Part shown: positions 1 through 64,000 of the stretch, one piece after another | Layout of the letters: each line of letters begins with the position of its first letter | Position numbering within the stretch: position 1 is the first letter of the stretch | Virus record (IMG/VR): IMGVR_UViG_3300044911_002321 | Coordinates: 6,388 to 70,387 of that record | From: a virus | Length of the DNA: 64,000 bases | Reading direction: 5' to 3' (one strand) | Notes under the pieces: generated by a model | What the model saw: the letters and a program-made list of their open reading frames with translations, nothing else | Database searches by the model: none | Told to the model about the DNA's origin: nothing | Position numbers and translations under genes: made by a program

Positions 1-1089
1 AGCATCACTGGTACGCAGTTGGTTAAGATTAGTTGTACGTAGTTCTTCAAAGTAAGTACGATAGTAATCAAGTGGGCAATCAGGCCAGATCCGATTGATG
101 AAGTAGATAGCGTTAGTTGTCTGCTCGAATTCTTTGTAGCCATACTTGATTGACTTGCGTTGCTCGTTATCTGGATCTTGATATGCAACAGTGCTGCGAT
201 CAAGCATCTGTTGTAAGCGTGCTTTGATAGCCGGTGTTGTAATGATGTGATCAATACTATTGATCGTTAGATAAGTTGATGATGATGTGTATTCAACTTT
301 ATGTTTAGCTGACCATGCGTGAGCCAAACCAACAATGGAATCAACACTGAGTTGAATGTTGTTTCTATCTGCAATACCGCTTGTAAGTGCAGTAGGAAAC
401 TCAATTGCATCAAGGATGTTAGTGCACTTCATGCGATCAAACATTGAACGGCTGTCATTCCATGTAGGAATAGTCTCCATCAATGCTTGCTCAAACTGGT
501 TAAGCGTATTATTCATCTCACGTGTCTTTTGGTAATACGCACCAACACCCATGGCACGCCAGTTGCGATCGTCTTTACCATTGATAATATCTTGTTTGGT
601 CACTAGCATTGTACGTACAAACAATTGCGAGCCACGACCAATGGTGTGCTCAGTGCAATTATCTTTACTATCCCAGATATGCTTAGGTAATGTCTTAGCT
701 GCTGATGCAGTGTTCTTGAATGCGTATGCATAGCCATAAACATATTGATCTTCTTGTCCCTTGGGAGGTAGCCATGCTGCATACCAGCATTGTTCAAAGT
801 GATACAAGATGGCAATGGTTATAACACGTGCTTCTGGTGTAGCAACATCGACCACCTTGGTAAATCGGCGATGACGATTAGCTACAACTGCTGTATTGAT
901 CTGTTCAATTGCATCATCTTGATAGCTGCCACGCACAACATCCTCTGGGATGAGATGAGGAATCTTACCCAGTGGATACTTAGCTTTCTTGGTTGTGGAC
1001 TTAGGTGCTTGTTCCTTGGCCAAAGCTTTGAGCTTTGGATCGTAGGCAAGCAGCTCTTGTTGGAGATTGGAAGGCAGTTCGAAATGCAT
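1..1089 (-). CDS. Hypothetical protein (MHFELPSNLQQELLAYDPK...), running toward the window start
   Basis: Hand translation of the 5' two-thirds shows an open minus-strand frame from ATG at 1089 with an AC-rich leader like neighbouring genes; absent from the ORF track, presumably because it is truncated. Confidence 0.75.
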   Translation of the reverse strand, partial: MHFELPSNLQQELLAYDPKLKALAKEQAPKSTTKKAKYPLGKIPHLIPEDVVRGSYQDDAIEQINTAVVANRHRRFTKVVDVATPEARVITIAILYHFEQCWYAAWLPPKGQEDQYVYGYAYAFKNTASAAKTLPKHIWDSKDNCTEHTIGRGSQLFVRTMLVTKQDIINGKDDRNWRAMGVGAYYQKTREMNNTLNQFEQALMETIPTWNDSRSMFDRMKCTNILDAIEFPTALTSGIADRNNIQLSVDSIVGLAHAWSAKHKVEYTSSSTYLTINSIDHIITTPAIKARLQQMLDRSTVAYQDPDNEQRKSIKYGYKEFEQTTNAIYFINRIWPDCPLDYYRTYFEELRTTNLNQLRTSDA

Positions 1090-1115
1090 GATGGAGTTGG
1101 AGTTGAGTTGAGTAT

Positions 1116-1142
1116 AGGCAGTTTAACGTCATGCCCAGGACG
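1116..1142 (-). ncRNA. H-type pseudoknot leader element, copy 2 (CGUC-CU-GGGCA-U-GACG-UUAAAC-UGCCU)
   Basis: CGUC/GACG and GGGCA/UGCCU form crossing stems; same GACGUUAAAC core as 9422-9446. Confidence 0.6.
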
Positions 1143-1180
1143 ATGTGTTAAAGGATTGGGATTCCTTTAACGTATGCTTC

Positions 1181-1375
1181 TTAACGTGTCAAGAAGTTCT
1201 TCATCTTAACTGTTTCCTCACTAGCCCATGTGTCAATGTACTGGTCAAGTGTGTATGTACTTGTCGGTGTCATGACTGGCATGCGTTTAGCAAAGCCAGT
1301 TGCCAAGTACACTCGACCCTTGGGACCACGCAGTACAAAGTAGTAGCGCTTGAATTCAAGTGAGAAGCCAATCAT
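1181..1375 (-). CDS. Hypothetical protein
   Basis: 64 aa ORF with 4-bp overlap to the upstream gene. Confidence 0.65.
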   Translation of the reverse strand: MIGFSLEFKRYYFVLRGPKGRVYLATGFAKRMPVMTPTSTYTLDQYIDTWASEETVKMKNFLTR

Positions 1376-1623
1376 TCGTCGTCACTCAGATCGAGTAGTT
1401 GCCAGAGAGGATCGAGTTGATCAAGATAGCTGCAGAAGCCATCTTCGTCAAGAGGAATCGGTTCCTCTGGATCCAACTCAATAGTTGTTGTGCACAGTGC
1501 AGGAGCCCACTCTTCAGGGTCGAAGCGAGTCGCCCGATAGAGCAGGCGCATGTCGTCAACAACTGCTGTAACTGTGACATGAGTTTGTGTGAAGTAAGTA
1601 TCTTCGATTGCAAGGACTGTCAT
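1372..1623 (-). CDS. Hypothetical acidic protein
   Basis: 83 aa ORF translationally coupled to both neighbours. Confidence 0.7.
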   Translation of the reverse strand: MTVLAIEDTYFTQTHVTVTAVVDDMRLLYRATRFDPEEWAPALCTTTIELDPEEPIPLDEDGFCSYLDQLDPLWQLLDLSDDE

Positions 1624-1808
1624 CAGTCAGGCTCCACGAATGAAACGGTGGTTGAGATGTAGCAGTTGTAACGAGTCCACATCTTTGCAGTTGTGTACTC
1701 GCTAACAAAACGATCGCGATCAAAATGATTATTTTGGGCACGCTCCATTGCGCAGCGTGCAACATTGATGCGATCAAACAAGCTGAGGTTTGTGTTTGTG
1801 GTAGCCAT
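1623..1808 (-). CDS. Hypothetical protein
   Basis: 61 aa ORF directly downstream of a family C element. Confidence 0.7.
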   Translation of the reverse strand: MATTNTNLSLFDRINVARCAMERAQNNHFDRDRFVSEYTTAKMWTRYNCYISTTVSFVEPD

Positions 1809-1839
1809 GGTTGAATTGAATTGAGTTGGTGGACAAGAC

Positions 1840-1867
1840 CTGGGACTTACACCGTAAGGATGCCCAG
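1840..1867 (-). ncRNA. Family C structured leader element (CUGGG-CAU-hairpin-UGUAAGU-CCCAG)
   Basis: One of six intergenic copies with compensatory stem changes. Confidence 0.75.
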
Positions 1868-1871
1868 ATCT

Positions 1872-2069
1872 TTAGATTAACTTAATGTTTGGAATGCTCA
1901 AGCCTGTGCCAGGGATACTGACTGATCCTTTGACGCCATTGGGGCTGGCATTGACAGTCAGTTGGAATGGACCAAGCTTGATCTGTTTACTTACTGATTT
2001 GATGCCATGTTCAGTGATGTTCACACCATGAATGGTGCGATCAAAACTTAATGGAGATTTCCTGGTCAT
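1872..2069 (-). CDS. DUF4236-like small protein
   Basis: KQIKLGPFQLTVNAS..G...SVSIPGTGLS pattern. Confidence 0.55.
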   Translation of the reverse strand: MTRKSPLSFDRTIHGVNITEHGIKSVSKQIKLGPFQLTVNASPNGVKGSVSIPGTGLSIPNIKLI

Positions 2070-2376
2070 CTTTGAGTTTGCGGATGAGCTGTTGTAGATC
2101 TTCTTCAGTGCCAGTAATGGACACTGTCATTGAAACTTGCCTTGACTTAGGTCTCCGTCTGTCACGTAGATCACGGACAGATGAGCGTCGTTGAAACTTA
2201 GTGCCACATACTGAATTAGATTCGAATAGTTTGCAGCATTCTTCCAGTTCTGTATCTGCTCCATATTGAACAGCTTCAACAAGAAGATCGCCAAAACTTT
2301 TGCCGTACCTTTGATACTGATGTATCCAAGCATCAAGCATATACTTTGGTGGAACCACAGGATGTTGTTGAGTCAT
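2041..2376 (-). CDS. Hypothetical protein (MTQQHPVVPP...)
   Basis: ORF track 2041-2454; start moved to ATG 2376 to avoid overlap with the upstream gene. Confidence 0.65.
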   Translation of the reverse strand: MTQQHPVVPPKYMLDAWIHQYQRYGKSFGDLLVEAVQYGADTELEECCKLFESNSVCGTKFQRRSSVRDLRDRRRPKSRQVSMTVSITGTEEDLQQLIRKLKDDQEISIKF

Positions 2377-2410
2377 TTTTGAAAAATGGTAATTGTTTAT
2401 TAAATGAGTG

Positions 2411-2620
2411 TTACTTGAGATCCTCCGGCATGAGTGCCATGGCATCATCGTCATCCATGTTTGTCATTACAAATTTCTCTCCATTGGGAGCAATGAAGCC
2501 CCCAATGAAACCAATGCCATGTCTCTCGGCTGATTCCTTCATCTTCGCTACAAGCTGCATAGCCTGCAGTCGTTGCATGTCAAGTGAGTCGGGAATGCGA
2601 GGAGTGTTGGAGGATGTCAT
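2411..2620 (-). CDS. Hypothetical protein
   Basis: 69 aa ORF with CAACTCAATTCAA leader and TAGACT -10-like element upstream. Confidence 0.7.
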   Translation of the reverse strand: MTSSNTPRIPDSLDMQRLQAMQLVAKMKESAERHGIGFIGGFIAPNGEKFVMTNMDDDDAMALMPEDLK

Positions 2621-2723
2621 TTGAATTGAGTTGATTAACTAGGTCAGTCTACCAGGGCAGTCAAGGTAAAGGCCATGCATCAGGGATACTGATACACGGC
2701 CAGTACTTATGTACTACCTGATG

Positions 2724-3011
2724 TTATGAATGCATGGCAAGGTGTTCTTTCCATGCAGCAGTGTGCATTTCATCCATAGTCATGGGTGGTTCACCTGGTT
2801 CACTAGGTGTTGGATCGTAGTCAAGCTCATCGCTTAACATACCGATCACCTCATCGAGTACGTCACGGGTATGTGGATCGAGATGCTCATCCATCTGATG
2901 TCGTTTAGATTCACGATTCCGAATTGCTTCAAGTGCATCTAATGCAAGACGCAATTGGTGGTACTCGTTCTTGGTCCAGGTGAGTTCAGGATACTTCTTT
3001 GTTTGTTCCAT
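2724..3011 (-). CDS. Hypothetical protein (MEQTKKYPEL...)
   Basis: Start placed at the ATG just downstream of the family C element. Confidence 0.7.
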   Translation of the reverse strand: MEQTKKYPELTWTKNEYHQLRLALDALEAIRNRESKRHQMDEHLDPHTRDVLDEVIGMLSDELDYDPTPSEPGEPPMTMDEMHTAAWKEHLAMHS

Positions 3012-3040
3012 GGTTGAGTTGAAGGTGAGGTTGGTGTAAC

Positions 3041-3079
3041 CCTGGGACTTACACCACACTAAATGTGTGGATGCCCAGG
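3041..3079 (-). ncRNA. Family C structured leader element
   Basis: CCUGGG-CAU-CCACAC(AUUUA)GUGUGG-UGUAAGU-CCCAGG. Confidence 0.75.
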
Positions 3080-3090
3080 CTTAAACTTAG

Positions 3091-3339
3091 ATGAGATCTG
3101 AGTTTGTACTTATGTTAATTGCTGGCAGGTTTGCAGTTGGTGGTAGTCCATTCCTTGAGGGATGGAAGCAAGAGTACATGAAAGCACAGGGTTCCATGCC
3201 ACCACCTGAGAAGGTGATGGATTTCTTGACATCTGTGATACGGAATGAAAGTATTCCAATGCAAAACAAACAGGCAGAGATAAGGATGCTAGAGCAGATG
3301 CAGAGATTTAGACCTGAGGTTAGGTCAGTGGCTGGGTGA
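3091..3339 (+). CDS. Possible counter-oriented hypothetical protein
   Basis: 82 aa ORF with protein-like composition, ending immediately before the palindromic element. Confidence 0.35.
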   Translation: MRSEFVLMLIAGRFAVGGSPFLEGWKQEYMKAQGSMPPPEKVMDFLTSVIRNESIPMQNKQAEIRMLEQMQRFRPEVRSVAG

Positions 3340-3344
3340 TGATG

Positions 3345-3550
3345 GGTAAAAGGATGAATACCGTGTTATAGAAGGGTAAATACCGTCTTATTATCTTAGA
3401 TATAGGGTTTCATACGTTGTTAAAAAAGTGTATTAAACCTGGTGTCTAACGGATGAATAGCAGCTTATCCATACAACTTTCTAGAAAGGTATGAAACCCT
3501 ATAGAGGGTTAGATAAGACTGTATTCACTGTTGAATAAGATGGTATTGAC
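3345..3550. repeat. Palindromic iteron element, copy 1 (candidate origin or protein-binding site)
   Basis: Perfect inverted repeat TATAGGGTTTCATAC at 3401-3415 and 3489-3503, flanked by two pairs of inward-facing AATACCGTCTTAT-like boxes; near copy at 53366-53570. Confidence 0.85.
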
Positions 3551-3751
3551 GGTTTCCCCCGTCTTCCCCATGTACATGTGTACTATTCCTTGGTACAAGT
3601 GGAGATATCTTTGGTACGTGTGTACTAGATATAGATATGAATGAAGGATATCCCTGGTACATACCCACTAGTTAGAGGTACATACCAGGGATGGGTAGGT
3701 ATTAATACTTAATATTGTCTGGCAACAAAGAATTGCCAATACATGCCAATA

Positions 3752-4117
3752 CTATAAACTAGACGGATAACCAGGGAGCATTTGATTAAGACTTGGTGCA
3801 TATGTTTTGAAATAATATCTTTCTGCTTCTGCAAGGATTGAAGAAGCTACTCCTATATCAAACGTTTCTAAAACTTCATACTCAAATAAAAACATAGTCA
3901 TTTGAAATACTTCTTTCAAAGAAAAGGTTTGGTTTAGGATGTTTTGCTTGCAAAGTGATAGTCTCCATTGCGGTGAATTACAAAAGCGATGATAATAAGT
4001 AAATCGTAAGCGTAGATTAGAAGTAGCTCCAATGTATTCTTCCTCGTCTTTATAAATGATTTTATAAATACCAGGAAGTTTAGGCGCTGTTTTAAATGAC
4101 AAAGCTGTGTAGTACAT
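3752..4117 (-). CDS. GIY-YIG endonuclease (homing-type)
   Basis: GIY(x9)YIG..SNLRLR and AERYY motifs; AT-rich relative to flanks. Confidence 0.8.
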   Translation of the reverse strand: MYYTALSFKTAPKLPGIYKIIYKDEEEYIGATSNLRLRFTYYHRFCNSPQWRLSLCKQNILNQTFSLKEVFQMTMFLFEYEVLETFDIGVASSILAEAERYYFKTYAPSLNQMLPGYPSSL

Positions 4118-4120
4118 CGC

Positions 4121-4363
4121 TTATTGTTCTTTGGGTGCAAGCATGATCCATGCTGTGTAGTTAGCACTGCTTCTGTCTACATGTATCAATCCGTATTCTT
4201 CCAGTCGCACCAAGGCCTGGAGATATTGCTCAAGCCTTGAGCTTTGCGATGGAAGCTTAGGTACGAAGCATGGTGTGTTCCCATACTTCTTCTTGTGATT
4301 CAAGTAATACTGATATAAATTACGCTGGTTGATACTGAGTGCAGGTGTTGCAGTTGCTTGCAT
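4121..4363 (-). CDS. Hypothetical protein, possibly winged-helix
   Basis: LVRLEEYGLIHV resembles a wHTH wing. Confidence 0.6.
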   Translation of the reverse strand: MQATATPALSINQRNLYQYYLNHKKKYGNTPCFVPKLPSQSSRLEQYLQALVRLEEYGLIHVDRSSANYTAWIMLAPKEQ

Positions 4364-4366
4364 TGA

Positions 4367-4735
4367 TCAGCAGTAGTACGGACGTGATTCAGGGTAAGCC
4401 TTAGCTAGTTCGTTGGAGAAGCTGATGTCAATGTTGGATCGAGTTGTTGTATCTCCAAGAGACGGTTGGCCTTCGATCTCGTACTCTTCGAAGTACTTGA
4501 CGTAGATCTGGACCGCTTGCCTCTTGGAGAAGATGCAGTGGCTAACAAGAGGTTCTCCTTGGGTGTAGTACCAACCTCCTTCTTCGGGTCCGCCGTACCT
4601 GAGATAGGTTTCGTGGACCGTGACGACCGTTGGGTCTTTGTGCTCGAAGTACTTGTGCACTTTGTATGCATTGATTGCGAAGCGTGCTTTGTAGGACTTG
4701 GGGTAGAACTTCTTGAGTTCTGAGATGTAAGACAT
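4367..4735 (-). CDS. Hypothetical phage protein (YGGPEEGGWYY motif)
   Basis: 122 aa ORF in the operon. Confidence 0.7.
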   Translation of the reverse strand: MSYISELKKFYPKSYKARFAINAYKVHKYFEHKDPTVVTVHETYLRYGGPEEGGWYYTQGEPLVSHCIFSKRQAVQIYVKYFEEYEIEGQPSLGDTTTRSNIDISFSNELAKAYPESRPYYC

Positions 4736-4822
4736 GATGCAAACTCCGTGATGATGATTGAAATGATTGCGATCAGGATGACGATGATGTCACCATCATC
4801 CCATGCTTGACGCAGTGTGTAC

Positions 4823-4960
4823 TTAGGCTTGGTCATCGTAGGTCTCCAGTTCAGGTGGGTTGAGTTCGTATTCTTCACGCATGGCTTGCTCTTGTTGATA
4901 GGCAATGTCTGCCATGGCATCAAGCAAGTCAGCGTTGTAGTTGGGATCGAGTTCAGGCAT
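4823..4960 (-). CDS. Small acidic hypothetical protein (MPELDPNY...)
   Basis: ATG downstream of a family C element. Confidence 0.6.
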   Translation of the reverse strand: MPELDPNYNADLLDAMADIAYQQEQAMREEYELNPPELETYDDQA

Positions 4961-4988
4961 TGCTTGAATTGAGTAGGTGGACAGTAAA

Positions 4989-5031
4989 CCCTGGGACTTA
5001 CACACCGTACTTACGTCGGTGCTGCCCAGGG
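4989..5031 (-). ncRNA. Family C structured leader element
   Basis: CCCUGGG-CAG-CACC...GGUG-UGUAAGU-CCCAGGG. Confidence 0.75.
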
Positions 5032-5032
5032 A

Positions 5033-5257
5033 TCAGAAGGTATTGGCCACCTTTGTTGCTAAGGAATCAACAAAGGTTGGACCATCTTCTTGGAATGCGA
5101 GCATGTATTGTTCACGCTCGTCTTCATCCATCAATGCACCCAGGGTGTGATGCGCATGATAGAAGGCTAGTGCGTTGACGATGGCATACTTCTCATCAAC
5201 GTTGATGATGAGGTGATACCGCTTGTTGTCTTCCGTTTGATCCATGAGTGCGCCCAT
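5033..5257 (-). CDS. Hypothetical protein
   Basis: 74 aa ORF between two family C elements. Confidence 0.7.
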   Translation of the reverse strand: MGALMDQTEDNKRYHLIINVDEKYAIVNALAFYHAHHTLGALMDEDEREQYMLAFQEDGPTFVDSLATKVANTF

Positions 5258-5285
5258 GTTGAATTGAGGTAGGTGAATAGTTGAG

Positions 5286-5339
5286 CATGGGACTTACACC
5301 ACTGTTATTGAGAAGAGTTCTCAATTGTGGATGCCCATG
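5286..5339 (-). ncRNA. Family C structured leader element
   Basis: CAUGGG-CAU-CCAC...GUGG-UGUAAGU-CCCAUG with an extended inner hairpin. Confidence 0.75.
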
Positions 5340-5345
5340 TGTTGG

Positions 5346-5702
5346 TTACTTCATATAGAGGTATGAGCCCGCCCAATCAGCATTTTGGATGCAGGTGGCA
5401 AACGATACCTCGTCCATGAGGTTGTAACGTACGTGCTTAGCTGGTGACGCCCAGCTTGCTGGTTTGTAGACAGAACCAGATTGACGGTCAATAAATGCAT
5501 GGACTGATGCACCAGTCTTGCCGTCAATGGTTGAACGCTTGACGTCACGTTGAATAAGTTTGTAGTACTTGGTACCTTTAACAATGTCAAAGGTAATGCC
5601 GCCATCTCCATAGTGCTTAGCGTAACTAGCAAGGAGCTTGTCGATGAGACAATTGATGCGAGCTTCAAGTACTTGGATGTGCTCGGCTAGTTGTGTTGTC
5701 AT
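5346..5702 (-). CDS. Conserved phage protein (SVHAFID..G.VYKPASW..PAK..RYNL motif)
   Basis: Motif recalled as common in cyanophage hypothetical proteins. Confidence 0.75.
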   Translation of the reverse strand: MTTQLAEHIQVLEARINCLIDKLLASYAKHYGDGGITFDIVKGTKYYKLIQRDVKRSTIDGKTGASVHAFIDRQSGSVYKPASWASPAKHVRYNLMDEVSFATCIQNADWAGSYLYMK

Positions 5703-5730
5703 GGTTTGAGTTGAGTTGATTAAGGTTTGT

Positions 5731-5769
5731 ACTAGGACTTACACCACACATTGTGTGTGGATGCCTAGT
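5731..5769 (-). ncRNA. Family C structured leader element
   Basis: ACUAGG/CCUAGU outer stem is a compensatory change from CUGGG/CCCAG. Confidence 0.75.
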
Positions 5770-5773
5770 GTTG

Positions 5774-6148
5774 TTAACGAGTGAGACGATTAGTGAAGTT
5801 ATATCTATAGCCGCTGTCGTATGCAGGTTCTTTATACGTTACGTTGTTAGCAATCTTGCAGATCGCTGACTCACCAATGTGATAGTCCTTAGCAATAGAT
5901 AGTGCAGTCTCACCTTGTGCTTTGCGCATACGAATATCTTCTACTTGGTTATCACTAAGGAAATTACTGCGACGACCACGTTTGATTGGGTCTTTCTCGA
6001 TCGGAGGACGACGCCTCACTCGACGTAATACAATTGTCATGTACCCAGGATTACAGTTGACAATGCTGCCGATTGAATCGTAGTCGTACCCCTGGCACCT
6101 GAGTTGCCAGATCCGATCTTCCTTGACGATAGATACTCGATTGCGCAT
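5774..6148 (-). CDS. Putative DNA-binding protein with two HTH-like segments
   Basis: LRCQGYDYDSIGSIVNC and QVEDIRMRKAQGETALSIAKDYHIGESAICKI. Confidence 0.6.
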   Translation of the reverse strand: MRNRVSIVKEDRIWQLRCQGYDYDSIGSIVNCNPGYMTIVLRRVRRRPPIEKDPIKRGRRSNFLSDNQVEDIRMRKAQGETALSIAKDYHIGESAICKIANNVTYKEPAYDSGYRYNFTNRLTR

Positions 6149-6173
6149 GGGGATTGATGAGTTGGTTGGGTGA

Positions 6174-6206
6174 CTGGGACTTATATCCTCATGGAGGAAG
6201 GCCCAG
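6174..6206 (-). ncRNA. Family C structured leader element (variant)
   Basis: CUGGG-CCU-UCCUC(CAU)GAGGA-UAUAAGU-CCCAG. Confidence 0.7.
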
Positions 6207-6217
6207 GTTATGGCTAG

Positions 6218-6469
6218 CTAGTAGCCCATGACGTACAGCTTGGAGGCGTTGATGCCCTGTGGGCCAAGCGACGTGTACTTACTGGCTAGTGCTGCGATGG
6301 TGCTAATGCTAGCCGCAAGTATGAGTGCAGCCACCACAGCTTTCAATAGATGGTTGGACTTATGAGTCTCACCATAAGAATCCATCTGGATGAAACCGTT
6401 ATGCATGCGATAGATCGTCTTCATGTCAAACGGTCTCCAGGATATAGCGACAGCAGATGTAGTCTTCAT
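6218..6469 (-). CDS. Small membrane protein (start uncertain)
   Basis: Hydrophobic segment LLKAVVAALILAASISTIAALA. Confidence 0.5.
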   Translation of the reverse strand: MKTTSAVAISWRPFDMKTIYRMHNGFIQMDSYGETHKSNHLLKAVVAALILAASISTIAALASKYTSLGPQGINASKLYVMGY

Positions 6470-6701
6470 CTGGTAGCTGAACAGGGTTACCTTGTTCGTG
6501 CGAACCGTAGGTATCTACCCATCGCTCGTCAATTAGTACATCGAGACACTCAAGGAATGCGTCAATGTATTCACGAGCCTGAGACGTTGTTGCTACCCAA
6601 TGGAGATAGACGACGTTGTCATCGAACTCCAGGTGATAGTGATTGATCTTGAACACTGCAAGTGCAGAGTCAAGCTCTTCTTTGCCAACTAGTAGTGCCA
6701 T
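6426..6701 (-). CDS. Hypothetical protein
   Basis: 91 aa ORF downstream of a family B element. Confidence 0.65.
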   Translation of the reverse strand: MALLVGKEELDSALAVFKINHYHLEFDDNVVYLHWVATTSQAREYIDAFLECLDVLIDERWVDTYGSHEQGNPVQLPDEDYICCRYILETV

Positions 6702-6723
6702 GTTAAATGCAATGGAATGGAAT

Positions 6724-6772
6724 CCAGGATGTTGAGTCCTGGTGGGAAGGGCCGAAGCCCCTCCAATCAGGA
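6724..6772 (-). ncRNA. Family B long-hairpin element with alternative CAGG pairing
   Basis: UCCUG...CCAGGA-CUCAACA-UCCUGG with a GGGC-UUCG-GCCC apex. Confidence 0.6.
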
Positions 6773-6773
6773 G

Positions 6774-7013
6774 TCAATCCTCATGCCTGCGTTCCCAACG
6801 AAGCAGATCCCTGTTGAGATCTACTTTGCGTTGGAGTACCACGCAGAATGGGACTAGGTCTTGGAACTGGGCTAACCCATCTTGCCATTGGAAGAAGAGA
6901 TCGAGAGCAGCTTGACGCTGTTCTTCAATCTCTGCATCAATGACAGGGGAGTCTCTGCGAGCCAATAAACGTGCGTCTTGGGTCAGCAGTTGTTCAACAG
7001 CTTTAGGAGTCAT
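6774..7013 (-). CDS. Hypothetical protein
   Basis: 79 aa ORF between family B elements. Confidence 0.7.
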   Translation of the reverse strand: MTPKAVEQLLTQDARLLARRDSPVIDAEIEEQRQAALDLFFQWQDGLAQFQDLVPFCVVLQRKVDLNRDLLRWERRHED

Positions 7014-7041
7014 GGTCTCCAGTTGGTGTCGTGTGGTGTGT

Positions 7042-7107
7042 TGCAGGTGTGACCTGCAGAAAACTCACCGGCAATACATGTGTACTACCGGGAGAGTTAT
7101 GTGCAGA
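7042..7107 (-). ncRNA. Family B long-hairpin element
   Basis: CUGCA..AACUC..CCGGUAGUAC/GUAUUGCCGG..GAGUU..UGCAGG-UCACA-CCUGCA. Confidence 0.6.
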
Positions 7108-7305
7108 TTACAGGTACTTACTGTGGATGCAGTAGTACGTGTCCCCTAGGAATCCTTGTGTACGTACAAGGTTGTGGTTTGGTCTTGCGTTGCAGTGTTC
7201 TTCGTAGTGTTGGTTGAGTAGCTTCTGTACTCCAGTAGATAGGAGTAAGCCACTACCAATGCCAATGACAAGAGCAACACAGGAGTCTTTGAATGAGTTG
7301 GACAT
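7108..7305 (-). CDS. Small membrane-anchored protein
   Basis: N-terminal hydrophobic helix and a Cys pair. Confidence 0.65.
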   Translation of the reverse strand: MSNSFKDSCVALVIGIGSGLLLSTGVQKLLNQHYEEHCNARPNHNLVRTQGFLGDTYYCIHSKYL

Positions 7306-7333
7306 AAGTTGTTAGTTGGATTTAGATGGTGTG

Positions 7334-7717
7334 TCAGAAGTCCAGGTAGTCTTCTTCCTCAGGTTGAGACGATGCATCAACAGCCTTAGGCCTTGGTGCT
7401 GCACCGATAGTGGCACGTACTCCTGTGAGTTTGATCTCAGGGTACTTGAGTGCCACAAGTTGACCATCCTTCTGGTAGTGCGTCTTGATAGTGCTGATGC
7501 GTACACTCCACTGCGTGAGGATGAGTTGATGGCCTGCGACTAAGCTGCCCTTGTTAAATGCCGCAAGCAATCCATTGCTATTCGTAAACCGCAAGCGGCA
7601 CGAACCGCCGAATGGATCGTTGACTGCAATACTTGCAGCCAGGAAAACACTATTGTCTTCCCTGGACTTGAGCACCTTGAGGTCGGTGACATAGCGAATG
7701 ATGGTTGAGCTGAACAT
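7334..7717 (-). CDS. Putative single-stranded DNA-binding protein
   Basis: Beta-rich 127 aa protein ending in the acidic-aromatic tail EEEDYLDF. Confidence 0.4.
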   Translation of the reverse strand: MFSSTIIRYVTDLKVLKSREDNSVFLAASIAVNDPFGGSCRLRFTNSNGLLAAFNKGSLVAGHQLILTQWSVRISTIKTHYQKDGQLVALKYPEIKLTGVRATIGAAPRPKAVDASSQPEEEDYLDF

Positions 7718-7739
7718 GAGAATACTGTGGTGTTGACAA

Positions 7740-7810
7740 GCAGGATGTTGAGTCCTGCAGTAAACCCACCGACGTAGTACTGATGTACTGGTGGGAGGGC
7801 TTAGAGCAGG
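7740..7810 (-). ncRNA. Family B long-hairpin element
   Basis: CCUGC...CCACC..GGUGG...GCAGGA-CUCAACA-UCCUGC. Confidence 0.6.
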
Positions 7811-7812
7811 AA

Positions 7813-8046
7813 TCAGAATGCTACTGCATACATGATGTCTTGAAGCATGGTCATTGAGTAGTTGTAATACTCTCTCATCTCGTAGTAAAGCTCCTTGGTA
7901 CCTGTCGGCATCCCTGACATGAATGTCAGGGAATCAAGGTCTTCCCACTCGCCATCTTTGATCTTCTGGAAGTGAAGCATAGAGCTGTCACCTCCATTCC
8001 AGATGACGCGATGGAGATTATCAAACTCAGGCTTGTAGATCAACAT
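7813..8046 (-). CDS. Hypothetical protein (MLIYKPEF...)
   Basis: ATG about 17 nt downstream of a family A element. Confidence 0.7.
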   Translation of the reverse strand: MLIYKPEFDNLHRVIWNGGDSSMLHFQKIKDGEWEDLDSLTFMSGMPTGTKELYYEMREYYNYSMTMLQDIMYAVAF

Positions 8047-8062
8047 GGTGTTGTGTAGTAGA

Positions 8063-8138
8063 TGCCACGGGATTGTGGCAATAGTTGTGTGGGGCATTCG
8101 ATGCCCCGGCTCACGGCTGGTCAGAAGACCATCACAAC
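8063..8138 (-). ncRNA. Family A tRNA-like element plus UGCCAC hairpin
   Basis: GUUGUG/CACAAC closing stem, UGGUC/GACCA arm, GGGGC-AUCGAAU-GCCCC T-arm. Confidence 0.7.
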
Positions 8139-8315
8139 GTCGTCGGCCTCCATCATCTCCTGGAAGGACATGATCTGCACGTCATGCGTGCCTTGGATGC
8201 CGTCGTTTAACTCGGGTGAGTTAAGTTGGAAGTCCATTTGTGCAGCTTCGATAAGTGCTTCTTCCCACTGGAAGGAGAAGCCGTGCTGCACGCCGTCAAT
8301 CACGATGTAGTACAT
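8121..8315 (-). CDS. Small acidic hypothetical protein (MYYIVIDG...)
   Basis: ATG downstream of a family A element. Confidence 0.65.
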   Translation of the reverse strand: MYYIVIDGVQHGFSFQWEEALIEAAQMDFQLNSPELNDGIQGTHDVQIMSFQEMMEADDVVMVF

Positions 8316-8333
8316 GGTGTTGAGTTGAGTAGA

Positions 8334-8409
8334 TGCCACGGGATTGTGGCAATAACTGAGCAGGGGATTTGATCCCCCAGCATCACGCTCTACTTACGTA
8401 GGCTCAGCT
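8334..8409 (-). ncRNA. Family A tRNA-like element plus UGCCAC hairpin
   Basis: AGCUGAGC/GCUCAGUU stem, CUAC/GUAG and AGC/GCU arms, GGGGG-AUCAAAU-CCCCU T-arm. Confidence 0.7.
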
Positions 8410-8416
8410 AATAACT

Positions 8417-8599
8417 TCAGCCTCGACGGATCTGAAGGTTCCTGTCTGCTTTACAAGCAGCAGAAATCTGCTGAGGCGTTGCTGCCTCGCAGAAGTAATT
8501 CGGATCACCTCCGAAGAAATGATCCGTAACCAAAGTAACTTTGCCGTCGTTAGTACGACGGACAAAGAACAGGTTGTTCAGTTGCATGGATCTCTCCAT
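8417..8599 (-). CDS. Hypothetical protein
   Basis: ATG downstream of a family A element. Confidence 0.6.
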   Translation of the reverse strand: MERSMQLNNLFFVRRTNDGKVTLVTDHFFGGDPNYFCEAATPQQISAACKADRNLQIRRG

Positions 8600-8607
8600 G
8601 TGTGTGG

Positions 8608-8677
8608 TGCCCATCTCCACAGGGGGCAATAACTGGACCAGGGTTTGCACCTGGTCACCCGCTTAGACGGATCAGTT
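8608..8677 (-). ncRNA. Family A tRNA-like element plus UGCCC hairpin
   Basis: AACUG/CAGUU stem, CCG/CGG arm, GACCAGG-UGCAAAC-CCUGGUC T-arm. Confidence 0.7.
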
Positions 8678-8854
8678 GGTTGGATAGTTGTTAGCTGCGC
8701 ACCACGCAAGGTGGATGTCATGTGCCTCTACTGGCCACTCATGGTTGATGCATTGCTTTGCGGTCGCCTTATCCAACTGATGGATGGTGACCTGAGTACC
8801 AATGCCCATGATTGTGGCTGCGGCAATGACAATGGATGCGATGTGTTCGGTCAT
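8672..8854 (-). CDS. Small membrane-anchored protein (MTEHIASIVIAA...)
   Basis: N-terminal hydrophobic helix and C..H.W...H..WC motif. Confidence 0.65.
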   Translation of the reverse strand: MTEHIASIVIAAATIMGIGTQVTIHQLDKATAKQCINHEWPVEAHDIHLAWCAANNYPTN

Positions 8855-8871
8855 GGTTGGTGTGAAGTAAA

Positions 8872-8935
8872 TGCCACTGGATTGTGGCAATGCTGATGGG
8901 AGGACTTGCACCTCCCTGTCCGCTTACGGATCAGC
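8872..8935 (-). ncRNA. Family A tRNA-like element plus UGCCAC hairpin
   Basis: GCUGAU/AUCAGC stem, CCG-UAAG-CGG arm, GGGAGG-UGCAAGU-CCUCCC T-arm. Confidence 0.75.
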
Positions 8936-9116
8936 GCCCGCTATAGGTAACGCGGGAGTTGTTGCGTTGGTTGTAACGGATGACGTCGCCTGTGATGCGG
9001 TCGTTGTAACGGATGACGTCGCCAGTAATACGACGGTCGTTTGATTCGTGCCACTCTTGGGAAGCTGCCTGTGCGGCAGCAGAGAATGCACGTCCGAGGG
9101 ATGTACGGAAACCCAT
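8931..9116 (-). CDS. Small protein with an 11-aa tandem repeat (RITGDVIRYN core)
   Basis: Duplication with a 33-bp period at 8970-8990 and 9003-9023. Confidence 0.6.
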   Translation of the reverse strand: MGFRTSLGRAFSAAAQAASQEWHESNDRRITGDVIRYNDRITGDVIRYNQRNNSRVTYSGR

Positions 9117-9132
9117 GGTGTTAGGTAGTAGA

Positions 9133-9202
9133 TGCCACTGGATTGTGGCAATGACCAGAGCCAGGCATTGCACCTGGCTTGGGAGCTATGACTCACCTGG
9201 TC
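9133..9202 (-). ncRNA. Family A tRNA-like element plus UGCCAC hairpin
   Basis: GACCAG/CUGGUC stem, GAG/CUC arm, GCCAGG-UGCAAUG-CCUGGC T-arm. Confidence 0.7.
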
Positions 9203-9378
9203 TGTAGTTGACGCACGAGCTTGCGCCCTGCGTCTAAGCTGAGGAGTGTGGAGCGATGCCACTCTCCTGGGCATTGCGCCTTGAGGATCATCTTCGTGAC
9301 TCTCACGAGATTCTCCTCCTTGTTCACCTGGAACTTATAGACGGCTTCGTCTGTGGTCAGGGTGAAGTAGATGATCAT
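9193..9378 (-). CDS. First early-region gene, hypothetical (MIIYFTLT...)
   Basis: GAGGA Shine-Dalgarno upstream of ATG 9378. Confidence 0.65.
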   Translation of the reverse strand: MIIYFTLTTDEAVYKFQVNKEENLVRVTKMILKAQCPGEWHRSTLLSLDAGRKLVRQLQTR

Positions 9379-9421
9379 GATTGATCCTCTTGATCTGCGA
9401 CTGACGTGCGCAGAAGTAACG

Positions 9422-9446
9422 GCTGCGTTTAACGTCCAGCTTGACG
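9422..9446 (-). ncRNA. H-type pseudoknot leader element, copy 1 (CGUC-AA-GCUG-GACG-UUAAAC-G-CAGC)
   Basis: Crossing stems CGUC/GACG and GCUG/CAGC. Confidence 0.6.
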
Positions 9447-9619
9447 AATGACCCTTGGATCTATTGCTCACTCTTCTGTCTTGCTTGTGTTGAAACAGTG
9501 ACAATTACCTCGAGCTTCTCGATGAACTGTTCTGTATCTCCCGCAGTGACGCATAGCCGAAACCCGTTGCGCGCGAAGGGATCTCAGGGATTCGTACGCT
9601 GTCTGAAAGTGTTGCAGCC

Positions 9620-9640
9620 TGTGGAAAAACCTGTGGAAAA
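9620..9640 (-). promoter_or_regulatory. Two tandem cyanobacterial-type DnaA boxes (TTTTCCACA)
   Basis: TGTGGAAAA at 9620-9628 and 9632-9640 in the non-coding strand-switch region. Confidence 0.45.
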
Positions 9641-9850
9641 CTCGTGCATGCCCCCGCTCCGCTCCAATTACTTCTCTACCCTCCCACCGTTCTTTTTTTT
9701 CTATGCACATTCGCATTCCCACAGGTGTTGCAAGAACCGTCAGAAAAATATTTTCCCTATTTTGGGTATATAGGGGCCATTTTCACGAAAAATCGTACAC
9801 TATCAACAAAAAGTGTAGACGCTGCAAGGAGTTTGCCCAAGTTTTTAGAC

Positions 9851-9876
9851 AAAAAAGCCGGGGAAGCTACCCCGGC
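9851..9876 (-). terminator. Rho-independent terminator
   Basis: GCCGGGG-TAGCTT-CCCCGGC followed by T6 on the minus strand. Confidence 0.8.
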
Positions 9877-9927
9877 GTTAATTAAATTTACACATTTTCT
9901 AAATAATTAAAAAATTAAAATTCTAAT

Positions 9928-10149
9928 TTAAAATTCTGGACCGCTATTTTGACGTTTAAAGTTACCTGCCGCGACAAACGCACTTTTATATTTGTCTACA
10001 TCTGGTTTCTGACGTGCTAATTCCCGCTGCGCACCAGACGAAAACGTTTTAACAGTAATTGGATCAGCACCTGCATCCTCTAATTCTTTTGTTTTGTCCG
10101 CAATTGCCCTTAATGCAAGTGCACGTTGCGCCCTATCCGCAGGATCCAT
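9928..10149 (-). CDS. Hypothetical protein
   Basis: 73 aa ORF with TAGACT -10-like element upstream and a terminator downstream. Confidence 0.7.
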   Translation of the reverse strand: MDPADRAQRALALRAIADKTKELEDAGADPITVKTFSSGAQRELARQKPDVDKYKSAFVAAGNFKRQNSGPEF

Positions 10150-10256
10150 AGATTTCTTGGTACTTTCGCTGTATATAGTCTAACGTACGTTGTCATTTCT
10201 TGAATTTTGCACCTTAAAATACAGATATCATAAAAATATCAAGCGATAGAACGCAC

Positions 10257-13200
10257 ATGGCGGAATATTACGAAGAATCACGTAACGAAGGTCCAAATAT
10301 CTTAGGAATGGCGGGGCTTCTTGGCTTAGGTGCCCTCGCTGGTGCTGGTGGCTACTACGCATTACGTAACACCAAGGGAAAGAATGCGGCGGCAGAGGCA
10401 TTGACACGTGCTGCCCGTAGTGAACGCCCCCGTGGTGTACAAATGACTGACCTTGGCGCACGACGTACCGGTGATTTTGGACTCGTTGACATTCCACCGT
10501 CACGTTCTGCTCGTGTTACAGGTGATCGTGGTGTAACTCAATCGCCTATAACAAACGATGTTGTAACAAATTTACCGGAAGTCATTTCTTCTGCACCACA
10601 AGAACGAATGGTGCGTCGTCACGGACGTATGGTACCACTTTCTTCTGTACAACCTCGAGTTGCTCCACATGCACCGGAGCAATACTCCAATGTTCCACCG
10701 AGTGTGCCGCCAACTACACCTACTTCTGAACTGCGTTCCCAGGTGTACGCCAATGTAGCTGCCAAGCCTGCGTCGGAATTACCAAGGGTATATAAACCCC
10801 AAGGTGGTACGACCGAAGAAATGCTTGTTACTGATCCCAATACAGGTGAGATTTACCGCAGGGGTGGCGGTGGCGCATATTTTGCGAGTAAAGCGGCAGA
10901 ATTAGCAGGCAACATTGTAACGGACCTACCAGAAGTCGTTGCTTCCGCCCCACGGGAACGAATGGTGCGTCGTCAAGGACGCATGGTACCGCTTTCTTCT
11001 TTACAGCAAAAGCAACCAGCCATCCCAAGTGCAACCGTTGATCTCAATACCTTAGAAGCACAGCCTACCGCTCCCGTTCAAACAACTACACGTTCTCAGC
11101 CACAAGGTCAGTTCCTTGCGTTCCATCAAGAACTAGGCAGAAAAGGTTATAGCTTAATGGGGAATCCTTACGATAATGAACTCATTCTTTTGACCGATAG
11201 TGGAAAAGAGTTATATCTTAAAAACCCACTTTCTTCTCATCCAAAAGAATCTATTCGCCAAGTAGCGTTACAAGAAGAGCAAATTGGTCGTCAAGCCCTG
11301 GCGAATGCAGGGTTTACTTTGGAGCAAGCAGAAGAAGCACGTCTTGAACAATTCCAACGTGCTTTTGGCGGCAACCCTGATTTACAAAACCAAGCAACAA
11401 GCGCAGTCGAATCTGGTGCATCGCAACAAGAAGGACGTGTATGGCAACAGCTCTCACGTAACGAAGATCTTGATAAAACACAGATTGCGCAATTAGAAGC
11501 ACAAGCTGATGCGGACTATAAAGCAATGTTGGGATCTAATCCCAGTGAATGGTCTGGCGTTGAAGGTGACGTCGCAATCAATAAGGTAGCTCAAGCTTTA
11601 CCTGATGGACTTCCCATCGATCAGGCTGAAGGTATTGGCTACGACCTGCGCACTGGAGAACGCTTTAAGTTTGGTGGTGCGCGTCCAGCACGTACGGGCC
11701 TTGCTCCTGGCGGTACTATCGAATTACAAGCAGCCCCTGGCGCAGACCTAGGACAGAGTTCGGCAGCACGGTTCCTTCAGCAACGACGGGAAAAGCTGAT
11801 GGAAGATGCCGGTACTTCCGGACGTTTAGAAACCCAATTAGCCAAGGCATTTGGTCCTGAAGCATGGCGCGAAGATCCTAAAGCTACAAGGCGTCGCAAC
11901 GCACTTAAACTTGGCGCGGCAGGTAATGAGCAGTTTTTTGAAAACTTAAACGAAGGAACCGTAACAATTGCCGGAGAACAATTCCCTGTATCGTCCTTGA
12001 AAGAAGGTGTATACATGGAAGATACCGCACAAAATCTTGTTGACAAAGTCAAAGGCTATAAAAATTGGCTAGGTAATATTCGGTTAGAAGAAACACGTAA
12101 TCAAATTGGTTTAGCAAATGAGCTAGACAACTTGATGGCGCAAGATGCTTTACTTCAAGCCGATGTCGCAAATATGAACGAAGGACGCAGATCTTTCTCG
12201 AGCCCACAAGAACGTGATGCATACATTACGGCAAGCCGAGGTCGTGAAGTTGCTTTAGATCTACAAGACGAGCTTGACGCACGGGTTAACGAGACGTTGC
12301 GTAACTTCGAGATGAGTGAGCGACGTCTCCTTGGCGCTGAGAAAGCAACTGCACGTAACATCCGAAGGGCTGCTGTTCCTCAGAAACTAATGGGTGGCGT
12401 AGAGGAAGGTATTGTTGTTCGTCCTATCCTTACGGCACCAGACAACATGGTGGTTGAAGAAGGTGAGCTTTCTAATATTGAACGTGGGCGTCCTGTTGGT
12501 CAATACATTTCTCAAGAGCAGCTTGAGATTGTTCCAGGAGGCCTTCTATCTGGTGGCCGCGCAAAATCTGTTCCCAACATTGGCTCAGATCTTGGTATTG
12601 ATCCTGAAACTGGTGATCGCATTACGTTACCTAACGTTAATCAAGACACTGGTGAGACCCTCGTTCAGAAGCTTGCCGGTAAGCGTATGGGCGCTGATGT
12701 AAACGTGCGTGGCCGCGGTGGCGTCGCAGGAATGGAAACCAAAGCTTCCATTGGCATCTACGGTCCAGAGCTTGCCGAGTATGGCACTTCTGCAATGACC
12801 AAACAAGGCGAGTATACGCCTCAAGCTAGTCGTCCACCTAGCGCAACTGACTCCTCGGTAGGTGTATATAAAGTTCGTAAGTATGTTGTAGATGACGAAA
12901 ATCCTGAAGGCAAAGCCGTATTCTTTAGTTCTCCCAGTTCTTACGTAGAACCCGAAGCGTATAAGTATTCGCAAGCCATTACTCCACAAGGGTTGCAGTC
13001 TATTGACTTGAGTCGGGCAGTTCAAGGTATTTACGCAAGCGATCCACGTGAGCTGGCAGAAGCCAAAGTAAAAGTTGGCTTGAGTGGTATGGCACAACTT
13101 GCCGGTAAGCAATTACCTCCATCGGCAACCAGTAGCCGTTTTGGTGCCACAGGCCCGTCAACTCCTTTAGAAAGAACTATTCAAGAACGAACTCCAGAAG

Positions 13201-13724
13201 GACAATTTAAGACTTATCAGGTTTCTAATCGTCCAGTAGCTCCGACCGAAGAACCGATTGCAAGTCCCCTGGAACCAACACAGCTTAGCTTCCGTTCTGA
13301 TGTTGTTCCGCCTATTGCACGTACACGCGTATCCGAAGCAGATGCTTATGCAAATCAACTTGCAAACTATATGGCTAAAATGCAAAGAGGACAAACAGAA
13401 GCAACAAGTTCTCCCGCAGTCATTCAACCTAATTTAGTTGTAGCCGAAGAGTATCAATTACCTCTGGCTCTTTCCGCAGGTGCACCTACACCTCAGATGC
13501 AAGGTCCTATGCGTGCTACTCCACAACTTAGAGGACTTGAAGCACCTATACAATATGTAGAGACGTATCAACCAACGTTGTTTGCAGCACCTACTGAAAC
13601 CCTGGCACTTCAAAATCCGGTCGCAAACTTAACCTTGCGTGAAAGAAATGCAGAAAATCGTTTACAACGGATTAGAGAAGACATTGCAAACAGGCAACAA
13701 CGTCGTCTTGCAGGAGGTATCTAA
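10257..13724 (+). CDS. Large hypothetical protein (1155 aa), possibly an internal virion/ejection protein
   Basis: Long ORF with an N-terminal hydrophobic Gly/Ala segment and a 28-aa internal duplication. Confidence 0.8.
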   Translation: MAEYYEESRNEGPNILGMAGLLGLGALAGAGGYYALRNTKGKNAAAEALTRAARSERPRGVQMTDLGARRTGDFGLVDIPPSRSARVTGDRGVTQSPITNDVVTNLPEVISSAPQERMVRRHGRMVPLSSVQPRVAPHAPEQYSNVPPSVPPTTPTSELRSQVYANVAAKPASELPRVYKPQGGTTEEMLVTDPNTGEIYRRGGGGAYFASKAAELAGNIVTDLPEVVASAPRERMVRRQGRMVPLSSLQQKQPAIPSATVDLNTLEAQPTAPVQTTTRSQPQGQFLAFHQELGRKGYSLMGNPYDNELILLTDSGKELYLKNPLSSHPKESIRQVALQEEQIGRQALANAGFTLEQAEEARLEQFQRAFGGNPDLQNQATSAVESGASQQEGRVWQQLSRNEDLDKTQIAQLEAQADADYKAMLGSNPSEWSGVEGDVAINKVAQALPDGLPIDQAEGIGYDLRTGERFKFGGARPARTGLAPGGTIELQAAPGADLGQSSAARFLQQRREKLMEDAGTSGRLETQLAKAFGPEAWREDPKATRRRNALKLGAAGNEQFFENLNEGTVTIAGEQFPVSSLKEGVYMEDTAQNLVDKVKGYKNWLGNIRLEETRNQIGLANELDNLMAQDALLQADVANMNEGRRSFSSPQERDAYITASRGREVALDLQDELDARVNETLRNFEMSERRLLGAEKATARNIRRAAVPQKLMGGVEEGIVVRPILTAPDNMVVEEGELSNIERGRPVGQYISQEQLEIVPGGLLSGGRAKSVPNIGSDLGIDPETGDRITLPNVNQDTGETLVQKLAGKRMGADVNVRGRGGVAGMETKASIGIYGPELAEYGTSAMTKQGEYTPQASRPPSATDSSVGVYKVRKYVVDDENPEGKAVFFSSPSSYVEPEAYKYSQAITPQGLQSIDLSRAVQGIYASDPRELAEAKVKVGLSGMAQLAGKQLPPSATSSRFGATGPSTPLERTIQERTPEGQFKTYQVSNRPVAPTEEPIASPLEPTQLSFRSDVVPPIARTRVSEADAYANQLANYMAKMQRGQTEATSSPAVIQPNLVVAEEYQLPLALSAGAPTPQMQGPMRATPQLRGLEAPIQYVETYQPTLFAAPTETLALQNPVANLTLRERNAENRLQRIREDIANRQQRRLAGGI

Positions 13725-13949
13725 ATGACTAAAGACAAAAAAGACAAGAACTGGATCGACAAGGCTGAGATTAAAAAAGGTGCGTTCACCAAGAAAGCAG
13801 CTAAAAAAGGTATTACCACTGCGCAGTTACAAGAGAACGTACTTGCCAATCCAGAGGATTATGATAAGTCCACCGTTAAGCAAGCAAACTTACGCAAGAC
13901 TTTAGTATCATTGAAAAAGAAAAAGTACCGCAAAGCTGAGGAAGATTAA
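13725..13949 (+). CDS. Small basic protein
   Basis: Lys-rich, WI..A.IKKGAF...A motif. Confidence 0.7.
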   Translation: MTKDKKDKNWIDKAEIKKGAFTKKAAKKGITTAQLQENVLANPEDYDKSTVKQANLRKTLVSLKKKKYRKAEED

Positions 13950-14563
13950 TGGCACGGGATGCACGCCTTGCTGGTCACGGCAGCAATTACTTTTCTGGGA
14001 ATGAACCGCAGCGTTACATTGACTTTACAAAAGACGTCTTTGAGCGAAAAAGTAAAGTAGATTATGCAACGTTGTTTACAACACCTGCTGATAGTTTTCA
14101 AACACCTTTTTCCCCTGGTCGTTTTAATGAAACAGATATTAGAAAAAGCCTTGCGGCACGAAAGTTAAAGTTAAATCCTGGCTTGGGATATGTTGAGTTT
14201 AAAGAAGACGAAAAAGGTCGCGTTGTTCCCAACGAAGTGTTTGCTGGTATTGGCGGACCCTTTAGGCGTGATGAAGATTATGACTTTGAAACAGGTCGCC
14301 CAAAGACAAGACAACGTCCAGAAGATCAGCCTGATTACAATCCCATGTGGAAAGAGATGTATTCCTATAGTCCGACCGTAAAAGAGCTTAGCGAAAATCC
14401 AATGCCATCTTTTTATAACCCAGATCCCACGGGACGTATCATGGAGCGGCAAAAAGCTAAAGCTGAGAATGAAGTGGAGGACAACAAATCTGTTGCGCAA
14501 TTACTTGCGGAAGATAAAGGTGGCAAGGGTAAAAAAGAAGATGAAAAAAGCTCTAAAGCCTAG
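13949..14563 (+). CDS. Hypothetical protein
   Basis: 204 aa coupled ORF. Confidence 0.75.
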   Translation: MARDARLAGHGSNYFSGNEPQRYIDFTKDVFERKSKVDYATLFTTPADSFQTPFSPGRFNETDIRKSLAARKLKLNPGLGYVEFKEDEKGRVVPNEVFAGIGGPFRRDEDYDFETGRPKTRQRPEDQPDYNPMWKEMYSYSPTVKELSENPMPSFYNPDPTGRIMERQKAKAENEVEDNKSVAQLLAEDKGGKGKKEDEKSSKA

Positions 14564-14594
14564 CGCTTTATAATAAAAGAAAAACAATATTCAG

Positions 14595-15290
14595 ATGCCA
14601 GCACCAGTAGTAGCCGCCGCTGCAGCCGCAGCACAACCAGCTCTTTTCGCAGGGTTTATGAACTTACTTCGCCCTGCTTTAATGAGTGGCGGCATTAGTA
14701 CTGCTGTTAGCGTAATGCTGGGTGAAGAGTTACCCAAAGCTTTACTATATGGCGCTGGAGATACTCTGGTTTCTACCGCAGCAATTGGGGGATTACGTGC
14801 GGTAAGACCAGGAAAAAATGTGGAAATAAAAGACGTAAAGACTGGCAAGATAAGAAATGAATATCAGCCAAGTAGATTAGAAACCCCTGTCAATGTTATT
14901 GCTTCCCTTGGAGCGGGCAACTTAGTTAGTGCTGCCCTTGGAAGACCATCTTTATTTGGCCCTGGTCGAGAAACACCTCAACAGCATCAAAGCCAATCTT
15001 TACAAGAAACAGATCTTAGTAATGTTAATTTAGATCAATTAACTGAGCCAGAGTTAGCGCAATTATCTGACGAACAGATCCTTACTATTATTCAACAAAA
15101 CAATCAACGTGACCAAGTTAACAGGAAGCAATTCTTAGATAGTTACATGGATAAGCTTGCCCCTGGAACAATGTTCCAAACTGCCGGACTACCTAGCAGG
15201 CAGTCGATGAACGATGAGTTTATGCGAACTGAAATGAACACCGACTTTGGTGAAATCCAAAAAATGATGGGAGCAATTGCCGGTGTCTAA
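14595..15290 (+). CDS. Hypothetical protein, putative virion protein
   Basis: 231 aa; TATAAT upstream. Confidence 0.75.
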   Translation: MPAPVVAAAAAAAQPALFAGFMNLLRPALMSGGISTAVSVMLGEELPKALLYGAGDTLVSTAAIGGLRAVRPGKNVEIKDVKTGKIRNEYQPSRLETPVNVIASLGAGNLVSAALGRPSLFGPGRETPQQHQSQSLQETDLSNVNLDQLTEPELAQLSDEQILTIIQQNNQRDQVNRKQFLDSYMDKLAPGTMFQTAGLPSRQSMNDEFMRTEMNTDFGEIQKMMGAIAGV

Positions 15291-16275
15291 TCCAAATCGG
15301 TTTCAACGTTTACTATCTAATACTTCGCAAGCATTAAAAGAAGGTGCAAAGAAAAGTGAACGTGCTACACGCATCGCAGATGAAGTTTATCCAAGCGTTT
15401 TAAATATCGCTGGTAAATACCACGACGCATTACGTGCACAAGGAGTTAGCTTAAAAGAAACACCAATCCAAGCTATTGGTGCTTTTGGTACGCGTTTAGT
15501 GACTGACTTAACCAACGACGGCACAAGGGGTGTGTATTGGCGTTACAACCACCCATTGGCAATATTGGATACTGGTATTGAAAACACAATGAAAGCCGTC
15601 GCTGGCAAGGATGCGTACAAAGATTTAGGCAAAACACGAACAGGGTTAATGGCTGCAAGTGTGGCAATCCCAACTACGATCATGAGTGGTGCATTCAATG
15701 TTTTGAATCCAGGAGAAGCTTTCCGTGCCACTGGATACGCGCAAACATATTCTCCTGAGGGTACAGATGATCGCAGACAAACAGAACAACCAGTACAAGA
15801 ATTATTCGATCGCTTCTTCCTTGGTCGTCAAGGAGCACCATTAAAATATGAAACTGCAAAAGCAGAGATTCCGAGTTTAACGCCAGAGCGTTATGCCAAT
15901 TTCATGCAAAATTATTACCAAGATCGTGGTTTCTTGGGACTTATAAAAGCAACTCCTGAAAACCTAGAAGGAATTCCAGAAGCTCGTATGCTTGGCTATC
16001 CAGTTAACATTGCAACAGCTACAACTGCACTTGGTGGACTAGCTGGTTTAACTGCAGGAATACGTAGCACACCAACTAAGACAGTACCTGGCAGAGGCTA
16101 TCGTCAACATACTACAGAAACAGTACGCACTGGTTTAACGCGCCGTGGTTTAATTGGTGGAGCAGCAGGTGCTCTCGCTGGTGCTGCGGTAGGTGCAACA
16201 ATTAACGCAACTATTGCACAAGCTAATCGCCCTAAACTACCAACAGTTGCTGAATATTCAGAAGAAATGCAATGA
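15277..16275 (+). CDS. Hypothetical protein with glycine-zipper-like hydrophobic segments
   Basis: 332 aa; GLIGGAAGALAGAAVG. Confidence 0.75.
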   Translation: MPVSNPNRFQRLLSNTSQALKEGAKKSERATRIADEVYPSVLNIAGKYHDALRAQGVSLKETPIQAIGAFGTRLVTDLTNDGTRGVYWRYNHPLAILDTGIENTMKAVAGKDAYKDLGKTRTGLMAASVAIPTTIMSGAFNVLNPGEAFRATGYAQTYSPEGTDDRRQTEQPVQELFDRFFLGRQGAPLKYETAKAEIPSLTPERYANFMQNYYQDRGFLGLIKATPENLEGIPEARMLGYPVNIATATTALGGLAGLTAGIRSTPTKTVPGRGYRQHTTETVRTGLTRRGLIGGAAGALAGAAVGATINATIAQANRPKLPTVAEYSEEMQ

Positions 16276-16306
16276 TAGAATTAGCAAATAACAGATAGCA
16301 GTAAAC

Positions 16307-17455
16307 ATGGCAGTCGTAACGGGAAATGTCACCGATGAGGAGTACGGTACTCGCCGTGGCCAAGGTGCACGCAGGGGCGGTAGGGTAAATGACCAAGATT
16401 TTCTTGCTAAATATATTGAAAGACCAGCACAAAGTGTAAGAGCAGCTTATGATGCAGTTGTTCGTGGTCTTTCAACACCTTCTGTCGCTACTGCCGCGGC
16501 GGCTGCTACTCCTGCTGCTGCCGCATTGACTCCAGATACTGGTGCAGCAGAGCAAGTAAGTGTAATCCTAGATAAAAATGGGAATCCTATCGTAATCAAT
16601 CCTTCTTCAACTCCTAGCCAAGTAGTTAATACGGCTACAAACGTAACTCCTTCGCCATCAGCTACACCACCTAGCAGTGGCGGTGGTGGCACTCCACCTC
16701 CTACTACTGGCGGCGGTACTCCACCGGCTGATGACACACCAAACCCTAATCAACGCGGTGGTCTTTTAGCAAGCACCAGCGATTTACTTGGCGGTGCTTT
16801 AAAAGAAGGTGATCCGATCAAACGAAATATTGGACGACTTGGTTACTTAGCACCTGCTGTTGCCGCTTTCCAGGATTACACCGAAGGCAATAACCCATAT
16901 GCTGTCGGCGGTGGTGCCGCTGCAGGTTTAGGTGTTACTGCATTAACACGTGCGGCGGGTCGTTCTGTTGGCGGTGGTAAGGGTGCAGTTCTGCAAATGG
17001 TTGCACCACTCCTTGGCTTAGGAACACAACAGTTAACAACTGCAGCCATCCAAAAGGATCGTCAACGGAAAACCGGTGAAGGAGATCCTAGTGCTTTCTC
17101 TACACAGTTAGGTCGCTTAGAGCAACTGCGTAAGATTGGTAACGAAGGCCAAATCCAAATGATGAATGCAGAACGTGCAGGAGTCAAAGACATTTATGGC
17201 TACATGGTTGATAAAGACCGAGAAAATTTACAAGCAATGGCGCCGCTGATTGAACGACAACGTGACAATCAAGCTGTTCGTGAGCAGCAAATCATGAATA
17301 CCATGGGTCAAAACTTTGCAATGCTTGGTAGCATGGCAACAACGGGTAAATTAGCCCTTGGGGCACAAACCCAAGCAGGTGCGAATCTCCGTGCATTTAT
17401 GACTGCTGCTCCTTACTCTGGTTCAGTCCTTCAAGCTCCCAACATTACTTTCTAA
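16307..17455 (+). CDS. Hypothetical protein, putative internal virion protein
   Basis: 382 aa, Gly/Ala/Pro/Thr-rich. Confidence 0.75.
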   Translation: MAVVTGNVTDEEYGTRRGQGARRGGRVNDQDFLAKYIERPAQSVRAAYDAVVRGLSTPSVATAAAAATPAAAALTPDTGAAEQVSVILDKNGNPIVINPSSTPSQVVNTATNVTPSPSATPPSSGGGGTPPPTTGGGTPPADDTPNPNQRGGLLASTSDLLGGALKEGDPIKRNIGRLGYLAPAVAAFQDYTEGNNPYAVGGGAAAGLGVTALTRAAGRSVGGGKGAVLQMVAPLLGLGTQQLTTAAIQKDRQRKTGEGDPSAFSTQLGRLEQLRKIGNEGQIQMMNAERAGVKDIYGYMVDKDRENLQAMAPLIERQRDNQAVREQQIMNTMGQNFAMLGSMATTGKLALGAQTQAGANLRAFMTAAPYSGSVLQAPNITF

Positions 17456-17467
17456 TAGGTACTGATT

Positions 17468-17965
17468 ATGTTAGGCGCACTTAGTGGATTATTCGGAGGA
17501 GGAGGAGGCCAAGGTGGGTTCATGAGCCAACCTTATGGCGATTGGCGCACTACTTCAGGAGAAGGCAGCGGGAATCCAAATCTCGCTGGTAGGTATTCAG
17601 ACATTGTCAAAGAGTATCAAGATCTGTATAGAACCAATGCTCCAATTGATCCAAAAGATCCAATGTCTGTGGCAACGAATCTGATTAAAGACCAACAAAT
17701 GCATATATCGCTTTCCCAGGATCCTCGCATTGTTGGTATGCAAGCACAAGCTTATGTTGATCCAATGAATCAACTAGCGGACAAAGCATCTGAGCGTGGC
17801 GCAAAAGGTCGTATCTTTGCCCTACAGGAAAAGTTGCCTTATCTTTATGCTGAAGCGATGGCACGTAAGTTTGACTTCATCAATCCTGTAATTGCAGAAA
17901 TGCGAGCCAATAGAACCAAACGGTTCCAAGATTCCGGCGGCAGTATACTTAAATTTAACGTCTGA
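17468..17965 (+). CDS. Hypothetical protein
   Basis: 165 aa ORF. Confidence 0.7.
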   Translation: MLGALSGLFGGGGGQGGFMSQPYGDWRTTSGEGSGNPNLAGRYSDIVKEYQDLYRTNAPIDPKDPMSVATNLIKDQQMHISLSQDPRIVGMQAQAYVDPMNQLADKASERGAKGRIFALQEKLPYLYAEAMARKFDFINPVIAEMRANRTKRFQDSGGSILKFNV

Positions 17966-17975
17966 GGAAAATACA

Positions 17976-18491
17976 ATGTTCCCTGGTGCTTTTAATTTAC
18001 CCGCCGGTTCATTTGGTAATTATTCCGGAGTTGATCTTAATAACCCAATGTATAAATTCCCTGATCCAGGGAGTGTTAAATTTGATCCTTCTGTCTATAC
18101 TGCTGATCTTCCCGCAGGTTCTTTCGGTTCGTTTCCTAGCGTAGATGGATCTGCTGCTGGAAAAGCTGCGTTTGGTGGAGCTACTCCAGGGGGCGGATTA
18201 TCTTGGGGCGCTGTACAAAGCCTTGGTAACTTGGCCAATATGGGTATCCAAGCGTTTGGTAATCAACAAGGAACTACAGCAGGTAAAAACTATCTTGACT
18301 TCATGGCAGACATGCGGGATGCCAACTTTGGTTCCGATTTAATTGAACGTAATATAGGCATTGCCGATACAGCTAGAATTACAGATCTTGTTGCAAATAT
18401 GCGTGCAAATAATCCAAACTTACGACAAGAAACCCGAATGATGAATGTACCGAAATTAGCCGGCAGGCTTAGCGGTTTCTTAAATACTTAA
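17976..18491 (+). CDS. Hypothetical protein
   Basis: Start moved to ATG 17976 after GAGGA. Confidence 0.7.
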   Translation: MFPGAFNLPAGSFGNYSGVDLNNPMYKFPDPGSVKFDPSVYTADLPAGSFGSFPSVDGSAAGKAAFGGATPGGGLSWGAVQSLGNLANMGIQAFGNQQGTTAGKNYLDFMADMRDANFGSDLIERNIGIADTARITDLVANMRANNPNLRQETRMMNVPKLAGRLSGFLNT

Positions 18492-18533
18492 ACATAAACA
18501 CCTTAAAATAGTGAGAAAGAGAGCATAGTCATT

Positions 18534-19202
18534 ATGGCGTTTAACATCGGGGGAGCTGGTAGTGGCGTTATGCAAGGTGCTTCGGCAGGCATGTCGATCG
18601 GTGGTCCTTGGGGTGCAGCAGCAGGCGCCTTATTTGGTGGTCTTACAGGCGGTTTTGGCGGCGGTGGCGATGCTCTTGAATACGGTTTGACTCCAAGGGA
18701 AAAAGAACTTCAGGACTATGCGTTTGATCAAGTAAAAGCTTCTCCTCTTGAAAAACGTAAAACTATTAGTAAAGCTAAACAATATTTAGCAGATGGTGAT
18801 CGAGGATCGTTTGAATCATATCTTGAAGGACTTGCAGGTCGCTACACCAACCCTGAGTTTATTGACAAACGCTTAGCCAAAAGCTACAGAAAACCTATTG
18901 ATTATTACGGTGATAGCTACCAAGCTACCGCAAAAGGTTTATTTGGTACACAAGGCATTGGGTTTACACCTGCTGAGTACGACAGTTTTGTAGATCAAGC
19001 TAAAGCACAAAAAGTAAGGAGTGCCGCAGCATTTGGTGACCTACTGAAATCTAATATGATTGCCAGTGGTAAAGTAATGTCAGAAGATCAACAGAGGCTT
19101 GCTAATATCTTTGGAAAAGCAGAAAGAGATGCCTCTGGTACACTAACAGGTAGATACGGCGACATCTCAAACAGTATTCTATCCAAATACGTAAGAGCAT
19201 AA
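18534..19202 (+). CDS. Putative ejection/pilot-like protein
   Basis: N-terminal GPWGAAAGALFGGLTGG glycine zipper. Confidence 0.6.
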   Translation: MAFNIGGAGSGVMQGASAGMSIGGPWGAAAGALFGGLTGGFGGGGDALEYGLTPREKELQDYAFDQVKASPLEKRKTISKAKQYLADGDRGSFESYLEGLAGRYTNPEFIDKRLAKSYRKPIDYYGDSYQATAKGLFGTQGIGFTPAEYDSFVDQAKAQKVRSAAAFGDLLKSNMIASGKVMSEDQQRLANIFGKAERDASGTLTGRYGDISNSILSKYVRA

Positions 19203-19214
19203 GGAGTTTTAATC

Positions 19215-20153
19215 ATGTCACAAAAAGGAAATAAGGGTAAAGACAACGCTCCCAACAAGAGTGTCAACACTCCAAGGAAGGATAGTCCTTCCAATCAAAC
19301 CAACAATACTCCAAAAAAAGACAATACTCCTAGCAGGACTGACAATACTTCAAGGAAAGATAGTACTCCTGACAAAGGTAAGAATGCAGCAGTTGCCTCA
19401 AAAACATACAAAGAAAAAGAAAAAGATAAAGCAAAAGTTCCGTCTGTGATGATAGAAGGAACGCGATATGACGCGCCAAATAAGCAAATCACACCAAAAA
19501 TCTTTAAAGAAATTGTTGCTGCAAACCCAACTATTTCCCTGCCAGACTTAAGGGACGATATAAAAGATAAAGGAAGAACGCTTACACCAAAGGCCAAAGA
19601 TTATTTTACTAAATTTAAAGACACTTTAAATCAATCCACGGCGGCCAGTAGCAATGCAGGTGACGCTAATGAAGAGGTATCATTAGATTACGATGACGAT
19701 GGCAACGTAAATGCACCCCGTGGAGCTGATCCATTTGAATGGCAAGCTTACGGTAATATCGCACTTGGAGAGCTTCAAAAAGAAACTTCAGTAGAAAGTG
19801 AAGCAGTTCGAGGGAAGTATTTAGCAGAAGTTGCCAGGATCCAAAGAGGACAAAGTGACTATGCACAAGATGCAGAGACAAAACGTTCTTTTTATTCGGA
19901 CGACAGTGAAGAGCGCTGGCGTAAATTTGCCAGTACTGCCGACAAAGAAAAGGCTATTGAAGTACAAAAAATTGTTGCAGCCGGTTTAAGAGATGTGGCT
20001 GAGATTGAAGGTAGTTATGGTCTTAAAGGAATTCAAGCAAAAGGTGAAGCAGATAAAGCAGTTATGGGTATTAGGGCTCAAGCAGATAAGGATATTTCTC
20101 GAATGGATAACACTTCAAGAATGTATAGCCTGCTGGGCTTAGCCTTTGGTTAA
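19215..20153 (+). CDS. Hypothetical protein
   Basis: 312 aa; AGGAG RBS; N-terminal DNTP repeats. Confidence 0.75.
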   Translation: MSQKGNKGKDNAPNKSVNTPRKDSPSNQTNNTPKKDNTPSRTDNTSRKDSTPDKGKNAAVASKTYKEKEKDKAKVPSVMIEGTRYDAPNKQITPKIFKEIVAANPTISLPDLRDDIKDKGRTLTPKAKDYFTKFKDTLNQSTAASSNAGDANEEVSLDYDDDGNVNAPRGADPFEWQAYGNIALGELQKETSVESEAVRGKYLAEVARIQRGQSDYAQDAETKRSFYSDDSEERWRKFASTADKEKAIEVQKIVAAGLRDVAEIEGSYGLKGIQAKGEADKAVMGIRAQADKDISRMDNTSRMYSLLGLAFG

Positions 20154-20197
20154 GTCTGTTTATAATAATTAGATACCTACACATTGGGTTATAAAGA

Positions 20198-20377
20198 ATG
20201 ACCAACGCTCTTACCGATACCGGTACTGACAACGCCACTAATTTTGACCTCAGTAACTTTGAGAAGCTCCTTGAGCGTCTCGAGGCATCGAAAGGTCGTC
20301 AACAGCGCCAGAAGTCTGTGGAAGGTCGCCGTGACATCTTCCAACAGGGTCTCGCTAGCATGATGTCTAACTTCTGA
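20198..20377 (+). CDS. Small hypothetical protein (59 aa, below track cut-off)
   Basis: Hand translation MTNALTDTG...GLASMMSNF; TATAAT upstream; fills the intergenic gap. Confidence 0.7.
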   Translation: MTNALTDTGTDNATNFDLSNFEKLLERLEASKGRQQRQKSVEGRRDIFQQGLASMMSNF

Positions 20378-20397
20378 TCTTGAGGCAACTATAAGCC

Positions 20398-20652
20398 ATG
20401 ACAACGTTGCCTCCCGGCCAGGTCAATAAAACAACTGAGGACGACCCGTTTGATATTGACAAATATCGACAGGCCGCTGAAGTGGCTTATAGTTTCTCCA
20501 AGAAAAAATTAGAAGATGCTGGAACCCAAGAACGCGAAACCATCGGTAAAGGTGCGTCAGAACAACGCACCTCTGCAGAGCAAGCCCAGCAATTCAAAGA
20601 CACAGAAGAAGCCCGAGACTACAACCAGGCGCAACGAGGCTATCGATATTGA
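20398..20652 (+). CDS. Hypothetical protein
   Basis: 84 aa ORF. Confidence 0.65.
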   Translation: MTTLPPGQVNKTTEDDPFDIDKYRQAAEVAYSFSKKKLEDAGTQERETIGKGASEQRTSAEQAQQFKDTEEARDYNQAQRGYRY

Positions 20653-21142
20653 GTTATTTGACCAATGGGTCGATAACTTAACATCCTCAGATCAAGATGC
20701 GTTTTGTAGTTTTGCCGAGGAAACTTTCTCGGTAATTGAATGCTATCTGTATGCCAGGTTCCTTGGCTATGGCGGTAGTATTTCTGCGTGTGATCTATGG
20801 GTTAAATCTCATTACAAAAAGCCTGATCATCGCAAGAAACTCCTCTATGAAATTGAGGAGATGCAAGAAGATATCCGCAAGCTACGAGAAGACGTAGATA
20901 ACGGTGTCGTTAAACGTGATGCTGGCGTGGCACGTATCGCTGGTATGCAGAAAGAATTGCGCGGCACCATTGCACAGATAGAACTATTTACATCTAGCCG
21001 TGATCGCAAAGGATTGCTAATGGCTGGTGCAGATCGTGCTCTACGTGAATTGCAGATTATCTTCAAGGATGACCCAATTGAAATCCCCTTGGAAGAAGCA
21101 TCCATGAGTATTTGGGCCAAAATGCAATACGAAGACAGTTAA
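20516..21142 (+). CDS. Hypothetical helical protein, candidate terminase small subunit
   Basis: Coiled-coil protein shortly upstream of TerL; function is a positional inference only. Confidence 0.5.
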   Translation: MLEPKNAKPSVKVRQNNAPLQSKPSNSKTQKKPETTTRRNEAIDIELFDQWVDNLTSSDQDAFCSFAEETFSVIECYLYARFLGYGGSISACDLWVKSHYKKPDHRKKLLYEIEEMQEDIRKLREDVDNGVVKRDAGVARIAGMQKELRGTIAQIELFTSSRDRKGLLMAGADRALRELQIIFKDDPIEIPLEEASMSIWAKMQYEDS

Positions 21143-21156
21143 GTTAAAATACACAT

Positions 21157-21558
21157 ATGATGAACTCACCACAATCAAATGCAACTCCTGGTCAAGCACC
21201 AGGAACTGACGCCATGCTTGCGGGTAGTCTTGGCGCCGCTGTGCAAAAATTACAAGAGAATCGCAATCGTTTTGGTGGGCGACGTGAATTACAAGGAGCA
21301 CCCATTGGTGGGGAAGCTAAAAGTCCTGCAGCGCAAGGCGCCAAAGTATTGAGTGCAGTTGCAGAAACACGTAATGAACAGTATGGAAACCAACCGCCGA
21401 CAGCTCCCACAAATCCTGGCGCACCTCAAGGAACGGGAAGCCCGCAACCAGGACAACAGCCCAATGTCGGACAAAGACAAGCACCAAGCAGCACTGGAAA
21501 AGGCACGCCAGTACCAAGCACAGAAGAAGAAAAACAAAAACGCCAACGAATGAAGTAG
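21157..21558 (+). CDS. Hypothetical protein; overlaps a nested ORF 21374-21553 in another frame
   Basis: 133 aa; TAAAAT upstream. Confidence 0.55.
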   Translation: MMNSPQSNATPGQAPGTDAMLAGSLGAAVQKLQENRNRFGGRRELQGAPIGGEAKSPAAQGAKVLSAVAETRNEQYGNQPPTAPTNPGAPQGTGSPQPGQQPNVGQRQAPSSTGKGTPVPSTEEEKQKRQRMK

Positions 21559-21585
21559 TATTCAGTTACTAGCTGATTACTTATT

Positions 21586-23112
21586 GTGCCTGCATATCAA
21601 CATCTTGCATATCGACGTAACGCGCAAGCTGCTGCACGTAGGCAACAAATTCGTGTACCACGTAATCTTGAGTCTCTAAAGAAAGCAAGAGAAGACTTTG
21701 GATACTTTTGTGATTACGTAGCCGATAAACCTCCTGCACAGCATCATAAAGAATGGCATCGTCATTTTGTTACAGGCGAAGATAGTGCGTGTCTTTTAAA
21801 AATTGCAGGACCAAATGTTGATCTTCTGGCACCACGTGGATCTGCTAAGTCCACAATCTTAGGTTTGTTCACGGCATGGGCTATTGGTCTTCATACACAA
21901 GCCAAGAAGCCACTACAAATTCTTTATCTCTCCTATACGGTTGACATTGCACGCTCTAAGTCGGCAACTATTAAACGCATCATTGAAAGCAAACGATACC
22001 AAGAAGTATTTCCAACTGTACGTCTTCTCAAGAACGTAACCAGTAATGAGTACTGGTCAATTGACCACAAGTTCGCTGGCATTGATACCACAGGTGAAGA
22101 ACAATTTACACTCTGTGCCGCAGGTCTTAAAGGCTCAGTGACCTCCAAGCGTTCGCACCTTGTGATCATTGATGACGCCATTAAATCTGCCGCAGACATT
22201 TCCAACCCTGACATTCGTAAACAGATGCAGGACAACTGGAATGCTGTGATTGCACCCACTATGTTTGAAGGAGCCAGGGCTATCTGCCTTGGTACTCGCT
22301 TCCGACATGATGACATTCATGCAACAACATTTAACACACAAAACAACTGGCTTCAGATTGTGTTATCTGCAATTCTTACTGATCCCAAAACGGGAGAAGA
22401 AGTTTCATATTGGCCAGACATGTGGTCACTTGATTACTTAAAAGAAAAGAAACGACAAGCACCAATTGCCTTCTCGTTCCAGTACATGAATCAAGTTGTC
22501 AGACAAAACGAATTGTCCTTGGCACCAGAGCTGATTGTTAAAGCGGAGATTGCAACTGAATTTGATTGTCTTGCTGTAGGCGTTGACCTATCTGCGGGCA
22601 CCAAAGAGAAGAATGACTACACTGTCATGACGCTTGCAGGTCGGATTGGAGATCGAATTCATGTTATTGATTACCGTCGATTGCGTGTGATGGGTAATCT
22701 TGAAAAACTAGATGCTCTTAAGGAACTCCTCAATGATTGGAATATTGTGGGTCAAGATGAAAATGGTAATTACTACCCAACGTATTCAACATGCGACATC
22801 TATTCAGAAGCGGTTCAGTACCAGGCTTCTTTGGAGGCCGACTTTAAACGTGTATGCTTAACTAATGAAGGGCTTTATAACTTAAATTGGCACCCTGTCA
22901 AAGGATTCCGAGCTGATAAACTAGCACGCTTCCGTGGATGCATGGGGTTGTTTGAGGACCGCAAATTGATTTTTAATCGTTATCGCAACTTTACTGCAAT
23001 GTTTGAAGAGCTGACTAATTTTGGTGTTAGTAGCCATGATGATTGCGTTGACAGCTTGGTTTGGGTCATCAATGGGCTAATGCGAAAAGGTCGCCTGCAC
23101 GTTGATTACTGA
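21586..23112 (+). CDS. terL: Terminase large subunit
   Basis: Walker A APRGSAKST, Walker B LVIIDD, nuclease motifs GVDL and HDDCVDS. Confidence 0.93.
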   Translation: MPAYQHLAYRRNAQAAARRQQIRVPRNLESLKKAREDFGYFCDYVADKPPAQHHKEWHRHFVTGEDSACLLKIAGPNVDLLAPRGSAKSTILGLFTAWAIGLHTQAKKPLQILYLSYTVDIARSKSATIKRIIESKRYQEVFPTVRLLKNVTSNEYWSIDHKFAGIDTTGEEQFTLCAAGLKGSVTSKRSHLVIIDDAIKSAADISNPDIRKQMQDNWNAVIAPTMFEGARAICLGTRFRHDDIHATTFNTQNNWLQIVLSAILTDPKTGEEVSYWPDMWSLDYLKEKKRQAPIAFSFQYMNQVVRQNELSLAPELIVKAEIATEFDCLAVGVDLSAGTKEKNDYTVMTLAGRIGDRIHVIDYRRLRVMGNLEKLDALKELLNDWNIVGQDENGNYYPTYSTCDIYSEAVQYQASLEADFKRVCLTNEGLYNLNWHPVKGFRADKLARFRGCMGLFEDRKLIFNRYRNFTAMFEELTNFGVSSHDDCVDSLVWVINGLMRKGRLHVDY

Positions 23113-23135
23113 TTTGTTAAAATAAATTTTTTACA

Positions 23136-23603
23136 GTGAAGCGTTTAAATCCAAGCACTGGCCGCCCTTGGGAATATGGAGAAGTTTCCTCAGAGGGTAA
23201 GGTTTTTATTCAACACAGATGCAAAGAGCCTTTAACCAAAGATGGGTTTTATCGTGTCAACTGGGCTACACCAGAAAAATGGGAAGAAAGAAAAATCTAT
23301 ACGCTAAAAACTTCTAGCGCCCGTCGCAAACAAAACTTAGAATTAGTACAGGCAGAGAAAGTAAAACGTGGCTGTGCTTGCTGCGGATACAACAAAGACG
23401 CCTGCGCATTAGATTTTGACCATTTAGATCCAGATAAGAAAAATGCAGGTGTTGGGCGTATGATGACACACAGTTTTTCTAAAATCCTGGAGGAGATTGA
23501 AAAATGCCAAATACTTTGCGCAAATTGCCATCGTATCAAAACACATAACCCCGAAAAATTTACCACTATGTGTAATGCAAAACAAGTTGAACTAAAAGAG
23601 TAA
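23136..23603 (+). CDS. HNH homing endonuclease
   Basis: CACCG...LDFDH...KCQILCANCHRIKTH. Confidence 0.85.
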   Translation: MKRLNPSTGRPWEYGEVSSEGKVFIQHRCKEPLTKDGFYRVNWATPEKWEERKIYTLKTSSARRKQNLELVQAEKVKRGCACCGYNKDACALDFDHLDPDKKNAGVGRMMTHSFSKILEEIEKCQILCANCHRIKTHNPEKFTTMCNAKQVELKE

Positions 23604-23647
23604 ACTTGATTACTAAACCTTAGAATTAGAAAAAAGCGAATTTGGTC

Positions 23648-23944
23648 GTGGGGCCTGAATATATTGCTATTGGTTTAACGGCCGTTGTATCCGCTATTAC
23701 CGGTGGCAGTTGGGTCGCAGGTAAAATCCTTGGAAGACAAAACGACCAGATCCAACAAGCTTTTAATTACATCGGCTCGCAGAAACGAAGGATTGACGTT
23801 TTGGAAGACGACTTAAAACGCATGCCTTTAGATTACGTGCTTAAGGTAGACTTCCTAAGAGAAATCCAGCAAATGCATGATAATTTCAATCAAATCAACA
23901 ATAAGCTTGATAAGCTAATGGAGAAATTGCTCGAATCAAAATGA
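23648..23944 (+). CDS. Membrane-anchored coiled-coil protein
   Basis: N-terminal TM segment followed by a coiled coil. Confidence 0.65.
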   Translation: MGPEYIAIGLTAVVSAITGGSWVAGKILGRQNDQIQQAFNYIGSQKRRIDVLEDDLKRMPLDYVLKVDFLREIQQMHDNFNQINNKLDKLMEKLLESK

Positions 23945-24123
23945 GTTACATTCTTGAAGTTCAAGAGGATGAGAACGGAGACCAGTACATTACATTTCCC
24001 GACGAAGTAGTCGAAGAGCTTGGCTGGCAAGAAGGCGACGTCCTTAATTGGGATGTACGTGGCACCGGCATTATCATTACCAAAGTTAATGATGCCGCTG
24101 GCTACGAAGTTATAGAAGAGTAG
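23941..24123 (+). CDS. AbrB/MazE-like DNA-binding protein
   Basis: GDQYITFPDEVVEELGWQEGDVL. Confidence 0.7.
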   Translation: MSYILEVQEDENGDQYITFPDEVVEELGWQEGDVLNWDVRGTGIIITKVNDAAGYEVIEE

Positions 24124-24152
24124 AATAGTCCCAATAGCAGAAAGTATTTAGA

Positions 24153-24566
24153 GTGGAAAGGTATCTTCCGCAACCGGGTGGTCTTTACGGTTCCCAAGTT
24201 GGCAATCCCCTTGGAGTAATGGCCGCAAGTCCTTTTGATCCTCGTTTTCAAATTCCGGGTGCAAAGAATAAGGACAAGCCCATTCTTCCCGGTGAGAATC
24301 GCAAGAACATTGATGACGTGTATGGCCCAGGGCAGCCGCAGCCAATGCCAGGAGCCCCAGGATTCCCTCAGCTTCCGATGGCAGGTAGTCCGTTTGGTTC
24401 CAGTAATCTTTACGGCTCTATGGCGCAGATGGGTGGACGCTATGACCCAAGTGCTCCAGGGAATGGTGCGGCGATGAGCAATCTTCCCAATGGTGCTAAT
24501 GCAGCCAACGCAACGTTTTATCGGGGAACACTCCCTGCTGGGTTTTCAAATATGACGGTTTCTTGA
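24153..24566 (+). CDS. Hypothetical Gly/Pro-rich protein
   Basis: 137 aa; TAGAAT upstream. Confidence 0.6.
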   Translation: MERYLPQPGGLYGSQVGNPLGVMAASPFDPRFQIPGAKNKDKPILPGENRKNIDDVYGPGQPQPMPGAPGFPQLPMAGSPFGSSNLYGSMAQMGGRYDPSAPGNGAAMSNLPNGANAANATFYRGTLPAGFSNMTVS

Positions 24567-24601
24567 AACCTGCTAGTATTACTCAATAACCAAAGCAAAT
24601 A

Positions 24602-26875
24602 ATGGCGGACGCTAAAGCCAGACTTCAAGAAATTGTCAACGCTTATCTTGATCGAGATAGTGGCGTTGTGGTTGACACAGGCATTGTCGCGTCCCATATT
24701 GCACAGATGAAACTCTTTGGTATTCGCCAAGGAGTTGAATTCTTCCCATCCCAAGATAACTTCGGCTCACAACGTAAAGACTTCCTTGATCGCGTTTGCA
24801 AATACAACAAGCTTGATACGAGACTTGATTCCATTTGGGAGTATTTCATTTGTGATGGCCAAGGACTTTTTTACATCCGTCCTACTAAAAACAATTACCG
24901 TCTGTATTATTTCCGCAAACACGAATATCGTTCCTATTACAACGTTGATGGCGAACTGGATGAAGTTGTAATCATCTACAGCTATAAGGTGCGCAAGGCC
25001 ATGAATGGCTTTGGTGACATCCAGATGAAGAGTCTTACCAATACTCCCGGTGTTAACAACGCTTATAGCCCTGGAGCAAAGAGATACATTCGTTTGTCAA
25101 TCAAAGCAGATTCAATCGAAGAGACTCATTCTGAATCTGAACTCAACTTTGATATGCCCACGTACACCTTGACGGGTGATACCAAGAAGTTTCCAAACAC
25201 CCTCAATTTCATTCCATGTGTTGAAATTACCAACAATCCTCAGGGCTTCTCTGCAGAAGGATATGGTGACTTTGACGCACTAGCCAATGCCATTTGTACG
25301 CACGATGAATTGATGCGTACGATGCGTAAGAACATCACGTTCTTTGGTAACCCAACGCTGTTGTCATCGCGTCCCAAAACCGACCTTATGGAGTCCGGTG
25401 GTGACATGGCGATCCAGCGTCCTTCGATTGCCGCTAACTCAGGGTTTGCTAGCCAATCCCCCATGAGTGCGTCCATGTTCAAGGCTGATCCCGTCAGTCG
25501 TGGCATGGAAGCACAGATCAGAGTGCCACGCGTCATTGCAAACCTGGAACCAAACGATCGAGTTGGTTACATTGTTCCAGATGCAATCACCGGAGACCAG
25601 AATGCTTTTGGTCGCCAATATCGAGAAGAGATTCGTACCGCCCTTGGCGGCGTTGATGAGCTTTCTATTTCCGCAGGTGTTACCGCTACTGAATACAAAT
25701 CACTCTTTGGTCGTGTTGCCGCAACAACGAAGAAGAAAGCAAATGCTATTTATGAGCATGGTATTTGTCGTTGCTTTGAATTAATCATTTATCAAGAAGA
25801 ACAACTCTTCAAATCAACCTTGGCACAAGCAGCACAGCTTGAGAAACCAATTCCTTTGGAACCTGGTGCACCTGAAGAACAACAAGCGCTGTATAAAGAA
25901 GCCATGCAGATGTATGAGCAAAAGCTCAAGCAAATTATGATGGCGTGCATCGAAACGCAAATGATTCCGCCTAGTGTGGTGGGGTTAATTCCAGATGGCG
26001 ACATAACAGTTTTGTGGCGCTGGCTAGGCCCTGTTTACGAGGACTCTACGCAAGATATTCTTAACAACTCAATTGTTGTAAGAAACCTTCAAGAGTTAGG
26101 GGTTGATAGCATTGAAGCACTGAAATATCTTTTCCCATCTAAAACAGATGAGGAAAGAGCGGAAATGCTATCTGGCTTTCCGTTCAGGATGGTGAACGAA
26201 TTGCAGGGTGCATACGCTGCATTTTCTAAACTAGTGGGGGGCATGATGCAGACTCCTCACCCGCAAGCACCGGATCTTCCGATGGCTGCGGATCCAAGAT
26301 TGGATTTAACGCCATATCTGTATCGAACTTTAGAAGCTTTACAAAAGGAGATGAGTTATGCAGGACGCTACCGTCCAATCGATCCCACAGACGAGCCAAG
26401 TTCCGGCAGCGGTGGCTCCAAGCAGCTACGTGGTGCCGAGCTACCAAGCAGCTCCAGTGGGACAACCAGCCCAGTATCAGGTGGGTACGAGCTACCCCCA
26501 AGCGGTACCACAGGCGGCCCCCAATTACCAATCAAACCCGTCTCAGTACGCCCCCCAATCCCCATCGGAGACGACGGGCAATCCATGGGAATCGGCGTTC
26601 AACAAGGTGGTGGGCCTTCTGAGCAGCCCAGTTCAATCCCCGTTCCAGGGTCAACCGTCAGCACCGACGACCTACAGTCCAGCCAATTACGGACAGGCCA
26701 ACGGCCAGGGTACGTATCAATCGGTTCCGCAGACCTCGCAAGCCAACCAGACATACTCGCCCAATTATTCCCAAACTTCTTCGACAGCCTCCGCGGAAAC
26801 CAACGGCCAGTCGCTGAGCCAACTGGTGGCGGACAGCCTAAATCTAAGCAACGAAAGCCGGTTCGTAGTAAATAA
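24602..26875 (+). CDS. Portal protein with low-complexity C-terminal extension
   Basis: Size and position between TerL and scaffold/MCP. Confidence 0.7.
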   Translation: MADAKARLQEIVNAYLDRDSGVVVDTGIVASHIAQMKLFGIRQGVEFFPSQDNFGSQRKDFLDRVCKYNKLDTRLDSIWEYFICDGQGLFYIRPTKNNYRLYYFRKHEYRSYYNVDGELDEVVIIYSYKVRKAMNGFGDIQMKSLTNTPGVNNAYSPGAKRYIRLSIKADSIEETHSESELNFDMPTYTLTGDTKKFPNTLNFIPCVEITNNPQGFSAEGYGDFDALANAICTHDELMRTMRKNITFFGNPTLLSSRPKTDLMESGGDMAIQRPSIAANSGFASQSPMSASMFKADPVSRGMEAQIRVPRVIANLEPNDRVGYIVPDAITGDQNAFGRQYREEIRTALGGVDELSISAGVTATEYKSLFGRVAATTKKKANAIYEHGICRCFELIIYQEEQLFKSTLAQAAQLEKPIPLEPGAPEEQQALYKEAMQMYEQKLKQIMMACIETQMIPPSVVGLIPDGDITVLWRWLGPVYEDSTQDILNNSIVVRNLQELGVDSIEALKYLFPSKTDEERAEMLSGFPFRMVNELQGAYAAFSKLVGGMMQTPHPQAPDLPMAADPRLDLTPYLYRTLEALQKEMSYAGRYRPIDPTDEPSSGSGGSKQLRGAELPSSSSGTTSPVSGGYELPPSGTTGGPQLPIKPVSVRPPIPIGDDGQSMGIGVQQGGGPSEQPSSIPVPGSTVSTDDLQSSQLRTGQRPGYVSIGSADLASQPDILAQLFPNFFDSLRGNQRPVAEPTGGGQPKSKQRKPVRSK

Positions 26876-27332
26876 CTACGGCTGGGAAGCACCAGCAATT
26901 CTTAACCAATATGCTCTTAATCTTGAGGGCATGCTGGATAGTGCTGTTGCATGGGGTCAACAAGCACAAGGTCTGTTAACTGGTTATGCCAGTTTTGCAG
27001 TTAACGAGCACCAAGAGAACCTTGCTTATAACGAAATCCTGACGAACCCCGATGTTCTCAGCGATTACACCCTGCAGTTCTTTGGTCCTGAAGGTCCGTG
27101 CCCTGTGTACGAAAACGAGGCAGAACTCGAGACTCCTGGTTATCGCACCGCACCTGTTGATGCGATGAATGCGTATATGCCAGCACCTCCTTCTGCAACT
27201 GCTCCCCAACGTCCTGAAAACTTCTGGGGTAGCTTTAAGCAACAGATGGATATGGATCCCGCAAACGCTTGGCGTTTACTGAATCAAGCCCAACCTCAAG
27301 TTGTTGCAAACAAATTGTTTGTAATGGAGTGA
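26358..27332 (+). CDS. Putative capsid scaffolding protein
   Basis: Q/P-rich; AAGGAG RBS; lies upstream of the MCP. Confidence 0.6.
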   Translation: MQDATVQSIPQTSQVPAAVAPSSYVVPSYQAAPVGQPAQYQVGTSYPQAVPQAAPNYQSNPSQYAPQSPSETTGNPWESAFNKVVGLLSSPVQSPFQGQPSAPTTYSPANYGQANGQGTYQSVPQTSQANQTYSPNYSQTSSTASAETNGQSLSQLVADSLNLSNESRFVVNNYGWEAPAILNQYALNLEGMLDSAVAWGQQAQGLLTGYASFAVNEHQENLAYNEILTNPDVLSDYTLQFFGPEGPCPVYENEAELETPGYRTAPVDAMNAYMPAPPSATAPQRPENFWGSFKQQMDMDPANAWRLLNQAQPQVVANKLFVME

Positions 27333-27336
27333 GGCA

Positions 27337-27783
27337 ATGAAACTGGCCGGTAAGTTTGATCCATTACTCGCAAGGGGTAAGGCGGCATTAACAAATGCAG
27401 CAATGAACCCAGCATTGTCGACTCTTGGTGCAGGTGCCGCCGCCGCTGGTCTTGCCACTCTTGGAAACGTTGTTACCGGTCAAGCACAAGAAAAAAGTCC
27501 CGGTCGTCTAATTGCGGAAGCGTTAGGCGCCGGTGCTTTAGGTGCAGGAGTAGGAGCAACTCTTGGGCCAGGCTATATGAACAGACTTGTTAAGACTGGT
27601 TCTACTAGTCCCAAAGCTGAGTTTGCACTTGGTACCGGGATTGGTGTTCTTGGTGCAGGTGCACTTGGTGGCACGATTGGTGGTGGTGTTATGAACGTCG
27701 TTCAAGGTGAGGATCCAGAGCGTTATGGATCCAGCAATACCTTGATGGCACGTACTGCCACACCTACTTTGCAGTATACGTAA
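27337..27783 (+). CDS. Gly/Ala-rich hydrophobic protein
   Basis: 148 aa with glycine zippers. Confidence 0.65.
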   Translation: MKLAGKFDPLLARGKAALTNAAMNPALSTLGAGAAAAGLATLGNVVTGQAQEKSPGRLIAEALGAGALGAGVGATLGPGYMNRLVKTGSTSPKAEFALGTGIGVLGAGALGGTIGGGVMNVVQGEDPERYGSSNTLMARTATPTLQYT

Positions 27784-27893
27784 CTAATAAGTTACTAACT
27801 GCTAAAATTTCTAATAGATAAGACATGGAAATGTCTGAATCTTTTACCCGATAACAAACACTTCCTAGACGATCACACGGAGGATGAAACAAA

Positions 27894-29057
27894 GTGTTTA
27901 TTGATAATGACTTTCCAAAAATCTTGGGTGCGGAACTTTACCGTCCCCATCCTGCGTACATCGCAGAAATGGCAGTCGAGCCTGTGGTCGTTCATGACTT
28001 CACTCGTCAGCCTGGTCAAACTGTTCAGTTAGACCGCTACAAGTTCTGGGGTACCCCTGGTACTAAGGACAGCCGTGAGCGTGTGTCCGATCAAACCATC
28101 GGTACTGCCAACAGCCGCAACATCACCAAAGAGAAGGTGCTTGTTGTGCTGAAGGAATACACGGGTCCTGCAGACCCGGGTGATCCAACTCAACCTTCGA
28201 CCTTCAAGATTGCTCGTGAGACCCTGATTACGGCCCAGCGCCTTCTTCTGGACTCTGGCAACCTCAACATGTTCCACCAGTCGATCGGTAGCCTGACGCT
28301 GCTCGACGACTATCGCCGTTGGCGTGACCGCGTGTTCCTTGATGAACTCGCCAAAGCTGAAGCCAATGGTGCCGCCTCTACTTCGCAAGGCGGTTACTAC
28401 TTTGCTGGTGGTAAGACCAAAGATTCTTCTGGTCGCATTAGCTACACCGGCACTGAGTACACTGCTGATGTGCAGCAGTTCCAAGTTCGTACCGACCTTC
28501 TGAACGTCGTTAAGGACCTGCGTAAGCGTAACGTGCCGACCTTCTCTGATGGTCTGTATCGTTGCATTTGCGATCCCGTCTTCATGATGCACCTGCGTCG
28601 TGACCCAGACTTCCGTGAGATCGCTCGTTACGCTGGTAACCCTGGTCAAGGCATGTACATGGGTAATCCCATGATGCCTAACAACGCCAGCTTCTACATG
28701 GGTCCCCAGGCTGGTCAAGGTTACTTCCTGGCTGGCGAACCTGTGATGCCTACTGGCGTTCAGTTCGAAGGTGTGAAATTCTTCGAATCGACCAACTTCC
28801 CAAGCAAGAATATTACCGCTTCTTTCGATGGCGGCTCTACTTATGCTTCCAAGGAAGTTGCCCAAGGTTACTTCTTCGGTCCTCAAGCTGTTGGCGTTGG
28901 TATCGGCGGCCCGAATGCTCAGGTGCTGATCAACAACAACGACGACTTCAGCCGCTTCATCATTCTGATTTGGCAACTGTACGCTGGTTTTGAAATCCTT
29001 AACACTGATTTCATCACCACCGCGTTCAGCTTCATTCAAGATGATGGCAACATCTGA
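27894..29057 (+). CDS. Major capsid protein
   Basis: 387 aa; strongly biased codon usage; GGAGGA RBS; PGQTVQLDRY segment resembling N4-gp56-type capsids. Confidence 0.8.
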   Translation: MFIDNDFPKILGAELYRPHPAYIAEMAVEPVVVHDFTRQPGQTVQLDRYKFWGTPGTKDSRERVSDQTIGTANSRNITKEKVLVVLKEYTGPADPGDPTQPSTFKIARETLITAQRLLLDSGNLNMFHQSIGSLTLLDDYRRWRDRVFLDELAKAEANGAASTSQGGYYFAGGKTKDSSGRISYTGTEYTADVQQFQVRTDLLNVVKDLRKRNVPTFSDGLYRCICDPVFMMHLRRDPDFREIARYAGNPGQGMYMGNPMMPNNASFYMGPQAGQGYFLAGEPVMPTGVQFEGVKFFESTNFPSKNITASFDGGSTYASKEVAQGYFFGPQAVGVGIGGPNAQVLINNNDDFSRFIILIWQLYAGFEILNTDFITTAFSFIQDDGNI

Positions 29058-29085
29058 TAACAACAAGCATATCTGGAATAGATAG

Positions 29086-29898
29086 ATGACTTATTTAACG
29101 GCTAAAAAGATTTATCCAGGTAACTGGAATAATGCTCTCAACGGTTGGTATCGCAATATCAACCCTAACGCCTCTGGTACTGATACCGGTTCCAACGCAG
29201 GCCCTACTTCGGTGCTTGCTACTCCTGGTTACCGTTACTTCCAGCAGCGTGGTTATGTGCCAGTCGTTGGCATTTCTGGTGGCACCGGCTCTCTTGCCGT
29301 GACCACTACCGCTGATGTGATCGTTCCTTCACCTTACCGCCAAGACGACACTCGTCCCAACATCACCGGTATGGTGATCTCTGGTGACTCCACCCTGCCC
29401 GCTTACGTGTATCGCACTGCGATTTCCGTTGCTTCCGGTTGGGATGGCACTGTTGCTTCTGGTGTGTATGCCGCAACTGGCAACGTGATTTCTTTCGGTC
29501 GTAGCAATGGTGGCAACCCCACCGCTGCTTCGGGCGTTGGTGAAGGTGTGGCACAAGCCAACCTCACCTCTACCGTTTCTGGTACTCAAGCTGGTGAAAT
29601 TTATTTCTCCGGTGGCACCGCTGGTTACGGCACCAATCCTTTCATTCTGAGCTCCGGCGTACTTGGTCCTCTTCCTGGTAACGCTTACTACTCGCTGAAT
29701 AGCTCGACCACTTTCAAAGTGTTCGCTAAGGAAACCGCTAATAGCACCACGACTTCCGGTGGTTTCTATATTTCCGCTGCTGACAGTGCCGCTAGCCGCG
29801 CTGGTTACCTGGTTGTGGAAGTGTGCTACATCCAACCTGATGTCGCCCCTGGTTACGAAGATATTGACATGTACCTCACCGGTCGTGTTGTTAGCTGA
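29086..29898 (+). CDS. Highly expressed structural protein (decoration or tail-tube-like)
   Basis: Same codon bias as the MCP, Gly/Ser/Thr-rich, directly downstream of it. Confidence 0.65.
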   Translation: MTYLTAKKIYPGNWNNALNGWYRNINPNASGTDTGSNAGPTSVLATPGYRYFQQRGYVPVVGISGGTGSLAVTTTADVIVPSPYRQDDTRPNITGMVISGDSTLPAYVYRTAISVASGWDGTVASGVYAATGNVISFGRSNGGNPTAASGVGEGVAQANLTSTVSGTQAGEIYFSGGTAGYGTNPFILSSGVLGPLPGNAYYSLNSSTTFKVFAKETANSTTTSGGFYISAADSAASRAGYLVVEVCYIQPDVAPGYEDIDMYLTGRVVS

Positions 29899-29933
29899 TT
29901 AGGTTAAACTAAGACCAGTGAACAACTGGTCTT

Positions 29934-30365
29934 ATGTCTACGCCAACTGCAGATATGCTTTATCAGCATAAAAAAACAGGTGCACGAGTTGAGATTGTAA
30001 GCGAATGGGATAACGGCGATTGGTTCATGGTCAAAGACCAGGACGGTCGCCTTTATACCGCTTACAAAACTGAACTCACACCTGATGAAGAAGCCACGAA
30101 GAAAGTAAAAACTCTTCGCGTGAAAGATAAAGCATCGCAGGAAGAACCACGCACTTTCCCCCCGGACACACGCCTTAACATCAATGGCGCTACCCCACAA
30201 ATGATCGCTGATCATATTAAGGGTATCGGATTGAAAACAGCTCGAGAAATTAAAGATCTTCAGATGTCCTTATCGGGTGAAAGGTTTAACAATCTTGAAC
30301 AGTTAAAGCAAATTAAACGGGTTGATTGGGACGCGGTTTTAGCAGCAGACTTGATCAGAGTTTGA
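29934..30365 (+). CDS. Helix-hairpin-helix (ComEA-like) domain protein
   Basis: RLNINGAT...IKGIGLKTA..I....F..LEQL. Confidence 0.75.
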   Translation: MSTPTADMLYQHKKTGARVEIVSEWDNGDWFMVKDQDGRLYTAYKTELTPDEEATKKVKTLRVKDKASQEEPRTFPPDTRLNINGATPQMIADHIKGIGLKTAREIKDLQMSLSGERFNNLEQLKQIKRVDWDAVLAADLIRV

Positions 30366-30382
30366 TACTTATCTCCTATCTA

Positions 30383-30407
30383 GCCCCTGGGAAACCGGGG
30401 GTTTTTT
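30383..30407 (+). terminator. Rho-independent terminator
   Basis: GCCCCTGG-GAAA-CCGGGGGT followed by a T-run. Confidence 0.85.
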
Positions 30408-30433
30408 GCACGTAAAATAAGAAATAAAACAAC

Positions 30434-31168
30434 ATGGCATACTCTGTTAATCGCAGTGGATATACAGGACCTAGTAATAAAATTGGTGGCAGTTCTCCCT
30501 ATCACATTGATTGGAAAGCGTTAAAGTCGCTCCCTGCTATTGAGAAAGTCAAAGCAATGGATGCATTGGCAAACCAATACGGTTCTCATGGGCGCGAAAT
30601 AGAATTCTCAAACAACGCAGTGGCTGGAAGGAGGTGGAATACAGCAGCAGATCTATCAGATAAAATTGATTTACTAGAAAGAGCAGCAGCGGCGCACGCT
30701 CATAGTCAAAGTCCTGGATTTGATTCTTTTGATTTCTATGTACCTTTTAAAGGTAAAAGCAGGTTTGATAAAGGTGCTGTAGAAGACGCATCTATTTACA
30801 TACCTGGCATTGCAGGCGGCAAGATTCGTCGCGGTAGTGGTGGAGGATATGGATATTTTTCTGAGGCTTTAGATCCTAGTGGTAAAGTTGTATTCCGCGT
30901 TGGCCATGGTAACGTTGATCGCCCTGAAACAGAAACTGAAGTCTTAATTCCCACTGGTCAAGTTGTTAGTCCAGGCGCTACTACTGATGCAAATACTGCA
31001 GAAACACGACAAGATTTTTTGAAACGTTATATGCAAGATCAAATGCAAACAACAATGATGCAACAATTACTTAATCCTCCGCAACGCACTGATCATCGCG
31101 CAACGATGGAACAAATGATGCAAGCAATGGGAGGCCTTGGAGTTCTACAAAATCCAATGAGCTTATAA
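30434..31168 (+). CDS. Hypothetical protein, possibly M23 peptidase-like
   Basis: H....DSFDF...GGGYG....GH pattern; weak. Confidence 0.45.
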   Translation: MAYSVNRSGYTGPSNKIGGSSPYHIDWKALKSLPAIEKVKAMDALANQYGSHGREIEFSNNAVAGRRWNTAADLSDKIDLLERAAAAHAHSQSPGFDSFDFYVPFKGKSRFDKGAVEDASIYIPGIAGGKIRRGSGGGYGYFSEALDPSGKVVFRVGHGNVDRPETETEVLIPTGQVVSPGATTDANTAETRQDFLKRYMQDQMQTTMMQQLLNPPQRTDHRATMEQMMQAMGGLGVLQNPMSL

Positions 31169-31191
31169 TGAAAAACATACGGAACTAAGCT

Positions 31192-31653
31192 GTGCATCTC
31201 AGCGACTTCGATAAAAGTAGAGTCCGATACCACCTCGGCTACTTCACGGTCACCGTACCAGCGGGCGATTACAGTCGGCTGGAAGAAGCTATGAATACCA
31301 TCCCGGATTCATACTTCTACGACAAAGTTATTATTCAACTTGGTCGTTGCGATACTGCCGAGAAGAAAACCGAAGTTGCTACTTCGCCTTCTACTCGTAT
31401 TGAGAACATCGTTGGTGATGTGGATCGTACAATTCGCTCCAGCAATGCCAGGGAATCTTTGAAGGTTTGGGACGAGATTTATCTCTACGAAACCAATCGA
31501 CTTGCACAGATTCTTTACGTTCCAAACTACAAAGATCCGTTCCAGGCTCGTTATCGTTACGAACGTTCTGGTGCTGAATTCATCCAGGCATTACCTGGCC
31601 CTGCCGACACTGCTGTTGGTTCACGCATTTATTTACATGAGGTTTGGAGGTAA
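31192..31653 (+). CDS. Putative head-tail adaptor
   Basis: 153 aa; DKSRVRYHLG N-terminus; position after the capsid genes. Confidence 0.5.
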   Translation: MHLSDFDKSRVRYHLGYFTVTVPAGDYSRLEEAMNTIPDSYFYDKVIIQLGRCDTAEKKTEVATSPSTRIENIVGDVDRTIRSSNARESLKVWDEIYLYETNRLAQILYVPNYKDPFQARYRYERSGAEFIQALPGPADTAVGSRIYLHEVWR

Positions 31654-31655
31654 TT

Positions 31656-32468
31656 ATGACCGGTAATCCTACAGGTAATACAATTACCAATCAAATTGCG
31701 TACATCGCTAACATGATTGGTAAAAATCAAATGCCTTACGGCGGTAGTGCTGTTGGAAATTATCTACAGCAATTAGCCAACCCTTTTCAAAGTGGAGCGA
31801 TTCAACGTCGTCCAATCGTAAACCCAGAATTCATGCGTCCAGATTATTCTGGTGCAGGGGAACGTGCACGTCGTTTTCAAGAATATCAAACAGGTCGCGA
31901 CATCCCTGGAGCCAATACCGATTATTCGGGACGTTTAAACAGTGCCCCACGTTCTCCGGGAGCAGCACAAGGCGGCGGAGGTGGTTCTCCCGGTCCCGGT
32001 TCTTTTGCACCTATTGATCCGTACGCTGCACAAAACCGTGAGTACGAACGGGAGCGTGCCAGGGTTGAGGCGATGGTGAAAGCTAACCCCGACATGCAGA
32101 AGCAAGCAATTGCTGATGAACGTGCTAAGGTACGTGACCAAGGCATGGCAATTTGGGCAGCAAAGTATGGCGCCCCTGGTGGCCTTGCTTCCAAAGTAAA
32201 ACCAGGCGCTGTTGGCTACGATGCAATTCAACGCGGTATTGGTATCCAAGAACTTCCATCCCTGGAAAAGCGAGCTGAGTTCACTTGGAACCAAGCTACT
32301 CAAGGCCCCACACCCGCCGTACCAATGGCAGATGCTATGTTGAATCCCGCAGGCCCTGGTTTTATTGGTGGAGAAGGTGCACCGCCTGTGAACTTTGCTG
32401 ATCCACGTTTTGAAAACATGAGTCCAGAAGAGTTCCAAAAGCTTTTAAACCAATACACCAAACGTTAA
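31656..32468 (+). CDS. Hypothetical protein
   Basis: GGAGG RBS before ATG 31656. Confidence 0.7.
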   Translation: MTGNPTGNTITNQIAYIANMIGKNQMPYGGSAVGNYLQQLANPFQSGAIQRRPIVNPEFMRPDYSGAGERARRFQEYQTGRDIPGANTDYSGRLNSAPRSPGAAQGGGGGSPGPGSFAPIDPYAAQNREYERERARVEAMVKANPDMQKQAIADERAKVRDQGMAIWAAKYGAPGGLASKVKPGAVGYDAIQRGIGIQELPSLEKRAEFTWNQATQGPTPAVPMADAMLNPAGPGFIGGEGAPPVNFADPRFENMSPEEFQKLLNQYTKR

Positions 32469-32471
32469 TTC

Positions 32472-32553
32472 TTGGCATTGCTCAGCATGTAAGCCCAACC
32501 TACTGGACACAGATCTTTGATCTACGGGGGCCAGTGTTGTTGCTTTTAAACCA
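32472..32553 (+). ncRNA. Candidate structured leader RNA
   Basis: Nested stems AGCA/UGCU, CAAC/GUUG, ACUGG/CCAGU, AGAUC/GAUCU. Confidence 0.4.
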
Positions 32554-32670
32554 ATGATTCTCTGTCCTAATTTTGTCAAGCGTTTAGCCACGAAGATCAG
32601 TCTTGTTGCCGCTGTACAGACTGTTTTTATTCCTGGACTCAAAGCAGATTCAAATTGGGTAGGAGAATAA
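32554..32670 (+). CDS. 38-aa ORF resembling a signal peptide plus short C-terminal peptide
   Basis: MILCPNFVKRLATKISLVAAVQTVFIPGLKA-DSNWVGE (hand translation). Confidence 0.5.
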   Translation: MILCPNFVKRLATKISLVAAVQTVFIPGLKADSNWVGE

Positions 32671-32683
32671 TTTAGGAGGTAAT

Positions 32684-33406
32684 ATGCCACCAAAAACAGT
32701 ACAGCAGTTATTTAATTTAAAGCCAGAAGAAGTTAACGCACTTACGGTGCTTTCTGGTTTGGAAGGGTATCGTGGCGGCCGTGGTGAAGACGCAGCAGCA
32801 GTTGCTGCTAACGTACTTGCTCGGCGTTTAGCTGGCAACTGGGGTGGCATTGATATTAGAAACATTGCGAAGTCTCCTGGTCAGTACGAAGCTGTTTTTG
32901 ATTATTCAATGCAGCAACTAGCTGACCCAGCTTTTGGTGCTCAAAAGTTAGGAAGCGAAGCTGAATACAATCGCATCCGTAATATTGTTAACGACCCATC
33001 TTTGGTTGGTGAGCAGTTCAGAAAATCTCAAGGCGCACAGTCTTTTAGAGGCGTATCTGCATACGGACGCAAAAAACAAGGTGACTACATGCCAGTCCCT
33101 GGTAAAAGTAATTACTATTTTGATCCTTTGAACTCTACACTGTATAACAAAGGCCTTGGTATTTTTGGTGCAGCTAACGCAACTAATCCAAGTACAAGTC
33201 AGCCGCAATCAACGAGCACTGCATCTTCCTATGGCCCTACAGTTGAAGAAGCAATGGGTCTTCAGTTGATGCAACAAGCAATGCAAGGTGCTCCACCACC
33301 TCCCAATCCAGCACAGAAGTTTGCCAACTTCTTGTCTGGGGTTAGCAAAAACCTTGGCAAAAACCTAGGAGGTATCATCAATCCGTTAACCACACCTGGT
33401 TATTAA
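32684..33406 (+). CDS. Cell wall hydrolase (SleB/Hydrolase_2-like)
   Basis: LSGLEG...AAVAANVLARR...PGQYEAV; AGGAGG RBS. Confidence 0.6.
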   Translation: MPPKTVQQLFNLKPEEVNALTVLSGLEGYRGGRGEDAAAVAANVLARRLAGNWGGIDIRNIAKSPGQYEAVFDYSMQQLADPAFGAQKLGSEAEYNRIRNIVNDPSLVGEQFRKSQGAQSFRGVSAYGRKKQGDYMPVPGKSNYYFDPLNSTLYNKGLGIFGAANATNPSTSQPQSTSTASSYGPTVEEAMGLQLMQQAMQGAPPPPNPAQKFANFLSGVSKNLGKNLGGIINPLTTPGY

Positions 33407-33444
33407 AACTCAGGTATAATGGTGGATATTAGTGCTGTAGACCC

Positions 33445-34233
33445 TTGGCTTCGACAAATACAAATAAGCAGCCCCTGTTAGTTGACAGGCCTCTTTTTGA
33501 TTCGGTAAGAGTCACGACTCAGACCGTTGGTAGCGCATCTGCTAACACACTCTTTGTGCAAGGCGGACAAGCTCCATCAATTCTGGTCGACATGGATGCC
33601 GCACTGCAAGAAGATAACAATAGCGGTGGCGTTGTTGACTCCATCACTATTGTAAGGAACGATTATTACCGTAACCCGGACTACACGCTAGAGACCGCAA
33701 CGACGGGCACTCGAGTTCGCTTAGTTAGCGGGCAGTCTGTTTACATTACCGCCACTGGACTTAACACACCAGCAGCCGAGAGTGGCCTTGGTTACTATAC
33801 CTACACAGGTGCTACAGCAATTACCGGCACCTTGGGAACAATTCGGTACTCTGGTGTTGCGACGCCTGACGCGAGTGGCTTTTCCTATGCAGGCACTGTT
33901 GGTCCTTATCAACCAGAAGTAACGTTTGTCGTATACCAAACCCGTGGTACTACACAACCAATTCCAGCAAGTGGCGATTACAAAGTTATACTTGCCAAGC
34001 GTGTTCCTGCCAATACTCAACAAGTTGATTGCTCTGATGTAATGCCTCAAATCGCATCTCCTGTTGCACATGCAGGAAACACTAACGGCCTTGGACAAAC
34101 CGCACCACTGCGCAACAAAGGCATCTACCTGGAGCGTGGCGACCGTCTATACGTTGGTGTCTTTCCGGACGGTCCTAACGCATCTGGGTACATCCCTGGT
34201 GCACACGTCTACGCTGAAGGCGGTTTCTTCTGA
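33445..34233 (+). CDS. Putative tail/structural protein
   Basis: 262 aa, beta-rich; TATAAT upstream. Confidence 0.65.
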   Translation: MASTNTNKQPLLVDRPLFDSVRVTTQTVGSASANTLFVQGGQAPSILVDMDAALQEDNNSGGVVDSITIVRNDYYRNPDYTLETATTGTRVRLVSGQSVYITATGLNTPAAESGLGYYTYTGATAITGTLGTIRYSGVATPDASGFSYAGTVGPYQPEVTFVVYQTRGTTQPIPASGDYKVILAKRVPANTQQVDCSDVMPQIASPVAHAGNTNGLGQTAPLRNKGIYLERGDRLYVGVFPDGPNASGYIPGAHVYAEGGFF

Positions 34234-34235
34234 TC

Positions 34236-35780
34236 ATGTCAAAAAGAGGCAGCTCTTTTGGTGTAAGAGGAACTGGTTCTTTCGGTGATTTTGGTAAAAT
34301 AAAAGAACAGATAAACCCCAAAGAAGTAAAACCAATTCAAGGGGAGTTTTCCAAAGGATCACTTCCTGGTTCAATCTGGACGATCGACAGGGAGTCGGCA
34401 TGGTCACGTTGGCGTAGAGGCTACGAAATATATTCAAACGGACAATACTTTACATACGAATTTGAGTACAACATTCCAGACGTTGTATTTGCTCCTAGTC
34501 CTCCCATTGTTATCCAGGGAGCGTTTATTGGCTTTCCAACGAAGAGTCGAGAGCTTGGGATGCATTGGTGTTTATGGCGCTATGCAGGAGCCATTAGAAC
34601 TGACTTATACACCGACCCCGTAAGTACCAGCAACTTATCCGTTGAAGCTGTAACAGAAGACAAAAACTATTGGTACGTAAAACTAACAGGCACCTGGAGT
34701 TCATTAAACCCATTGCCACCGCCATTCTTTTTCCCTGGTGGGCAGAAGCCTTTGATTTCGGAAGTGTTTGAGGATCGTATTGTTACTTCCGGTGGCGATC
34801 TAATTGAAATTGATACAATCAACCCCAATACACAAACACGGTATGGTTACGTATCTGCAGTGTTACTAGACATCAACGAAAACACTGGCATCCTCAAATT
34901 CCGTAAGTCAGGTTCGGTACAAGCAACATCAGACGAAAACTTTGTCACTCCTTCGCCTATTGGATTCACTCCTGGACGTTACTTAAACTCTGGCGCACGA
35001 TACAGTTGCACATGCCAAGATTTCACACGGCGAGACTACTTCTATGTATCTTCGGAGAATCCTCGCAAGTTATTCCCAAGAACTAATATTGCCACGGTTA
35101 AACCAGGTCGTTTTGAACTCACCAAGCGTGATGGTATTTTGAGAACTCCTGCGCAAGTAGATTCCTCCATCAACTTGACGCTAGAAATTACAGCACCTCC
35201 TTCGTTTGATCTGACAAACCAAGTCACAACAGATCGAGTCATTAGTCGTGATGCGACAAGAGACAGCCCAGGACTCTATGCGGACTTTGGTGGTACTTAT
35301 ACACGCAGCACCGACAACCTTGGCACGCAAGGCTCTTCTGCAGAAGGCATGCCAACCTTTGCTGACTATACCTCTGTAACAGAGACTCTTGATAGCAGTT
35401 CCATTCCACAAAACACATTAATAACCCTTGAAGATAGATGGACGCCTGTGTTAGATGAGTTGCGTTACTGTAAACACATCTACTCACTTAAATTTGCAGA
35501 TCGCGTATTTCCTCCTGAGCCATCTGATTTTCCGACTGACATAGAAAGCATGGCTGAATGGGAAAGGCAACTAGTAGCAAAGACAGATAGCGAAATAGAC
35601 GCCATTAAAAAAGATAAACTTGCCAGGGAATCACTATCAAGAATGGATGTACCTCCATATAACTGCCAATCATTATCTGTGTACCCAATGTTGCAACGTT
35701 TGTTTAACTTTGCAACAGATCGGATTGAAGTACAAAATTTCACAATGATTGATCAGTATGGCAATCGTTCGCAACCATGA
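34236..35780 (+). CDS. Protein with a split SWIM-like zinc-finger motif
   Basis: YSCTCQDF ... YCKHIY. Confidence 0.65.
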   Translation: MSKRGSSFGVRGTGSFGDFGKIKEQINPKEVKPIQGEFSKGSLPGSIWTIDRESAWSRWRRGYEIYSNGQYFTYEFEYNIPDVVFAPSPPIVIQGAFIGFPTKSRELGMHWCLWRYAGAIRTDLYTDPVSTSNLSVEAVTEDKNYWYVKLTGTWSSLNPLPPPFFFPGGQKPLISEVFEDRIVTSGGDLIEIDTINPNTQTRYGYVSAVLLDINENTGILKFRKSGSVQATSDENFVTPSPIGFTPGRYLNSGARYSCTCQDFTRRDYFYVSSENPRKLFPRTNIATVKPGRFELTKRDGILRTPAQVDSSINLTLEITAPPSFDLTNQVTTDRVISRDATRDSPGLYADFGGTYTRSTDNLGTQGSSAEGMPTFADYTSVTETLDSSSIPQNTLITLEDRWTPVLDELRYCKHIYSLKFADRVFPPEPSDFPTDIESMAEWERQLVAKTDSEIDAIKKDKLARESLSRMDVPPYNCQSLSVYPMLQRLFNFATDRIEVQNFTMIDQYGNRSQP

Positions 35781-35815
35781 GGTGAGCTTAGAATAAGTTA
35801 ACGGCCATTGACAGC

Positions 35816-36154
35816 ATGTTTTGCAACGAGCACGAGCCCCTCGCCCTGCTAGTTGAACTAACTCCAAAGCTTGCCAAGAAACGTTTTAGACAAAGCATAT
35901 ATGAAGCCTGGGACCACAAATGCGGATACTGTGGTGACTCGGCGTCAAGCCTTGATCACATTGTTCCAAGGTTTAAGTCGGGTTCTTCTAATCGACATAA
36001 TTTGATTCCTTGTTGCAGACGTTGTAACGCAAACAAAGGATCAGAGGACATGAAAAAATGGTACGAAAAACAATCTTTTTTCTCTTCTTCATCTCTTGCT
36101 AGGATTGAAGCCTGGATCCAACAGCAAGCTGTTTTTATTTTTGGTGAGTGCTAA
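35816..36154 (+). CDS. HNH endonuclease
   Basis: CGYCG...SLDHIVP...NLIPCCRRCNANKG. Confidence 0.9.
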   Translation: MFCNEHEPLALLVELTPKLAKKRFRQSIYEAWDHKCGYCGDSASSLDHIVPRFKSGSSNRHNLIPCCRRCNANKGSEDMKKWYEKQSFFSSSSLARIEAWIQQQAVFIFGEC

Positions 36155-38988
36155 TGGGCGTCTTTAATGACTATGTTTCTTCTTATGGCGATATTGCACA
36201 GGCTTATAGTACTTGGTTGAATGACAGGGGCAATATTCATTGGTCTCAATATGTTGACGCAGCGCCAGATTTAACGCAAGCGTGGCAAGCTGCTAACAAA
36301 AGAAATGGCATATCAAAATGGGATTGGGGGTACAAACATTATCAAAACATAGGGAAAAACGAAGGACGTTTAACGCCAAAGATTGTAAACACAAACGGTT
36401 TGCCAGATACACCAGGAGATAAAGGACGTGGTGGGTATACAACACTACCCGTGTATCAAGATGACCAAGGAAGGCCATATACTAACGAAACAGCCCAGGA
36501 AGGGTTTGGATATGACCACTGGGATAAACAAGGTGGGAAAAATGAGTATCGTATTTTACCTGGCGGCGGTCAATTCAACATTCAACCTGATGGCAGTATT
36601 TCGGTAAACACAGAATCTATTGGGACAGAGGCTCAACAGGCATTTAAAAACTTTGCAAATAGATACAACAGCAGCAATGGCACTAATTTTAAAGAAATTG
36701 CGGATTCTTTAAACGCATTAGGAACAACTGAATCAAAAATACTAACAGAATCAGGATCAACTAATACACTTGTTAATGCCTTTTACGGCAAAGTTTCCCC
36801 TTGGGATCCAAAAGACAACGCGGCTTATCAACCGCCAATGGGAGCATTTGATCCTACTTACTACGTCACAACAGATCAAGGAAGAGAAGCATATGATCAG
36901 TGGCAAAAAGCTGTTGAAGGCACTATTAATATCGGTGGTCAAGCTTATCCAGATGTTTCAATAGTTGGAAAGTACAACCAAGATTCGTTTTTACAGTATA
37001 ACTATGCAGTTGTACATGGTAAAACCGAACGAGGAAATCGAATTGTCAAAGCGGAGGCCGCCGAGGATTTCAAAGAAATCCCAATGACCGATGCACAGTA
37101 CCAATTGTATCGCGATCAGGTATTGGGTCTAGGTTCTTTTACCACATTGAAAGAATGGGAAGCAGCACAAGATCCCGCATTCTTAAAGGAGTGGATTTCT
37201 TCTTTATCCCCAGAAGATGCGGCAGATCGCAAGAGTGGCTACTTAACAATTCCATCTATTACTCAATTACCAGAAAAGATTCGCTCGCAAGCAAAGATGT
37301 CGCGAGGGAATACACTTCTTGAAGGAAAGTTAACTACTGTACTTGGAGCAAAAGAACAAGAGGCAGCCGATAAGTTCAGATCTTTAACCGTTGATACGTT
37401 TAAAGAAACTTTAAACGAGTATAAAAAACAACGTGCCAAAGAACAGCAGTTTGATTTTTACAGCGGTATGCCAGGGTTTGATGAGATTTTTAACGTAAAC
37501 AAAGAACTGTCTAATTCCCTTTTAGGGGAGACTGGCGTAGGAGGTCTTCTTTCGTTAACAGGACAGAACCAAGAAAAATCAACAGATAGTTTAGAGAGAC
37601 AGTTTTCTGCGCTAACTGGTATCCCATCTAAAGCAAATACAGTTTATAACTGGCAAAAATGGTTTGATGAAACGTTAACAAAACGCTATCAAGAAGGAGC
37701 TGACTTTGCAGATTTTCAAGACCCTGCTAAACAATACACAATTGACAAAGAATTTGCAGAGGACTATATCAAGCGTTATTTAAATCCTCGTTTTAATACC
37801 TCGCGTTCTATGTCAGAATTTATGAGTTACATGGATGTGACTCAAGGAGAGGAAAATATTTTCCAAACACAAAGTGCATTGAACTCTTTGAAAACGCTGG
37901 CAGATTTACGAGCACAAAAATATTTAGACGACATCAAAAACTCAGGTACCTCTGGGTTTGATTCCGAGTTTTATTTTAATCCTTCCGGAGGAGATGTAGA
38001 TATCTCAAAGCACAATTTACAAAAAACAAAAGTAACTGAAGACTGGGACAATGCCAGAAGGAATGGAGAGCAAGTTGTCCCTGGTACAAATCCACCACAG
38101 ACCTGGAACCAACTGGCTTATTTCCATGGGTACAACCTAAACGACAAAGCACAATTTGCTAAATTGCACTATCAGGTTTATGGAAGGCAACAGGGATTTG
38201 ACCCGGCGCGTGACAAGTTATCCTTTAATGCTGCACAGTCTTTTATTGATAATGACATACTTCCTGCTATTGCAAATGAAAAATTAAAACTAGGTGGTGT
38301 TTCTTTTTTAAACTTTGTAACACCTCGTGAGTATGCAGACAAGATGCTGGAAGGTATTGACCCTGCCAAGAATAAACCTGAGTGGGAGAAAGTGCTTGAG
38401 TCTATGGGGCTTTCGGGCAAAGACATGGGTATTGAAGAAGTAAAGACGTACATTGAAGAGGCTTTTCAAACAGGAGAAGCAACTAAAATCCGTGAAGCAA
38501 TCAAATACTTGAACGAAAAGAAAGAGAAGGTAACGCAAGAAAAACTTGGCGTAGACTATATTCAACGTCCAGAAGACACTGAGGCGCGTACTAACCCAAA
38601 TGAAACTGAACTCTATAACGTATTTAAGAACGCAGGGTTTTCTGGAACAGAAGATGATTTTTACAAAGAGTTTATGCCAGACGTTAATCGAGAAGATATG
38701 GAACTTTTGACACAGGCAGGAAAAGGCTTTAAAGAAGGGAGTATATTTAGTAAGTTAAACAGTAGTGATCCATTTGAATCCTTGGGTTCAATTGAAGGCT
38801 TGTTTACAGATGAAGACAACACTGAAGAAACAAGCAGTAAGACAAGCTCTTCTGCAGAAGATAAGTCTTATTTCAAGTTGTATAACGATGATGATACCGA
38901 GGATACAGTAACCGCAAAATCAAAGTCAGGCCAAGGATTTCTTGGTAGTTTCACTAGTGCATTTAAAGGTTTAACACCCAAGTATTAA
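36154..38988 (+). CDS. Large hypothetical virion-associated protein (~944 aa)
   Basis: Long ORF; YV..Y.D....and FD..YY repeat-like segments. Confidence 0.75.
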   Translation: MGVFNDYVSSYGDIAQAYSTWLNDRGNIHWSQYVDAAPDLTQAWQAANKRNGISKWDWGYKHYQNIGKNEGRLTPKIVNTNGLPDTPGDKGRGGYTTLPVYQDDQGRPYTNETAQEGFGYDHWDKQGGKNEYRILPGGGQFNIQPDGSISVNTESIGTEAQQAFKNFANRYNSSNGTNFKEIADSLNALGTTESKILTESGSTNTLVNAFYGKVSPWDPKDNAAYQPPMGAFDPTYYVTTDQGREAYDQWQKAVEGTINIGGQAYPDVSIVGKYNQDSFLQYNYAVVHGKTERGNRIVKAEAAEDFKEIPMTDAQYQLYRDQVLGLGSFTTLKEWEAAQDPAFLKEWISSLSPEDAADRKSGYLTIPSITQLPEKIRSQAKMSRGNTLLEGKLTTVLGAKEQEAADKFRSLTVDTFKETLNEYKKQRAKEQQFDFYSGMPGFDEIFNVNKELSNSLLGETGVGGLLSLTGQNQEKSTDSLERQFSALTGIPSKANTVYNWQKWFDETLTKRYQEGADFADFQDPAKQYTIDKEFAEDYIKRYLNPRFNTSRSMSEFMSYMDVTQGEENIFQTQSALNSLKTLADLRAQKYLDDIKNSGTSGFDSEFYFNPSGGDVDISKHNLQKTKVTEDWDNARRNGEQVVPGTNPPQTWNQLAYFHGYNLNDKAQFAKLHYQVYGRQQGFDPARDKLSFNAAQSFIDNDILPAIANEKLKLGGVSFLNFVTPREYADKMLEGIDPAKNKPEWEKVLESMGLSGKDMGIEEVKTYIEEAFQTGEATKIREAIKYLNEKKEKVTQEKLGVDYIQRPEDTEARTNPNETELYNVFKNAGFSGTEDDFYKEFMPDVNREDMELLTQAGKGFKEGSIFSKLNSSDPFESLGSIEGLFTDEDNTEETSSKTSSSAEDKSYFKLYNDDDTEDTVTAKSKSGQGFLGSFTSAFKGLTPKY

Positions 38989-38990
38989 TC

Positions 38991-39287
38991 ATGAGTAAGC
39001 ACAAAAAAGCAGCTAGTGCCGCCAAGATCCACAAGGATTCCATGGAGTGCAACAAGCCAAGAAAAACTCCTGGTCATGCAACTAAATCACACGTTGTCAA
39101 AGCATGTGAAGGAGGCGAAGAAAAGATTATTCGGTTCGGTCAGCAAGGCGTAGAAGGCGCCGGCAAGAATCCCAGAACAGAAAAAGATAAGGCACGTAAA
39201 AAATCGTATTACGCCAGACACAATGCTCAGGATTCTAACCCTGACAAAATGTCGGCACGGTACTGGTCGCATAAAACGAAATGGTGA
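38991..39287 (+). CDS. Small basic conserved phage protein
   Basis: IRFGQQG...RKKSYYARH...SARYWS motif. Confidence 0.75.
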   Translation: MSKHKKAASAAKIHKDSMECNKPRKTPGHATKSHVVKACEGGEEKIIRFGQQGVEGAGKNPRTEKDKARKKSYYARHNAQDSNPDKMSARYWSHKTKW

Positions 39288-39517
39288 TGCAGTTAGCAGG
39301 AAAGTATTTGGAATTTGACATGTTATTGAGTCCAGCATTTAGGACTACTCTTGGACCTCAGTATGAAAATATTACACAAGATCAGTTTAAAAAACTGGAC
39401 AACGCCTTAAGAACACTTGGTACTGCTCCTCAGGGAAGCGATCAAGCTATTAAAGGAATGATTCAATTAGGGGAAGTTCAAAACGAAATAGGTGCAGCCA
39501 TGGCTGTACGTCGCTAA
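39287..39517 (+). CDS. Hypothetical protein
   Basis: Coupled ORF (TGATG junction). Confidence 0.6.
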   Translation: MQLAGKYLEFDMLLSPAFRTTLGPQYENITQDQFKKLDNALRTLGTAPQGSDQAIKGMIQLGEVQNEIGAAMAVRR

Positions 39518-39543
39518 ACTGTGTAGGCCGCTTTTTCATCAGT

Positions 39544-39666
39544 ATGGCAAAGCCTAAGTCCACCACGATCTTAATTGAGTCCAAGCCTAAGAAGACTCGT
39601 CAAGGCGACGGTAAAAACTCACGTCCTAGTCACGGGCGTAAATTGTCTCGCGGCCAAGGCAAGTAA
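39544..39666 (+). CDS. 40-aa basic peptide (KKTRQG...RGQGK)
   Basis: Hand translation; motif recalled from cyanophage small proteins. Confidence 0.6.
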   Translation: MAKPKSTTILIESKPKKTRQGDGKNSRPSHGRKLSRGQGK

Positions 39667-39703
39667 AAATTATGTATACTTGGGGGTAACACTTGTTACC
39701 CCT

Positions 39704-40333
39704 ATGGATAATTACAGGCAAGCGATTGATTTAATTTGTCGTTACGAAGGCTTCAATGAACTTGCTTACCCAGATCCTCAAACAGGTGCAGAGCCTTACA
39801 CGATTGGATTTGGTACACAGTATTATCCTGACGGCAGTGTTGTAAAGAAAACCCAGTGCTGCACACAACGCAAAGCCCTGGAGTACCTTGTTGATGAACT
39901 CACCGTTCTAAACACAGAACTTCTGAAGTTGAACCTAGGCTTGGACGAGTGCATGCACCAAGCATTACTTTCGTTCTGTCATTCGGTTGGTTGGGAAAGT
40001 TTCCTGTACAGCTCCATTATTGACTGTCTTGAGGTCGATGACTACGTTGGCGTAACAGAAGAAATTGCACGGTGGGTCTTTGATGCAGATCACCAAGTCA
40101 TCGGTGGTCTCCTGGAACGACGCAGGGAAGAGATCAACCTATTCCTTTCCGACGTTGAAGCCAAGCCTTGGGTTGCCACAGACGTACTGCTGCGTGCGTT
40201 TAGAAGCTATGGTGCGAAGCCCCATGAGACGGAAGCAATCCGAACCTTGGAAGCGACAATCAATCCCTATGCGCTTGCAGAATTTGCTAACCGTTTCAAG
40301 CTTGACGACGCCTCTGCCTTTTCAAGTGACTAG
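39704..40333 (+). CDS. Lysozyme (GH24)
   Basis: EGF...AYPDP......YTIGFG and GLLERRREE motifs. Confidence 0.85.
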   Translation: MDNYRQAIDLICRYEGFNELAYPDPQTGAEPYTIGFGTQYYPDGSVVKKTQCCTQRKALEYLVDELTVLNTELLKLNLGLDECMHQALLSFCHSVGWESFLYSSIIDCLEVDDYVGVTEEIARWVFDADHQVIGGLLERRREEINLFLSDVEAKPWVATDVLLRAFRSYGAKPHETEAIRTLEATINPYALAEFANRFKLDDASAFSSD

Positions 40334-40366
40334 CGTCCTAGAATAAATGCAGTACTCAGGCTTTCC

Positions 40367-40663
40367 ATGGAGAACGAATCCACACGTAAAGAGTTTGAAT
40401 TACCTTTAGAACTTCAGTTTGCCATGCGTAAAGCTGAGCTGCAAACAGAGGAGATGTGTTGGGAAGAACTGCAGGCGGCACTGTTAAACCTGTACTTCCA
40501 ACGGATGATGGAATGGGCAGCCGTTAAAGAAATCATGTGTTCTGAAGGGATTGATATTGAGTGGGATCTGCCTAGTGAGTTGGAACTTAGTGAACTCGCC
40601 CTGGCTTGTATGCAGGACGAGTCAGACGATGACGACGATTTACACTACGCTCATCCCTTTTGA
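40367..40663 (+). CDS. nblA: NblA-like phycobilisome degradation protein with acidic tail
   Basis: LPLELQF..R.......M..EEL...LL.LY.Q.M pattern. Confidence 0.55.
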   Translation: MENESTRKEFELPLELQFAMRKAELQTEEMCWEELQAALLNLYFQRMMEWAAVKEIMCSEGIDIEWDLPSELELSELALACMQDESDDDDDLHYAHPF

Positions 40664-40977
40664 CTTTCGTCCAATTGAATAAGACGATCTAGGTACCACT
40701 GTGCTTTCTTCAGTGATTCTGTCTCGCCTTTGTGGCGCTCACGCCAAATATACTTTATGTTATTTCCCTTGCAGTAACCACGGAATTCTTCGTTGGTTAA
40801 AGCCGCCTCAATGGCTTCGATGCATTCGATGCCCCCATCAGTGTAATGCGAGGGATGATTTACGACATCCTCTTTGATTGTGGGAGTTGTTTCAAGCGGT
40901 TTAATGGTAACCCAGGGTACTGGACAAACGCCATCTACACACCCATTGGTTTCGTCAACAGGGGAAAACATGTCCAT
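40651..40977 (-). CDS. DUF3310 / T7 gp1.7-like protein
   Basis: DVVNHPSHY...IECIEAI...GNNIKYIWR...LKKAQWYL. Confidence 0.85.
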   Translation of the reverse strand: MDMFSPVDETNGCVDGVCPVPWVTIKPLETTPTIKEDVVNHPSHYTDGGIECIEAIEAALTNEEFRGYCKGNNIKYIWRERHKGETESLKKAQWYLDRLIQLDESQKG

Positions 40978-41010
40978 TGTAAAAATGCCGACTGAGACAG
41001 CCTAGCAGTT

Positions 41011-41376
41011 TTAACGCATTAAGCCTTTGCGTTTGGCGGAAAGCAGCAGTTCCATCTCATCTGGATCACCGTCAATATCACCAAGAACGCCAGGAGGCTT
41101 GGGGTTTGCACCATATAACTCCATACCTTCTTCCATGGAAGGAATGTAACCCGTCAAGCCTGGACGTTGACCATATAAACCTTGACCTTCAATATTAAGT
41201 GGGTTGCGCTGCATGCCATCCATGGGAGCAACTAAGCCCGTGTTATACATATCTTGAAGAGGTACGTCGTTGGTTTCGGTATCGAGGGGCGCACCAAAAT
41301 CTTCAAAACCAATACAACGGCACTTTACTTGATCATTATTTGCCGCAAACTCTTGCAAAAACATTGAGGGCCGCAT
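41011..41376 (-). CDS. Hypothetical protein
   Basis: 121 aa ORF. Confidence 0.65.
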   Translation of the reverse strand: MRPSMFLQEFAANNDQVKCRCIGFEDFGAPLDTETNDVPLQDMYNTGLVAPMDGMQRNPLNIEGQGLYGQRPGLTGYIPSMEEGMELYGANPKPPGVLGDIDGDPDEMELLLSAKRKGLMR

Positions 41377-41413
41377 TGTTTTCTTAGCGATATATCCTTT
41401 CTATAATGATAGT

Positions 41414-41737
41414 ATGAGCAAGTTTAGATCCGAGACTTACGACGCAGCCAAGGACTCCGGCACTTCTGCTGGAGTACCAACGGATCTGAACCCTGGAAGA
41501 GCTTATAACGTGGATCTGCGGTACGTGCGACCGCAAGAACGAGGTGTCGTTGGTTCCGCATCAAAAGGAGCAGTGGCACGCGTTGACCGTTTCATGAAGA
41601 GTGCACGTGCTGCTGGCAAATATCAAAAGAACCAACTGATTAACGAACCCACCAGTGCCACGGCTGGTGACAGTGGTGGGCGTGCAGGATCTACCGCGTA
41701 TGCAGACAAACCCAAACAATCGTTTGGACGTAGTTAA
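41414..41737 (+). CDS. Hypothetical protein
   Basis: 107 aa; TATAAT upstream. Confidence 0.6.
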   Translation: MSKFRSETYDAAKDSGTSAGVPTDLNPGRAYNVDLRYVRPQERGVVGSASKGAVARVDRFMKSARAAGKYQKNQLINEPTSATAGDSGGRAGSTAYADKPKQSFGRS

Positions 41738-42321
41738 ACCTGTGGAAATACTACGGTATTTGGTTGATCTTGGTACTTACCTTTCCGATCTTGGTAGCTG
41801 ACTTCACAAGGATTACCACGGTAGAAAAGCAGTTGAGTGATACCTTCGTTTGCATAGACACGATTGAATAGACCAGTACAATTACTGATCTCAAGCGTCA
41901 GGTAACCTTCCCACCCACTTTCAGCGGGCGTGATGTTAACTAGAATTCCTGAGCGTGCGTACGTCGATTTACCAACTGCAACAACAGTGACATCACGAGG
42001 CAACTTTAGACGTTCTTGTGCAACGCCTAAACAATACCCATACGGAGGAAGAAGAAAGTATTTGCCGCGTTCATCTTCCAGAAGTTCTGCAGGTTTTAAA
42101 ATACTCTCGTCAAAGGCTTTTGGGTCGCAGTCACCGGTTTGAATTTTACCAAAGATTAGGCACTGGCTAGGGGACAAACGAATGTCATATCCGTAAGAGC
42201 TAAGGCCATAACTTAACAAACGCCGACCATCCTCTTTGCTGATCAGACGATCAACAAAGGGTTCGATCATTTGTTCTTTCTCGGCACGCTCTTTGATTTC
42301 CCAATCGGCCAGGACGCTCAT
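41734..42321 (-). CDS. dcd: dCTP deaminase
   Basis: SYGLSSYGYDIR, GKSTYARSG, GWEGYLTLEISN, YANEGITQ, KGKYQDQ. Confidence 0.95.
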   Translation of the reverse strand: MSVLADWEIKERAEKEQMIEPFVDRLISKEDGRRLLSYGLSSYGYDIRLSPSQCLIFGKIQTGDCDPKAFDESILKPAELLEDERGKYFLLPPYGYCLGVAQERLKLPRDVTVVAVGKSTYARSGILVNITPAESGWEGYLTLEISNCTGLFNRVYANEGITQLLFYRGNPCEVSYQDRKGKYQDQPNTVVFPQV

Positions 42322-42339
42322 AAGACCTCAATAGCTTGT

Positions 42340-42939
42340 TCAGTCTACAAGGAGATGGCCACGTTCGCCGTAGATTTTACAGAAGTGTTCTACTGCATCT
42401 CCTGACCGATCTTTGGGAGGCAGGTAAACCAAGAAAGACGTGCACGTTTGTTTTTTCTCTACATTCCCATCAAGATTACGGAGCAGGTAAGGGACGGTAC
42501 GTAGAACGCACATAGGAAATTTAAAGATCTTTGGCTCGTATCGAATCATGTCAGGGCAGTTGCTGAAGTAAAGCCCTTGCTTAATCTCGTCCGCTAGCCA
42601 TGCATGGTACATTCGACGGAACCATACGGCATGCGAAGAAGTCAACGTCAATGACGAAGCGCGTGTCATCTTCCACCGTTGGTTCTTTTGGTCCCAGAAG
42701 TATGATCCCGCTGGTGGAAACAAATAGCAGCTTCCATACCATTGTTGGTTATTTAACCCATCATCCACGGGTGTGTAGTATTCAGTCGCTTGTACGTACT
42801 CATTGGCAACCTTGGAGCTAGCCACATCCAAGTCAATGCCGCCTAAAAGTTCGTTGGCAGCATGCACCAAGTCTGCGTTGGTGATGAGTTCTGCGCCTTC
42901 AACCCTGGCGGATACGCCGCGAATACCTTTCTCAGTCAT
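42340..42939 (-). CDS. Phage Dam-like N6-adenine methyltransferase homolog with deviant catalytic motif
   Basis: GGIDLDVAS..AN....YYT..DDGL..Q.W.G..YLFPPA where NPPY is expected. Confidence 0.6.
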   Translation of the reverse strand: MTEKGIRGVSARVEGAELITNADLVHAANELLGGIDLDVASSKVANEYVQATEYYTPVDDGLNNQQWYGSCYLFPPAGSYFWDQKNQRWKMTRASSLTLTSSHAVWFRRMYHAWLADEIKQGLYFSNCPDMIRYEPKIFKFPMCVLRTVPYLLRNLDGNVEKKQTCTSFLVYLPPKDRSGDAVEHFCKIYGERGHLLVD

Positions 42940-43321
42940 TGTTAACGATGTCGTTATACGCTATTTCCAAATAGCGAAGACCCTTGTCATCATTGATGAT
43001 GTACCCTGCCTTCTCCATCGGATCAATCTTTTGTGCTGCCCCAAGGATGCGTCGTAATGTTTCGGCAAGATCACCGTTATTGTTATGCTCGCAATCTTCT
43101 TCTGCCGCGTGAATTTCTTTTAACGTCCAAAAGAATATAGAGCGCTCTTTATTGTCAGGCTGGAATACCAAGACGCCAGGACCTTCTGCATCCCAGAACT
43201 TAACGTACTGTGCGCCCATGTCCCCAAGGATGAGCTTGACTGTAGTATCAAGCATTTTTGCCTTGGTCTCATCCAGTTCAGGACCAATGACTGACGCAAT
43301 TAACTTCTCACGGCGATCCAC
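42932..43321 (-). CDS. Hypothetical protein
   Basis: 129 aa coupled ORF. Confidence 0.7.
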   Translation of the reverse strand: MDRREKLIASVIGPELDETKAKMLDTTVKLILGDMGAQYVKFWDAEGPGVLVFQPDNKERSIFFWTLKEIHAAEEDCEHNNNGDLAETLRRILGAAQKIDPMEKAGYIINDDKGLRYLEIAYNDIVNND

Positions 43322-43778
43322 TTTTTAACAACCCTTGACGATGCAGAGATTCTAACAGTTTTGGCGTTGGCTGGTACAAGACAACCAACTTGCCAAGCAC
43401 GCCGCGTTTCTTGCAGAGCTTTCCTTGCTCATCTCGGACCTTATCAAATTCCCCGGACCTTATCAAATACTCGGCAACACATCGCAACCGACGTTTAAGA
43501 GGCAACTCCGCTTGTGGAAATTTACCGCAGATTGTGTCTGGGTTCAGATCTTTGAATGCCAGTCGCAATCGATTGGCCAAGGTCATACCAGAGTTGGCGT
43601 CTTCTTCTTCATAGTTTTTTAAGTTTTCTAGGTAGCGACGCAAGCAACCGTCATCGAAGGAGCCCCAGGGTGGTAAGAACATTTCCACTTGCTCTGCCAG
43701 GGATTTAGGCAGCAGCTCCTCATGGTTATCGATATTGATGGCATCGATATCAATTCCCTTGAAACGATGTGCCATCAC
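43308..43778 (-). CDS. Hypothetical protein
   Basis: 156 aa coupled ORF. Confidence 0.7.
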   Translation of the reverse strand: MMAHRFKGIDIDAINIDNHEELLPKSLAEQVEMFLPPWGSFDDGCLRRYLENLKNYEEEDANSGMTLANRLRLAFKDLNPDTICGKFPQAELPLKRRLRCVAEYLIRSGEFDKVRDEQGKLCKKRGVLGKLVVLYQPTPKLLESLHRQGLLKSGSP

Positions 43779-44185
43779 TCAAGAACCTCTTTGGTCGCAT
43801 GATACAAGTGATACTGCGCACGTAGGTTTTTAAGATTGATGTTTTCATTTTTAGCAAAGGATTGAATGAGGCGATTCCATGGAATACGCAAGACTGCTTT
43901 TTTGTGGACGTCAGGAGAAACGTTGACATAATGAATACCTTCGACCCAGCCTTTGTCAGCGTTTTTTCTACCGATTGCAATCCAGTTGCGGATGGTTTGA
44001 TCGGAGACTCCTAAACGCCTGCCGCATTCCTCTGTCGAAATGTATTCATCTGCAAACATTTCGGGATTGGCGATGTCGGTCTCAGCGTTTGAGTACCGAC
44101 TGTGCCACATGGAACCAAGGATATTCCTGATTCCTTTCAGTTCGTAGGCAATGTCTTCCAAGCCTTTGCGTAGTCCGTACGGCAT
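43775..44185 (-). CDS. HTH DNA-binding protein (excisionase/MerR-like)
   Basis: YISTEECGRRLGVSDQTIRNWI...GIHY. Confidence 0.75.
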   Translation of the reverse strand: MPYGLRKGLEDIAYELKGIRNILGSMWHSRYSNAETDIANPEMFADEYISTEECGRRLGVSDQTIRNWIAIGRKNADKGWVEGIHYVNVSPDVHKKAVLRIPWNRLIQSFAKNENINLKNLRAQYHLYHATKEVLE

Positions 44186-44236
44186 ACTGCACTCCGATCA
44201 ATTAAATGCTAGTCTTTTGTAAACAACTTTGTGATC

Positions 44237-44533
44237 ATGGAAGAGCAAATTCCACCTAGCCAACCTCCCATGCAACAGACTTTAGAAGGGCAGATCACTC
44301 CTGAAGCGTTGGCAGAAATGAAAGCACGTGCGATGGAGTTAGCCATCCAGCAAACAGCACCTTTCCGCACGTCTGTAGAAATGCCGCCGCAAGTAGTGTA
44401 TGTGCGGCGTAATTTAACCGTGGCAGAACTGCTGTTGGTACTATTGCTTTCTTGTGGAATTGTAACAGGAATCCAAGGGCTTTGGTACTTGGGTACTAAT
44501 TTATTGCCACGTCTTGAGATTAGGGTACGCTAA
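44237..44533 (+). CDS. Small membrane protein
   Basis: C-terminal TM segment ELLLVLLLSCGIV. Confidence 0.6.
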   Translation: MEEQIPPSQPPMQQTLEGQITPEALAEMKARAMELAIQQTAPFRTSVEMPPQVVYVRRNLTVAELLLVLLLSCGIVTGIQGLWYLGTNLLPRLEIRVR

Positions 44534-44576
44534 ATAAGCCGCACTATAATAAAGAAAAGAATTGCGCAGTAGATAG

Positions 44577-46415
44577 GTGGCAAACCGCCGTATTACCGAA
44601 TTTCCTGCAATTGCAGCGAACGAAATTGTAGATCAGGATGTCATGACCCTGGTCCACGTTTTTGAGGTGGACCCGTCACTGCGCAACAAAAAGATTACCT
44701 TTTCCCAATTCCGGGATTATCTCGATTTATATTATGCCCCTGGTAGTGGCGCTTTAATTAGTGGCAACGTCACGATCACTGGCAATTTAACAGTAGGTGG
44801 CAATTCCAGTTTTAATACGGTAACTGCGTCTGGTCTTAGTACGTTTAGTGGAATTGTTGTTCAAAACAATGCCACTGTCAGCGGTACGATCAGTGGAACT
44901 ACGGTAACAGGTACGTTTGTACAAGGTAGTCAAGTCAACGCAGTAACAGGTACCTTTACAACCTTGGCGACAGGAGCCACTGCGTCTTTCCCAACAGGTA
45001 ACTTCACAAGTCTTACGGGCACTACAACAAGTGGTGTAAGTGCTTTTTTTACAAACGGCACGTTTACCAACGTAACTGGCACGACGTTCACAGGGACAAC
45101 CGTTGCCGCAACCACTGGCACGTTCCAGGTTTTGAGAACGCCAATTCTTGACGTCAGCGGGAATTTATCTGTTGCAAGTGGACTAACTGTCACGGGACTT
45201 GCACAATTTGCAAGCGGTGTACGAGTCAGTGGCACGCTATCGGGAACAACAGTTACTGGAACTACGGCACAGTTTTCAACAGTCTCTGGTGTTTCTGGTG
45301 TATTTACTACGCAAGTATCAGGTGCCACGATTACCGGCAATACGTTGCTTGCTTCGAACGTAACAGGTGTTTCCGGTACGTTTACGACTAGAGTTTCAGG
45401 TGCAACCGTAACTGGCAACACAGGTTCTTTTGGCACAATCACCGGAGTCTCTGGTGTATTTACACAAGTTCTTTCAGGTCAAACAATTACAGGAGACGTT
45501 GGTAACTTTGGAACGGTAACAGGTGTTTCTGGTACGTTTACCAACGTGTCTGGGGCAACTGTTACAGGTACTGTTGTTAACGCAGGGACGGTTACTTCGG
45601 TTACTGGTAACTTTGGCCGCGTGTCAGGCACAACAGTCACAGGTAATGCCGGACAATTCACAACAGTTACCGGTGCCACGGTCATTGGAACCACCAGTGT
45701 TTCCGGTGCCACCGTCACAGGAAATGCAGGACAATTTACAACTGTCACAGGCACTACAGTTGTTGGCACCACGAGCATCTCTGGTGCAACCGTTACAGGT
45801 AATACGGTACTTGCAACAAACTTAACCGGTCAAGTAGGTACTTTTACAACGAGTGTTTCTGGGGCTACAGTCACTGGTAACACAGTTTTAAGTACTTCGG
45901 GAAGATTCCAGCATGTAAGTGGGCTTGTTATTACTGGCGATACCATACAAGCCGGTTTACTCTCGGCGGTATCTGGTGTTTTTACAAACATTGTCTTTGT
46001 TAACACCGTTGTTTCAGGTAACCTTTCCGTATTAGGAACAGGTATTTTCTCTACAGGAGGCATTGTTTCCTCCGGAATAATTAGCGGAAGCACGGTTACT
46101 TCCCCTAGTGGCATCTTTACTTACCTTTCAGGAACAACAGTTACCGGCACTACGGTTCAATCGGTTACAACCTCGGCAACAACTGGGACATTTACCTCAT
46201 TAACAGGAACAACAACCACAGGTGTTACTGCGACATTTACAACTGTTTCCGGTGTAACAGTCACTGGTGCAACCGGTACGTTTACCAATATCACCGGTAG
46301 TACTCTTGCAGTCACAACACCATCTGGTGCAACACCTGCCATTGTTTGTTCTGGCGTCGTATCAGGTGGTGCAAGCGGATTTGTAATTCAAGGGCCTCTT
46401 GTAATATTGCCATAA
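44577..46415 (+). CDS. Tail fibre protein with VSGATVTG-type repeats
   Basis: Thr/Gly/Val-rich repetitive 612 aa; MANRRITEFP N-terminus. Confidence 0.8.
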   Translation: MANRRITEFPAIAANEIVDQDVMTLVHVFEVDPSLRNKKITFSQFRDYLDLYYAPGSGALISGNVTITGNLTVGGNSSFNTVTASGLSTFSGIVVQNNATVSGTISGTTVTGTFVQGSQVNAVTGTFTTLATGATASFPTGNFTSLTGTTTSGVSAFFTNGTFTNVTGTTFTGTTVAATTGTFQVLRTPILDVSGNLSVASGLTVTGLAQFASGVRVSGTLSGTTVTGTTAQFSTVSGVSGVFTTQVSGATITGNTLLASNVTGVSGTFTTRVSGATVTGNTGSFGTITGVSGVFTQVLSGQTITGDVGNFGTVTGVSGTFTNVSGATVTGTVVNAGTVTSVTGNFGRVSGTTVTGNAGQFTTVTGATVIGTTSVSGATVTGNAGQFTTVTGTTVVGTTSISGATVTGNTVLATNLTGQVGTFTTSVSGATVTGNTVLSTSGRFQHVSGLVITGDTIQAGLLSAVSGVFTNIVFVNTVVSGNLSVLGTGIFSTGGIVSSGIISGSTVTSPSGIFTYLSGTTVTGTTVQSVTTSATTGTFTSLTGTTTTGVTATFTTVSGVTVTGATGTFTNITGSTLAVTTPSGATPAIVCSGVVSGGASGFVIQGPLVILP

Positions 46416-46457
46416 TTATCTACTGGGTATATACTGTATGAAGTCTTTTGGTTTTAT

Positions 46458-47021
46458 GTGAACTATCCCAAGCCGCTTCCTCCTCTTGAGGAGCTACAAG
46501 AGGTTTTTTGTTTATCTGAGCTGTGGCCGTCTGGCTTGGCGTGGAAAATTAATCCGTCAAAACAAGGAGGCAAAAAGGCGGGCTCACCCGCAGGAAGCAT
46601 GCCCAACCAAGGACCAAGATATTGGCGGGTTAAATACAAGCAAAAAAATTACCAGTGTCACAGAATACGATGGTCACTTCTCAACAATCGTTTGATTTTG
46701 CCGGAAGAATACGTAGATCACGTGGATGGAAACACAGAAGAAAATAGAAACGAATTAAGAGTAGTAACGTTAAGCCAAAATCAATACAACCGAAGCCGCA
46801 AGAAAAGTACCTCAGGATTTAGATGGGTAGTCTATACCAAGACATATCCCAAGAAACCATGGCGTATCATGATGAAAATTAATGGTAAATGCGAATACTT
46901 TGGCTATTATGCAAATGCGGAAGAGGCTGCTTTAAAAGCAGATGAGATTGCTGTTGAAAAACTGAACGTCGATTACATTAGATTGAATTTTCCAGAGTTA
47001 AAATTAAAAGACAAGAGGTAG
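46458..47021 (+). CDS. HNH-AP2 homing endonuclease
   Basis: VDHVDGN...N...NELR...SQNQYN, then STSGFRWV...YFGYY..AEEAA (AP2). Confidence 0.85.
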   Translation: MNYPKPLPPLEELQEVFCLSELWPSGLAWKINPSKQGGKKAGSPAGSMPNQGPRYWRVKYKQKNYQCHRIRWSLLNNRLILPEEYVDHVDGNTEENRNELRVVTLSQNQYNRSRKKSTSGFRWVVYTKTYPKKPWRIMMKINGKCEYFGYYANAEEAALKADEIAVEKLNVDYIRLNFPELKLKDKR

Positions 47022-47026
47022 TTTAA

Positions 47027-48298
47027 ATGGCTTACGGGATTTTAAAGTGCGATACGGTTACTTTTACCGATGCTGGTATTGATAAGAGCGTTACGCTTTC
47101 TGGTTTAGTTCAGAATCCTACCTTTAGTGGTAACGTCACCGTCACCGGTACTCTTTCGGGTGTTACCGTAACCGGTACGACGGCTAACTTTACGAGCGGT
47201 AATTTTACTAATATTAGTGGCGGTACTCATACCATTACATCGGGTGTATTTGCAGCAGGTAGTGCGGCAAGCCCTTCGATTACTTTTACAGGTGATTTAA
47301 ACACAGGCATTTACTCCCCTGGTGCAGACCAAGTAGCCATCTCGACTAATGGCACTGGGCGGTTGCTTGTTGATTCGAGTGGGAATGTAGACATAGCCAC
47401 AGCCGGATCTAGCTTGACGTTTGGTGGATGGACTAATGATAGGACTGTTTTACAACAGGCATTTGACTCCCAGTATTTCAATCGAATTGCTTTTGATGCC
47501 GCGAATCGTGATGTCCGCATCCAGTCAAACAGCGCCGATTCCACAGCCAAAATCACCTTTTGGACCGGAGCAAGTGGGACCGTAACAGAAAAAATGCGCC
47601 TGGACTCCAGTGGCCGTTTAGGTCTGGGGACTAGTAGCCCTGGATATGCTTTTGATTGCGTTGCAAGTAGCGCTGGTGTTGTCGCGGCAAGGTTCAGGGG
47701 AAATTCTAGTGGAAGCAATAATACCCAAATTCGTTTCTATGGAGCCAGTACCGCAACGGACCAATGGGCGGTTGGTAATGCCGTTGCCACGGATGATGCT
47801 ACCAGAAACTTTGATATTTATGATCTTGTATCCAATGCAAATAGACTCAGGATTGATTCCTCAGGCCGCGTAGGGATTGGCACTACTGGGCCCAGTTATC
47901 AACTCGACGTTGTTTCAGCGTCGACATCAGTCGCAGAGTTCTCTGGCCCTGCCAACGCCAGTGTTGAGTTTAAGGGAAGCGGTTTTGTAGAAGGCAAGAT
48001 CCAGTGTGGAGGCGAGCTTATTGTTGGATCTACGAATAACTATCCAGTTGCTTTTGCGGTTAATAACACCGAACGCGCCCGCATCGACAGCTCCGGAAGG
48101 TTGTTGGTTGGCACGTCCTCGCAGTCTGGCGGATCACTCTTACAAGTAAACGACAATCGCATCAGAATTGCGACAGCAAAAACACCGGCATCGGCTACCG
48201 ATACTGGCGTAGCTGGCGAGATATGCTGGGATGCTAATTACGTCTATGTCTGCACTGCTACGAACACATGGAAGCGCTCAGCAATCAGCACATGGTGA
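47027..48298 (+). CDS. Tail fibre / receptor-binding protein
   Basis: Repeated R(I/L)DSSGR.GIGT modules; C-terminal GEICWDANYVYVC..TNTWKR. Confidence 0.85.
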   Translation: MAYGILKCDTVTFTDAGIDKSVTLSGLVQNPTFSGNVTVTGTLSGVTVTGTTANFTSGNFTNISGGTHTITSGVFAAGSAASPSITFTGDLNTGIYSPGADQVAISTNGTGRLLVDSSGNVDIATAGSSLTFGGWTNDRTVLQQAFDSQYFNRIAFDAANRDVRIQSNSADSTAKITFWTGASGTVTEKMRLDSSGRLGLGTSSPGYAFDCVASSAGVVAARFRGNSSGSNNTQIRFYGASTATDQWAVGNAVATDDATRNFDIYDLVSNANRLRIDSSGRVGIGTTGPSYQLDVVSASTSVAEFSGPANASVEFKGSGFVEGKIQCGGELIVGSTNNYPVAFAVNNTERARIDSSGRLLVGTSSQSGGSLLQVNDNRIRIATAKTPASATDTGVAGEICWDANYVYVCTATNTWKRSAISTW

Positions 48299-48774
48299 TG
48301 ACGTGTCCCGCGCTGCGTCAGTGCAACATCTGCAAGGAGCACAAACCGCAGACTGACTTCTACAAAGTCAAGCGGGCAAAGAAGGACATTCTTGGTGTGC
48401 CTCGTATTTCACGCTGCCGTCAGTGCGAGATACAGAAGTACATGGAGCTGGATCCACGGCAGAAGATGGTCTACGCGGCTCGCAATCGGGCTCGCATCGC
48501 CGGACTGGACTGCACCATCACAAAGGACGACATTGAGATTCCCGAAACCTGTCCGGTGTTGGGCATCCCACTGTTCGCTCGTGTTGGCGCTGGCAGATCA
48601 AACCGCGATCAAGTGGAGAACTCCCCGAGCCTGGATCGGATCGACAACAGCAAGGGGTATGTGCCCGGCAACATTGCAGTCATCTCGATGCGAGCAAACA
48701 TGATCAAGAACAACGCCACGCTTGCTGAACTGAAGGCCATCGTGGCCTACATAGAAGCCAGCCAGAGCCAGTAA
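48298..48774 (+). CDS. HNH-like endonuclease
   Basis: CNICK..K...F, CPVLG, SPSLDRIDNSKGYVPGNI..IS.RAN..K. Confidence 0.8.
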   Translation: MTCPALRQCNICKEHKPQTDFYKVKRAKKDILGVPRISRCRQCEIQKYMELDPRQKMVYAARNRARIAGLDCTITKDDIEIPETCPVLGIPLFARVGAGRSNRDQVENSPSLDRIDNSKGYVPGNIAVISMRANMIKNNATLAELKAIVAYIEASQSQ

Positions 48775-48823
48775 ACCTACTCACTAATCACACCTGGTAA
48801 AATAAAAGAAAACATCATTGACT

Positions 48824-49147
48824 ATGGCTAACACTGTTTGGGATATTGCTACCCTTGAGCGTCATCTTCCTGATGGTGACACCTGTCCTGATGGCGCTGT
48901 ATACACCGTCCATTGGACTGCATCACTGGAGGAAGACGGTGAAACTGCTGGTTGCTACGGCAGCGTTGGCCTTGGTGAACCCAACCCTGATAACTTCACT
49001 CCTTTCAGTGAACTCACTAAAGAAGAAGCGGTGAACTGGACCTTGGCAGCACTTGGCGTTGATCAAGTTGTTTCGATTGAAGAAGCATTGCACAATCAAA
49101 TCCAAGCCAAACTACACCCAACTTCTGAATCAGGCGTTCCCTGGTGA
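48824..49147 (+). CDS. Tail-associated small protein
   Basis: VHW...F.PFSELT...VNW...GVPW motif; follows the fibre genes. Confidence 0.65.
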   Translation: MANTVWDIATLERHLPDGDTCPDGAVYTVHWTASLEEDGETAGCYGSVGLGEPNPDNFTPFSELTKEEAVNWTLAALGVDQVVSIEEALHNQIQAKLHPTSESGVPW

Positions 49148-49181
49148 TTTTTGTTATACTCTTTGAAGTTATCTGTTCATT

Positions 49182-49364
49182 ATGGCTTGCACAAAGTCTC
49201 AGCTAGTTAGCGCCATCAATTCTTTTGGTTCTGCACGTGCTACTGGTGATGGCAACCTCATTGCTTTTTCTGCAAACCTCATTGGTCAATTGATTGATAC
49301 GATTGAGTTTGCTCCAGAGGAAGAGCCCGCACCTGCCATTGATCCTGAAGTTGTTGAGAGCTGA
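49182..49364 (+). CDS. Hypothetical protein
   Basis: 60 aa; TATACT upstream. Confidence 0.6.
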   Translation: MACTKSQLVSAINSFGSARATGDGNLIAFSANLIGQLIDTIEFAPEEEPAPAIDPEVVES

Positions 49365-49367
49365 AAA

Positions 49368-49739
49368 ATGAACAAAACTACCTGGGGAATTTCATTGCTT
49401 GACCGGAGACTTCCGGATAGCGCTTCCTATCCAGGTAGTGAAGTCACAGCAATCCATTGGTTTGCGTATCAGATGGCGGGTAAGTACACAGTCAGTACTT
49501 CTGGCATTGTTGAACTTGCCCCCGCTGACCGTAAAAAATGGGTGCCCTATCTCAGTCTCAATAAAGAGACCGTCATGGGCTGGTGCAAAGATGCCCTTAC
49601 GTCTGACCGCGTTAAGGAAATTGAAAACGCCTTGGCAGCACGCGTTGATGCGGAATTAAACAAAGCATCAGGACTCCCCTGGGACGTACCAGATCCTTTG
49701 CCGCCGTTACCGCATCCACTTGGTTACGTTGAGGTTTAA
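49368..49739 (+). CDS. Paralog of the 48824-49147 tail-associated protein
   Basis: W.I..L.R.LPD...IHW...PY..L.KE.V..W...GLPW shared pattern. Confidence 0.65.
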   Translation: MNKTTWGISLLDRRLPDSASYPGSEVTAIHWFAYQMAGKYTVSTSGIVELAPADRKKWVPYLSLNKETVMGWCKDALTSDRVKEIENALAARVDAELNKASGLPWDVPDPLPPLPHPLGYVEV

Positions 49740-49789
49740 AACACACGACACTACTATCAGTTAAAATAAAAACAATTGATAGTCGTGTT

Positions 49790-50794
49790 GTGACAATTAA
49801 ACTTACAGACGCTGCTGAGTTCTTTAACAAAGAACAACATCAAATTGACGCATGGAATTGGCTCCAGTCTCAGTTAACACCTGAGGTCCTGGAGTCTTTT
49901 TCTGTTAAGTATCGCAATAAACCAATTAAGGAAAGCACCATTACTTGGGACGTTGTTGTTAAAACAGCAAAAAAAGCTGGTAGCGCATGGCCCGAATGTG
50001 TTGCTGCACAGTGGGCACTTGAATCTGGCTGGGGTCAACACACTTCTGGTAAAAACAATTACTTTGGATTAAAAGGATCTGGCTCTACGGTTGAAACAAA
50101 GGAATTTATCAACGGTCAGTGGATCACAATCAAGGCTGGATTTATTGATTTTCCAGATTTAAAAACATGTGTTTCATACCTTGTTGATCGTTGGTACAAA
50201 GACTTTGATGGGCACAAAGGTGTTAACAGGGCAGCCAGTAGAAATGAATGTGCACGTCTACTAGTCAAAGAAGGGTACGCTACTGATCCAGACTACAGTA
50301 CAAAACTGATTCAGATCATGGATCGACAACTCCAAAACATTGGAGAGAAAAAAGATGCCGATCCGCACGCAAGTAATTTTACTCCTTGGAGCCCATTCAC
50401 ATATAAAATCACACCTAACATCACCTATGGTGAATTAACTCTTAACCAAGAGGCTCGTCGTTTTACCAAGCAGTATCAATGTGCTGTAGCAAAAGAACTG
50501 TGTTTATTTTTGGAGCGGGTACGTAAACAGTTTGGGAATAAACCGTTAATTATTACAAGTGCCTCCAGGCCTGAGCCTATTAATACCCAAGTAGGCGGTG
50601 CAAAAAACAGCGAACATACTTATAATTCACCATCAACAGGAGCAATTGATTTTTACGTAGATGGTGTTGACAGCAATGCAGTACAAGCTTGGTGCGATAA
50701 AAATTGGCCATACTCATTAGGGTACGGCGCACCAAAAGGGTTTGTTCACGTTGGTATACGAGATGGAAACCCACGTGTTAGGTGGGATTACTGA
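49790..50794 (+). CDS. Endolysin: GH73 glucosaminidase plus M15 peptidase domains
   Basis: AQWALESGWG...NNYFGLKG...GYATDPDY; ITS..R...N..VGGA.NSEH...AID...FVHVG. Confidence 0.85.
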   Translation: MTIKLTDAAEFFNKEQHQIDAWNWLQSQLTPEVLESFSVKYRNKPIKESTITWDVVVKTAKKAGSAWPECVAAQWALESGWGQHTSGKNNYFGLKGSGSTVETKEFINGQWITIKAGFIDFPDLKTCVSYLVDRWYKDFDGHKGVNRAASRNECARLLVKEGYATDPDYSTKLIQIMDRQLQNIGEKKDADPHASNFTPWSPFTYKITPNITYGELTLNQEARRFTKQYQCAVAKELCLFLERVRKQFGNKPLIITSASRPEPINTQVGGAKNSEHTYNSPSTGAIDFYVDGVDSNAVQAWCDKNWPYSLGYGAPKGFVHVGIRDGNPRVRWDY

Positions 50795-50796
50795 GA

Positions 50797-50985
50797 TCAA
50801 CGCCGGCGACGACGCTTTTCAGTGCCGGGTTCTTTGGCACACCCAACCACCAAAGCACATAATTCGATGATGCGGTAAGCTTTTACTGCAAGCGCGTCAT
50901 CTTTTGGGGTTGGTGTTAAGGCGGTAATGACAGAAGCCGCTGCATGAACAGCGAGAGCAGCTTCGATATAGTTATTTACGTTCAT
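50797..50985 (-). CDS. Small hydrophobic protein, holin-like
   Basis: AS.ITALTPTPKDD motif; adjacent to the endolysin. Confidence 0.55.
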   Translation of the reverse strand: MNVNNYIEAALAVHAAASVITALTPTPKDDALAVKAYRIIELCALVVGCAKEPGTEKRRRRR

Positions 50986-51008
50986 GGTAAGTGTGGGTTT
51001 TCTTTATT

Positions 51009-51149
51009 CTACCGGTCAAACTCTCTTAGGTAATCCAAGTTTTCTTGCTCGGCAAAAAAATCTTGCCAATCTTCTTCAGTGGCTTCCGTAATTTTAGAAG
51101 GCACTGGTTTAGGTTCTTTGGGCTTTTGAGGAGGATCTAAAAGAGTCAT
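51009..51149 (-). CDS. 46-aa hypothetical protein
   Basis: Hand translation MTLLDPPQKP...; ATGA-coupled to the upstream gene. Confidence 0.5.
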   Translation of the reverse strand: MTLLDPPQKPKEPKPVPSKITEATEEDWQDFFAEQENLDYLREFDR

Positions 51150-51268
51150 ACGTCATACATGCGGCACCCTGATGCCGATGGATTTTTCATACAATAGCGC
51201 AACCAAGCAACATGCGGATAATGTTTACGTGGTTTTTTACGAAATAAAGCAAGTAGCTTTTTGATCAT
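51146..51268 (-). CDS. 40-aa peptide with a CP12 C-terminal motif
   Basis: RYCMKNPSASGCRMYDV-stop; ATGA overlaps on both sides. Confidence 0.55.
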   Translation of the reverse strand: MIKKLLALFRKKPRKHYPHVAWLRYCMKNPSASGCRMYDV

Positions 51269-52173
51269 GGTCTGTTTGTTAGCGGAATAAAGACCTCAGG
51301 GAAACGATCGGTATCTTGATGTTCCCTGCTCCATGCATTTTGCCAATCAGACAAGGAGTGGTCATGAATAGTATCGTAGTATGCATCATCACCTGGTTCT
51401 AAATCAATTTTGAAGTCATTGATATTGCTACTTGGAATGCGCGTGCCAATAAACCATGTGGAGTTGGGGCCAACGGTAACACTGCCCCCTGGAGATTCAA
51501 TAACGCAAAGAGCTTCACTAAATGCGCCGCTATTGGGTGGAATAATAACTGCAGTGTCTACAGGACTAACAATCTCTGGAACATCAATTGTGTACTCTTG
51601 TAGTGCAACGCTGCCATCTACGTCTTCAAGTTCCCAAAATCCTTCTTGAGTGGTAGAAGCAGGCTCGATAACAACACCAACTTCGTAGTTAAGGGGTTCG
51701 TTGCGTGTAGACGAGATGCAAATTAAATAACTACCAACGCCTAAAGGAAAGTATCGGTCATCACCACGATCAAGCCGCAACCTATCAAAGGTGTTGTAAA
51801 GATCAGATTGAACACTCATTACCGTGTCAAGGTAAGGAATGTACACATCCCCTAGATTGTTAACACCATCAGTCAGTGAATCAGCCTGGAACACAGGCAA
51901 ATCTGTCTGAGGGATGTTGTTGAGATCATAAACGCTGACGTTGATGTATGTAGGGCGCGGCGGCCCTTTGGTAACAATGATCCAAGCAGGTGCCGAAAGG
52001 TTGACCTGGAACCAGTTGTTGTACGTACCGCCGCCAAACCCGTTGGTTTTTACTTGGTACTTTGCACCAAGATTACCACGTAAATAACGCAGCGAAAGCT
52101 GATCAAAAGTACCAAGTACTAATGGATTATTTTTAGTGCGTTGCTCTTGACTAACTACTGAATTCCTGGGCAT
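51265..52173 (-). CDS. Hypothetical protein
   Basis: About 302 aa, beta-rich. Confidence 0.7.
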   Translation of the reverse strand: MPRNSVVSQEQRTKNNPLVLGTFDQLSLRYLRGNLGAKYQVKTNGFGGGTYNNWFQVNLSAPAWIIVTKGPPRPTYINVSVYDLNNIPQTDLPVFQADSLTDGVNNLGDVYIPYLDTVMSVQSDLYNTFDRLRLDRGDDRYFPLGVGSYLICISSTRNEPLNYEVGVVIEPASTTQEGFWELEDVDGSVALQEYTIDVPEIVSPVDTAVIIPPNSGAFSEALCVIESPGGSVTVGPNSTWFIGTRIPSSNINDFKIDLEPGDDAYYDTIHDHSLSDWQNAWSREHQDTDRFPEVFIPLTNRP

Positions 52174-52870
52174 ATGAACCGTAATACAGCTCCTGTGTAT
52201 CATCATAATCCGGGGTGTTTTTATTCACCAACGGATGTTGAATCGTTTGTTTGTACTTGGCTTTCATAATGGGTTCAGGTGTTTCTTTTAGCTGGTTATC
52301 TGCAGCGTGCATTAATTTGCTGGGGTCAAACGTGTGATGGAACGGTTGGATCTCAACGGGTGGGAAGGTGCGATTCCAACTTGAAATCATATGCAAAGGA
52401 TTAAGACAATCTTTATTTCGGCACGTACGTGTTACAACCATTTTGCCGACATCTCCCCATGCACATTGATAAATGACTTTATGTGCACTAATGTTTTCAG
52501 CTAGGTTTTTACTGTTAGCAGAACGATAGGAAGGAAAACGAATGCGCGACTTTGTTAACGCAGGTGCTTCCCAGCACTCTTCAAAATCTTTTACAGGTAT
52601 CTTGCTCCAGATGGATAGCAAGCGATGTTTGTACAAGCCATCAATGTAGTTGATGTCAAAACCACAGTTGTTATTGGAAATTTTACGAACACATTCGTAA
52701 CACCAGTGATAGGTTTTGTCACGAATGGTATGCCCATGGGGGCATATAAATCCCCTGTAATAACCGTGTGCACTTAACTGTGCATCCGTAAGTAACTCAA
52801 TGTTGGCGACGTACCGGAAAGGCGACAGTACAGAAGCCAGTTCGTTGATGCGTTTGGTGTAGTTGGCCAT
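52151..52870 (-). CDS. Zn-binding HNH-like endonuclease
   Basis: CPHGH...CYEC, ECWE, AHKV.Y, RTCRNKDCLNPLHM. Confidence 0.7.
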   Translation of the reverse strand: MANYTKRINELASVLSPFRYVANIELLTDAQLSAHGYYRGFICPHGHTIRDKTYHWCYECVRKISNNNCGFDINYIDGLYKHRLLSIWSKIPVKDFEECWEAPALTKSRIRFPSYRSANSKNLAENISAHKVIYQCAWGDVGKMVVTRTCRNKDCLNPLHMISSWNRTFPPVEIQPFHHTFDPSKLMHAADNQLKETPEPIMKAKYKQTIQHPLVNKNTPDYDDTQELYYGSYAQEFSS

Positions 52871-52872
52871 GA

Positions 52873-53301
52873 TTAGGAACTGAGTGGGTTGCCGATAAGG
52901 CGTTGGTATTTGTGGAAGGACATACCGTTCTCCAGGTTGTAGACCAGCTCTCCTTCGGCGTTACGTGTGCGGCGTCGGTATGAAGGCGCAGGACGGGTGC
53001 GGCGTTGTTTGAGGGCTAGTTCCTGACGGTTGTCGTACGTGACGTTGGAGGGGTCGTGAACGACGTCTGCGTTCCCTGGATCGCTACCAGTACGTAAGTA
53101 GTACACGATGCGATGCGCTTGGTACCGTGCGCCGCAAAGAGAGACGTAACAGTACTTGCCATGCTGCCGGCCAGCCATGTCACCGGGCTTGTGACCACGT
53201 GCTTGCGTCTTCCACGCAAGACCTGTCGCGTATTGATCAGAGAGCTCTAGCTGGTCCTGTACGTACCAAAGCGGAAGCATCTCTAGGTAGGTGCGTGCCA
53301 T
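52873..53301 (-). CDS. HNH-like protein, possibly degenerate
   Basis: GLAWK...GDMAG...YQAHRIVYYL..G...VVH. Confidence 0.6.
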   Translation of the reverse strand: MARTYLEMLPLWYVQDQLELSDQYATGLAWKTQARGHKPGDMAGRQHGKYCYVSLCGARYQAHRIVYYLRTGSDPGNADVVHDPSNVTYDNRQELALKQRRTRPAPSYRRRTRNAEGELVYNLENGMSFHKYQRLIGNPLSS

Positions 53302-53365
53302 GACCTCCTGGTGGTGGGGACCATGACACTGTACCACTGTTGGGAAGTGTACGCAAGAGAAACTG

Positions 53366-53570
53366 TGAATACCGGCTTGTGGAGGGGTGAATACCGCCTT
53401 ATTTACTTAGATATAGGGTTTCATACTGTGTTGAAAAAGTGTTGCACCTCTGTGTGGCTTCATGATTTTTTCCACAAATGCAACACTGTTTTAACAACGT
53501 ATGAAACCCTATAGAGGGTTAGATAAGGCTGTATTCATCCTTGAATAGGACGGTATTCATTGTTTTACCC
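53366..53570. repeat. Palindromic iteron element, copy 2
   Basis: TATAGGGTTTCATAC 53412-53426 and GTATGAAACCCTATA 53499-53513; GAATAC boxes; TTTTCCACA at 53468-53476 and nearby at 53582-53590. Confidence 0.85.
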
Positions 53571-53611
53571 CTCTCCGTACGTTTTCCACAGTACATACGT
53601 ACCATCAAACG

Positions 53612-54874
53612 TCACTTGCCAAGTTTCCGGGTCTTCGTACGGTCCTTCCGTTCCTTCCGTTTTTCTTTAGGTTCTGCCACAGGTTCAGGGTCTTGGGACA
53701 ACACCTCCTCAAAGATGCCACCAAATTGAGACGCAACTGTGTCCCATGAGAACTGCGTATCCATCACTCGTTCCCGGCAACGTGTGCCCACCCATTCACG
53801 AATACCTTTGTCTTGGTACAGATACTCCAGAATCTCAGCGAGGTGGTCAGAGGACGGGCATGGCATCTCACGTGCGTAGTTGGTATCCACATCAACGTGG
53901 TCACAACGAATCAATTCGCCATAGCCCTCAAAGATTTCTTTGCAGGACGTATGGTCGGGCACTACTTGCGGCACACCACAGGCAGCGTGTTCAAAGTTGA
54001 CAAGCCCCCAGCCCTCACCCTTACAGGTGTTGACGCCCACGTCACATGCGTTGTAGATGGTGTTAAGCATCTCCACCGATACGTTCGGCGGCCCATCCGA
54101 TTGCGTCGTCATGATGATGCGTCCGTTCGGATCAAGACCCACCCTTGACATCTCTCTGGCAAACACACCCATCAGATCCCAACCTTGGTCTTTGAGACCC
54201 ATGTGGAGGTAGAGCTGTGCTTCTGGTTTATTGACGGCAAACTTGGCAAAGGCTTTGATTGTGATGTCTTGCCGTTTGCGGAATTGATTCCTGTTCCCAT
54301 TGAACACAATGAAGATGTCTTCTTTAAGTCCAAGCTTGCGACGGCATTCATTCTTATCCATGGGATAGAACTGCCCTGGTGTCACACCATGAGGAATGAC
54401 GGCAATTGGCTTATAGATGCCGCCTTTCACAAATTCGTGTGCACCAAATTCTGTGTACGAAATAATGGCGTCCCAATCATTAGCAGTTTCATCTAGGCAA
54501 CCAATCCAGCCATACGAATCCATTGGTGCGTAACCAACGAATTTAAATTTCCCTTGCTTATGCAGGTCTTGGATCTGACGGTATTGCTCATTAATGATCC
54601 ACATATCATTGATCGTAAATACCACGTCGGGTTGTTCACGTTCAACGATCTCACGAATGCGTTGCTCACCAAAGGGTGCGGTCTGATGACGATTGGATGA
54701 CGGGTACATCTTGTACTCCTCTTGCAAAGGCGTTGGATCACCCCACCAGTTATTACCTAAGACAACGATTTCAAAGTCGTCTTTCAAACGGGAGATAACA
54801 TTCTCGGTCACACGTGAAAACCCGGTCATGGCAACGATGTCACCACACCACAAAAGTTTTGCTTTCTTAGACAT
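53612..54874 (-). CDS. Glycosyltransferase (GT4 / GT-B)
   Basis: TGFSRV, IPHGV, NRNQFRKRQD, GEGWGLVNFEHAACGVPQV. Confidence 0.9.
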   Translation of the reverse strand: MSKKAKLLWCGDIVAMTGFSRVTENVISRLKDDFEIVVLGNNWWGDPTPLQEEYKMYPSSNRHQTAPFGEQRIREIVEREQPDVVFTINDMWIINEQYRQIQDLHKQGKFKFVGYAPMDSYGWIGCLDETANDWDAIISYTEFGAHEFVKGGIYKPIAVIPHGVTPGQFYPMDKNECRRKLGLKEDIFIVFNGNRNQFRKRQDITIKAFAKFAVNKPEAQLYLHMGLKDQGWDLMGVFAREMSRVGLDPNGRIIMTTQSDGPPNVSVEMLNTIYNACDVGVNTCKGEGWGLVNFEHAACGVPQVVPDHTSCKEIFEGYGELIRCDHVDVDTNYAREMPCPSSDHLAEILEYLYQDKGIREWVGTRCRERVMDTQFSWDTVASQFGGIFEEVLSQDPEPVAEPKEKRKERKDRTKTRKLGK

Positions 54875-54894
54875 TAGATCGGAATAACTCCGAC

Positions 54895-55257
54895 CTACTC
54901 TACACAATTACTTGGTTCAATTGATCGCACAAGCTCTTTTTCTTCCGCTGTTGTTGCCTTGAGTTTTGATTTCAAAAATTCTGCAGCACGATGAGTAAGT
55001 GTCGTATCACCACAGGTGTATAAATCGACTGCTGCATAGCCTACTTCTGGCCACGTGTGGATAGATGCGTGGGATTCAGACAGTAGTGCCAACAATGTAA
55101 CGCCTTGCGGCTCGAATTTCTCACCAAAGATACGTAAGATATTTGCTCCCGCCAAAACAAGAGAAGCTTCCAGCAAACGCTGGAGCTCCTCATAGTTATC
55201 TAAAAGGTTTTGATCACAACCATAAAGGTCAAGGATCAAATGACGACCGTTGCTCAA
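54895..55257 (-). CDS. speD: S-adenosylmethionine decarboxylase proenzyme
   Basis: GRHLILDLYGC, PQGVT..LLSESHASIHTWPE, DLYTCG. Confidence 0.93.
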   Translation of the reverse strand: MSNGRHLILDLYGCDQNLLDNYEELQRLLEASLVLAGANILRIFGEKFEPQGVTLLALLSESHASIHTWPEVGYAAVDLYTCGDTTLTHRAAEFLKSKLKATTAEEKELVRSIEPSNCVE

Positions 55258-57887
55258 TGGTTTGTCGCAATGTATTCCTCCATTATCGCAGGGTTAACAC
55301 CGTACATTTCTTTGTACTTGGCAGGGTCTGCAGCTACTTCCAGGATGGAGGGGTAACACTTGTAGTCATCCCTGACACCATCACGTATCAAGATATTGTG
55401 AATTACCAGCCCATTGGTTTTTTTGGTTGCGTAGACATTTAGTTTCAGTTGGTTTTTACAGATGTCCATAAGTAGGACCTCAAAGCGAGAACGCCCCGAT
55501 ACACCAACATTGGCACTACGACAATGCTCTGCGTAAGACGGATACACCTGCGTGGTCCAGTCGACATAGTAATTGACACCCCCTGGTGAAGGTTTACACA
55601 TACCCATAGCAACTTCCGCCCCGGGCACAAAGATGACGCGTTTATCCAGCCAATCTAAAATTGGGTTGGAACGAATGGCTTGATCCTTCTCATAAGCCTG
55701 GAAGAAGTCAACGTGCTTTGATGTCTCCATCAAGTAGTCACGCATTTCCGATTCAGACATAGCCAGGATCCAGTTGACAAGTCCTGGAAGCAAGGGTGCA
55801 AAATCTCCTTCAGGAGTACCCTTACTATCGAAACCCATTAAGGTACGTTGTTGCGCTTGCCCACCAGTGAAAGGACGGTCGAACGGAATAGTGAGGCGAC
55901 GACGAGCAAGACCAGAGGTGTAGTCGGTGGATTGAATTGCTTCGTTAGCAGTAATGATGACAACACCTTGGAACTGGAAAGGCTCCAGTTGATCTGCTTG
56001 GTACTTGAACTCAGAACGAATCCAGTCACCACCAGTGATGGCTTTTAGTTTTGAAACACTGCCACCATAACGGTCAGAGTCTTGGAACAGAATGATTTTC
56101 TTACCCATGAAACTTGCAGTTTCAAATCGGTTTTTCTCAATCTGTTCTAGCTCTGTGGAGCAGACGTTACGTTTACCTACCAATGCAACACATAGGTTTG
56201 CGTAGGTGGACTTACCAGATTTACCAGGACCAACCAACTCAAGAAACTTCTGGAGTTCGTGGCGACCAAGAAGAGTTGCTCGCAGCCATGCACGAAGAAC
56301 TTGCGTACGTTTTTCAGAACCATGCTGCGTGTAACGAAGCCAATCAATGATCGGTTCGCAGGTTGCTTGAGGGTTATAGGCATATGGCATTTGCTGCGTC
56401 ATATGCAAATTACGGTCAAATGGCCGGAGTTCCTTTGTTGCAACGTCAAGAACACCGTTGGTAAATAGAAGGACATCCGTTGCCTCGTGCCATTTATCGC
56501 ACGGGACCATTGCTTGCAGTTGCTTGAACATATCATCAAGCATTTGAAAGCTAAACCCTTCGCGTAACCAACCACTAGTAATGAGAGCTTGTAGCTTGGA
56601 ACGGATATCACCAAGCATTTCAATCTTGCTTACCTTGTTCCATAAACCCTGACTAGGGTCATACATAAAGAATTGATTGTGCGGAAGACTAAAGAGCAGA
56701 TTGTTTGCATAGATTCCAAGTAGTTTGTCCGCAACTTCATTCTTAGGTTGCCTGAGTTCCTTCTCTTTATTTTTCTTGGTGCTTTTAGGTTGTACATCAT
56801 CGCCATAGTCTTCGATGTTCATTAGAGTTGTGTCGGTTGGAGTTGCAGTGTTGAGAAGGCGATTCATTTCTTCTTCCACATTTCTTTCGATTTCGGGAAG
56901 AATGCTTGCCGCCAGATTAATCGTAGCATCGTCAGGGGAGGAAACCTTGTCTTCCTGCGGACGTTTCCATCCATTCTGCTCAGCCAGATGGTAAAGCGTA
57001 CCAATGCCCCGGCCACCACCTTTTGTAAAGGATAACCAACGCTTATGGCATTCGTTCTCTTTGTATTTGTCACTTTGTTTGGACCATTCATCCCATTGAT
57101 CAAGCAGGGATTCATCCAATTCATGGAGCGACTGTCCGATCGCAATCCAGATGTCATAGTCATCGACTGCCTCAATGGGGAGTGCCCACATCGCAGCAAC
57201 TGCCAATTGCATATCCCGTTCCAATCCAATGCGACTGGTGATTGCGAACGAGTTACCGATGATGCGTGAGACTTCTTCAGCAGGACGCCCTTGTTTTGCA
57301 TTCCTGGTAATGATGCCATTCAATACCCAATCCGGAAGTTCAGGCAATTTGTCTGCCCATTCAAATCCCAAACCTTCGGCAGTGAAGTAACCTTGCGTAT
57401 CTGGATGTGCACCCATCAATACGCCTTGGTGCCGCTTCCACAAGATTTCAAGTTTTTCCATGGACCCCTGCGAGGTCCATGTGTATTTGTTACGAATGAA
57501 ATGCTTTTGTTTTTCTTTACTTACTTTGTAGAGGCGACGCTCTCGGCCTGCTTTGCCACTGAGGATGGTAAGGGTGGGAGGCAACGCATCGAGTATGGGG
57601 AGGTTTGAGATTTGTTCGATGAGCTCATAGACGGATGGTCCGTCAACATCAACCCAAACGAGACCATAAGGATGGTTGTAGGCAGGACCACCAAGTAATC
57701 CGATAGCTTTACATTCCCCGTTGATAATTTCATTTTCAATTTCTTCTTTAGTAAACGGTTTGTTCTGCCATCCCATGATGTAGGGATCTTTGTTGGGACC
57801 CAGTGGGGTCAAGGGCCAGTCAATGGGAATGAGATCGAGCCGAATTTCGCCCGGTTTTACTGCCTGCTGGTTCATACTCGGCGTCAT
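55254..57887 (-). CDS. Bifunctional Prim-Pol / PriCT-2 / D5-like SF3 helicase
   Basis: VWVDVDG primase motif, YDIWIAIGQSL..W.EWS (PriCT-2), FTNGVLD, GPGKSGKST, ITAN, RRRL.IPF. Confidence 0.9.
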   Translation of the reverse strand: MTPSMNQQAVKPGEIRLDLIPIDWPLTPLGPNKDPYIMGWQNKPFTKEEIENEIINGECKAIGLLGGPAYNHPYGLVWVDVDGPSVYELIEQISNLPILDALPPTLTILSGKAGRERRLYKVSKEKQKHFIRNKYTWTSQGSMEKLEILWKRHQGVLMGAHPDTQGYFTAEGLGFEWADKLPELPDWVLNGIITRNAKQGRPAEEVSRIIGNSFAITSRIGLERDMQLAVAAMWALPIEAVDDYDIWIAIGQSLHELDESLLDQWDEWSKQSDKYKENECHKRWLSFTKGGGRGIGTLYHLAEQNGWKRPQEDKVSSPDDATINLAASILPEIERNVEEEMNRLLNTATPTDTTLMNIEDYGDDVQPKSTKKNKEKELRQPKNEVADKLLGIYANNLLFSLPHNQFFMYDPSQGLWNKVSKIEMLGDIRSKLQALITSGWLREGFSFQMLDDMFKQLQAMVPCDKWHEATDVLLFTNGVLDVATKELRPFDRNLHMTQQMPYAYNPQATCEPIIDWLRYTQHGSEKRTQVLRAWLRATLLGRHELQKFLELVGPGKSGKSTYANLCVALVGKRNVCSTELEQIEKNRFETASFMGKKIILFQDSDRYGGSVSKLKAITGGDWIRSEFKYQADQLEPFQFQGVVIITANEAIQSTDYTSGLARRRLTIPFDRPFTGGQAQQRTLMGFDSKGTPEGDFAPLLPGLVNWILAMSESEMRDYLMETSKHVDFFQAYEKDQAIRSNPILDWLDKRVIFVPGAEVAMGMCKPSPGGVNYYVDWTTQVYPSYAEHCRSANVGVSGRSRFEVLLMDICKNQLKLNVYATKKTNGLVIHNILIRDGVRDDYKCYPSILEVAADPAKYKEMYGVNPAIMEEYIATNH

Positions 57888-58068
57888 TTCGTTGGGTAGG
57901 AAGAGAGATTCTAAAGCTGCGATCGGGATATTGATCGTCTTTTACCAAGTTGTAAGCATGTAAATGCATAGGCGTTGGAAGACAAAACAAATCCCCATCC
58001 GCCGCATTGGCCATGCGGCTAACAAGGGTATGCATCCATTCGCCCACGCCGATGACGTGGGTGCTCAT
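57820..58068 (-). CDS. Hypothetical protein
   Basis: 82 aa; TAGGAT -10-like element upstream. Confidence 0.55.
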   Translation of the reverse strand: MSTHVIGVGEWMHTLVSRMANAADGDLFCLPTPMHLHAYNLVKDDQYPDRSFRISLPTQRNDAEYEPAGSKTGRNSARSHSH

Positions 58069-58134
58069 GTGTTTTTGGCTTGTCTTTTCATCCTACGGCC
58101 ACCAACCCAGGACGTCTCCTAAGATATCGTTAAA

Positions 58135-58320
58135 TCACTGAGACTTATTAGACTCAGCTTGTTTGTATTTATTTCTCTTATCCATCCCATTAAATTCATC
58201 CATAAGTCTGTTATAAATTGTTACAGCATCTTCTTTTGTAACAACGGCCCGCTCGCAGGCAATCGTCCATGCCAACCGCTTCCGACACTCCATCTTCCCT
58301 TGGGGGTTGTATCGCGTCAT
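58135..58320 (-). CDS. Hypothetical protein
   Basis: 61 aa coupled ORF. Confidence 0.55.
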   Translation of the reverse strand: MTRYNPQGKMECRKRLAWTIACERAVVTKEDAVTIYNRLMDEFNGMDKRNKYKQAESNKSQ

Positions 58321-58772
58321 TCTACCAAGTTTTTTTCCACCACTTGACGATGGCTTTTAGCATACCCCCAATCGGTTGACTGATCATTTAAATACTTAAT
58401 TAATCCTTCTAGTTTTTTTATGTCATCTTGCACATGACCCAATGCAAGATTGCATGAATGGCATAATAAACCTCTTATTTTTCCCGTTGCATGACAGTGA
58501 TCAATATAAAATCGTTTACGACCAGGCGCACCTGGCTCTTTGGTTTTGCAACCGGGGTTTGCACAACATTCATTTTGAGCCTCAAAAATTTTTTTATATT
58601 CTCTGTATGAAACTCCAAATTTTCTTTCTACGCGTAATTCATTTTGACAGTCACGACAATAAGTGGAGCGGCTTTGTTCTCCATTTTTCTTGATGTAGCC
58701 AGAAAAGCCAAAGCTTTCAAAGGTCTTTTCTTCTTTGCAACGGATGCAAAGTTTAGATAAGATCCGAGTCAT
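58317..58772 (-). CDS. Endonuclease VII-like homing endonuclease
   Basis: CIRCK..K, Q...C...C, IDHCHATGKIRGLLCHSCNLALG. Confidence 0.9.
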   Translation of the reverse strand: MTRILSKLCIRCKEEKTFESFGFSGYIKKNGEQSRSTYCRDCQNELRVERKFGVSYREYKKIFEAQNECCANPGCKTKEPGAPGRKRFYIDHCHATGKIRGLLCHSCNLALGHVQDDIKKLEGLIKYLNDQSTDWGYAKSHRQVVEKNLVE

Positions 58773-59607
58773 AAACACCACAGTTTTCGATTTGAGTGTA
58801 GTACTCGGCTACTAAAGAATACCAATCTTCTCTTAATGAATCTAAAAACCTGCGGGAGATCTTGAATACCTGGGTGCGAATAGGAGTTGATACCAAGATT
58901 GCCGCTTGTTGTACGGTCATGCCAAGAGTTTGTTCGATAGCAATGTCATAGGCAGCGAGTTGCTTACAGGTCTTTTTAAACTTAAGATGACCACCAAGCA
59001 GGTCTCTCCATTCTTGGGACCCTTTCTCCAAATCTTTCGGCCACTTACGACTATAGGGTTTGACGCTGGTCTTTAGGTCAGCAAGAGTAAGCTTACCGTT
59101 AGCCACAGCAATGATGTCAGGAGCACCAGCCCAGGCACGTCCCTCGTCATCGCAACCCCACACACGAGCCACGTCATCAGACCCGATAGTAAAATTAAAC
59201 TTGTCAAGTACCGGCGATTCCGCCCAAAGGACCTCCTGGAACTGGTCCAATATCGATGGCATTCCCGACCAAAAATCGGAATACTCTTCAGGAATGTCCG
59301 GAGTTTTATTCCCTTTGAGGTATTGTTCCATGCCATAGTGGATAGCGGTTCCTCGTTCGGCGGCAGCTTCCTTGACACCGGGATTTGCTTTCGACCACAT
59401 TTCAAGCTTCCGTTTGTTTGCTTCGGAAGCGGTCTCGCCAATGATAGTGGTTACGGAGGGCGCAGGACCAGTGGGTAACGGCGTTGTATAGTGACGTCGA
59501 CCGTTAAGAGAAATTCTGGCTGCGGTCCTATTCAACGACCGCATGACTTCTGGTTGCTCGTCCTTGGCTTTAATCCAAGGGTCTGACGTATTTAGTCTAG
59601 CAACCAT
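58753..59607 (-). CDS. PD-(D/E)XK exonuclease
   Basis: PSVTTII, RGTAIH, AG.PD......LADLKTS, QLAAY. Confidence 0.85.
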   Translation of the reverse strand: MVARLNTSDPWIKAKDEQPEVMRSLNRTAARISLNGRRHYTTPLPTGPAPSVTTIIGETASEANKRKLEMWSKANPGVKEAAAERGTAIHYGMEQYLKGNKTPDIPEEYSDFWSGMPSILDQFQEVLWAESPVLDKFNFTIGSDDVARVWGCDDEGRAWAGAPDIIAVANGKLTLADLKTSVKPYSRKWPKDLEKGSQEWRDLLGGHLKFKKTCKQLAAYDIAIEQTLGMTVQQAAILVSTPIRTQVFKISRRFLDSLREDWYSLVAEYYTQIENCGVYDSDLI

Positions 59608-59640
59608 TGATGGTTTTGTGTATTACCATTAGTCTAACAG

Positions 59641-59763
59641 ATGAAGGAACCTACTGCCATGGACGGATTCAACTACGCAATTGCTTCAATCCTTGGGGCT
59701 ATGTTTGTAGTCATTAGCATGGATGCTTACCTGTTTTTCATGGAGGTTGCATCCCGCCAATGA
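59641..59763 (+). CDS. 40-aa membrane peptide
   Basis: Hand translation; hydrophobic; coupled to the next ORF. Confidence 0.45.
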   Translation: MKEPTAMDGFNYAIASILGAMFVVISMDAYLFFMEVASRQ

Positions 59764-60032
59764 ACAAGTTTTTACTTGGTGTTCAGGGGTACTACTCTTG
59801 TTTTGGCTGGCTTGTGCCAGCAATTTGGAAATGGTTGTTGCAATTTTTAACTAAGTTTTGTTTTTGGAAAATGACTGCAAATTTAACTCGGTTCTATTTT
59901 GACTTTGACGACGAGTGCCGCACTGGTTGCTTTGTCAACCTGGCGTACAAGGACGTGGAGACCATTGAGGCTGACGAGTACGAAAGGGAGCTACAATCAC
60001 AGGACGTACCATACACACGCGTAGACCTGTGA
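59760..60032 (+). CDS. Hypothetical protein (start uncertain)
   Basis: 90 aa ORF. Confidence 0.55.
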   Translation: MNKFLLGVQGYYSCFGWLVPAIWKWLLQFLTKFCFWKMTANLTRFYFDFDDECRTGCFVNLAYKDVETIEADEYERELQSQDVPYTRVDL

Positions 60033-60616
60033 CCAAGAAACGTACCTGGGATACTTACTTTGCTCCTCTTAAGGCACAGCTAGGTGCTCGTAAAGAAACT
60101 TTTGAAAAAATTTTTGCACACCTTGACTCGTGTGACGAGCCAATCATTGTTGAGACTGGTACGTACCGAGAGGAAAACAACTACACAGGCGATGGCTGCT
60201 CAACTTTGTTGTTTGATAACTACATTGACATCCGTGGGAAAGGTCAACTGATTTCAATTGACATTGACCCAAAGGCTTGTGAGCTAGCACGTACATCTAC
60301 CAAGCATGCCGAGGTGATTGAATCGGATTCAGTTGAAGCATTGGATACGATGCATGGCCACGTCTCTTTGCTGTACTTGGACTCGTACAACATCACGGAT
60401 TGGAATCATGATTGGGCACCTGCTTCCCATCACTTGAAGGAATTGTTTGCGGCGTCTGGCCTCCTGGGACCTAACACGTTGATTGTGGTGGATGACAACA
60501 TCAAAGCACCTGACGGTCGCCGTCATGGCAAGGGACGCCTTGTGTACGAGCTGATGGAATCCCTGGGGGTAGAACCGTACTTTGACTCCTATCAGATTGG
60601 TTGGATCTGGTGTTAA
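60029..60616 (+). CDS. Class I SAM-dependent methyltransferase
   Basis: IVETGT...GCST, SIDID, DSV, LLYLDS, IVVDD. Confidence 0.8.
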   Translation: MTKKRTWDTYFAPLKAQLGARKETFEKIFAHLDSCDEPIIVETGTYREENNYTGDGCSTLLFDNYIDIRGKGQLISIDIDPKACELARTSTKHAEVIESDSVEALDTMHGHVSLLYLDSYNITDWNHDWAPASHHLKELFAASGLLGPNTLIVVDDNIKAPDGRRHGKGRLVYELMESLGVEPYFDSYQIGWIWC

Positions 60617-60641
60617 TCTAGTTGTACTACCAAGAAAAGTA

Positions 60642-60851
60642 ATGGCTCTTTCTAATCAAGTTAAAGGATCCTTGGATGAAGCAGGTCGTCATCTGCGCGA
60701 TGCACTTGCTTTTGCAGCACGCACTGAGCATCCCGTCACCATCAATGCAATTACGGAGTTGATGTGCCGTCTTGACTCACTGGAAAAAATTGACATGATC
60801 ATTGAGAAGTTTGATACCAACCATGAAGTGCCACATTCCTTCCGAGGCTGA
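60642..60851 (+). CDS. Conserved cyanophage-type hypothetical protein
   Basis: MALS.QV..SL.EA...LR.ALAFAAR.E motif. Confidence 0.7.
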   Translation: MALSNQVKGSLDEAGRHLRDALAFAARTEHPVTINAITELMCRLDSLEKIDMIIEKFDTNHEVPHSFRG

Positions 60852-60979
60852 ACGCCTCGAAAAATACTTTACAAGATTAACGAAAGAATTTCCTTACATC
60901 AAAAGTAAGGAGATAGAAGAAGCAATAACGCGTCCATGTAAGTGGGCTAAAATATTAGAAGAAAAAGTTACGAATCCTG

Positions 60980-61075
60980 ATGTCTCAGGAGAATAAATAT
61001 ACAAAGCCTGAGTTACGCGAACGTATTAGAGATCGCGTGATGGCAGGATCTAAAGGTGGAAAGCCTGGGCAGTAA
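60980..61075 (+). pseudogene. Truncated 5' copy of a DUF5872-like gene (31 aa)
   Basis: MSQENKYTKPELRERIRDRVMAGSKGGKPGQ-stop, paralogous to 61712-61816. Confidence 0.75.
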
Positions 61076-61110
61076 CTCTGTGCTATTGTAAGAAAAGCAC
61101 AAACAACCCA

Positions 61111-61719
61111 ATGCAAAAACTTTGTCGTGAGTGCGGCGTCAGAAAGCCGCATGTAAATTTTGGCAACAAAGGGCAGACAACAGCGGGTAATACAAAAAGA
61201 GATAGTGTCTGCAAAGATTGCAGGTCAATAGTAAACCGTCGATTTGAAATTCTATACGGCGCTGACGGGTTAAAACAATGTTCTAAATGTGCACACTATT
61301 TAGATTGGGATTCTTTTAGAAGGAGAAAACAAGATGGTAAATTGTATTTACACTCTTCATGTAAAACATGTAACAAAATTCAATGGGATAAATGGGTAGA
61401 AAATAATAAAGAACACTATCAAGAAATAAAAAAGAAAGGACAAGATTTACTACATCAAAATCACAAAAAATATGAAAGGCGAGGCATTACAAAACAAGAA
61501 TATGAAATTGTTTTTGAAGCACAAAAAGGCTTATGTGCCATTTGTAAACAACCTTCTAAAGACGGCCATTCATTAGCAATGGACCATAACCACAAAACAA
61601 ATGAATTTAGAGGTTTGCTTTGCAAAGAATGTAATAGGGCTCTAGGCTTGTTCGGTGATAATATAGATGTATTGACAAACGCAGTTCTTTATCTCAAAGA
61701 GCGAGGAAGCTATGGCTGA
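61111..61719 (+). CDS. Endonuclease VII-like homing endonuclease
   Basis: CRECG, CSKC, Q.GLCAIC, MDHNHKTNEFRGLLCKECNRALG. Confidence 0.9.
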   Translation: MQKLCRECGVRKPHVNFGNKGQTTAGNTKRDSVCKDCRSIVNRRFEILYGADGLKQCSKCAHYLDWDSFRRRKQDGKLYLHSSCKTCNKIQWDKWVENNKEHYQEIKKKGQDLLHQNHKKYERRGITKQEYEIVFEAQKGLCAICKQPSKDGHSLAMDHNHKTNEFRGLLCKECNRALGLFGDNIDVLTNAVLYLKERGSYG

Positions 61720-62020
61720 AGACAAAAGCAAGTACACCAAACCCGATCTTCGCGAGCGCATTAAAAATCGTGTAATGCGTGAAGGCCGTGGTGGTAAACC
61801 AGGGGAATGGTCGTAGCCGTGAGGCTAATTAATTTCGGCACGCAAGGCTCAACTTGTTGCTAGTGAGTACAAAGAAGCTGGTGGTGGGTACAAAGGAGGC
61901 AAGGGTGAAAAGCAAAAAGATTTGGAGAAGTGGGGCAAGGAGAAGTGGATGACCAAAGACGAGTATGAGAAACGTGGCAAGGCTAAGTCTGCTGCAAAGA
62001 AGTACAAGGAGAGCAAGTAA
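61712..62020 (+). CDS. DUF5872-like basic protein interrupted by a 24-nt in-frame non-coding gap (94 aa if bypassed)
   Basis: KYTKPDLRERIK...GGKPGEWS [gap] ARKAQLVASEYKEAGGGYKG...KWGKEKW. Confidence 0.75.
61811..61837 (+). other. Candidate programmed translational bypassing element
   Basis: TCG take-off, TAG stop, TAGCC-GTGA-GGCTA hairpin, matching in-frame TCG landing codon 24 nt downstream. Confidence 0.65.
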
Positions 62021-62925
62021 TGGAATTATTCCAGAAGTTTTTAAATCGTGTAAGCCGTGGCTACGGTCAAGTAGATAAAAATGTGTTTGGCGGATTACTC
62101 CCGGGGGGAGCAGCATCAGTGGTAAGTCCTGTAAAGCAAAAAGCACAATCAACAGCAGTTAATACAGGAAAAGTTTTAGCTGGCGCAGCAATGAACCAGC
62201 TTCCAGATCGTGCAAATTTATTTGCCCGTTATGTTACGGGTGTTGGGAATACCAATCTTCAACTTGATCCATCAACAGTAATGGACTTAAGAGCAGCAGC
62301 TACTAAACCACCCTTGGCAACAGGAATGGTAGCTAATCCATTTAAAGTACCAGAAGAAGTCTTGGTAGGCATGAAACAACAGTTAACTCAAAGTCATCCT
62401 GATACCGTTAATTCTCCCCTCGGAAAATTAATTACAGAAACAATTACTAGAGGAGAAAAAAATAAAGATTTACCTGATTTTGTGCGCGGACCAGTTCCTG
62501 CATATGGACCAGGTCTTGTTTCTTCTGGTCCTGTAGTTCCTTATGGTAGACCAGACGTTGGAACAAGTGTTACCAATACATTAGGTTCTTATAACGTTCA
62601 TGTAAATCCGGGACAATCAATTACGTTTAAAGATACTTATGACATGACAAATCCAGATGAAGATCCAGATCTTATTTCAGGAAAGTTTCAACCACTTAAA
62701 GCAATAGGAGAAATTCAAAGTATCTGGGATCCTTCCAAAGGATATTTAGGTCAAAAAAGATTCGGCGGTCCTTTTTCACCACCCCAGCCTGAAAAAAAAT
62801 ATGGTGAAATGCCTGAAACTAAATCGCAAGTCGCAAGTCCAGCTACTGCGCTAGGTCGTGCACTTCTTTATGCATTGCCCGTAAAACCTCAACCATATGA
62901 TGTTAATGTAACTGTTCCTTATTAA
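62020..62925 (+). CDS. Hypothetical protein
   Basis: 301 aa ORF overlapping the previous stop (TAATG). Confidence 0.75.
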   Translation: MELFQKFLNRVSRGYGQVDKNVFGGLLPGGAASVVSPVKQKAQSTAVNTGKVLAGAAMNQLPDRANLFARYVTGVGNTNLQLDPSTVMDLRAAATKPPLATGMVANPFKVPEEVLVGMKQQLTQSHPDTVNSPLGKLITETITRGEKNKDLPDFVRGPVPAYGPGLVSSGPVVPYGRPDVGTSVTNTLGSYNVHVNPGQSITFKDTYDMTNPDEDPDLISGKFQPLKAIGEIQSIWDPSKGYLGQKRFGGPFSPPQPEKKYGEMPETKSQVASPATALGRALLYALPVKPQPYDVNVTVPY

Positions 62926-62926
62926 T

Positions 62927-63127
62927 ATGGCAGACAAGGCAATTCAGAAAGGCTACACCAAGCGTTACCTTCCAGAGAGTGCATGGGCTGCACTGTCTAA
63001 AGAAGAACGTGCGGAGACAGACCAAAAGAAAAGAGCTGGTAGTAGAGAAGGTAAACAATTTGTAGGTAACACTGAACGTGCCAAGAAAGCCGGACGTGCA
63101 GCTCGTCGTTACAAAGAAGGTAAGTAA
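62927..63127 (+). CDS. Small basic protein resembling the C-terminal part of DUF5872-like proteins
   Basis: RYLPESAWAALS.EE...T..KKR.G...GKQFV. Confidence 0.65.
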   Translation: MADKAIQKGYTKRYLPESAWAALSKEERAETDQKKRAGSREGKQFVGNTERAKKAGRAARRYKEGK

Positions 63128-63157
63128 CTTTATAATCAAAAGAGTTACTTAACAATC

Positions 63158-63328
63158 ATGGCACAAGCTAAGAAACCTGCAGGCGGCAAAGCAGTTCCTC
63201 CCAAGGGTAAAGCCGTACCTCCCAAGGGCAAAGCAAGTGGTACCGACAAGCAAGCTGCTGCACGCGACAAGTTTAAAGAGATGATTGCCAAGAAGAAGGA
63301 AGCAGCCGCAAAGAAGAAGAAGAAATGA
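63158..63328 (+). CDS. 56-aa Lys/Ala-rich basic protein
   Basis: Hand translation MAQAKKPAGGKAVPPKGKAVPPKGK...; TATAAT upstream. Confidence 0.65.
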   Translation: MAQAKKPAGGKAVPPKGKAVPPKGKASGTDKQAAARDKFKEMIAKKKEAAAKKKKK

Positions 63329-63435
63329 TGGTATCCTGACATACAGAGCAATACCGCTCTGGAGCCAATAGTCGAAAGCTCCTTCACGTTACAGACGTAG
63401 TGTTTAGCAACAAGTTGGGTGAGAAGGAAGCTATG

Positions 63436-63461
63436 ATCCCGGTATTACACCGGGATTTTTT
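63436..63461 (+). terminator. Rho-independent terminator
   Basis: ATCCCGGT-ATTAC-ACCGGGAT followed by T5. Confidence 0.75.
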
Positions 63462-64000
63462 GTGACAACTCTTGTTGCCAACGTACCTCCAATCAAAGTA
63501 TGGGTCCGCAAGGAATATCTGTACGACCTTCAGAAAGGACATGGTGAGTACACACCTGGCTATTGGGTCACATGTAAATCACTTACGGGTCGAGCACTAT
63601 ATTTTGAAGCGTACTTGACTGAGTACGGGGCACTGTATGACAAGCTTCCTATTAGTGCGTTTCTTGCATGGGACTCAGACTATCCTGACAAACCTAAAGA
63701 ACCTACACCTGACTTGGAGCTAACCGACCTTCAATTCTGGAATGGGTTTGACCATGGACTTACGATCGTTGAAAAGAATTTAATCTTCAACATGGGTTTT
63801 GAAATCCTGACACGAAGCGCAGGTGTAATGAAGGGCACATATTTATTTACCGTGGACAACTATCATCCTCATCGGAACGAACCTGATTTTTACTTCTCGG
63901 AGTTTCCTGATGAGCACAAATCCCATAACATTGTGGCTTTGGACAACGGTCAAATTGGCGCTTATCCCAACAATCGGTGTCGCATGGTTGATCCATCATT
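63462..64000 (+). CDS. Conserved phage hypothetical protein, truncated at window end
   Basis: GTG start; ANVPP..VWVRKEYLYD..KGHGE...GALYDKLPISAF. Confidence 0.75.
   Translation, partial: MTTLVANVPPIKVWVRKEYLYDLQKGHGEYTPGYWVTCKSLTGRALYFEAYLTEYGALYDKLPISAFLAWDSDYPDKPKEPTPDLELTDLQFWNGFDHGLTIVEKNLIFNMGFEILTRSAGVMKGTYLFTVDNYHPHRNEPDFYFSEFPDEHKSHNIVALDNGQIGAYPNNRCRMVDPS

What the first reader, a model, noticed from the sequence alone, without database searches (positions are those of the whole stretch)
1840..6206. Six-copy covarying hairpin with a fixed CAU/UGUAAGU internal loop upstream of early genes (family C)
Seen: copies at 1840-1867, 3041-3079, 4989-5031, 5286-5339, 5731-5769 and 6174-6206. 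The outer stem covaries (CUGGG/CCCAG, CUAGG/CCUAG, CAUGGG/CCCAUG). The inner hairpin varies from a short tetraloop to about 40 nt. The asymmetric loop is nearly invariant (CAU/CAG/CCU opposite UGUAAGU or UAUAAGU). Each copy sits about 25-30 nt before an ATG. Conserved loop sequence with free stems points to selection on RNA structure. UGUAAGU resembles a T-loop. Inference: protein-binding, cleavage or self-cleaving site; I do not recognise it as a named motif.
Basis: partly seen in the sequence, partly recalled or inferred. Interest (0 to 1): 0.7.

Follow-up and report, generated by a model that had tools for sequence, protein, structure and literature searches.

The report
Conserved junction hairpin between cyanophage genes
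A small, strongly conserved folded RNA element sits between the early genes of this lake cyanophage and recurs in at least four unrelated groups of lake phages; it is in no RNA catalogue and most likely marks where long phage messages are cut, capped or bound by a cell factor.

Summary
Six copies lie at the stated coordinates, on the minus strand, which is the sense strand of the early genes. Each reads 5'-CUGGG-CAU-[variable hairpin]-UGUAAGU-CCCAG-3' and is followed by a G-poor, CA-rich leader of 25-31 nt and an ATG.

The window is a relative of Synechococcus phage S-EIV1 (large terminase 81.6% identical). Rfam 15 has no match.

The exact core occurs in at least 118 IMG/VR contigs (142 instances, 73 different inner hairpins, scan truncated). 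These fall into four protein-unrelated lineages: S-EIV1-like (multi-copy, early genes), S-CBWM1-like (before the major head gene), S-CBS-like (after the terminase module) and an unnamed AT-rich lineage (after the portal gene). In relatives it also sits 3 nt before a tRNA-Leu gene and inside the 5'UTR of the first early gene.

Stems covary while the two loop strands and the lower helix are nearly invariant. The motif was not found in sampled cyanobacterial genomes, and no shared phage protein was found.

Best reading (about 0.45): a sequence-specifically recognised RNA punctuation signal at cistron boundaries, probably read by a host factor, analogous to T7 RNase III sites but too short to be one. 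No cleavage, binding or transcript end is shown. Self-cleavage is unlikely. It is a new RNA family of a known general kind.

The parts
1840..1867 (-). Copy C1: CUGGG-CAU-CC(UUAC)GG-UGUAAGU-CCCAG. The helix extends to 9 bp with its flanks. The stop codon of ORF 1872-2069 lies 4 nt upstream.
   Evidence: (E 2.6e-10)
3041..3079 (-). Copy C2: CCUGGG-CAU-(6-bp stem, 5-nt loop)-UGUAAGU-CCCAGG.
   Evidence: E 2.7e-9; z -3.5
4989..5031 (-). Copy C3: CCCUGGG-CAG-(hairpin)-UGUAAGU-CCCAGGG. It starts directly after the stop codon of ORF 5033-5257.
   Evidence: E 4e-7; z -4.4
5286..5339 (-). Copy C4: CAUGGG-CAU-(32-nt inner part with a nested AUUGAGAA/UCUCAAU hairpin)-UGUAAGU-CCCAUG.
   Evidence: E 1.7e-5; z -3.0
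5731..5769 (-). Copy C5: CUAGG-CAU-(7-bp stem)-UGUAAGU-CCUAG, with a compensatory G-C to A-U change in the lower helix.
   Evidence: (E 1.4e-7)
6174..6206 (-). Copy C6: CUGGG-CCU-(5-bp stem)-UAUAAGU-CCCAG. This is the most divergent loop pair.
   Evidence: (E 1.7e-6)
1809..1839 (-). Example of the G-poor, CA-rich leader without a Shine-Dalgarno sequence, lying between the hairpin and the ATG at 1808. Equivalent leaders are 3012-3040, 4961-4988, 5258-5285, 5703-5730 and 6149-6173.
   Evidence: 16 of 18 early starts lack an SD-like word; G fraction 0.09
32471..32499 (+). Degenerate seventh copy in the late region: CUUGG-CAU-UGC(UCA)GCA-UGUAAGC-CCAAC. It lies on the strand of the late genes. It is syntenic with a weak copy in S-EIV1.
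   Evidence: E 4.1, not significant alone; S-EIV1 65512-65540, E 0.015; z -0.6

Best explanation
Family C is a strand-specific RNA element, a two-helix junction. A nearly invariant lower helix (CUGGG/CCCAG, often extended by 1-4 free pairs) and a nearly invariant 3-nt/7-nt internal loop (CAU opposite UGUAAGU) carry an apical hairpin of any sequence and size.

It is placed at cistron boundaries of long phage transcripts. It usually starts 3-5 nt after the upstream stop codon. In S-EIV1-like phages it ends 24-32 nt before the next start codon.

I propose that it works as an mRNA punctuation signal. The conserved helix and loop would be the recognition module for one trans-acting factor, which cuts beside or inside it or binds it. 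Each cistron, or a tRNA, would then gain a defined, hairpin-protected end and its own stability.

The same 20-nt core is kept in four phage lineages that share no detectable protein. Three of them have closest cultured relatives that infect Synechococcus. The factor is therefore more likely a picocyanobacterial host protein, such as an endoribonuclease or RNA-binding protein, than a phage one.

Shown: the copies, fold, covariation, sequence constraint, placement and distribution. Inferred: that it acts as RNA, that a trans factor reads it, that the factor is host-encoded, and that the outcome is processing or stabilisation.
For: (1) Fold with a fixed core. On 103 distinct sequences 96.9% of cells pair, and the covariation score is 0.298 against 0.089 for shuffles (0 of 500 reach it). 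The score falls to 0.068 or less when the 3' partners are slid by 1-3 columns. Of 142 strict instances, 137 have a self-complementary inner part, and there are 73 distinct inner sequences. Compensatory lower-stem variants exist. Loop columns are 94-100% invariant.

(2) Strand and place. In 118 of 118 loci all copies lie on one strand. In the window the early copies are on the minus strand and the late copy on the plus strand, each matching its genes. In S-CBS-like contigs 19 of 19 copies start 3-5 nt after a stop codon. In S-EIV1-like contexts 63 of 143 do so, and 117 of 143 lie within 60 nt of one. Of 188 contexts, 122 lie 24-32 nt before an ATG-led ORF.

(3) It is transcribed as a leader. 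In six relatives a CUUGG variant lies in the 5'UTR of the first early gene. It is downstream of a terminator/operator/promoter-like region and 21-24 nt before SD+GTG.

(4) It is independent of translation starts. It sits 3 nt before tRNA-Leu(UAA) in 3 contigs, 47-53 nt before the major head gene, and after portal or terminase genes.

(5) It crosses lineages. Of the 118 loci, 66 are S-EIV1-like, 26 S-CBWM1-like, 19 S-CBS-like and 7 other. The nearest named phages all infect Synechococcus. No protein is shared by all of G000 to G005 at blastp E 1e-4. A neighbouring hairpin family (GCCAC...GUGGC) stays within the S-EIV1-like lineage.

(6) No recognisable phage RNase, sigma factor, RNA polymerase, integrase or Y1 transposase.

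(7) The early region shows no excess of sigma-70-like promoters (11 against 17.2 expected). One strong terminator and a promoter-like site lie at its head, which suggests long polycistronic transcripts that need punctuation.
Against: No transcript end, cleavage product or bound protein was seen. The only RNA-labelled runs are assembled contigs and say nothing about ends.

G-U pairs are not commoner than A-C mismatches in the stems: 22 against 20 in folds of the two strands, and 4 against 3 single mismatches, with small n. A DNA hairpin is therefore not excluded.

The motif was not found in host-type genomes. Only 1 of 8 strict hits in 596 Gb of prokaryote genomes is a true hairpin, and it lies on a 2.5-kb phage-like contig. 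None of 150 further Cyanobacteriota genomes has a hit at E 0.01 or better, though filters were strict and only 45 candidates per genome were scored. A host factor would thus be reading a site the host itself does not seem to use.

The contigs compared for shared proteins are fragments (CheckV 13-64%), and blastp is blind to remote homology, so a shared small phage protein is not excluded.

The cultured relatives S-CBWM1, S-CBS3 and S-TIM5 lack the motif, and the S-CBS1 hit is spurious.

Other, unrelated hairpins occupy the same position before other early genes. Part of the role may therefore be generic.
Confidence: 0.45

Rival explanations
1. It is a binding site for a regulator that changes transcription or translation rather than RNA ends. 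One form would be a cis-acting RNA that modifies the transcribing host RNA polymerase, in the manner of put or nut antitermination. Another would be an operator for a translational regulator of the downstream cistron.
For: It is an invariant loop and helix on a free scaffold. One copy is promoter-proximal in the 5'UTR of the first early gene in six relatives. Copies are reiterated along a roughly 16-kb one-strand gene array. The spacing of 24-32 nt to the start codon is tight in 122 of 188 contexts. Host RNA polymerase or the ribosome would be a factor common to unrelated phages of one host group.
Against: The same core sits 3 nt before a tRNA gene, and 47-150 nt before the next ORF in other lineages. 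A fixed relation to the start codon is therefore not general. No boxA-like partner or downstream terminator was identified, and no terminator excess is seen in the region (10 against 7.6 expected).
Confidence: 0.2
2. It is a passive structural module, such as a 5' or 3' protective hairpin or an insulator that keeps the unstructured SD-less leader free. No dedicated reader exists. The fixed sequence would reflect common descent and horizontal spread by recombination between co-infecting phages, as with PeSL cassettes.
For: Other hairpin families occupy the same slot before other early genes. The leaders are G-poor and unstructured. Presence and absence among close relatives imply gain and loss.
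Against: The core stays identical while 73 or more different apical parts and unrelated flanks have evolved around it, in genomes of GC 0.37 to 0.64. The unpaired loop bases are the most conserved positions, which a purely thermodynamic role does not explain.
Confidence: 0.12
3. It is a strand-specific DNA hairpin, formed in single-stranded or supercoiled DNA. It would be read by a replication, nicking or recombination enzyme and would mark cassette boundaries, in the manner of integron attC sites or REP elements.
For: It is a near-perfect palindrome with no G-U over A-C bias. The apical part has variable length, with apical tetraloops present in both orientations, for example GUAA and UUAC. 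It starts 3-5 nt after stop codons of small one-strand genes. It is patchily distributed across unrelated phages. Whole-gene indels occur in this region in related contigs.
Against: No tyrosine recombinase or Y1 transposase was found in the 70-kb record. No R-box-type GTT/AAC is seen. UUCG apical loops occur 13 times against 0 for their complement CGAA, which points to RNA. One variant lies inside a 5'UTR. Homology breakpoints among relatives fall at many gene junctions, not preferentially at these hairpins, although that test is confounded by locus ends.
Confidence: 0.1
4. It is a hairpin-form promoter or transcription start signal, so that transcripts begin just after the element.
For: A tRNA 5' end lies 3 nt after it. 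The downstream leaders of 24-32 nt have the length of short 5'UTRs.
Against: No phage RNA polymerase was detected, though the control for that family rang nowhere, so this is weak. There is no sigma-70-like hexamer pattern. The variable 6-56-nt insert between the conserved halves does not fit a double-stranded promoter. A copy also lies downstream of a promoter-like region inside a 5'UTR.
Confidence: 0.05
5. It is a self-cleaving ribozyme.
For: It has a conserved internal loop flanked by free helices.
Against: Natural forms of 26-28 nt have only 10 unpaired conserved bases. No Rfam ribozyme matches. No conserved partner sequence is seen in the flanks across lineages.
Confidence: 0.03

Closest known systems
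RNase III processing sites of the phage T7 early transcript (R0.3, R0.5, R1, R1.1, R1.3), and the similar sites of Bacillus phage SP82.
   Same: Reiterated hairpins with an internal loop lie between cistrons of a long early transcript, after the stop codon and shortly before the next ribosome-binding region. The copies are similar to one another.
   Different: The commonest forms here have 5-9 bp plus 1-2 bp, too short for an RNase III substrate of about two helical turns. The lower helix and both loop strands are sequence-invariant. The same core is shared by four unrelated phage lineages and also occurs in late operons and before a tRNA. No cleavage is shown.
PeSL (promoter-early stem-loop) cassettes of T4-type phages. 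PMC2839356, abstract and outline read.
   Same: Small repeated regulatory cassettes lie between small, non-essential early genes, in regions where relatives differ by whole genes.
   Different: A PeSL is a strong sigma-70-like promoter plus a terminator stem-loop. Here there are no promoter-like hexamers, no U tract after the stem, and a conserved asymmetric internal loop.
Lambda nut (boxA/boxB) and HK022 put sites (recalled knowledge)
   Same: These are cis-acting phage RNA hairpins with conserved unpaired bases. They are promoter-proximal and act through host transcription machinery, so they are phage-only sequences that still need host factors.
   Different: No boxA partner is present. There are up to 6-7 copies per genome. 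The architecture differs, with a junction rather than a pentaloop. No terminator context was identified.
REP/BIME elements and integron attC sites (recalled knowledge)
   Same: They are strand-specific imperfect palindromes just after stop codons, with conserved unpaired bases and a variable terminal structure.
   Different: No RAYT/Y1 transposase or integrase is present. The consensus boxes are absent. The motif was not found in the cellular genomes searched.
Earlier notes of this scan on other phages: e1-5948598, e1-6035775, e1-5889440
   Same: They describe covarying intergenic hairpins with an invariant internal loop between small early genes, which other agents read as T7-like punctuation.
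   Different: The loop sequences and the genomes differ. Those notes are unchecked and are not independent evidence.

Membership tests
Any Rfam 15 family | Score at or above the family's gathering threshold | tested here: not met
   There were 0 matches in the whole window at gathering thresholds. At E up to 10 in 1-10000 there were seven chance-level hits. One (RF03142, E 3.7, 15.8 bits against a gathering score of 37.8) overlaps only the 3' end of C4.
RNase III processing site (T7 type) | About two helical turns (roughly 20 bp) of coaxial double-stranded RNA | tested here: not met
   C1 and the commonest relatives have a 5-9 bp lower helix plus a 1-2 bp upper helix. Longer copies (C2-C5) would reach 11-18 bp.
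RNase III processing site (T7 type) | Cleavage by RNase III at the internal loop | not testable with these tools
   No raw RNA reads were available. The phage record encodes no RNase III domain.
Intrinsic terminator / PeSL cassette | GC-rich hairpin followed by a U tract, plus a sigma-70-like promoter for PeSL | tested here: not met
   None of the six copies is among the 10 terminator-like sites. One of the 11 promoter-like matches (5777-5750) overlaps C5, but its TTAACA hexamer lies just upstream and its second hexamer falls in C5's variable apical part; no promoter-like match lies at C1-C4 or C6. The downstream flanks are CA-rich.
Kink-turn | 3-nt bulge followed by tandem sheared G-A pairs | tested here: not met
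   Neither loop strand (CAU, UGUAAGU) offers the GA/AG dinucleotides in either orientation, by inspection. The consensus is recalled.
   UGUAA has U at position 1 and A at position 5, and both are invariant in 103 of 103 distinct sequences. That is compatible, but a 3D fold cannot be tested here.
Integron attC / REP element | Cognate integrase or RAYT, and consensus R boxes or a GTAG head | tested here: not met
   PF00589 and PF01797 are absent from the 70-kb record. No such boxes are seen in the copies.
N4-type hairpin promoter | A virion or phage single-subunit RNA polymerase that reads a DNA hairpin | tested here: inconclusive
   PF00940 was not found, but the control rang in no genome. The largest ORF (1155 aa) has no Pfam match.
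Self-cleaving ribozyme classes | Match to a known catalytic core | tested here: not met
   No Rfam ribozyme hit. The minimal natural size is 26-28 nt.

The most novel reading that the evidence does not exclude
The element is a portable RNA 'tag' that unrelated lake phages exchange horizontally because it plugs directly into one picocyanobacterial host machine. It could be a minimal tRNA-like punctuation signal for RNase P/Z-type processing, or a high-affinity recruitment or decoy site for RNase E or another host RNA-binding protein. Neither has a counterpart in the host's own genome. That would make it a new class of host-hijacking phage RNA, not one more lineage-specific processing hairpin.
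Probability: 0.3. Interest if true: 0.8.

Novelty: new variant of a known kind. Interest (0 to 1): 0.62.

Why it matters
Phage early regions are full of small genes whose expression logic is unknown, and cyanophage RNA biology is known for only a few marine models. In those, host RNase E is already implicated (PMC3113571 and PMC9692554, search listing and abstract starts only).

This is a 26-60-nt element with a 20-nt invariant core. It is present in at least 118 viral contigs of four unrelated lineages and absent from Rfam. It also occurs in a cultured phage-host pair, S-EIV1 and Synechococcus PCCC-A2c, so the question of what reads it can be tested directly.

If a host factor reads it, it would reveal a control point of picocyanobacterial RNA metabolism that several phage groups target. 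It would also give a sequence marker for host assignment of uncultured lake phages. If a phage factor reads it, it would define a new RNA-protein pair that moves between phages.

Tried and rejected
- **RNA evidence.** The run search found 24 runs, and the three RNA-labelled ones hold 5-6% of the words. All are assembled contigs. Laying them gave no starts or ends, and two are probably DNA. Contig breaks at the copies are repeat-induced assembly breaks. Nothing can be concluded from this.
- **Stop-codon read-through signal.** In S-EIV1-like contexts the next ATG is in frame 0, 1 or 2 with the upstream stop in 39, 25 and 40 of 104 cases. That shows no in-frame excess. Rejected.
- **Pseudoknot between GUAAG of the long loop and a downstream UUUAC.** It is present after only some copies (3 of 6 in the window, by eye) and absent in other lineages. 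Rejected.
- **Two extra pairs (CA with UG) that RNAfold adds across the loop.** The loop variants CCU, CUU and UAUAAGU do not compensate. Not supported.
- **G-U versus A-C asymmetry, to tell RNA from DNA.** No asymmetry was seen, and n is too small.
- **Homology breakpoints at the hairpins.** HSP ends pile up at many gene junctions. The test is confounded by locus ends. Inconclusive.
- **A shared trans-acting phage protein.** None was found, but the contigs are incomplete.
- **blastn of C1 against 50,697 named phages.** Only two chance 17-nt matches were found. The split core is below blastn's reach.
- **S-CBS1 weak hit (E 0.018).** It lacks the long loop and is not a member.
- **Mimic of a ribosomal-protein site, of an initiator-tRNA anticodon stem, or a tetraloop-receptor-like A-platform.** These were considered from memory only. 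The loop variants argue against the anticodon idea, and the rest could not be tested.
- **S-EIV1 genome paper.** It is not held, so I could not check whether it mentions these repeats. Supplements are closed.
- **Literature.** The 12-mers of the core occur only in three unrelated vertebrate papers. One five-term search for cyanophage intergenic stem-loops gave one unrelated paper.
- **Relatives search for a virus record.** I used loci and handles instead.

Full report
**What is there**

Genes in window 1-10150 run on the minus strand, so the element must be read as the reverse complement of the window. A lower helix CUGGG/CCCAG is followed by a 3-nt strand (CAU, CAG or CCU) and then an apical hairpin of 8 to 32 nt. 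A 7-nt strand (UGUAAGU or UAUAAGU) follows, and then the closing strand of the lower helix. In C5 the lower helix is CUAGG/CCUAG and in C4 it is AUGGG/CCCAU.

A G-poor, CA-rich leader of 25-31 nt without a Shine-Dalgarno word follows, and then an ATG. Upstream, the stop codon of the preceding ORF lies 1 to 11 nt away. For C2 the upstream ORF is doubtful.

The 9-mer shared by the copies occurs 7 times forward and 0 times reverse in the 70.4-kb record. The seventh match, at 15937, has no hairpin. A covariance model (R1) finds exactly these six copies in the window at E from 2.6e-10 to 1.7e-5. It also finds one weak hit at 32469-32498 on the plus strand (E 4.1). That hit is syntenic with an equally weak copy in S-EIV1.

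**Whose genome**

The window is 64 kb of a 70.4-kb IMG/VR virus record. Its large terminase is 81.6% identical and its primase 52% identical to those of Synechococcus phage S-EIV1, a 79-kb phage from a high-arctic lake. Megablast finds no close named phage.

Eighty window ORFs gave 26 Pfam families. These include NblA, two endonuclease VII domains, HNH and GIY-YIG. None is an RNase, RNA-binding protein, sigma factor, RNA polymerase or integrase. Direct searches for RNase III, tyrosine recombinase, Y1 transposase and T7-type RNA polymerase were negative, although the last control was uninformative.

**It is a family, and a wide one**

These hold 142 instances with 73 different inner sequences. 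Of the instances, 137 close with two base pairs, as do 68 of the 73 distinct inner sequences.

The same pattern found 8 places in 596 Gb of prokaryote genomes. Seven have a non-pairing inner part and so are chance matches. The eighth lies on a 2.5-kb contig with an S-EIV1-type leader.

R1 found 199 matches at E 0.01 or better in 100 of the loci. On the 150 best of these (103 distinct), 96.9% of cells pair. The covariation score is 0.298 against 0.089 for shuffles (0 of 500 reach it) and drops to 0.068 or less when partners are slid. The flanking pair and the two closing pairs of the upper helix covary freely. The loop columns and four of the five lower pairs hardly vary. That alignment is enriched for the exact pattern by construction.

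An arm-unbiased scan therefore asked only for the long loop, a C after the 5' arm and a closed inner hairpin. Of 49 contexts with a non-consensus arm, 29 are fully paired. These include CUAGG/CCUAG (10), CUUGG/CCAAG (9) and AUGGG/CCCAU (6). Twenty are not fully paired, among them seven ATTGG/CCCAG that may be register errors.

Loop variants are few. The short strand is mostly CAU, with CAG, CGU, CCU and CUU as minor forms. The long strand is mostly UGUAAGU, with UAUAAGU and UGUAAGC as minor forms.

At one orthologous site, the one homologous to C1, the apical part ranges from a tetraloop to a 36-nt structured insert. The apex is therefore free and the base is the functional unit.

**Four lineages, several contexts**

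I classified the 118 loci by tblastn against proteins of reference contigs.
- 66 are S-EIV1-like, with 160 instances and up to 6 per locus.
- 26 resemble contigs whose major head protein is 67% identical to that of Synechococcus phage S-CBWM1.
- 19 resemble contigs whose terminase is about 51% identical to those of the Synechococcus siphoviruses S-CBS1 and S-CBS3.
- 7 are AT-rich and have no close named relative.

In the second group a single copy lies 47-53 nt before the major head gene. In the third group it starts 3-5 nt after the stop of a phrog_4652 gene that follows the terminase, in 19 of 19 cases. It is followed there by an array of GGCNN pentamers. In the fourth group it follows the portal gene.

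Within S-EIV1-like contigs it also lies exactly 3 nt before a tRNA-Leu(UAA) gene in three contigs. As a CUUGG variant it lies inside the 5'UTR of the first early gene in six contigs. There it is downstream of a terminator/operator/promoter-like stretch and 21-24 nt before SD+GTG.

In no locus do copies lie on both strands (0 of 118).

Among cultured phages only S-EIV1 carries it, with two good copies and one weak copy. S-CBWM1, S-CBS3 and S-TIM5 have none, and the S-CBS1 hit is spurious.

A neighbouring hairpin family of the window (GCCAC-AAUCCN-GUGGC) is confined to S-EIV1-like contigs. It gave 49 stretches, and 36 of the 40 new loci are S-EIV1-like with none in other lineages. Cross-lineage spread is therefore special to family C.

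**What reads it**

The five sequenced reference contigs of the other lineages share no protein with all of the others and the window at blastp E 1e-4. They are fragments, however.

The motif was not found at E 0.01 or better in 150 further genomes drawn from the phylum of one MAG that I took as a centre, labelled Melainabacteria in its record title. Filters were strict, so this means 'not found in those searched'.

A single conserved reader remains the simplest account of an invariant 20-nt core in genomes of GC 0.37-0.64. Three lineages point to Synechococcus hosts, so I favour a host factor. This is inference.

**How it most likely works**

The early region shows no excess of sigma-70-like promoters (11 against 17.2 expected). 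One strong terminator and a promoter-like site lie at its head near 9780-9880. This suggests long polycistronic transcripts.

The element starts a few nucleotides after a stop codon. It precedes an unstructured leader, a tRNA or a highly expressed head gene. It has a sequence-specific base and a free apex. All of this fits a punctuation signal that defines and protects RNA ends, as RNase III sites do in T7 (recalled knowledge). The commonest forms are too short for RNase III, and the phage has no RNase III gene, so a different reader is implied.

The rivals are listed separately with their evidence: a regulator or antitermination site, a passive stabiliser spread by recombination, a DNA hairpin at cassette boundaries, a hairpin promoter and a ribozyme.

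Against an RNA-only view, wobble pairs are not enriched over A-C mismatches. In favour of it, UUCG apical loops occur 13 times and their complement never, and one variant lies in a 5'UTR.

**What could not be done**

No raw RNA reads were available, and assembled contigs cannot show ends. The S-EIV1 paper is not held. Three-dimensional motif ideas (T-loop, A-platform) cannot be tested here. The literature searches were made, and they found no description of this sequence.

**Verdict**

This is a real, strongly constrained and uncatalogued structured element. It belongs to the known general kind of phage intercistronic hairpins. It is unusual in its invariant core, its minimal size and its presence in four unrelated lake-phage lineages. 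Its function is not shown.

Noticed in passing
window 8334-8351, 8872-8889, 9133-9150 (minus strand): A second hairpin family, GCCAC-AAUCCN-GUGGC, lies 13-20 nt before three early ATGs. It gave 49 IMG/VR stretches, all classifiable ones S-EIV1-like.
   Followed up: partly
window 6724-6742 and 7740-7758 (minus strand): A third hairpin family, CCAGGA-CUCAACA-UCCUGG, lies before the early genes that start at 6701 and 7717.
   Followed up: no
window 8898-8916 (minus strand): A simple hairpin GGGAGG-UGCAAGU-CCUCCC has a 7-nt loop that resembles the long loop of family C. A similar CCAGG-UGCAAUG-CCUGG lies near 9160-9180. These may be ancestral or degenerate forms.
   Followed up: no
window 1-9800, minus-strand gene starts: Early-gene leaders are G-poor (G fraction 0.09) and CA-rich, with ACUCAAYUCAAC-like words. 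They lack a Shine-Dalgarno word in 16 of 18 cases, whereas 6 of 17 late genes have one. This suggests a distinct initiation mode for early messages.
   Followed up: partly
window 9422-9447 (minus strand); L012, L022, L038, L048, L076, L086: The conserved 5'UTR box UCGUC(A/G)AGCUGGACGUUAAACG lies before the first early gene. In relatives it is followed by a CUUGG-type family C hairpin and preceded by a GATACGAATTCGTATC palindrome (operator-like) and a terminator.
   Followed up: partly
window 32500-32683 (+); L127 20541-20727: About 190 nt of non-coding sequence between two late genes is conserved with S-EIV1, directly after the degenerate late copy. It could be a late regulatory region or a small RNA.
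   Followed up: no
window 3340-4120: An AT-rich island with GTAC-rich repeats carries ORF 3752-4117. A related contig skips 3717-4119, so it looks like an insertion. A GIY-YIG hit exists among the window ORFs but was not mapped to this ORF.
   Followed up: no
L017 639-717, L068 3706-3781, L026 114-199: S-EIV1-like relatives carry a tRNA-Leu(UAA) gene 3 nt after a family C hairpin. The window and S-EIV1 have no tRNA.
   Followed up: partly
L016, L024, L030, L034 (after the hairpin): S-CBS-like contigs have 60-120 nt arrays of GGCNN pentamers. Each array ends in a strong hairpin that sequesters a GGAGGG word before the next ORF.
   Followed up: no
L126 40727-40786; inner parts in L105, L011, L064, L076: A second conserved module, stem-[A(A/G)UCG / AAAGA internal loop]-stem with covarying stems, is nested in the apical part of some family C copies. 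The AUUGAGA...UCUCAAU hairpin nested in C4 also occurs outside the element in S-EIV1, near 40800-40830.
   Followed up: no
window 21586-23112 versus KJ410740.1 54080-56620: The S-EIV1 terminase gene is about 1 kb longer and aligns in two pieces, so S-EIV1 has an insertion (intein or intron-like) that the window lacks.
   Followed up: no

What the first reader, a model, noticed from the sequence alone, without database searches (positions are those of the whole stretch)
8063..9202. Five miniature tRNA-like structures punctuate consecutive early genes, each followed by an AUUGCC hairpin (family A)
Seen on the minus strand: 44-58 nt units at 9153-9202, 8892-8935, 8631-8677, 8354-8409 and 8084-8138. 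They share little primary sequence but have the same fold: a closing acceptor-like stem, one or two short arms, and a 5-7 bp arm with a 7-nt T-loop-like loop (UGCAAUG, UGCAAGU, UGCAAAC, AUCAAAU, AUCGAAU) next to the closing stem, as in tRNA. All are followed by AUUGCC, which starts a hairpin (UGCCAC-AAUCC(C/A)-GUGGCA in four copies), and then by the next ATG. There is no anticodon arm or CCA. Known: RNase P and RNase Z recognise the T-arm/acceptor stack, and tRNA punctuation processes mitochondrial transcripts. Inference: the phage uses tRNA mimics so host tRNA-processing enzymes cut its earliest transcript into monocistronic mRNAs with 5' hairpins; excised mimics might also decoy tRNA-targeting defences.
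Basis: partly seen in the sequence, partly recalled or inferred. Interest (0 to 1): 0.82.

Follow-up and report, generated by a model that had tools for sequence, protein, structure and literature searches.

The report
Mini-tRNA mimics between cyanophage genes
Five small RNA structures that copy the acceptor/T-arm half of a tRNA sit exactly at the boundaries of consecutive small genes of a freshwater cyanophage, belong to a virus-only family found in over a hundred related viral contigs and in cultured marine cyanophages, and most likely mark where the long transcript is cut or protected.

Summary
All five minus-strand units fold as described (z -3.0 to -3.9). Each is followed by AUUGCC plus a hairpin; after unit 3 it is an H-type pseudoknot.

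The window is an S-EIV1-like Synechococcus phage. Related viral contigs gave 87 unique units.
- **Covariation:** both main helices covary strongly (96.1% paired, 0 of 500 shuffles reach the score).
- **Loop:** the 7-nt loop reads xxCRA in 52 of 52 units found with no rule on loop sequence.
- **Ruler:** closing stem plus T stem totals 11-13 bp, mostly 12, the tRNA acceptor/T length, whatever the split.
- **Virus-only:** 0 of 121 bacterial matches to the arm motif carry a full unit, against 95 of 116 viral matches.
- **Not a known family:** Rfam and ARAGORN find nothing.
- **Cultured phages:** units occur in S-EIV1 and in the T7-like cyanophages S-TIP37, S-SBP1 and S-CBP2.

Processing by tRNA enzymes is plausible but untested. 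The upstream stop codon lies inside the unit in 74 of 86 cases, so an RNase P cut would remove it. I favour a 3'-side cut, by RNase Z or RNase E.

The parts
9153..9202 (-). Unit 1: closing stem GACCA/UGGUC, arm GAGUCAUAGCUC, T-like arm with loop UGCAAUG. The upstream ORF's stop UGA (9193-9195) lies inside the unit.
   Evidence: class-I model R1 E 7e-5
9133..9152 (-). AUUGCC plus hairpin UGCCAC-AAUCCA-GUGGCA; next ATG at 9114-9116
8892..8935 (-). Unit 2: closing stem GCUGAU/AUCAGC (6 bp), arm CCGUAAGCGG, T-like arm GGGAGG-UGCAAGU-CCUCCC (6 bp). Stop UGA 8931-8933 lies in the closing stem.
   Evidence: R1 E 3.9e-8
8872..8891 (-). AUUGCC plus hairpin UGCCAC-AAUCCA-GUGGCA; next ATG at 8852-8854
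8631..8677 (-). Unit 3 (class I): closing stem AACUG/CAGUU (5 bp), conserved arm AUCCGU-CUAA-GCGGGU, T-like arm GACCAGG-UGCAAAC-CCUGGUC (7 bp). Stop UGA 8672-8674 lies in the closing stem.
   Evidence: R1 E 2.1e-25; covariation
8601..8630 (-). AUUGCC plus an H-type pseudoknot module: stem UGCCC/GGGCA, with loop UGUGG pairing to CCACA after the stem. GGAG follows, and the likely start is ATG 8585-8587.
   Evidence: In relatives, 36 of 42 unique regex matches have both stems fully paired, with seven complementary stem-2 types. The MFE fold alone is not significant (z -0.08).
8354..8409 (-). Unit 4 (three arms): closing stem GCUGAGC/GCUCAGU, arms CUAC-GUAA-GUAG and GCGUGAUGC, T-like arm GGGGG-AUCAAAU-CCCCU. 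The upstream stop UGA 8417-8419 lies 8 nt before the unit.
   Evidence: R1 E 0.63 only
8334..8353 (-). AUUGCC plus hairpin UGCCAC-AAUCCC-GUGGCA; next ATG at 8313-8315
8084..8138 (-). Unit 5 (three arms): closing stem GUUGUG/CACAAC, arms GGUC-UUCU-GACC (which holds stop UGA 8121-8123) and GCCGUGAGC, T-like arm GGGGC-AUCGAAU-GCCCC.
   Evidence: not found by R1
8063..8082 (-). AUUGCC plus hairpin UGCCAC-AAUCCC-GUGGCA, after one spacer U at 8083; next ATG at 8044-8046

Best explanation
The five units are cis-acting RNA elements in a polycistronic transcript of small, probably early, genes read by the host RNA polymerase. Each mimics the acceptor-stem/T-arm minihelix and elbow of a tRNA.

I think they work as punctuation. 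A host tRNA 3'-processing enzyme, most likely RNase Z, or alternatively RNase E acting on the conserved A-U-U linker, cuts just after the closing stem. The upstream mRNA then ends in a compact tRNA-like fold that blocks 3' exonucleases. The downstream mRNA begins 1-2 nt before a stable hairpin or pseudoknot that protects its 5' end.

Shown: the structure, its tRNA-like dimensions, its conservation, its position, and its restriction to viruses. Inferred: that it is cut, by which enzyme, and where.
For: 1. Conserved RNA structure.
- I selected 94 distinct class-I units only by the 15 fixed bases of the first arm plus the xxCRA loop motif, with no pairing rule.
- In that set 96.1% of cells pair. 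The T-like stem is 98.9% paired with 6 of 7 pairs compensatory. The closing stem is 93.8% paired with 3 of 5 compensatory.
- 0 of 500 shuffles reach the covariation score, and sliding the partner by one column drops pairing to about 50%.
- An earlier 26-sequence set gives the same picture.

2. tRNA-like geometry.
- Of 54 unique units upstream of the exact hairpin, 52 fit a 7-nt-loop arm plus closing stem, with no rule on the loop sequence.
- All 52 loops read xxC(A/G)A. Closing stem plus T stem is 11 bp (13 units), 12 bp (32) or 13 bp (7). The loop-to-AUUGCC distance is 12 nt (39) or 13 nt (13).
- Of 87 unique units anchored on [ACU]UU[GA]CC, the sum is 12 (52), 11 (24) or 13 (11). The split runs from 4+7 through 5+7, 6+6 and 8+4 to 9+4 (closing + T).
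- Twelve base pairs is the 7+5 acceptor/T stack of tRNA (established knowledge).
- Some units carry a canonical GGGGUUCGAUUCCCC arm.

3. RNase Z-compatible 3' context.
- The base after the closing stem is A in 58 of 87 units, and UU follows at the next two or three positions in all 87. There is never CC.
- Passages in PMC7479834 say three things. RNase Z cuts directly after the discriminator. Cytidines there suppress it. In the B. subtilis complex it contacts the T arm and acceptor stem, while the D and anticodon arms are dispensable.
- Cyanobacteria encode single RNase Z, RNase E and RNase J genes plus RNase P (PMC10989914 passages).

4. Position.
- The upstream stop codon is inside the unit or at most 11 nt before it in 82 of 86 units.
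- What follows is always a structured module and then a start codon.

5. Interchangeability.
- The same downstream gene (MYYI...) is preceded by class I, class IV or three-arm units in different contigs.

6. Not a promoter or terminator.
- No sigma-70-like promoter lies at any junction. Only one weak terminator-like call overlaps a hairpin.

7. Virus-only.
- 0 of 121 bacterial or archaeal matches to the arm motif carry the unit, against 95 of 116 viral matches.

8. Same layout in T7-like cyanophages.
- It occurs at the left-end genes of S-TIP37 and S-SBP1, and before the S-SBP1 capsid gene.
- In coliphage T7 these are places where RNase III sites process mRNA (recalled knowledge).
Against: - No RNA 5' or 3' ends were seen. 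Only Logan contigs of relatives were available, and no places where molecules begin or end were reported.
- The linker between the closing stem and the next hairpin is only 1-3 nt, which is short for RNase E.
- RNase Z is inhibited by long 5' extensions in the archaeal enzymes studied in PMC7479834. Here the 5' extension is a whole mRNA, unless RNase P cuts first.
- An RNase P cut would leave the upstream ORF without its stop codon in 74 of 86 units. The units also show no U(-1) or G1-C72 preference.
- AUUGCC starts at position 73 in about three quarters of units and at position 74 in the rest, so the register is not strict.
- The Rfam tRNA model does not score these units even at E<=10.
Confidence: 0.45

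Rival explanations
1. Structure-only stabiliser or insulator. The units are not recognised as tRNA by any enzyme. They are compact three-way junctions that stop 3' exonucleases after cleavage elsewhere, and they keep neighbouring cistrons from misfolding with each other.
For: - Stable folds at every junction.
- Other junctions of the same operon carry unrelated structured elements such as family B, which suggests a general need for structure at junctions.
- No cleavage evidence exists.
Against: - A generic roadblock does not need an xxCRA 7-nt loop in 52 of 52 units.
- It does not need a constant 11-13 bp sum of two helices whose individual lengths vary from 4 to 9.
- It does not need a fixed A/U-UU junction.
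Confidence: 0.25
2. The units are excised, or act in place, as tRNA decoys or sponges. They would titrate a host tRNA-binding factor or a tRNA-targeting defence nuclease, or serve as small trans-acting RNAs.
For: - tRNA-like elbow and minihelix.
- Several copies per genome.
- Restricted to viruses.
Against: - There is no anticodon arm, which is the usual target of anticodon nucleases.
- The strict placement at stop codons, followed by a start region, points to a cis role.
- There are no data on excised 40-58 nt RNAs.
Confidence: 0.08
3. DNA-level cassette boundaries. The conserved unit-plus-AUUGCC junctions act mainly as short homologies that let small early genes be shuffled between phages, like the PeSL cassettes of T4-type phages (recalled from memory, not read here).
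For: - The same gene is preceded by different unit classes.
- The same unit class is followed by different downstream modules and genes.
- Near-identical unit pieces occur in unrelated lineages: 37 nt at 97% identity in the T7-like phage S-TIP37.
Against: - Compensatory changes keep RNA helices intact while the sequence drifts. Homology-driven recombination would not select for that.
- Shuffling is more likely a by-product of the conserved junctions.
Confidence: 0.07
4. Terminator-promoter cassettes. The unit stops transcription, and TTGCCA in AUUGCCA is a -35 box for a new transcript for each gene.
For: - TTGCCA, TTACCA and TTGCCC resemble TTGACA.
- A TAC motif often follows the hairpin.
Against: - The scan finds no sigma-70-like promoter at any of the five junctions.
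- The candidate -10 boxes lack the T at position 6 and sit 15 nt from the -35-like box (read).
- The pseudoknot-type modules have no -10 candidate at all.
- No U-run follows the units.
- Neither G000 nor the complete S-EIV1 genome encodes a T7-like RNA polymerase, while the positive control S-TIP37 does.
Confidence: 0.05
5. Decayed tRNA genes, or attP-type tRNA fragments, without a function of their own.
For: - Some units carry a canonical GGUUCGAUUCC T arm.
- T7-like cyanophages do carry tRNA-Leu-derived attP sites (PMC8776855 passages).
Against: - Strong purifying selection on pairing.
- Five in tandem, each overlapping an ORF end.
- Those attP sites are perfect matches to host tRNA-Leu and lie downstream of the integrase gene, whereas 0 of 121 bacterial matches to the class-I arm motif carry a unit.
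Confidence: 0.03

Closest known systems
t-elements of plant mitochondria (Forner et al. 2007, PMC1920247; passages read)
   Same: Non-canonical tRNA-like folds with a T arm, embedded in mRNAs at gene ends. They are proposed, and partly shown, to direct RNase Z and RNase P cuts that make mRNA 5' and 3' ends. Some lie so that the mRNA 3' end falls inside the reading frame.
   Different: Those are organellar, few per genome, about 74 nt, and defined by the GGTTCRANYCC motif. Their ends and CCA tails were mapped experimentally. The phage units are 39-58 nt, and most have UGCAA or AUCRA loops. They stand in tandem at consecutive junctions, each is followed by a conserved AUUGCC hairpin or pseudoknot, and no ends are mapped.
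tRNA punctuation of animal mitochondrial transcripts (recalled knowledge)
   Same: tRNA-shaped structures between coding regions of a polycistronic RNA act as cutting marks for tRNA-processing enzymes.
   Different: There the punctuating elements are real tRNA genes that function in translation. Here there is no anticodon arm, and ARAGORN and Rfam do not recognise the units.
RNase III sites between early genes of coliphage T7 (recalled knowledge)
   Same: Structured RNA between early cistrons of a phage transcript made by the host polymerase. Cutting leaves a protective 3' structure on the upstream mRNA. T7-like cyanophages carry the units at the equivalent left-end positions.
   Different: T7 sites are long, imperfect double-stranded hairpins. 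These are three- or four-way junctions with a T-loop-like arm and a 12-bp stack.
Acceptor/T-arm minihelix substrates of RNase P, RNase Z and the CCA-adding enzyme (partly recalled; RNase Z contacts from PMC7479834)
   Same: A 12-bp coaxial stack closed by a 7-nt T-loop, followed by an unpaired discriminator-like base.
   Different: The units carry one or two extra small arms where the D and anticodon arms would be. They are embedded in an mRNA with a long 5' extension and a structured 3' trailer.
PeSL cassettes of T4-type phages (recalled, not read here)
   Same: Short repeated regulatory modules flank small early genes and are associated with gene shuffling.
   Different: PeSLs consist of an early promoter plus a simple stem-loop. 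No promoter-like site is found at these junctions.

Membership tests
tRNA gene (Rfam RF00005 / ARAGORN) | Cloverleaf with an anticodon arm that scores on tRNA models | tested here: not met
   ARAGORN finds 0 genes in the window, and none at the units in 9 related loci. There is no tRNA hit at Rfam gathering score or at E<=10 in 7900-9400 and L020:1-2400.
tRNA-like acceptor/T minihelix mimic (functional class, not a curated family) | 7-nt T-loop of form xxCRA closed by a G-C pair | tested here: met
   52 of 52 fitted units have C at loop position 3, A or G at position 4 and A at position 5, with no sequence rule applied. The closing G-C pair holds in 92 of 94 units.
tRNA-like acceptor/T minihelix mimic (functional class, not a curated family) | Acceptor-like stem plus T stem form about 12 bp, with the T arm adjacent to the 3' strand | tested here: met
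   The sum is 11, 12 or 13 bp in 13, 32 and 7 of 52 units, and in 24, 52 and 11 of 87 units. The gap between the two helices is 0-1 nt.
tRNA-like acceptor/T minihelix mimic (functional class, not a curated family) | Recognised and cut by RNase P, RNase Z or the CCA-adding enzyme | not testable with these tools
   Only assembled RNA contigs were available.
Plant mitochondrial t-elements | GGTTCRANYCC pseudouridine-arm motif (PMC1920247) | tested here: inconclusive
   Loops of the UUCGAUU, UUCGACU or UUCAA type occur in about 10 of 87 unique units. The rest are UGCAA (about 51) or AUCRA/GUCRA (26).
Plant mitochondrial t-elements | mRNA ends coincide with the element's ends; non-templated C/A tails | not testable with these tools
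   No end-resolved RNA data.
T7-type RNase III processing site | Long (about 20 bp or more) double-stranded hairpin, usually with an internal loop | tested here: not met
   The folds are multibranch with helices of 4-9 bp.
PeSL / terminator-promoter cassette | Sigma-70-type promoter within the repeat | tested here: not met
   The 3 promoter-like sites in 7700-10300 all lie at 9779-9934, and none is at a junction.
Intrinsic terminator | GC-rich hairpin followed by a U-run | tested here: not met
   None of the units is called. One weak call falls on the hairpin at 8889-8872.
attP-type tRNA fragment | Exact match to a host tRNA gene, next to an integrase gene (PMC8776855) | tested here: not met
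   For class I only: 0 of 121 matches to the arm motif in 185,579 species' genomes carry a unit. Classes II-IV were not tested against host genomes.
Any Rfam 15 family | Score at or above the gathering cut-off | tested here: not met
   0 matches in the 64-kb window.

The most novel reading that the evidence does not exclude
Cyanophages of at least two unrelated lineages (S-EIV1-like and T7-like) use a private family of 39-58 nt mini-tRNA mimics as true 'tRNA punctuation'.

Host RNase P and RNase Z would excise them from polycistronic transcripts. This would yield downstream mRNAs capped by a 5' hairpin or pseudoknot, and upstream mRNAs that lose their stop codon. Those upstream mRNAs would be cleared through trans-translation, which would time the shut-off of early genes. 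The excised CCA-tailed mini-tRNAs would accumulate as decoys for tRNA-binding host factors.

This would be the first tRNA-punctuation system outside organelles.
Probability: 0.15. Interest if true: 0.88.

Novelty: new variant of a known kind. Interest (0 to 1): 0.72.

Why it matters
- **New setting for a known principle.** tRNA-shaped cutting marks are textbook for mitochondria and known as t-elements in plant mitochondria. I found no description of them in phage or bacterial operons. The full-text searches were: cyanophage + tRNA-like + RNase P (1 unrelated review); cyanophage + 'tRNA-like structure' (2 papers, neither describing this); cyanopodovirus + tRNA-like (0); tRNA-like + phage + RNase Z + mRNA processing, and a second phage/RNase P query.
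- **Directly testable.** The family occurs in more than 100 viral contigs and in cultured, genetically tractable cyanophage-host pairs such as S-TIP37 with WH8109, for which a phage engineering method exists (PMC8776855). The mechanism can be tested at the bench now.
- **What a positive result would show.** It would show how phages that depend on the host polymerase, in hosts that rely on RNase E and RNase J, shape and protect their mRNAs.
- **Practical and structural use.** It would give a compact, sequence-flexible processing module for cyanobacterial synthetic biology. The constant 12-bp sum with a sliding junction is also a clean natural experiment on how tRNA-processing enzymes measure their substrates.

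Tried and rejected
- **First automated stem count.** It used forced end pairing and unconstrained MFE. It was noisy because the MFE closes the 7-nt loop with extra A-U pairs. I replaced it with explicit descriptors.
- **L022.** This is a GC-rich chance match to the 20-mer with no fold. One L038 unit has a stem mismatch. Both are counted as the 2 misses among the 54 units.
- **RNA evidence.** The look-up of sequencing runs gave 15 runs, all held as Logan contigs with shares of 0.15 or less. I laid 4 of them (X1, X6, X7, X9) at 85% likeness. Contigs of relatives cover and sometimes bridge the units, for example X6 record 13 over unit 2 and X6 record 10 over unit 5. No table of molecule ends was produced. 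Contig breaks fall at the conserved units, as expected where strains diverge. I draw no conclusion on processing or expression from this.
- **Class-I covariance model R1.** It finds units 3, 2 and 1 (E 2e-25, 4e-8, 7e-5), unit 4 only at E 0.63, and not unit 5. The five are one architecture, not one sequence family. I built no models for the other classes.
- **Class II alignment A3.** It has 14 sequences, and two rows are misaligned by MAFFT. Compensatory changes are visible by eye (GUUGUG/CACAAC against GUUGAG/CUCAAC; GGGGC/GCCCC against GGGAG/CUCCC). I did not count them.
- **Row slip in A2.** One row (L044) was extended on the wrong side by one base. This affects one cell.
- **Other checks.** PHROGs found nothing for the six small proteins. 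A T7-like RNA polymerase is absent from G000 and S-EIV1 and present in the S-TIP37 control. The megablast search of 7000-12000 against phages found nothing.
- **Closed or unavailable.** The supplements of PMC10690425, which predicted 8,495 candidate structured RNAs in IMG/VR, could not be opened, so this motif may already be listed there without a name. The S-EIV1 genome paper (Chenard et al. 2015) is recalled, not read.
- **Not run.** R-scape, and host-genome checks for classes II-IV.
Full report
**What the window is**

The window is bases 6388-70387 of a 70,387-b IMG/VR virus record. Its large terminase is 81.6% identical in protein to that of Synechococcus phage S-EIV1, a phage from a high-arctic lake. 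The next best phage hits are below 25% identity.

The minus strand from about 9500 down to 1 carries some 25 small ORFs, separated by short structured spacers. The finding concerns the first five junctions.

A terminator-like hairpin with a U-run lies at 9876-9857. A weak promoter-like site lies at 9806-9779, just upstream of the first gene. That this block is 'early' is inferred from gene order only.

**Checking the observation**

- All five units fold alone into a closing stem, one or two small arms, and a GC-rich arm next to the 3' strand of the closing stem. Their z-scores are -2.98 to -3.87. The fold survives when flanks are added.
- Four units are followed by the exact 20-mer ATTGCCACAATCC(C/A)GTGGCA. 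That is 4 matches, all on the minus strand, against 0.03 expected.
- Unit 3 is followed by AUUGCC with a different continuation.
- A descriptor scan of the whole genome finds the five units plus seven scattered sites. Shuffles give 0-6 sites (mean 2.25 over 20). A single hit is weak evidence. Five in tandem, each at a stop codon and each followed by AUUGCC, are not chance.
- ARAGORN and Rfam report nothing.

**Relatives**

An exact-pattern scan of IMG/VR for the 20-mer returned 44 loci. These hold 73 occurrences and 54 distinct upstream units. One locus, L022, is a chance match.

I then relaxed the anchor to [ACU]UU[GA]CC and required a 7-nt xxCRA loop 11-14 nt upstream, with paired flanks. 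This gave 140 occurrences and 87 distinct units. They fall into several architectures:
- **Class I:** a conserved AUCCGU-NNAA-GCGGG arm plus a 6-7 bp T-like arm. Window units 2 and 3 belong here.
- **Three-arm class:** arms GGUC-AUCU-GACC and GGCGUGA(U)GCC. Window units 4 and 5 belong here.
- **Class III:** an arm GAGU-AUAG-CUC. Window unit 1 belongs here.
- **Short class:** a canonical GGGGUUCGAUUCCCC arm.

**Selection on structure**

To avoid circularity, I scanned IMG/VR for the 15 fixed bases of the class-I arm alone.
- All viral loci held so far gave 161 matches, 3 of them truncated, and 108 distinct 47-mers.
- Of the 108, 15 had fewer than 15 of 18 pairs in the fixed register. Fourteen of those are plainly unrelated sequences, and one has a 1-nt insertion.
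- I kept the 94 that have the xxCRA motif at the loop position, which dropped 14. I aligned them without any gaps and counted pairs.
- Overall, 96.1% of cells pair. The T-like stem is 98.9% paired with compensatory changes at 6 of 7 pairs. The closing stem is 93.8% paired with 3 of 5 compensatory.
- The covariation score is 0.427, against 0.124 +/- 0.007 in shuffles, and 0 of 500 shuffles reach it. Sliding the partner by one column drops pairing to 49-51%.
- The first arm is sequence-invariant, in part by selection.
- A 26-sequence set chosen earlier gives the same result.

As a negative control, I ran the same 15-base pattern over one genome for each of 185,579 prokaryote species. It gave 121 matches in the loci returned, and none has a T-like arm and closing stem. 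In the new viral loci, 95 of 116 matches do.

**How tRNA-like the units are**

- **Loop.** With no rule on loop sequence, 52 of 54 units fit, and every loop reads xxC(A/G)A: UGCAAAC 16, AUCGAAU 8, UGCAAUC 6, AUCAAAU 6, UGCAAUG 5, UUCGAUU 3, and seven others. This is the T-loop core.
- **Ruler.** Closing-stem plus T-stem length is 12 bp in 32 units, 11 in 13 and 13 in 7. Across the 87 units it is 12 in 52, 11 in 24 and 13 in 11. The partition slides from 4+7 and 5+7 through 6+6 and 7+5 to 8+4 and 9+4 (closing + T). A constant sum with a movable junction is what one expects if something measures the coaxial acceptor/T stack, which is 7+5 bp in tRNA.
- **After the stack.** The base after the stack is A in 58 of 87 units, and UU follows in all of them.
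- **What is missing.** There is no anticodon arm and no CCA. The tRNA covariance model does not score the units. They are mimics, not tRNAs.

**Position relative to genes**

Of the 87 units, 86 have at least 120 nt of open frame running into them.
- The stop codon lies within the 5' strand of the closing stem in 15.
- It straddles the end of that strand in 30.
- It lies in the middle arms in 29.
- It lies 1-11 nt upstream of the unit in 8.
- It is ambiguous in 4.
- The stop is UGA in 70, UAA in 15 and UAG in 1.

In the window, the stops of ORFs 1, 2, 3 and 5 are inside their units, and that of ORF 4 is 8 nt upstream.

This matters for the mechanism. A cut at the 5' end of the closing stem, which is the RNase P position, would detach the stop codon. 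Plant mitochondria tolerate exactly that at nad6 and ccmC (PMC1920247). A bacterium would send such mRNAs to trans-translation (established knowledge). There is also no preference for U at -1 (C 31, U 29, A 24, G 3) or for a G1-C72 pair (19 of 87).

**What follows the units**

The downstream module always begins (A/C)UU(G/A)CC. The UGCC or UACC pairs with a later GGCA or GGUA.
- In between are hairpins with different, covarying upper stems (UGCCAC..GUGGCA, GCCACAC..GUGUGGC, GCCACCC..GGGUGGC, GCCAACC..GGUUGGC and others).
- The alternative is an H-type pseudoknot. Four loop bases pair with the four bases just after the stem. There are seven complementary types: GCGG/CCGC 19, GCAG/CUGC 7, GUGG/CCAC 4, and four others. 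Both stems are fully paired in 36 of 42 distinct regex matches.
- Window unit 3 has the pseudoknot type (8601-8630). It is followed by GGAG and a start codon inside a small hairpin.
- The AUUGCC 'hairpin' is therefore itself a family of selected RNA structures, placed 1-3 nt after the tRNA-like stack.

**Beyond S-EIV1-like phages**

- S-EIV1 has two class-I units (R1 E 1e-24 and 4e-22; sequence).
- A blastn search of the region hit the marine T7-like cyanophage S-TIP37. There, units follow genes 1 and 2 at the left end of the genome.
- S-SBP1 has units after gp01 and gp02. A third closes a small unannotated ORF about 110 nt upstream of the major capsid gene.
- S-CBP2 and a Mediterranean fosmid also match.
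- S-TIP37 encodes a T7-type RNA polymerase, while G000 and S-EIV1 do not. The element is therefore independent of the transcription machinery.
- Different unit classes precede the same gene in different contigs. This suggests they are functionally equivalent and exchangeable.

**Interpretation**

The anatomy is a tRNA acceptor/T mimic ending at a conserved A-UU linker, followed immediately by a stable 5' structure of the next cistron. It sits where coliphage T7 has RNase III sites.

This is best explained as mRNA punctuation. A cut after the mimic would leave a nuclease-resistant 3' end upstream and a protected 5' end downstream.

- **RNase Z** is the most natural enzyme. It cuts after the discriminator and contacts the T arm and acceptor stem only. 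It is inhibited by C, not U, after the discriminator (PMC7479834). It is a single gene in cyanobacteria (PMC10989914).
- **The weak points** are the long 5' extension, the very short linker, and the complete lack of end-mapping data.
- **RNase E** acting at the AUU, or no specific cut at all with the unit working as a pure exonuclease block, remain serious alternatives.
- **Promoter or terminator cassettes, attP remnants and decayed tRNAs** are disfavoured.

**Novelty**

I found no paper describing tRNA-like elements at gene junctions in cyanophages or other phages. A large screen of IMG/VR for structured RNAs (PMC10690425) may contain this motif in its tables, which I could not open.

The closest described systems are plant mitochondrial t-elements and mitochondrial tRNA punctuation. 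I rate this a new variant of a known kind. The structure is well established and the mechanism is unproven.

Noticed in passing
window minus strand: 3042-3078, 5732-5768, 5287-5337, 4990-5031, 1838-1870; also L050 8024-8062 and 8724-8775 (S-EIV1): A second repeat family ('family B') stands before later genes of the same block. Its closing stem covaries (CCUGGG/CCCAGG, CUAGG/CCUAG, CAUGGG/CCCAUG). Inside are the conserved strands GCAUCC and GGUGUAAGUCC, around a variable inner hairpin. A CA-rich leader and an ATG follow. Fold z-scores are -2.4 to -4.5.
   Followed up: partly
window 8601-8630 (-) and 36 of 42 distinct regex matches in related loci: The module after unit 3 is an H-type pseudoknot with covariation in both stems. 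It is followed by GGAG and a start codon inside a small hairpin. It is a separate conserved RNA motif that matches no Rfam family.
   Followed up: partly
L271 1490-1600 (S-SBP1 19290-19400), and about 30 T7-like cyanophage records: A conserved non-coding sequence of about 55 nt lies upstream of the major capsid gene in many marine T7-like cyanophages. In S-SBP1 and several IMG/VR contigs a class-I unit directly precedes it. Its function (promoter, processing site) was not examined.
   Followed up: no
window 3755-4117 (-): An AT-rich insert in the small-gene block encodes a 121-aa GIY-YIG nuclease domain protein (Pfam PF01541, E 3.1e-6, above the cut-off). It is probably a homing endonuclease. 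About 450 b of AT-rich non-coding sequence with short repeats follows (3349-3468, 3572-3627).
   Followed up: partly
window 8960-9025 (-), inside ORF 2: A tandem 33-nt duplication at 88% identity encodes a repeated ITGDVIRYN peptide (family D14).
   Followed up: no
window 9062-9079 (-): The hairpin CUGCCGCACAGGCAGCUU inside ORF 2 matches part of the Rfam CRISPR-DR4 model. It scores 23.4 bits (gathering score 35) at E 0.031, and it is a single copy. It is probably chance.
   Followed up: no
window 7740-7765 and 6725-6745 (-): A third repeated hairpin, CAGGACUCAACAUCCUG, lies in two further junctions. In both it is preceded by another GC-rich hairpin (read).
   Followed up: no
window 9857-9876 and 9779-9806 (-): A terminator-like GC hairpin with a U-run is followed by the only promoter-like site on the minus strand of this region. 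This is a candidate start of the small-gene operon. These are consensus matches only.
   Followed up: no
window 10561-10651 and 10915-11005 (+): A 91-nt direct repeat at 84% identity lies inside the 1155-aa ORF (10257-13724), which has no Pfam match.
   Followed up: no

What the first reader, a model, noticed from the sequence alone, without database searches (positions are those of the whole stretch)
61811..61837. T4 gene 60-like ribosomal bypass (hop) element: matched TCG codons across a 24-nt stop-filled gap
Seen: ...GAA TGG TCG | TAG CCG TGA GGC TAA TTA ATT TCG | GCA CGC AAG... The Ser take-off codon is followed at once by TAG, which begins a TAGCC-GTGA-GGCTA hairpin (GNRA loop). The gap contains all three stop codons in frame and ends in an identical TCG. 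Removing it gives a continuous 94-aa protein with the family motif GGKPGEWSARKAQL. The downstream 60 codons are intact and have no early start codon. Known (from memory): T4 gene 60 bypassing uses matched GGA codons, UAG and a UAGCC-UUCG-GGCUA hairpin over a 50-nt gap, and lies next to the mobA homing endonuclease gene. The same stem and context here, in an unrelated cyanophage gene, suggest an independent compact bypass element tied to homing.
Basis: partly seen in the sequence, partly recalled or inferred. Interest (0 to 1): 0.92.

Follow-up and report, generated by a model that had tools for sequence, protein, structure and literature searches.

The report
Ribosome-hop gap in cyanophage homing cassette
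A small conserved gene of a lake cyanophage is interrupted by 24 untranslatable bases that came in with a selfish nuclease gene, and natural variants suggest ribosomes hop over them, as in phage T4 gene 60.

Summary
At 61811-61837 a TCG codon is followed by TAG, a 5-bp hairpin with a GNRA loop, an A/T spacer and a second TCG. This is an exact 8-codon insert in the most conserved motif of a 94-aa DUF5872 gene.

The insert is the 3' end of a mobile cassette. In order: native gene stub, EndoVII-type HNH nuclease gene, replacement gene start, gap.

I found 40 distinct natural alleles.
- Take-off TCG and TAG occur in 40 of 40, landing TCG in 38 of 40, and the hairpin in 39 of 40.
- Gaps are 23-33 nt, and 11 of 40 are not multiples of three. 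The downstream ORF is still whole in the landing frame in all 39 complete alleles.
- Both gene halves show strong purifying selection.
- Uninterrupted relatives use TCG at this serine in only 8 of 112.

Programmed translational bypass is the best explanation (about 0.72). No protein or reporter data exist. The T4 gene 60 hairpin stem is identical, but the gene, nuclease family and gap length differ. I found no published report of it. This scan has already noted the same cassette on other DNA.

The parts
60980..61075 (+). Stub of the native DUF5872 gene: 31 codons ending ...GGKPGQ, then TAA. This is the left flank of the cassette insertion.
   Evidence: ORF. It aligns with the N-termini of uninterrupted homologues. 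A contig of an uninterrupted relative follows the window up to 61071 and rejoins it at 61921 (table 5). Stubs occur upstream of the nuclease gene in other loci.
61076..61110 (+). Left end of the cassette: a conserved non-coding stretch between the stub and the nuclease start.
   Evidence: Nearly the same letters follow the stub stop in most loci. Function not tested.
61111..61719 (+). Free-standing EndoVII-type HNH (homing) endonuclease gene, 202 aa.
   Evidence: Pfam PF02945, E 3.8e-21. 47 related loci in viral contigs, 73-85% identical for most. 36% identity to the annotated homing endonuclease F-CphI of S-PM2. pN/pS about 0.11-0.15 in two pairs.
61712..61813 (+). Replacement N-terminal coding segment (N'), 34 codons. 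It has its own GAGGA ribosome-binding site, and its ATG overlaps the end of the nuclease gene. It ends in the take-off codon TCG (61811-61813).
   Evidence: Intact in 40 of 40 alleles. pS 0.51 against pN 0.04 in 24 alleles.
61814..61834 (+). Untranslated gap: TAG stop (61814-61816), hairpin TAGCC-GTGA-GGCTA (61814-61827) and A/T spacer (61828-61834).
   Evidence: Folds of -9 to -11 kcal/mol. Hairpin present in 39 of 40 alleles, with loops GTAA, GTGA, GCAA or GGGA. No TC dinucleotide inside any of the 18 distinct gaps.
61835..61837 (+). Landing codon TCG, which is the native serine codon of the motif.
   Evidence: TCG in 38 of 40 alleles and TCT in 2. Uninterrupted homologues use TCG in 8 of 112 and 0 of 32.
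61838..62020 (+). C-terminal 60 codons of the DUF5872 gene plus TAA.
   Evidence: The ORF is whole in the landing frame in 39 of 39 complete alleles. pN/pS 0.08 in three pairs of vertical relatives.

Best explanation
The 24 nt are a programmed translational bypass (hop) element that forms the 3' end of a homing-endonuclease cassette.

The cassette consists of an HNH/EndoVII gene, a replacement gene start N' and the gap. It inserted into a 94-aa DUF5872 gene of an S-EIV1-like lake cyanophage, just after the ...GGKPGQ codons, and left the old start as a stub.

Proposed mechanism:
- Translation starts at the N' ATG, which overlaps the end of the nuclease gene, and reaches TCG (Ser34) in the P site with TAG in the A site.
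- The hairpin that begins at the TAG forms, and peptidyl-tRNA-Ser leaves its codon.
- About 21 nt of mRNA slide through the ribosome.
- At the DNA level the gap probably breaks the nuclease's target sequence, so the invaded allele is not cut again.

Shown here: the anatomy, its recurrence and conservation, and selection on both halves. Inferred: the hop itself, its efficiency, which tRNA is used, and the immunity role.
For: (1) The insert is an exact 8 codons in the most conserved motif of a large family. 1016 of 1458 candidates scored E<=0.001, and the best 120 are mostly 93-98 aa.

(2) Across 40 distinct alleles (77 instances), take-off TCG is 40/40, TAG 40/40, landing TCG 38/40 (TCT 2/40) and the canonical hairpin 39/40. 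Neighbouring Gly, Ala and Arg codons each use up to four synonymous forms.

(3) Take-off to landing distances are 23, 24, 27, 28, 29 and 33 nt. 11 of 40 are not multiples of three, yet the downstream ORF (47-62 codons) is whole in the landing frame in all 39 complete alleles.

(4) Uninterrupted homologues rarely use TCG at this serine: 8 of 112 Q-type and 0 of 32 E-type.

(5) Selection. N' has pS 0.51 against pN 0.04. The first 27 codons after landing have pS 0.79 against pN 0.10. In three pairs with >=80% identical downstream flank, the C part has 38.8 synonymous against 12.2 non-synonymous differences, pN/pS 0.08. The cassette has diverged to a similar degree, with HNH pS 0.58 and 0.11.

(6) In 7 of 18 distinct gaps no start-like codon lies between the nearest landing-frame stop and the landing codon. 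In 4 of them TGA directly precedes it.

(7) Seven alleles keep N', the gap and the C part although the nuclease gene is a remnant (6) or absent (1).

(8) None of the 18 gaps contains a TC dinucleotide, so there is no early UCN landing site.

(9) T4 gene 60 has the same stop-plus-stem arrangement.

(10) A contig from an RNA library covers 61670-61839, gap included, with no difference. This is weak, because DNA carry-over is possible.
Against: - There is no protein, reporter or ribosome-profiling evidence.
- The stem never varies, so it has no covariation support. DNA-level constraint, such as nuclease immunity, could conserve it equally well.
- One allele (L011) lacks the hairpin but has intact halves.
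- The T4-type mini Shine-Dalgarno 5-7 nt before landing is absent. The only AGG lies 9-19 nt upstream, as I counted on the gaps printed.
- The hairpin plus its T-rich tail also scores as terminator-like.
- In the window itself an in-frame ATT with GAGG 7 nt upstream could allow re-initiation.
- Cassette DNA is more alike between contigs than the flanks are. Some invasions may therefore be recent, and part of the C-terminal conservation may predate them.
- The selection test on vertical relatives rests on only three pairs.
- It is unknown whether cyanobacterial ribosomes can bypass.
Confidence: 0.72

Rival explanations
1. Termination and re-initiation (split gene). Ribosomes stop at TAG and release the 34-aa N' peptide. 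The C-terminal part is started separately near the landing site, using the AGG of the hairpin and the A/U spacer as a ribosome-binding site. The two peptides then work together.
For: In the window, ATT lies in frame just before TCG with GAGG 7 nt upstream. ATT or ATA occur there in 11 of 18 distinct gaps. The 48-aa subfamily has an ATG six codons after landing. Split genes with added tails are described for MobA and MobE elements in the text of 10.1101/2022.08.31.505936, section 12.
Against: 7 of 18 distinct gaps have no start-like codon between the last stop and the landing codon, and in 4 of them TGA directly precedes it. The five codons after landing vary only synonymously in 40 of 40 alleles, including those upstream of the subfamily's ATG. 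The landing filter required these residues, but it dropped no family site. This model gives no reason for the landing codon to be TCG in 38 of 40 against 8 of 112 in intact genes.
Confidence: 0.1
2. Homing scar in a dead gene. The gap only protects the cassette-bearing DNA from its own nuclease or ends its transcript. The DUF5872 gene is inactivated, and its halves look intact because invasions are recent.
For: Cassette DNA is more alike between loci than the flanks are: HNH 0.82 and N' 0.80 against flanks about 0.55. This fits recent spread. The hairpin scores as terminator-like. Uninterrupted alleles co-occur in the same lake runs. No second intact copy is needed if the gene is dispensable.
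Against: N' is a cassette-specific lineage with pS 0.51 against pN 0.04. In the pair L001/L025 the cassette and the C part have both diverged to pS about 0.5, yet the C part shows 15.5 synonymous against 2.5 non-synonymous changes. 39 of 39 complete alleles have no stop or frameshift in the C part. Seven alleles outlived their nuclease gene. No other DUF5872 copy lies in the 70,387-base record.
Confidence: 0.09
3. RNA-level excision. The 23-33 nt are cut out of the mRNA and the ends ligated by an unknown phage or host activity that recognises the hairpin (a mini-intron).
For: Exact removal restores the frame in every allele. The repeated TCG makes the boundaries ambiguous, as at many splice junctions. 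The hairpin is a plausible recognition element.
Against: No Rfam family matches 60900-62100 at E<=1. No self-splicing intron of this size is known to me (recalled). The only RNA-library contig over the site keeps the gap, and no joint across it was seen in four runs (very low cover). A stop directly after the first TCG and the absence of TC inside the gap are not needed for splicing.
Confidence: 0.05

Closest known systems
Phage T4 gene 39 / mobA / gene 60 element with its 50-nt translational bypass, and its homologues in myovirus Topo2L genes (Manning & Atkins, bioRxiv 10.1101/2022.08.31.505936; I read sections 3, 10 and 12)
   Same: - A homing-nuclease cassette inserted inside a conserved gene that brings a new gene start plus an untranslated gap.
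- Matched take-off and landing codons.
- UAG directly after take-off.
- A hairpin beginning at the stop with the identical TAGCC/GGCTA stem and a stable tetraloop. GNRA loops and a 20-nt gap also occur among gene 60 homologues.
- An A/U-rich distal gap.
- The gap is retained after the nuclease is lost.
   Different: - The target gene is DUF5872, not Topo2L.
- The nuclease is the EndoVII type (PF02945). The T4 mobA fragment shows a different HNH motif.
- The gap is 23-33 nt, not 50.
- The codon is Ser TCG, not Gly or Asp.
- The new start is a diverged duplicate of the gene's own 5' end, and the old 5' end is left as a dead stub rather than a working split subunit.
- No mini-SD lies 5-7 nt before landing.
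- The nascent-peptide signals are not comparable.
- Nothing has been tested experimentally.
Byp elements of Magnusiomyces capitatus mitochondria (27-55 nt; as described in the introduction of 10.1101/2022.08.31.505936)
   Same: Short inserts of similar size inside essential coding sequence, presumed to be bypassed precisely. They spread as mobile DNA.
   Different: Those are mitochondrial, number 81 copies in many genes, are followed by an unassigned sense codon rather than a stop, and are not linked to a nuclease gene. Here there is one site in one gene family, in a bacterial virus.
F-CphI, the free-standing EndoVII-like homing endonuclease next to the psbA intron of cyanophage S-PM2
   Same: The same nuclease family, also in a cyanophage. 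36% identity over residues 44-196, E 3e-13, annotated 'F-CphI: homing endonuclease'.
   Different: F-CphI sits beside an intron-containing gene. That its target is an intron insertion site is recalled, not checked here. The present nuclease sits inside its target gene, with a replacement start and a gap.
UUA-triggered candidate bypassing in Streptomyces phages (PMC10732093; I saw only the search listing and the start of the abstract)
   Same: Candidate natural bypassing in a phage gene, inferred from sequence.
   Different: It is triggered by a rare sense codon. The gap lengths and the proposed regulatory role are not compared here.

Membership tests
Gene-60-type programmed translational bypass (functional class) | Matched take-off and landing codons read by one tRNA | tested here: met
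   TCG/TCG in 38 of 40 alleles and TCG/TCT in 2 of 40. Intact homologues use TCG in 8 of 112.
Gene-60-type programmed translational bypass (functional class) | [quoted passage not shown] | tested here: met
   TAG in 40 of 40.
Gene-60-type programmed translational bypass (functional class) | A stable stem-loop at the take-off site that can form in the A site | tested here: met
   A 5-6 bp stem with a GNRA loop begins at the TAG in 39 of 40 alleles. Predicted energy -9 to -13 kcal/mol. There is no covariation, because the stem is invariant. L011 lacks it.
Gene-60-type programmed translational bypass (functional class) | The reading frame of the product is restored only by joining take-off to landing | tested here: met
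   11 of 40 gaps are not multiples of three. The C ORF is whole in the landing frame in 39 of 39 complete alleles.
Gene-60-type programmed translational bypass (functional class) | A Shine-Dalgarno-like triplet 5-7 nt 5' of the landing codon | tested here: not met
   The spacer before landing is A/T-rich (73-100%) and has no GAG, GGA, AGG or GGG at that distance. The nearest AGG is in the 3' arm of the hairpin, 9-19 nt upstream (my count on the gaps printed).
Gene-60-type programmed translational bypass (functional class) | A nascent-peptide signal in the exit tunnel | not testable with these tools
   N' has 34 residues and carries cassette-specific basic substitutions just N-terminal of the GGKPGEWS motif relative to native starts. 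Their role is unknown.
Gene-60-type programmed translational bypass (functional class) | A full-length protein made across the gap | not testable with these tools
   No proteomic or reporter data. Only purifying selection on both halves.
MobA / gene 60 mobile element (homologous family) | Inserted in the Toprim domain of the Topo2L gene | tested here: not met
   The target is a 94-aa DUF5872 gene.
MobA / gene 60 mobile element (homologous family) | A MobA-type HNH nuclease (or its VSR or GIY-YIG replacements) | tested here: not met
   The nuclease matches Pfam Endonuclease_7. The T4 mobA fragment has a different HNH motif. I made no direct profile comparison with an intact MobA.
Free-standing EndoVII/HNH homing endonucleases | An intact nuclease domain, patchy presence at one site among related genomes, and an empty site in relatives | tested here: met
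   PF02945, E 3.8e-21. Cultured relative S-EIV1 has the uninterrupted gene and no nuclease. Uninterrupted alleles occur in the same lake runs. The cassette is more conserved than the flanks. Cleavage itself was not tested.
DUF5872 (PF19197) | A match to the family profile | tested here: met
   The 60-aa C part alone scores E 0.03, below the cut-off. The read-through with X at the three stops finds 1016 relatives, and most of the 120 listed carry PF19197.
Known intron or ribozyme families | A match to a curated RNA family | tested here: not met
   No Rfam match at E<=1 in 60900-62100.

The most novel reading that the evidence does not exclude
The stop-plus-hairpin unit of 14 nt, together with a matched codon some 10-20 nt downstream, is a minimal and portable 'hop module' that drives efficient bypass on cyanobacterial ribosomes. 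It would do so without gene 60's 50-nt gap, its mini-SD or its special nascent peptide. It either shares descent with the T4 gene 60 hairpin or was found twice by selfish nuclease cassettes. In that case nuclease-linked bypass would be a general strategy in phages rather than a T4 curiosity.
Probability: 0.3. Interest if true: 0.93.

Novelty: new variant of a known kind. Interest (0 to 1): 0.8.

Why it matters
Efficient long-distance bypass is known in bacteria essentially from one system, T4 gene 60 and its Topo2L homologues. The 2022 survey that I read states that the bypass cassette 'remains unique'.

A second family would give the recoding field an independent system for asking which signals are truly needed. 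It lies in an unrelated gene, has an unrelated nuclease and gaps half as long, and offers 18 natural gap variants.

It would also support the idea that such gaps exist to hide the nuclease's own target site.

It matters for annotation too. Gene callers report these genes as fragments, and the interrupted gene here yields only a 34-aa ORF and an uncalled remainder.

Tried and rejected
**Searches that found nothing useful**
- blastn of 60900-62100 and tblastn of the 60-aa C part against cultured phages found nothing. tblastn of another window ORF also found nothing.
- The exact 32-base junction was absent from viral contigs.
- I looked for other take-off codons (TCA, TCC or TCT followed by TAG). 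All 46 stretches were chance sites outside the family, so there is no covariation of take-off and landing codons.
- I looked for other stems. With TAGC followed by a non-C base, viral contigs gave only the L011 contig again.
- The genome-contig scan stopped at 120 rows. Only 2 were true family sites, both on contigs of binned genomes, and they gave no information on the host.
- There are no tRNA genes in the window and no Rfam match.
- Beyond the 5-6 bp hairpin, no extended stem-loop is consistent across variants. A predicted GUCG/CGGC helix closing the gap follows from the fixed coding letters, and I do not claim it.

**Checks with limited results**
- Among the 120 best uninterrupted homologues, 0 carry the cassette-type N' start, so no gap-loss alleles were seen.
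- RNA-library runs gave almost no cover. X20 has none over the gap and X18 has one contig. Absence of a spliced form there proves nothing.

**Limits on sources**
- The supplements of 10.1101/2022.08.31.505936 were not open. Its tables of metagenomic cases might hold non-Topo2L examples, although the main text says there are none.

**Considered and rejected**
- Read-through of three different in-frame stops.
- A simple tolerated in-frame insertion, which is excluded by the 11 frame-changing gaps.

Full report
**Observation.** On the + strand the window reads GAA TGG TCG, then TAG CCG TGA GGC TAA TTA ATT TCG, then GCA CGC AAG.
- The two TCG codons are at 61811-61813 and 61835-61837.
- TAG (61814-61816) starts a hairpin with a 5-bp stem TAGCC/GGCTA and loop GTGA (61814-61827).
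- The remaining seven bases are all A or T.
- The upstream ORF (61712-61816) has 34 codons, and the downstream frame (61838-62020) has 60 codons. Its first in-frame ATG/GTG/TTG is at 61922, codon 29.

**Surroundings.**
- Directly upstream lies a 202-aa ORF (61111-61719) that matches Pfam Endonuclease_7 (E 3.8e-21). It is 36% identical to the annotated homing endonuclease F-CphI of cyanophage S-PM2.
- Its last codons overlap the ATG of the 34-codon ORF, which has a GAGGA ribosome-binding site.
- Upstream of the nuclease gene is a 31-codon stub (60980-61075). It is a second, different copy of the same N-terminus and stops right after ...GGKPGQ.
- The window belongs to a relative of Synechococcus phage S-EIV1. 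A 757-aa structural protein is 72% identical over its full length.
- S-EIV1 itself has the uninterrupted 94-aa gene, no nuclease gene, and AGT at the serine in question.

**The gene family.**
- I read the interrupted gene through with X at the three stops and searched with it. 1016 of 1458 candidates scored E<=0.001, and the best 120 are mostly 93-98 aa and carry PF19197, DUF5872.
- In an alignment with 15 of them, the only length difference is an 8-column insert in the window's gene, between the W and the S of the family's most conserved motif. The stub aligns with the native N-termini.

**The same element elsewhere.**
- The nuclease protein recovered 47 loci from IMG/VR, and motif patterns recovered more.
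- Pooling everything gave 77 instances and 40 distinct alleles, counting the N' part, the gap and the C part together.
- Take-off TCG occurs in 40/40, TAG in 40/40 and landing TCG in 38/40 (TCT in 2).
- The stem TAGCC/GGCTA with a GNRA loop occurs in 39/40. Loops are GTAA 22, GTGA 13, GCAA 2 and GGGA 2. L011 has no hairpin.
- There are 18 distinct gaps. The take-off to landing distances are 23 nt (2 alleles), 24 (14), 27 (14), 28 (6), 29 (3) and 33 (1).
- Eleven of the 40 are not multiples of three. Even so, the downstream ORF is whole (47-62 codons) in the frame set by the landing codon in all 39 alleles that are complete on their contig. The N' ORF is intact in 40/40.
- Neighbouring codons vary freely at synonymous sites. 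The Gly codon eight positions before the gap, and the Ala and Arg codons just after landing, each use four forms.
- No gap contains a TC dinucleotide, so there is no earlier UCN triplet to land on.

**Is TCG special?**
- In uninterrupted homologues the serine codon at this site is TCT 39, TCA 27, AGC 14, AGT 13, TCC 11 and TCG 8 of 112 distinct Q-type genes.
- It is never TCG in 32 uninterrupted E-type instances (my count, not de-duplicated).
- A scan for TCA, TCC or TCT take-off followed by TAG found only chance sites (46 of 46).
- The matched TCG pair is therefore a property of the gap-bearing alleles. There is conservation but no covariation.

**Selection.**
- By Nei-Gojobori counts over 24 alleles of the 60-aa type, N' has pS 0.51 against pN 0.04. 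The first 27 codons after landing, which precede any start codon in the window, have pS 0.79 against pN 0.10. The 48-aa type (9 alleles) gives similar ratios.
- Cassette DNA is more alike between loci (HNH 0.82, N' 0.80) than the stub and the C part (0.72) or the flanks (about 0.55). The cassette has evidently moved between genomes, so some C-terminal divergence may predate invasion.
- To allow for this, I took pairs of gap-bearing alleles whose downstream flank is at least 80% identical. There were only three such pairs. Their C parts differ by 38.8 synonymous and 12.2 non-synonymous changes, pN/pS 0.08.
- In L001/L025 the nuclease gene has itself diverged to pS 0.58. Cassette and C part therefore seem to have co-diverged for a long time while the C part stayed under protein-level constraint.
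- Seven alleles keep N', the gap and the C part although the nuclease gene is reduced to its last 19-62 codons (6 alleles) or is gone (1 allele).
- No second DUF5872 copy lies in the 70,387-base record.

**Re-initiation?**
- I listed the landing-frame codons between the nearest upstream stop and the landing codon.
- In 7 of 18 distinct gaps none is start-like. In four of these TGA directly precedes the landing codon.
- In 9 there is only ATT or ATA, the window included: its ATT has GAGG 7 nt upstream. The two 23-nt alleles, which share one gap, have an out-of-frame ATG or GTG made from the Glu-Trp codons.
- The five codons after landing encode the same residues in all 40 alleles, with two to four synonymous codons each. 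My landing filter required them, but it dropped only non-family sites.
- A separate start therefore cannot be the general rule, though it cannot be excluded for the window alone.

**Reads.**
- Contigs from two lake-water DNA runs cover 60900-62300 (1 difference) and 60931-62300 (3 differences) with no indel. One of them may be the window's own source.
- The same runs hold uninterrupted relatives. One contig follows the window to 61071, the end of the stub, and rejoins it at 61921 with 90 letters in between. Loose ends read ...CAA TGG TCT directly before 61838. This places the cassette between about 61073 and 61834.
- One 176-base contig from an estuary metatranscriptome covers 61670-61839, gap included, without a difference. 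No joint across the gap was seen. Cover is minimal and DNA carry-over is possible, so this is only a weak hint against RNA excision.

**Comparison with what is known.**
- In T4 (NC_000866) the gene 60 gap begins with GGA then TAG, has the identical stem TAGCC/GGCTA around TTCG, and ends at GGA 50 nt on. mobA lies between genes 39 and 60.
- Manning & Atkins (10.1101/2022.08.31.505936; I read sections 3, 10 and 12) found dozens of homologues, all in Topo2L genes of myoviruses. These have GNRA loops in some, a 20-nt gap in one clade, wobble-differing landing codons in several, and retention of the gap after nuclease loss. They call the cassette unique, and they report that the insert protects the DNA from MobA.
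- The present element shares the logic and the hairpin. It differs in target gene, nuclease family (EndoVII type; the T4 mobA fragment has another HNH motif), codon and gap length. It has no SD-like triplet 5-7 nt before landing. Its old 5' end is a dead stub rather than a working subunit.
- UAG fixes three of the five stem pairs, so the stem identity could be convergent. Common descent cannot be decided.
- My four literature searches found no report of bypassing in DUF5872 or in cyanophages.
- This scan's own notes describe the same cassette on other genomes. These are AI notes and are not independent evidence.

**Mechanism proposed.** The nuclease cuts uninterrupted alleles near the GGKPGQ-WS-ARK codons, and repair copies the cassette in. 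The cassette brings its own diverged 5' half, so the gene can still be started. The last 21-30 nt of the cassette keep the two halves of the target sequence apart. Ribosomes cross this stretch by a hop from TCG to TCG, helped by the A-site stop and the hairpin.
- Shown: the anatomy, mobility signature, conservation and selection.
- Inferred: cleavage specificity, immunity, the hop and its efficiency.

**Verdict.** Programmed bypass is the best-supported reading at about 0.72. Re-initiation (0.10), a dead scar (0.09) and RNA excision (0.05) remain possible. The finding is a new variant of a known kind, of high interest to the recoding field, and it is still untested at the bench.

Noticed in passing
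window 61076-61110; the same place in L001-L032: About 30 bases after the stub's stop are nearly the same in most cassette-bearing loci and can form an imperfect 6-bp hairpin. This may be the left end of the mobile cassette or the nuclease gene's expression signal.
   Followed up: no
L011 3695-3730 (= L054): One allele has a 24-nt gap whose central nine bases are replaced by A/T, so no hairpin can form (about -3 kcal/mol). The nuclease gene, N' and the 60-codon C part are all still intact.
   Followed up: partly
L037, L038, L044, L057, L087, L099, L104: The nuclease gene is reduced to its last 19-62 codons or is gone, while the replacement start, the gap and the C part persist. This is a 'hit and run' pattern like that described for MobA elements.
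   Followed up: partly
L259 1501-1785 (S-EIV1, KJ410740 15196-15480): The cultured relative's DUF5872 gene is annotated from an internal start (15259), although the full 94-codon ORF begins at 15196. Its first 21 codons are missing from the record's protein.
   Followed up: yes
L044 3200-3240; L104: The longer gaps (29 and 33 nt) look like the shorter ones with extra CTAA/ACTA units in the spacer, as if the spacer grows by short tandem duplication.
   Followed up: no
window 62927-63127; L044 3379-3594: A second small, very basic ORF (66-71 aa, with a conserved ...GSREGKQFV.NTERAKKA... motif) lies shortly downstream of the DUF5872 gene in the window and directly after it in L044. It has no Pfam match.
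   Followed up: no
proteins P0063, P0076, P0081, P0099: Some uninterrupted homologues carry GGKKGEWSGRK instead of GGKPGQWSARK at the insertion site. These may be target-site variants that escape the nuclease.
   Followed up: no
window 60900-62300 in runs X2 and X4: Cassette-bearing and uninterrupted alleles of the gene co-occur in the same lake-water runs, as expected for an element that is still spreading.
   Followed up: partly
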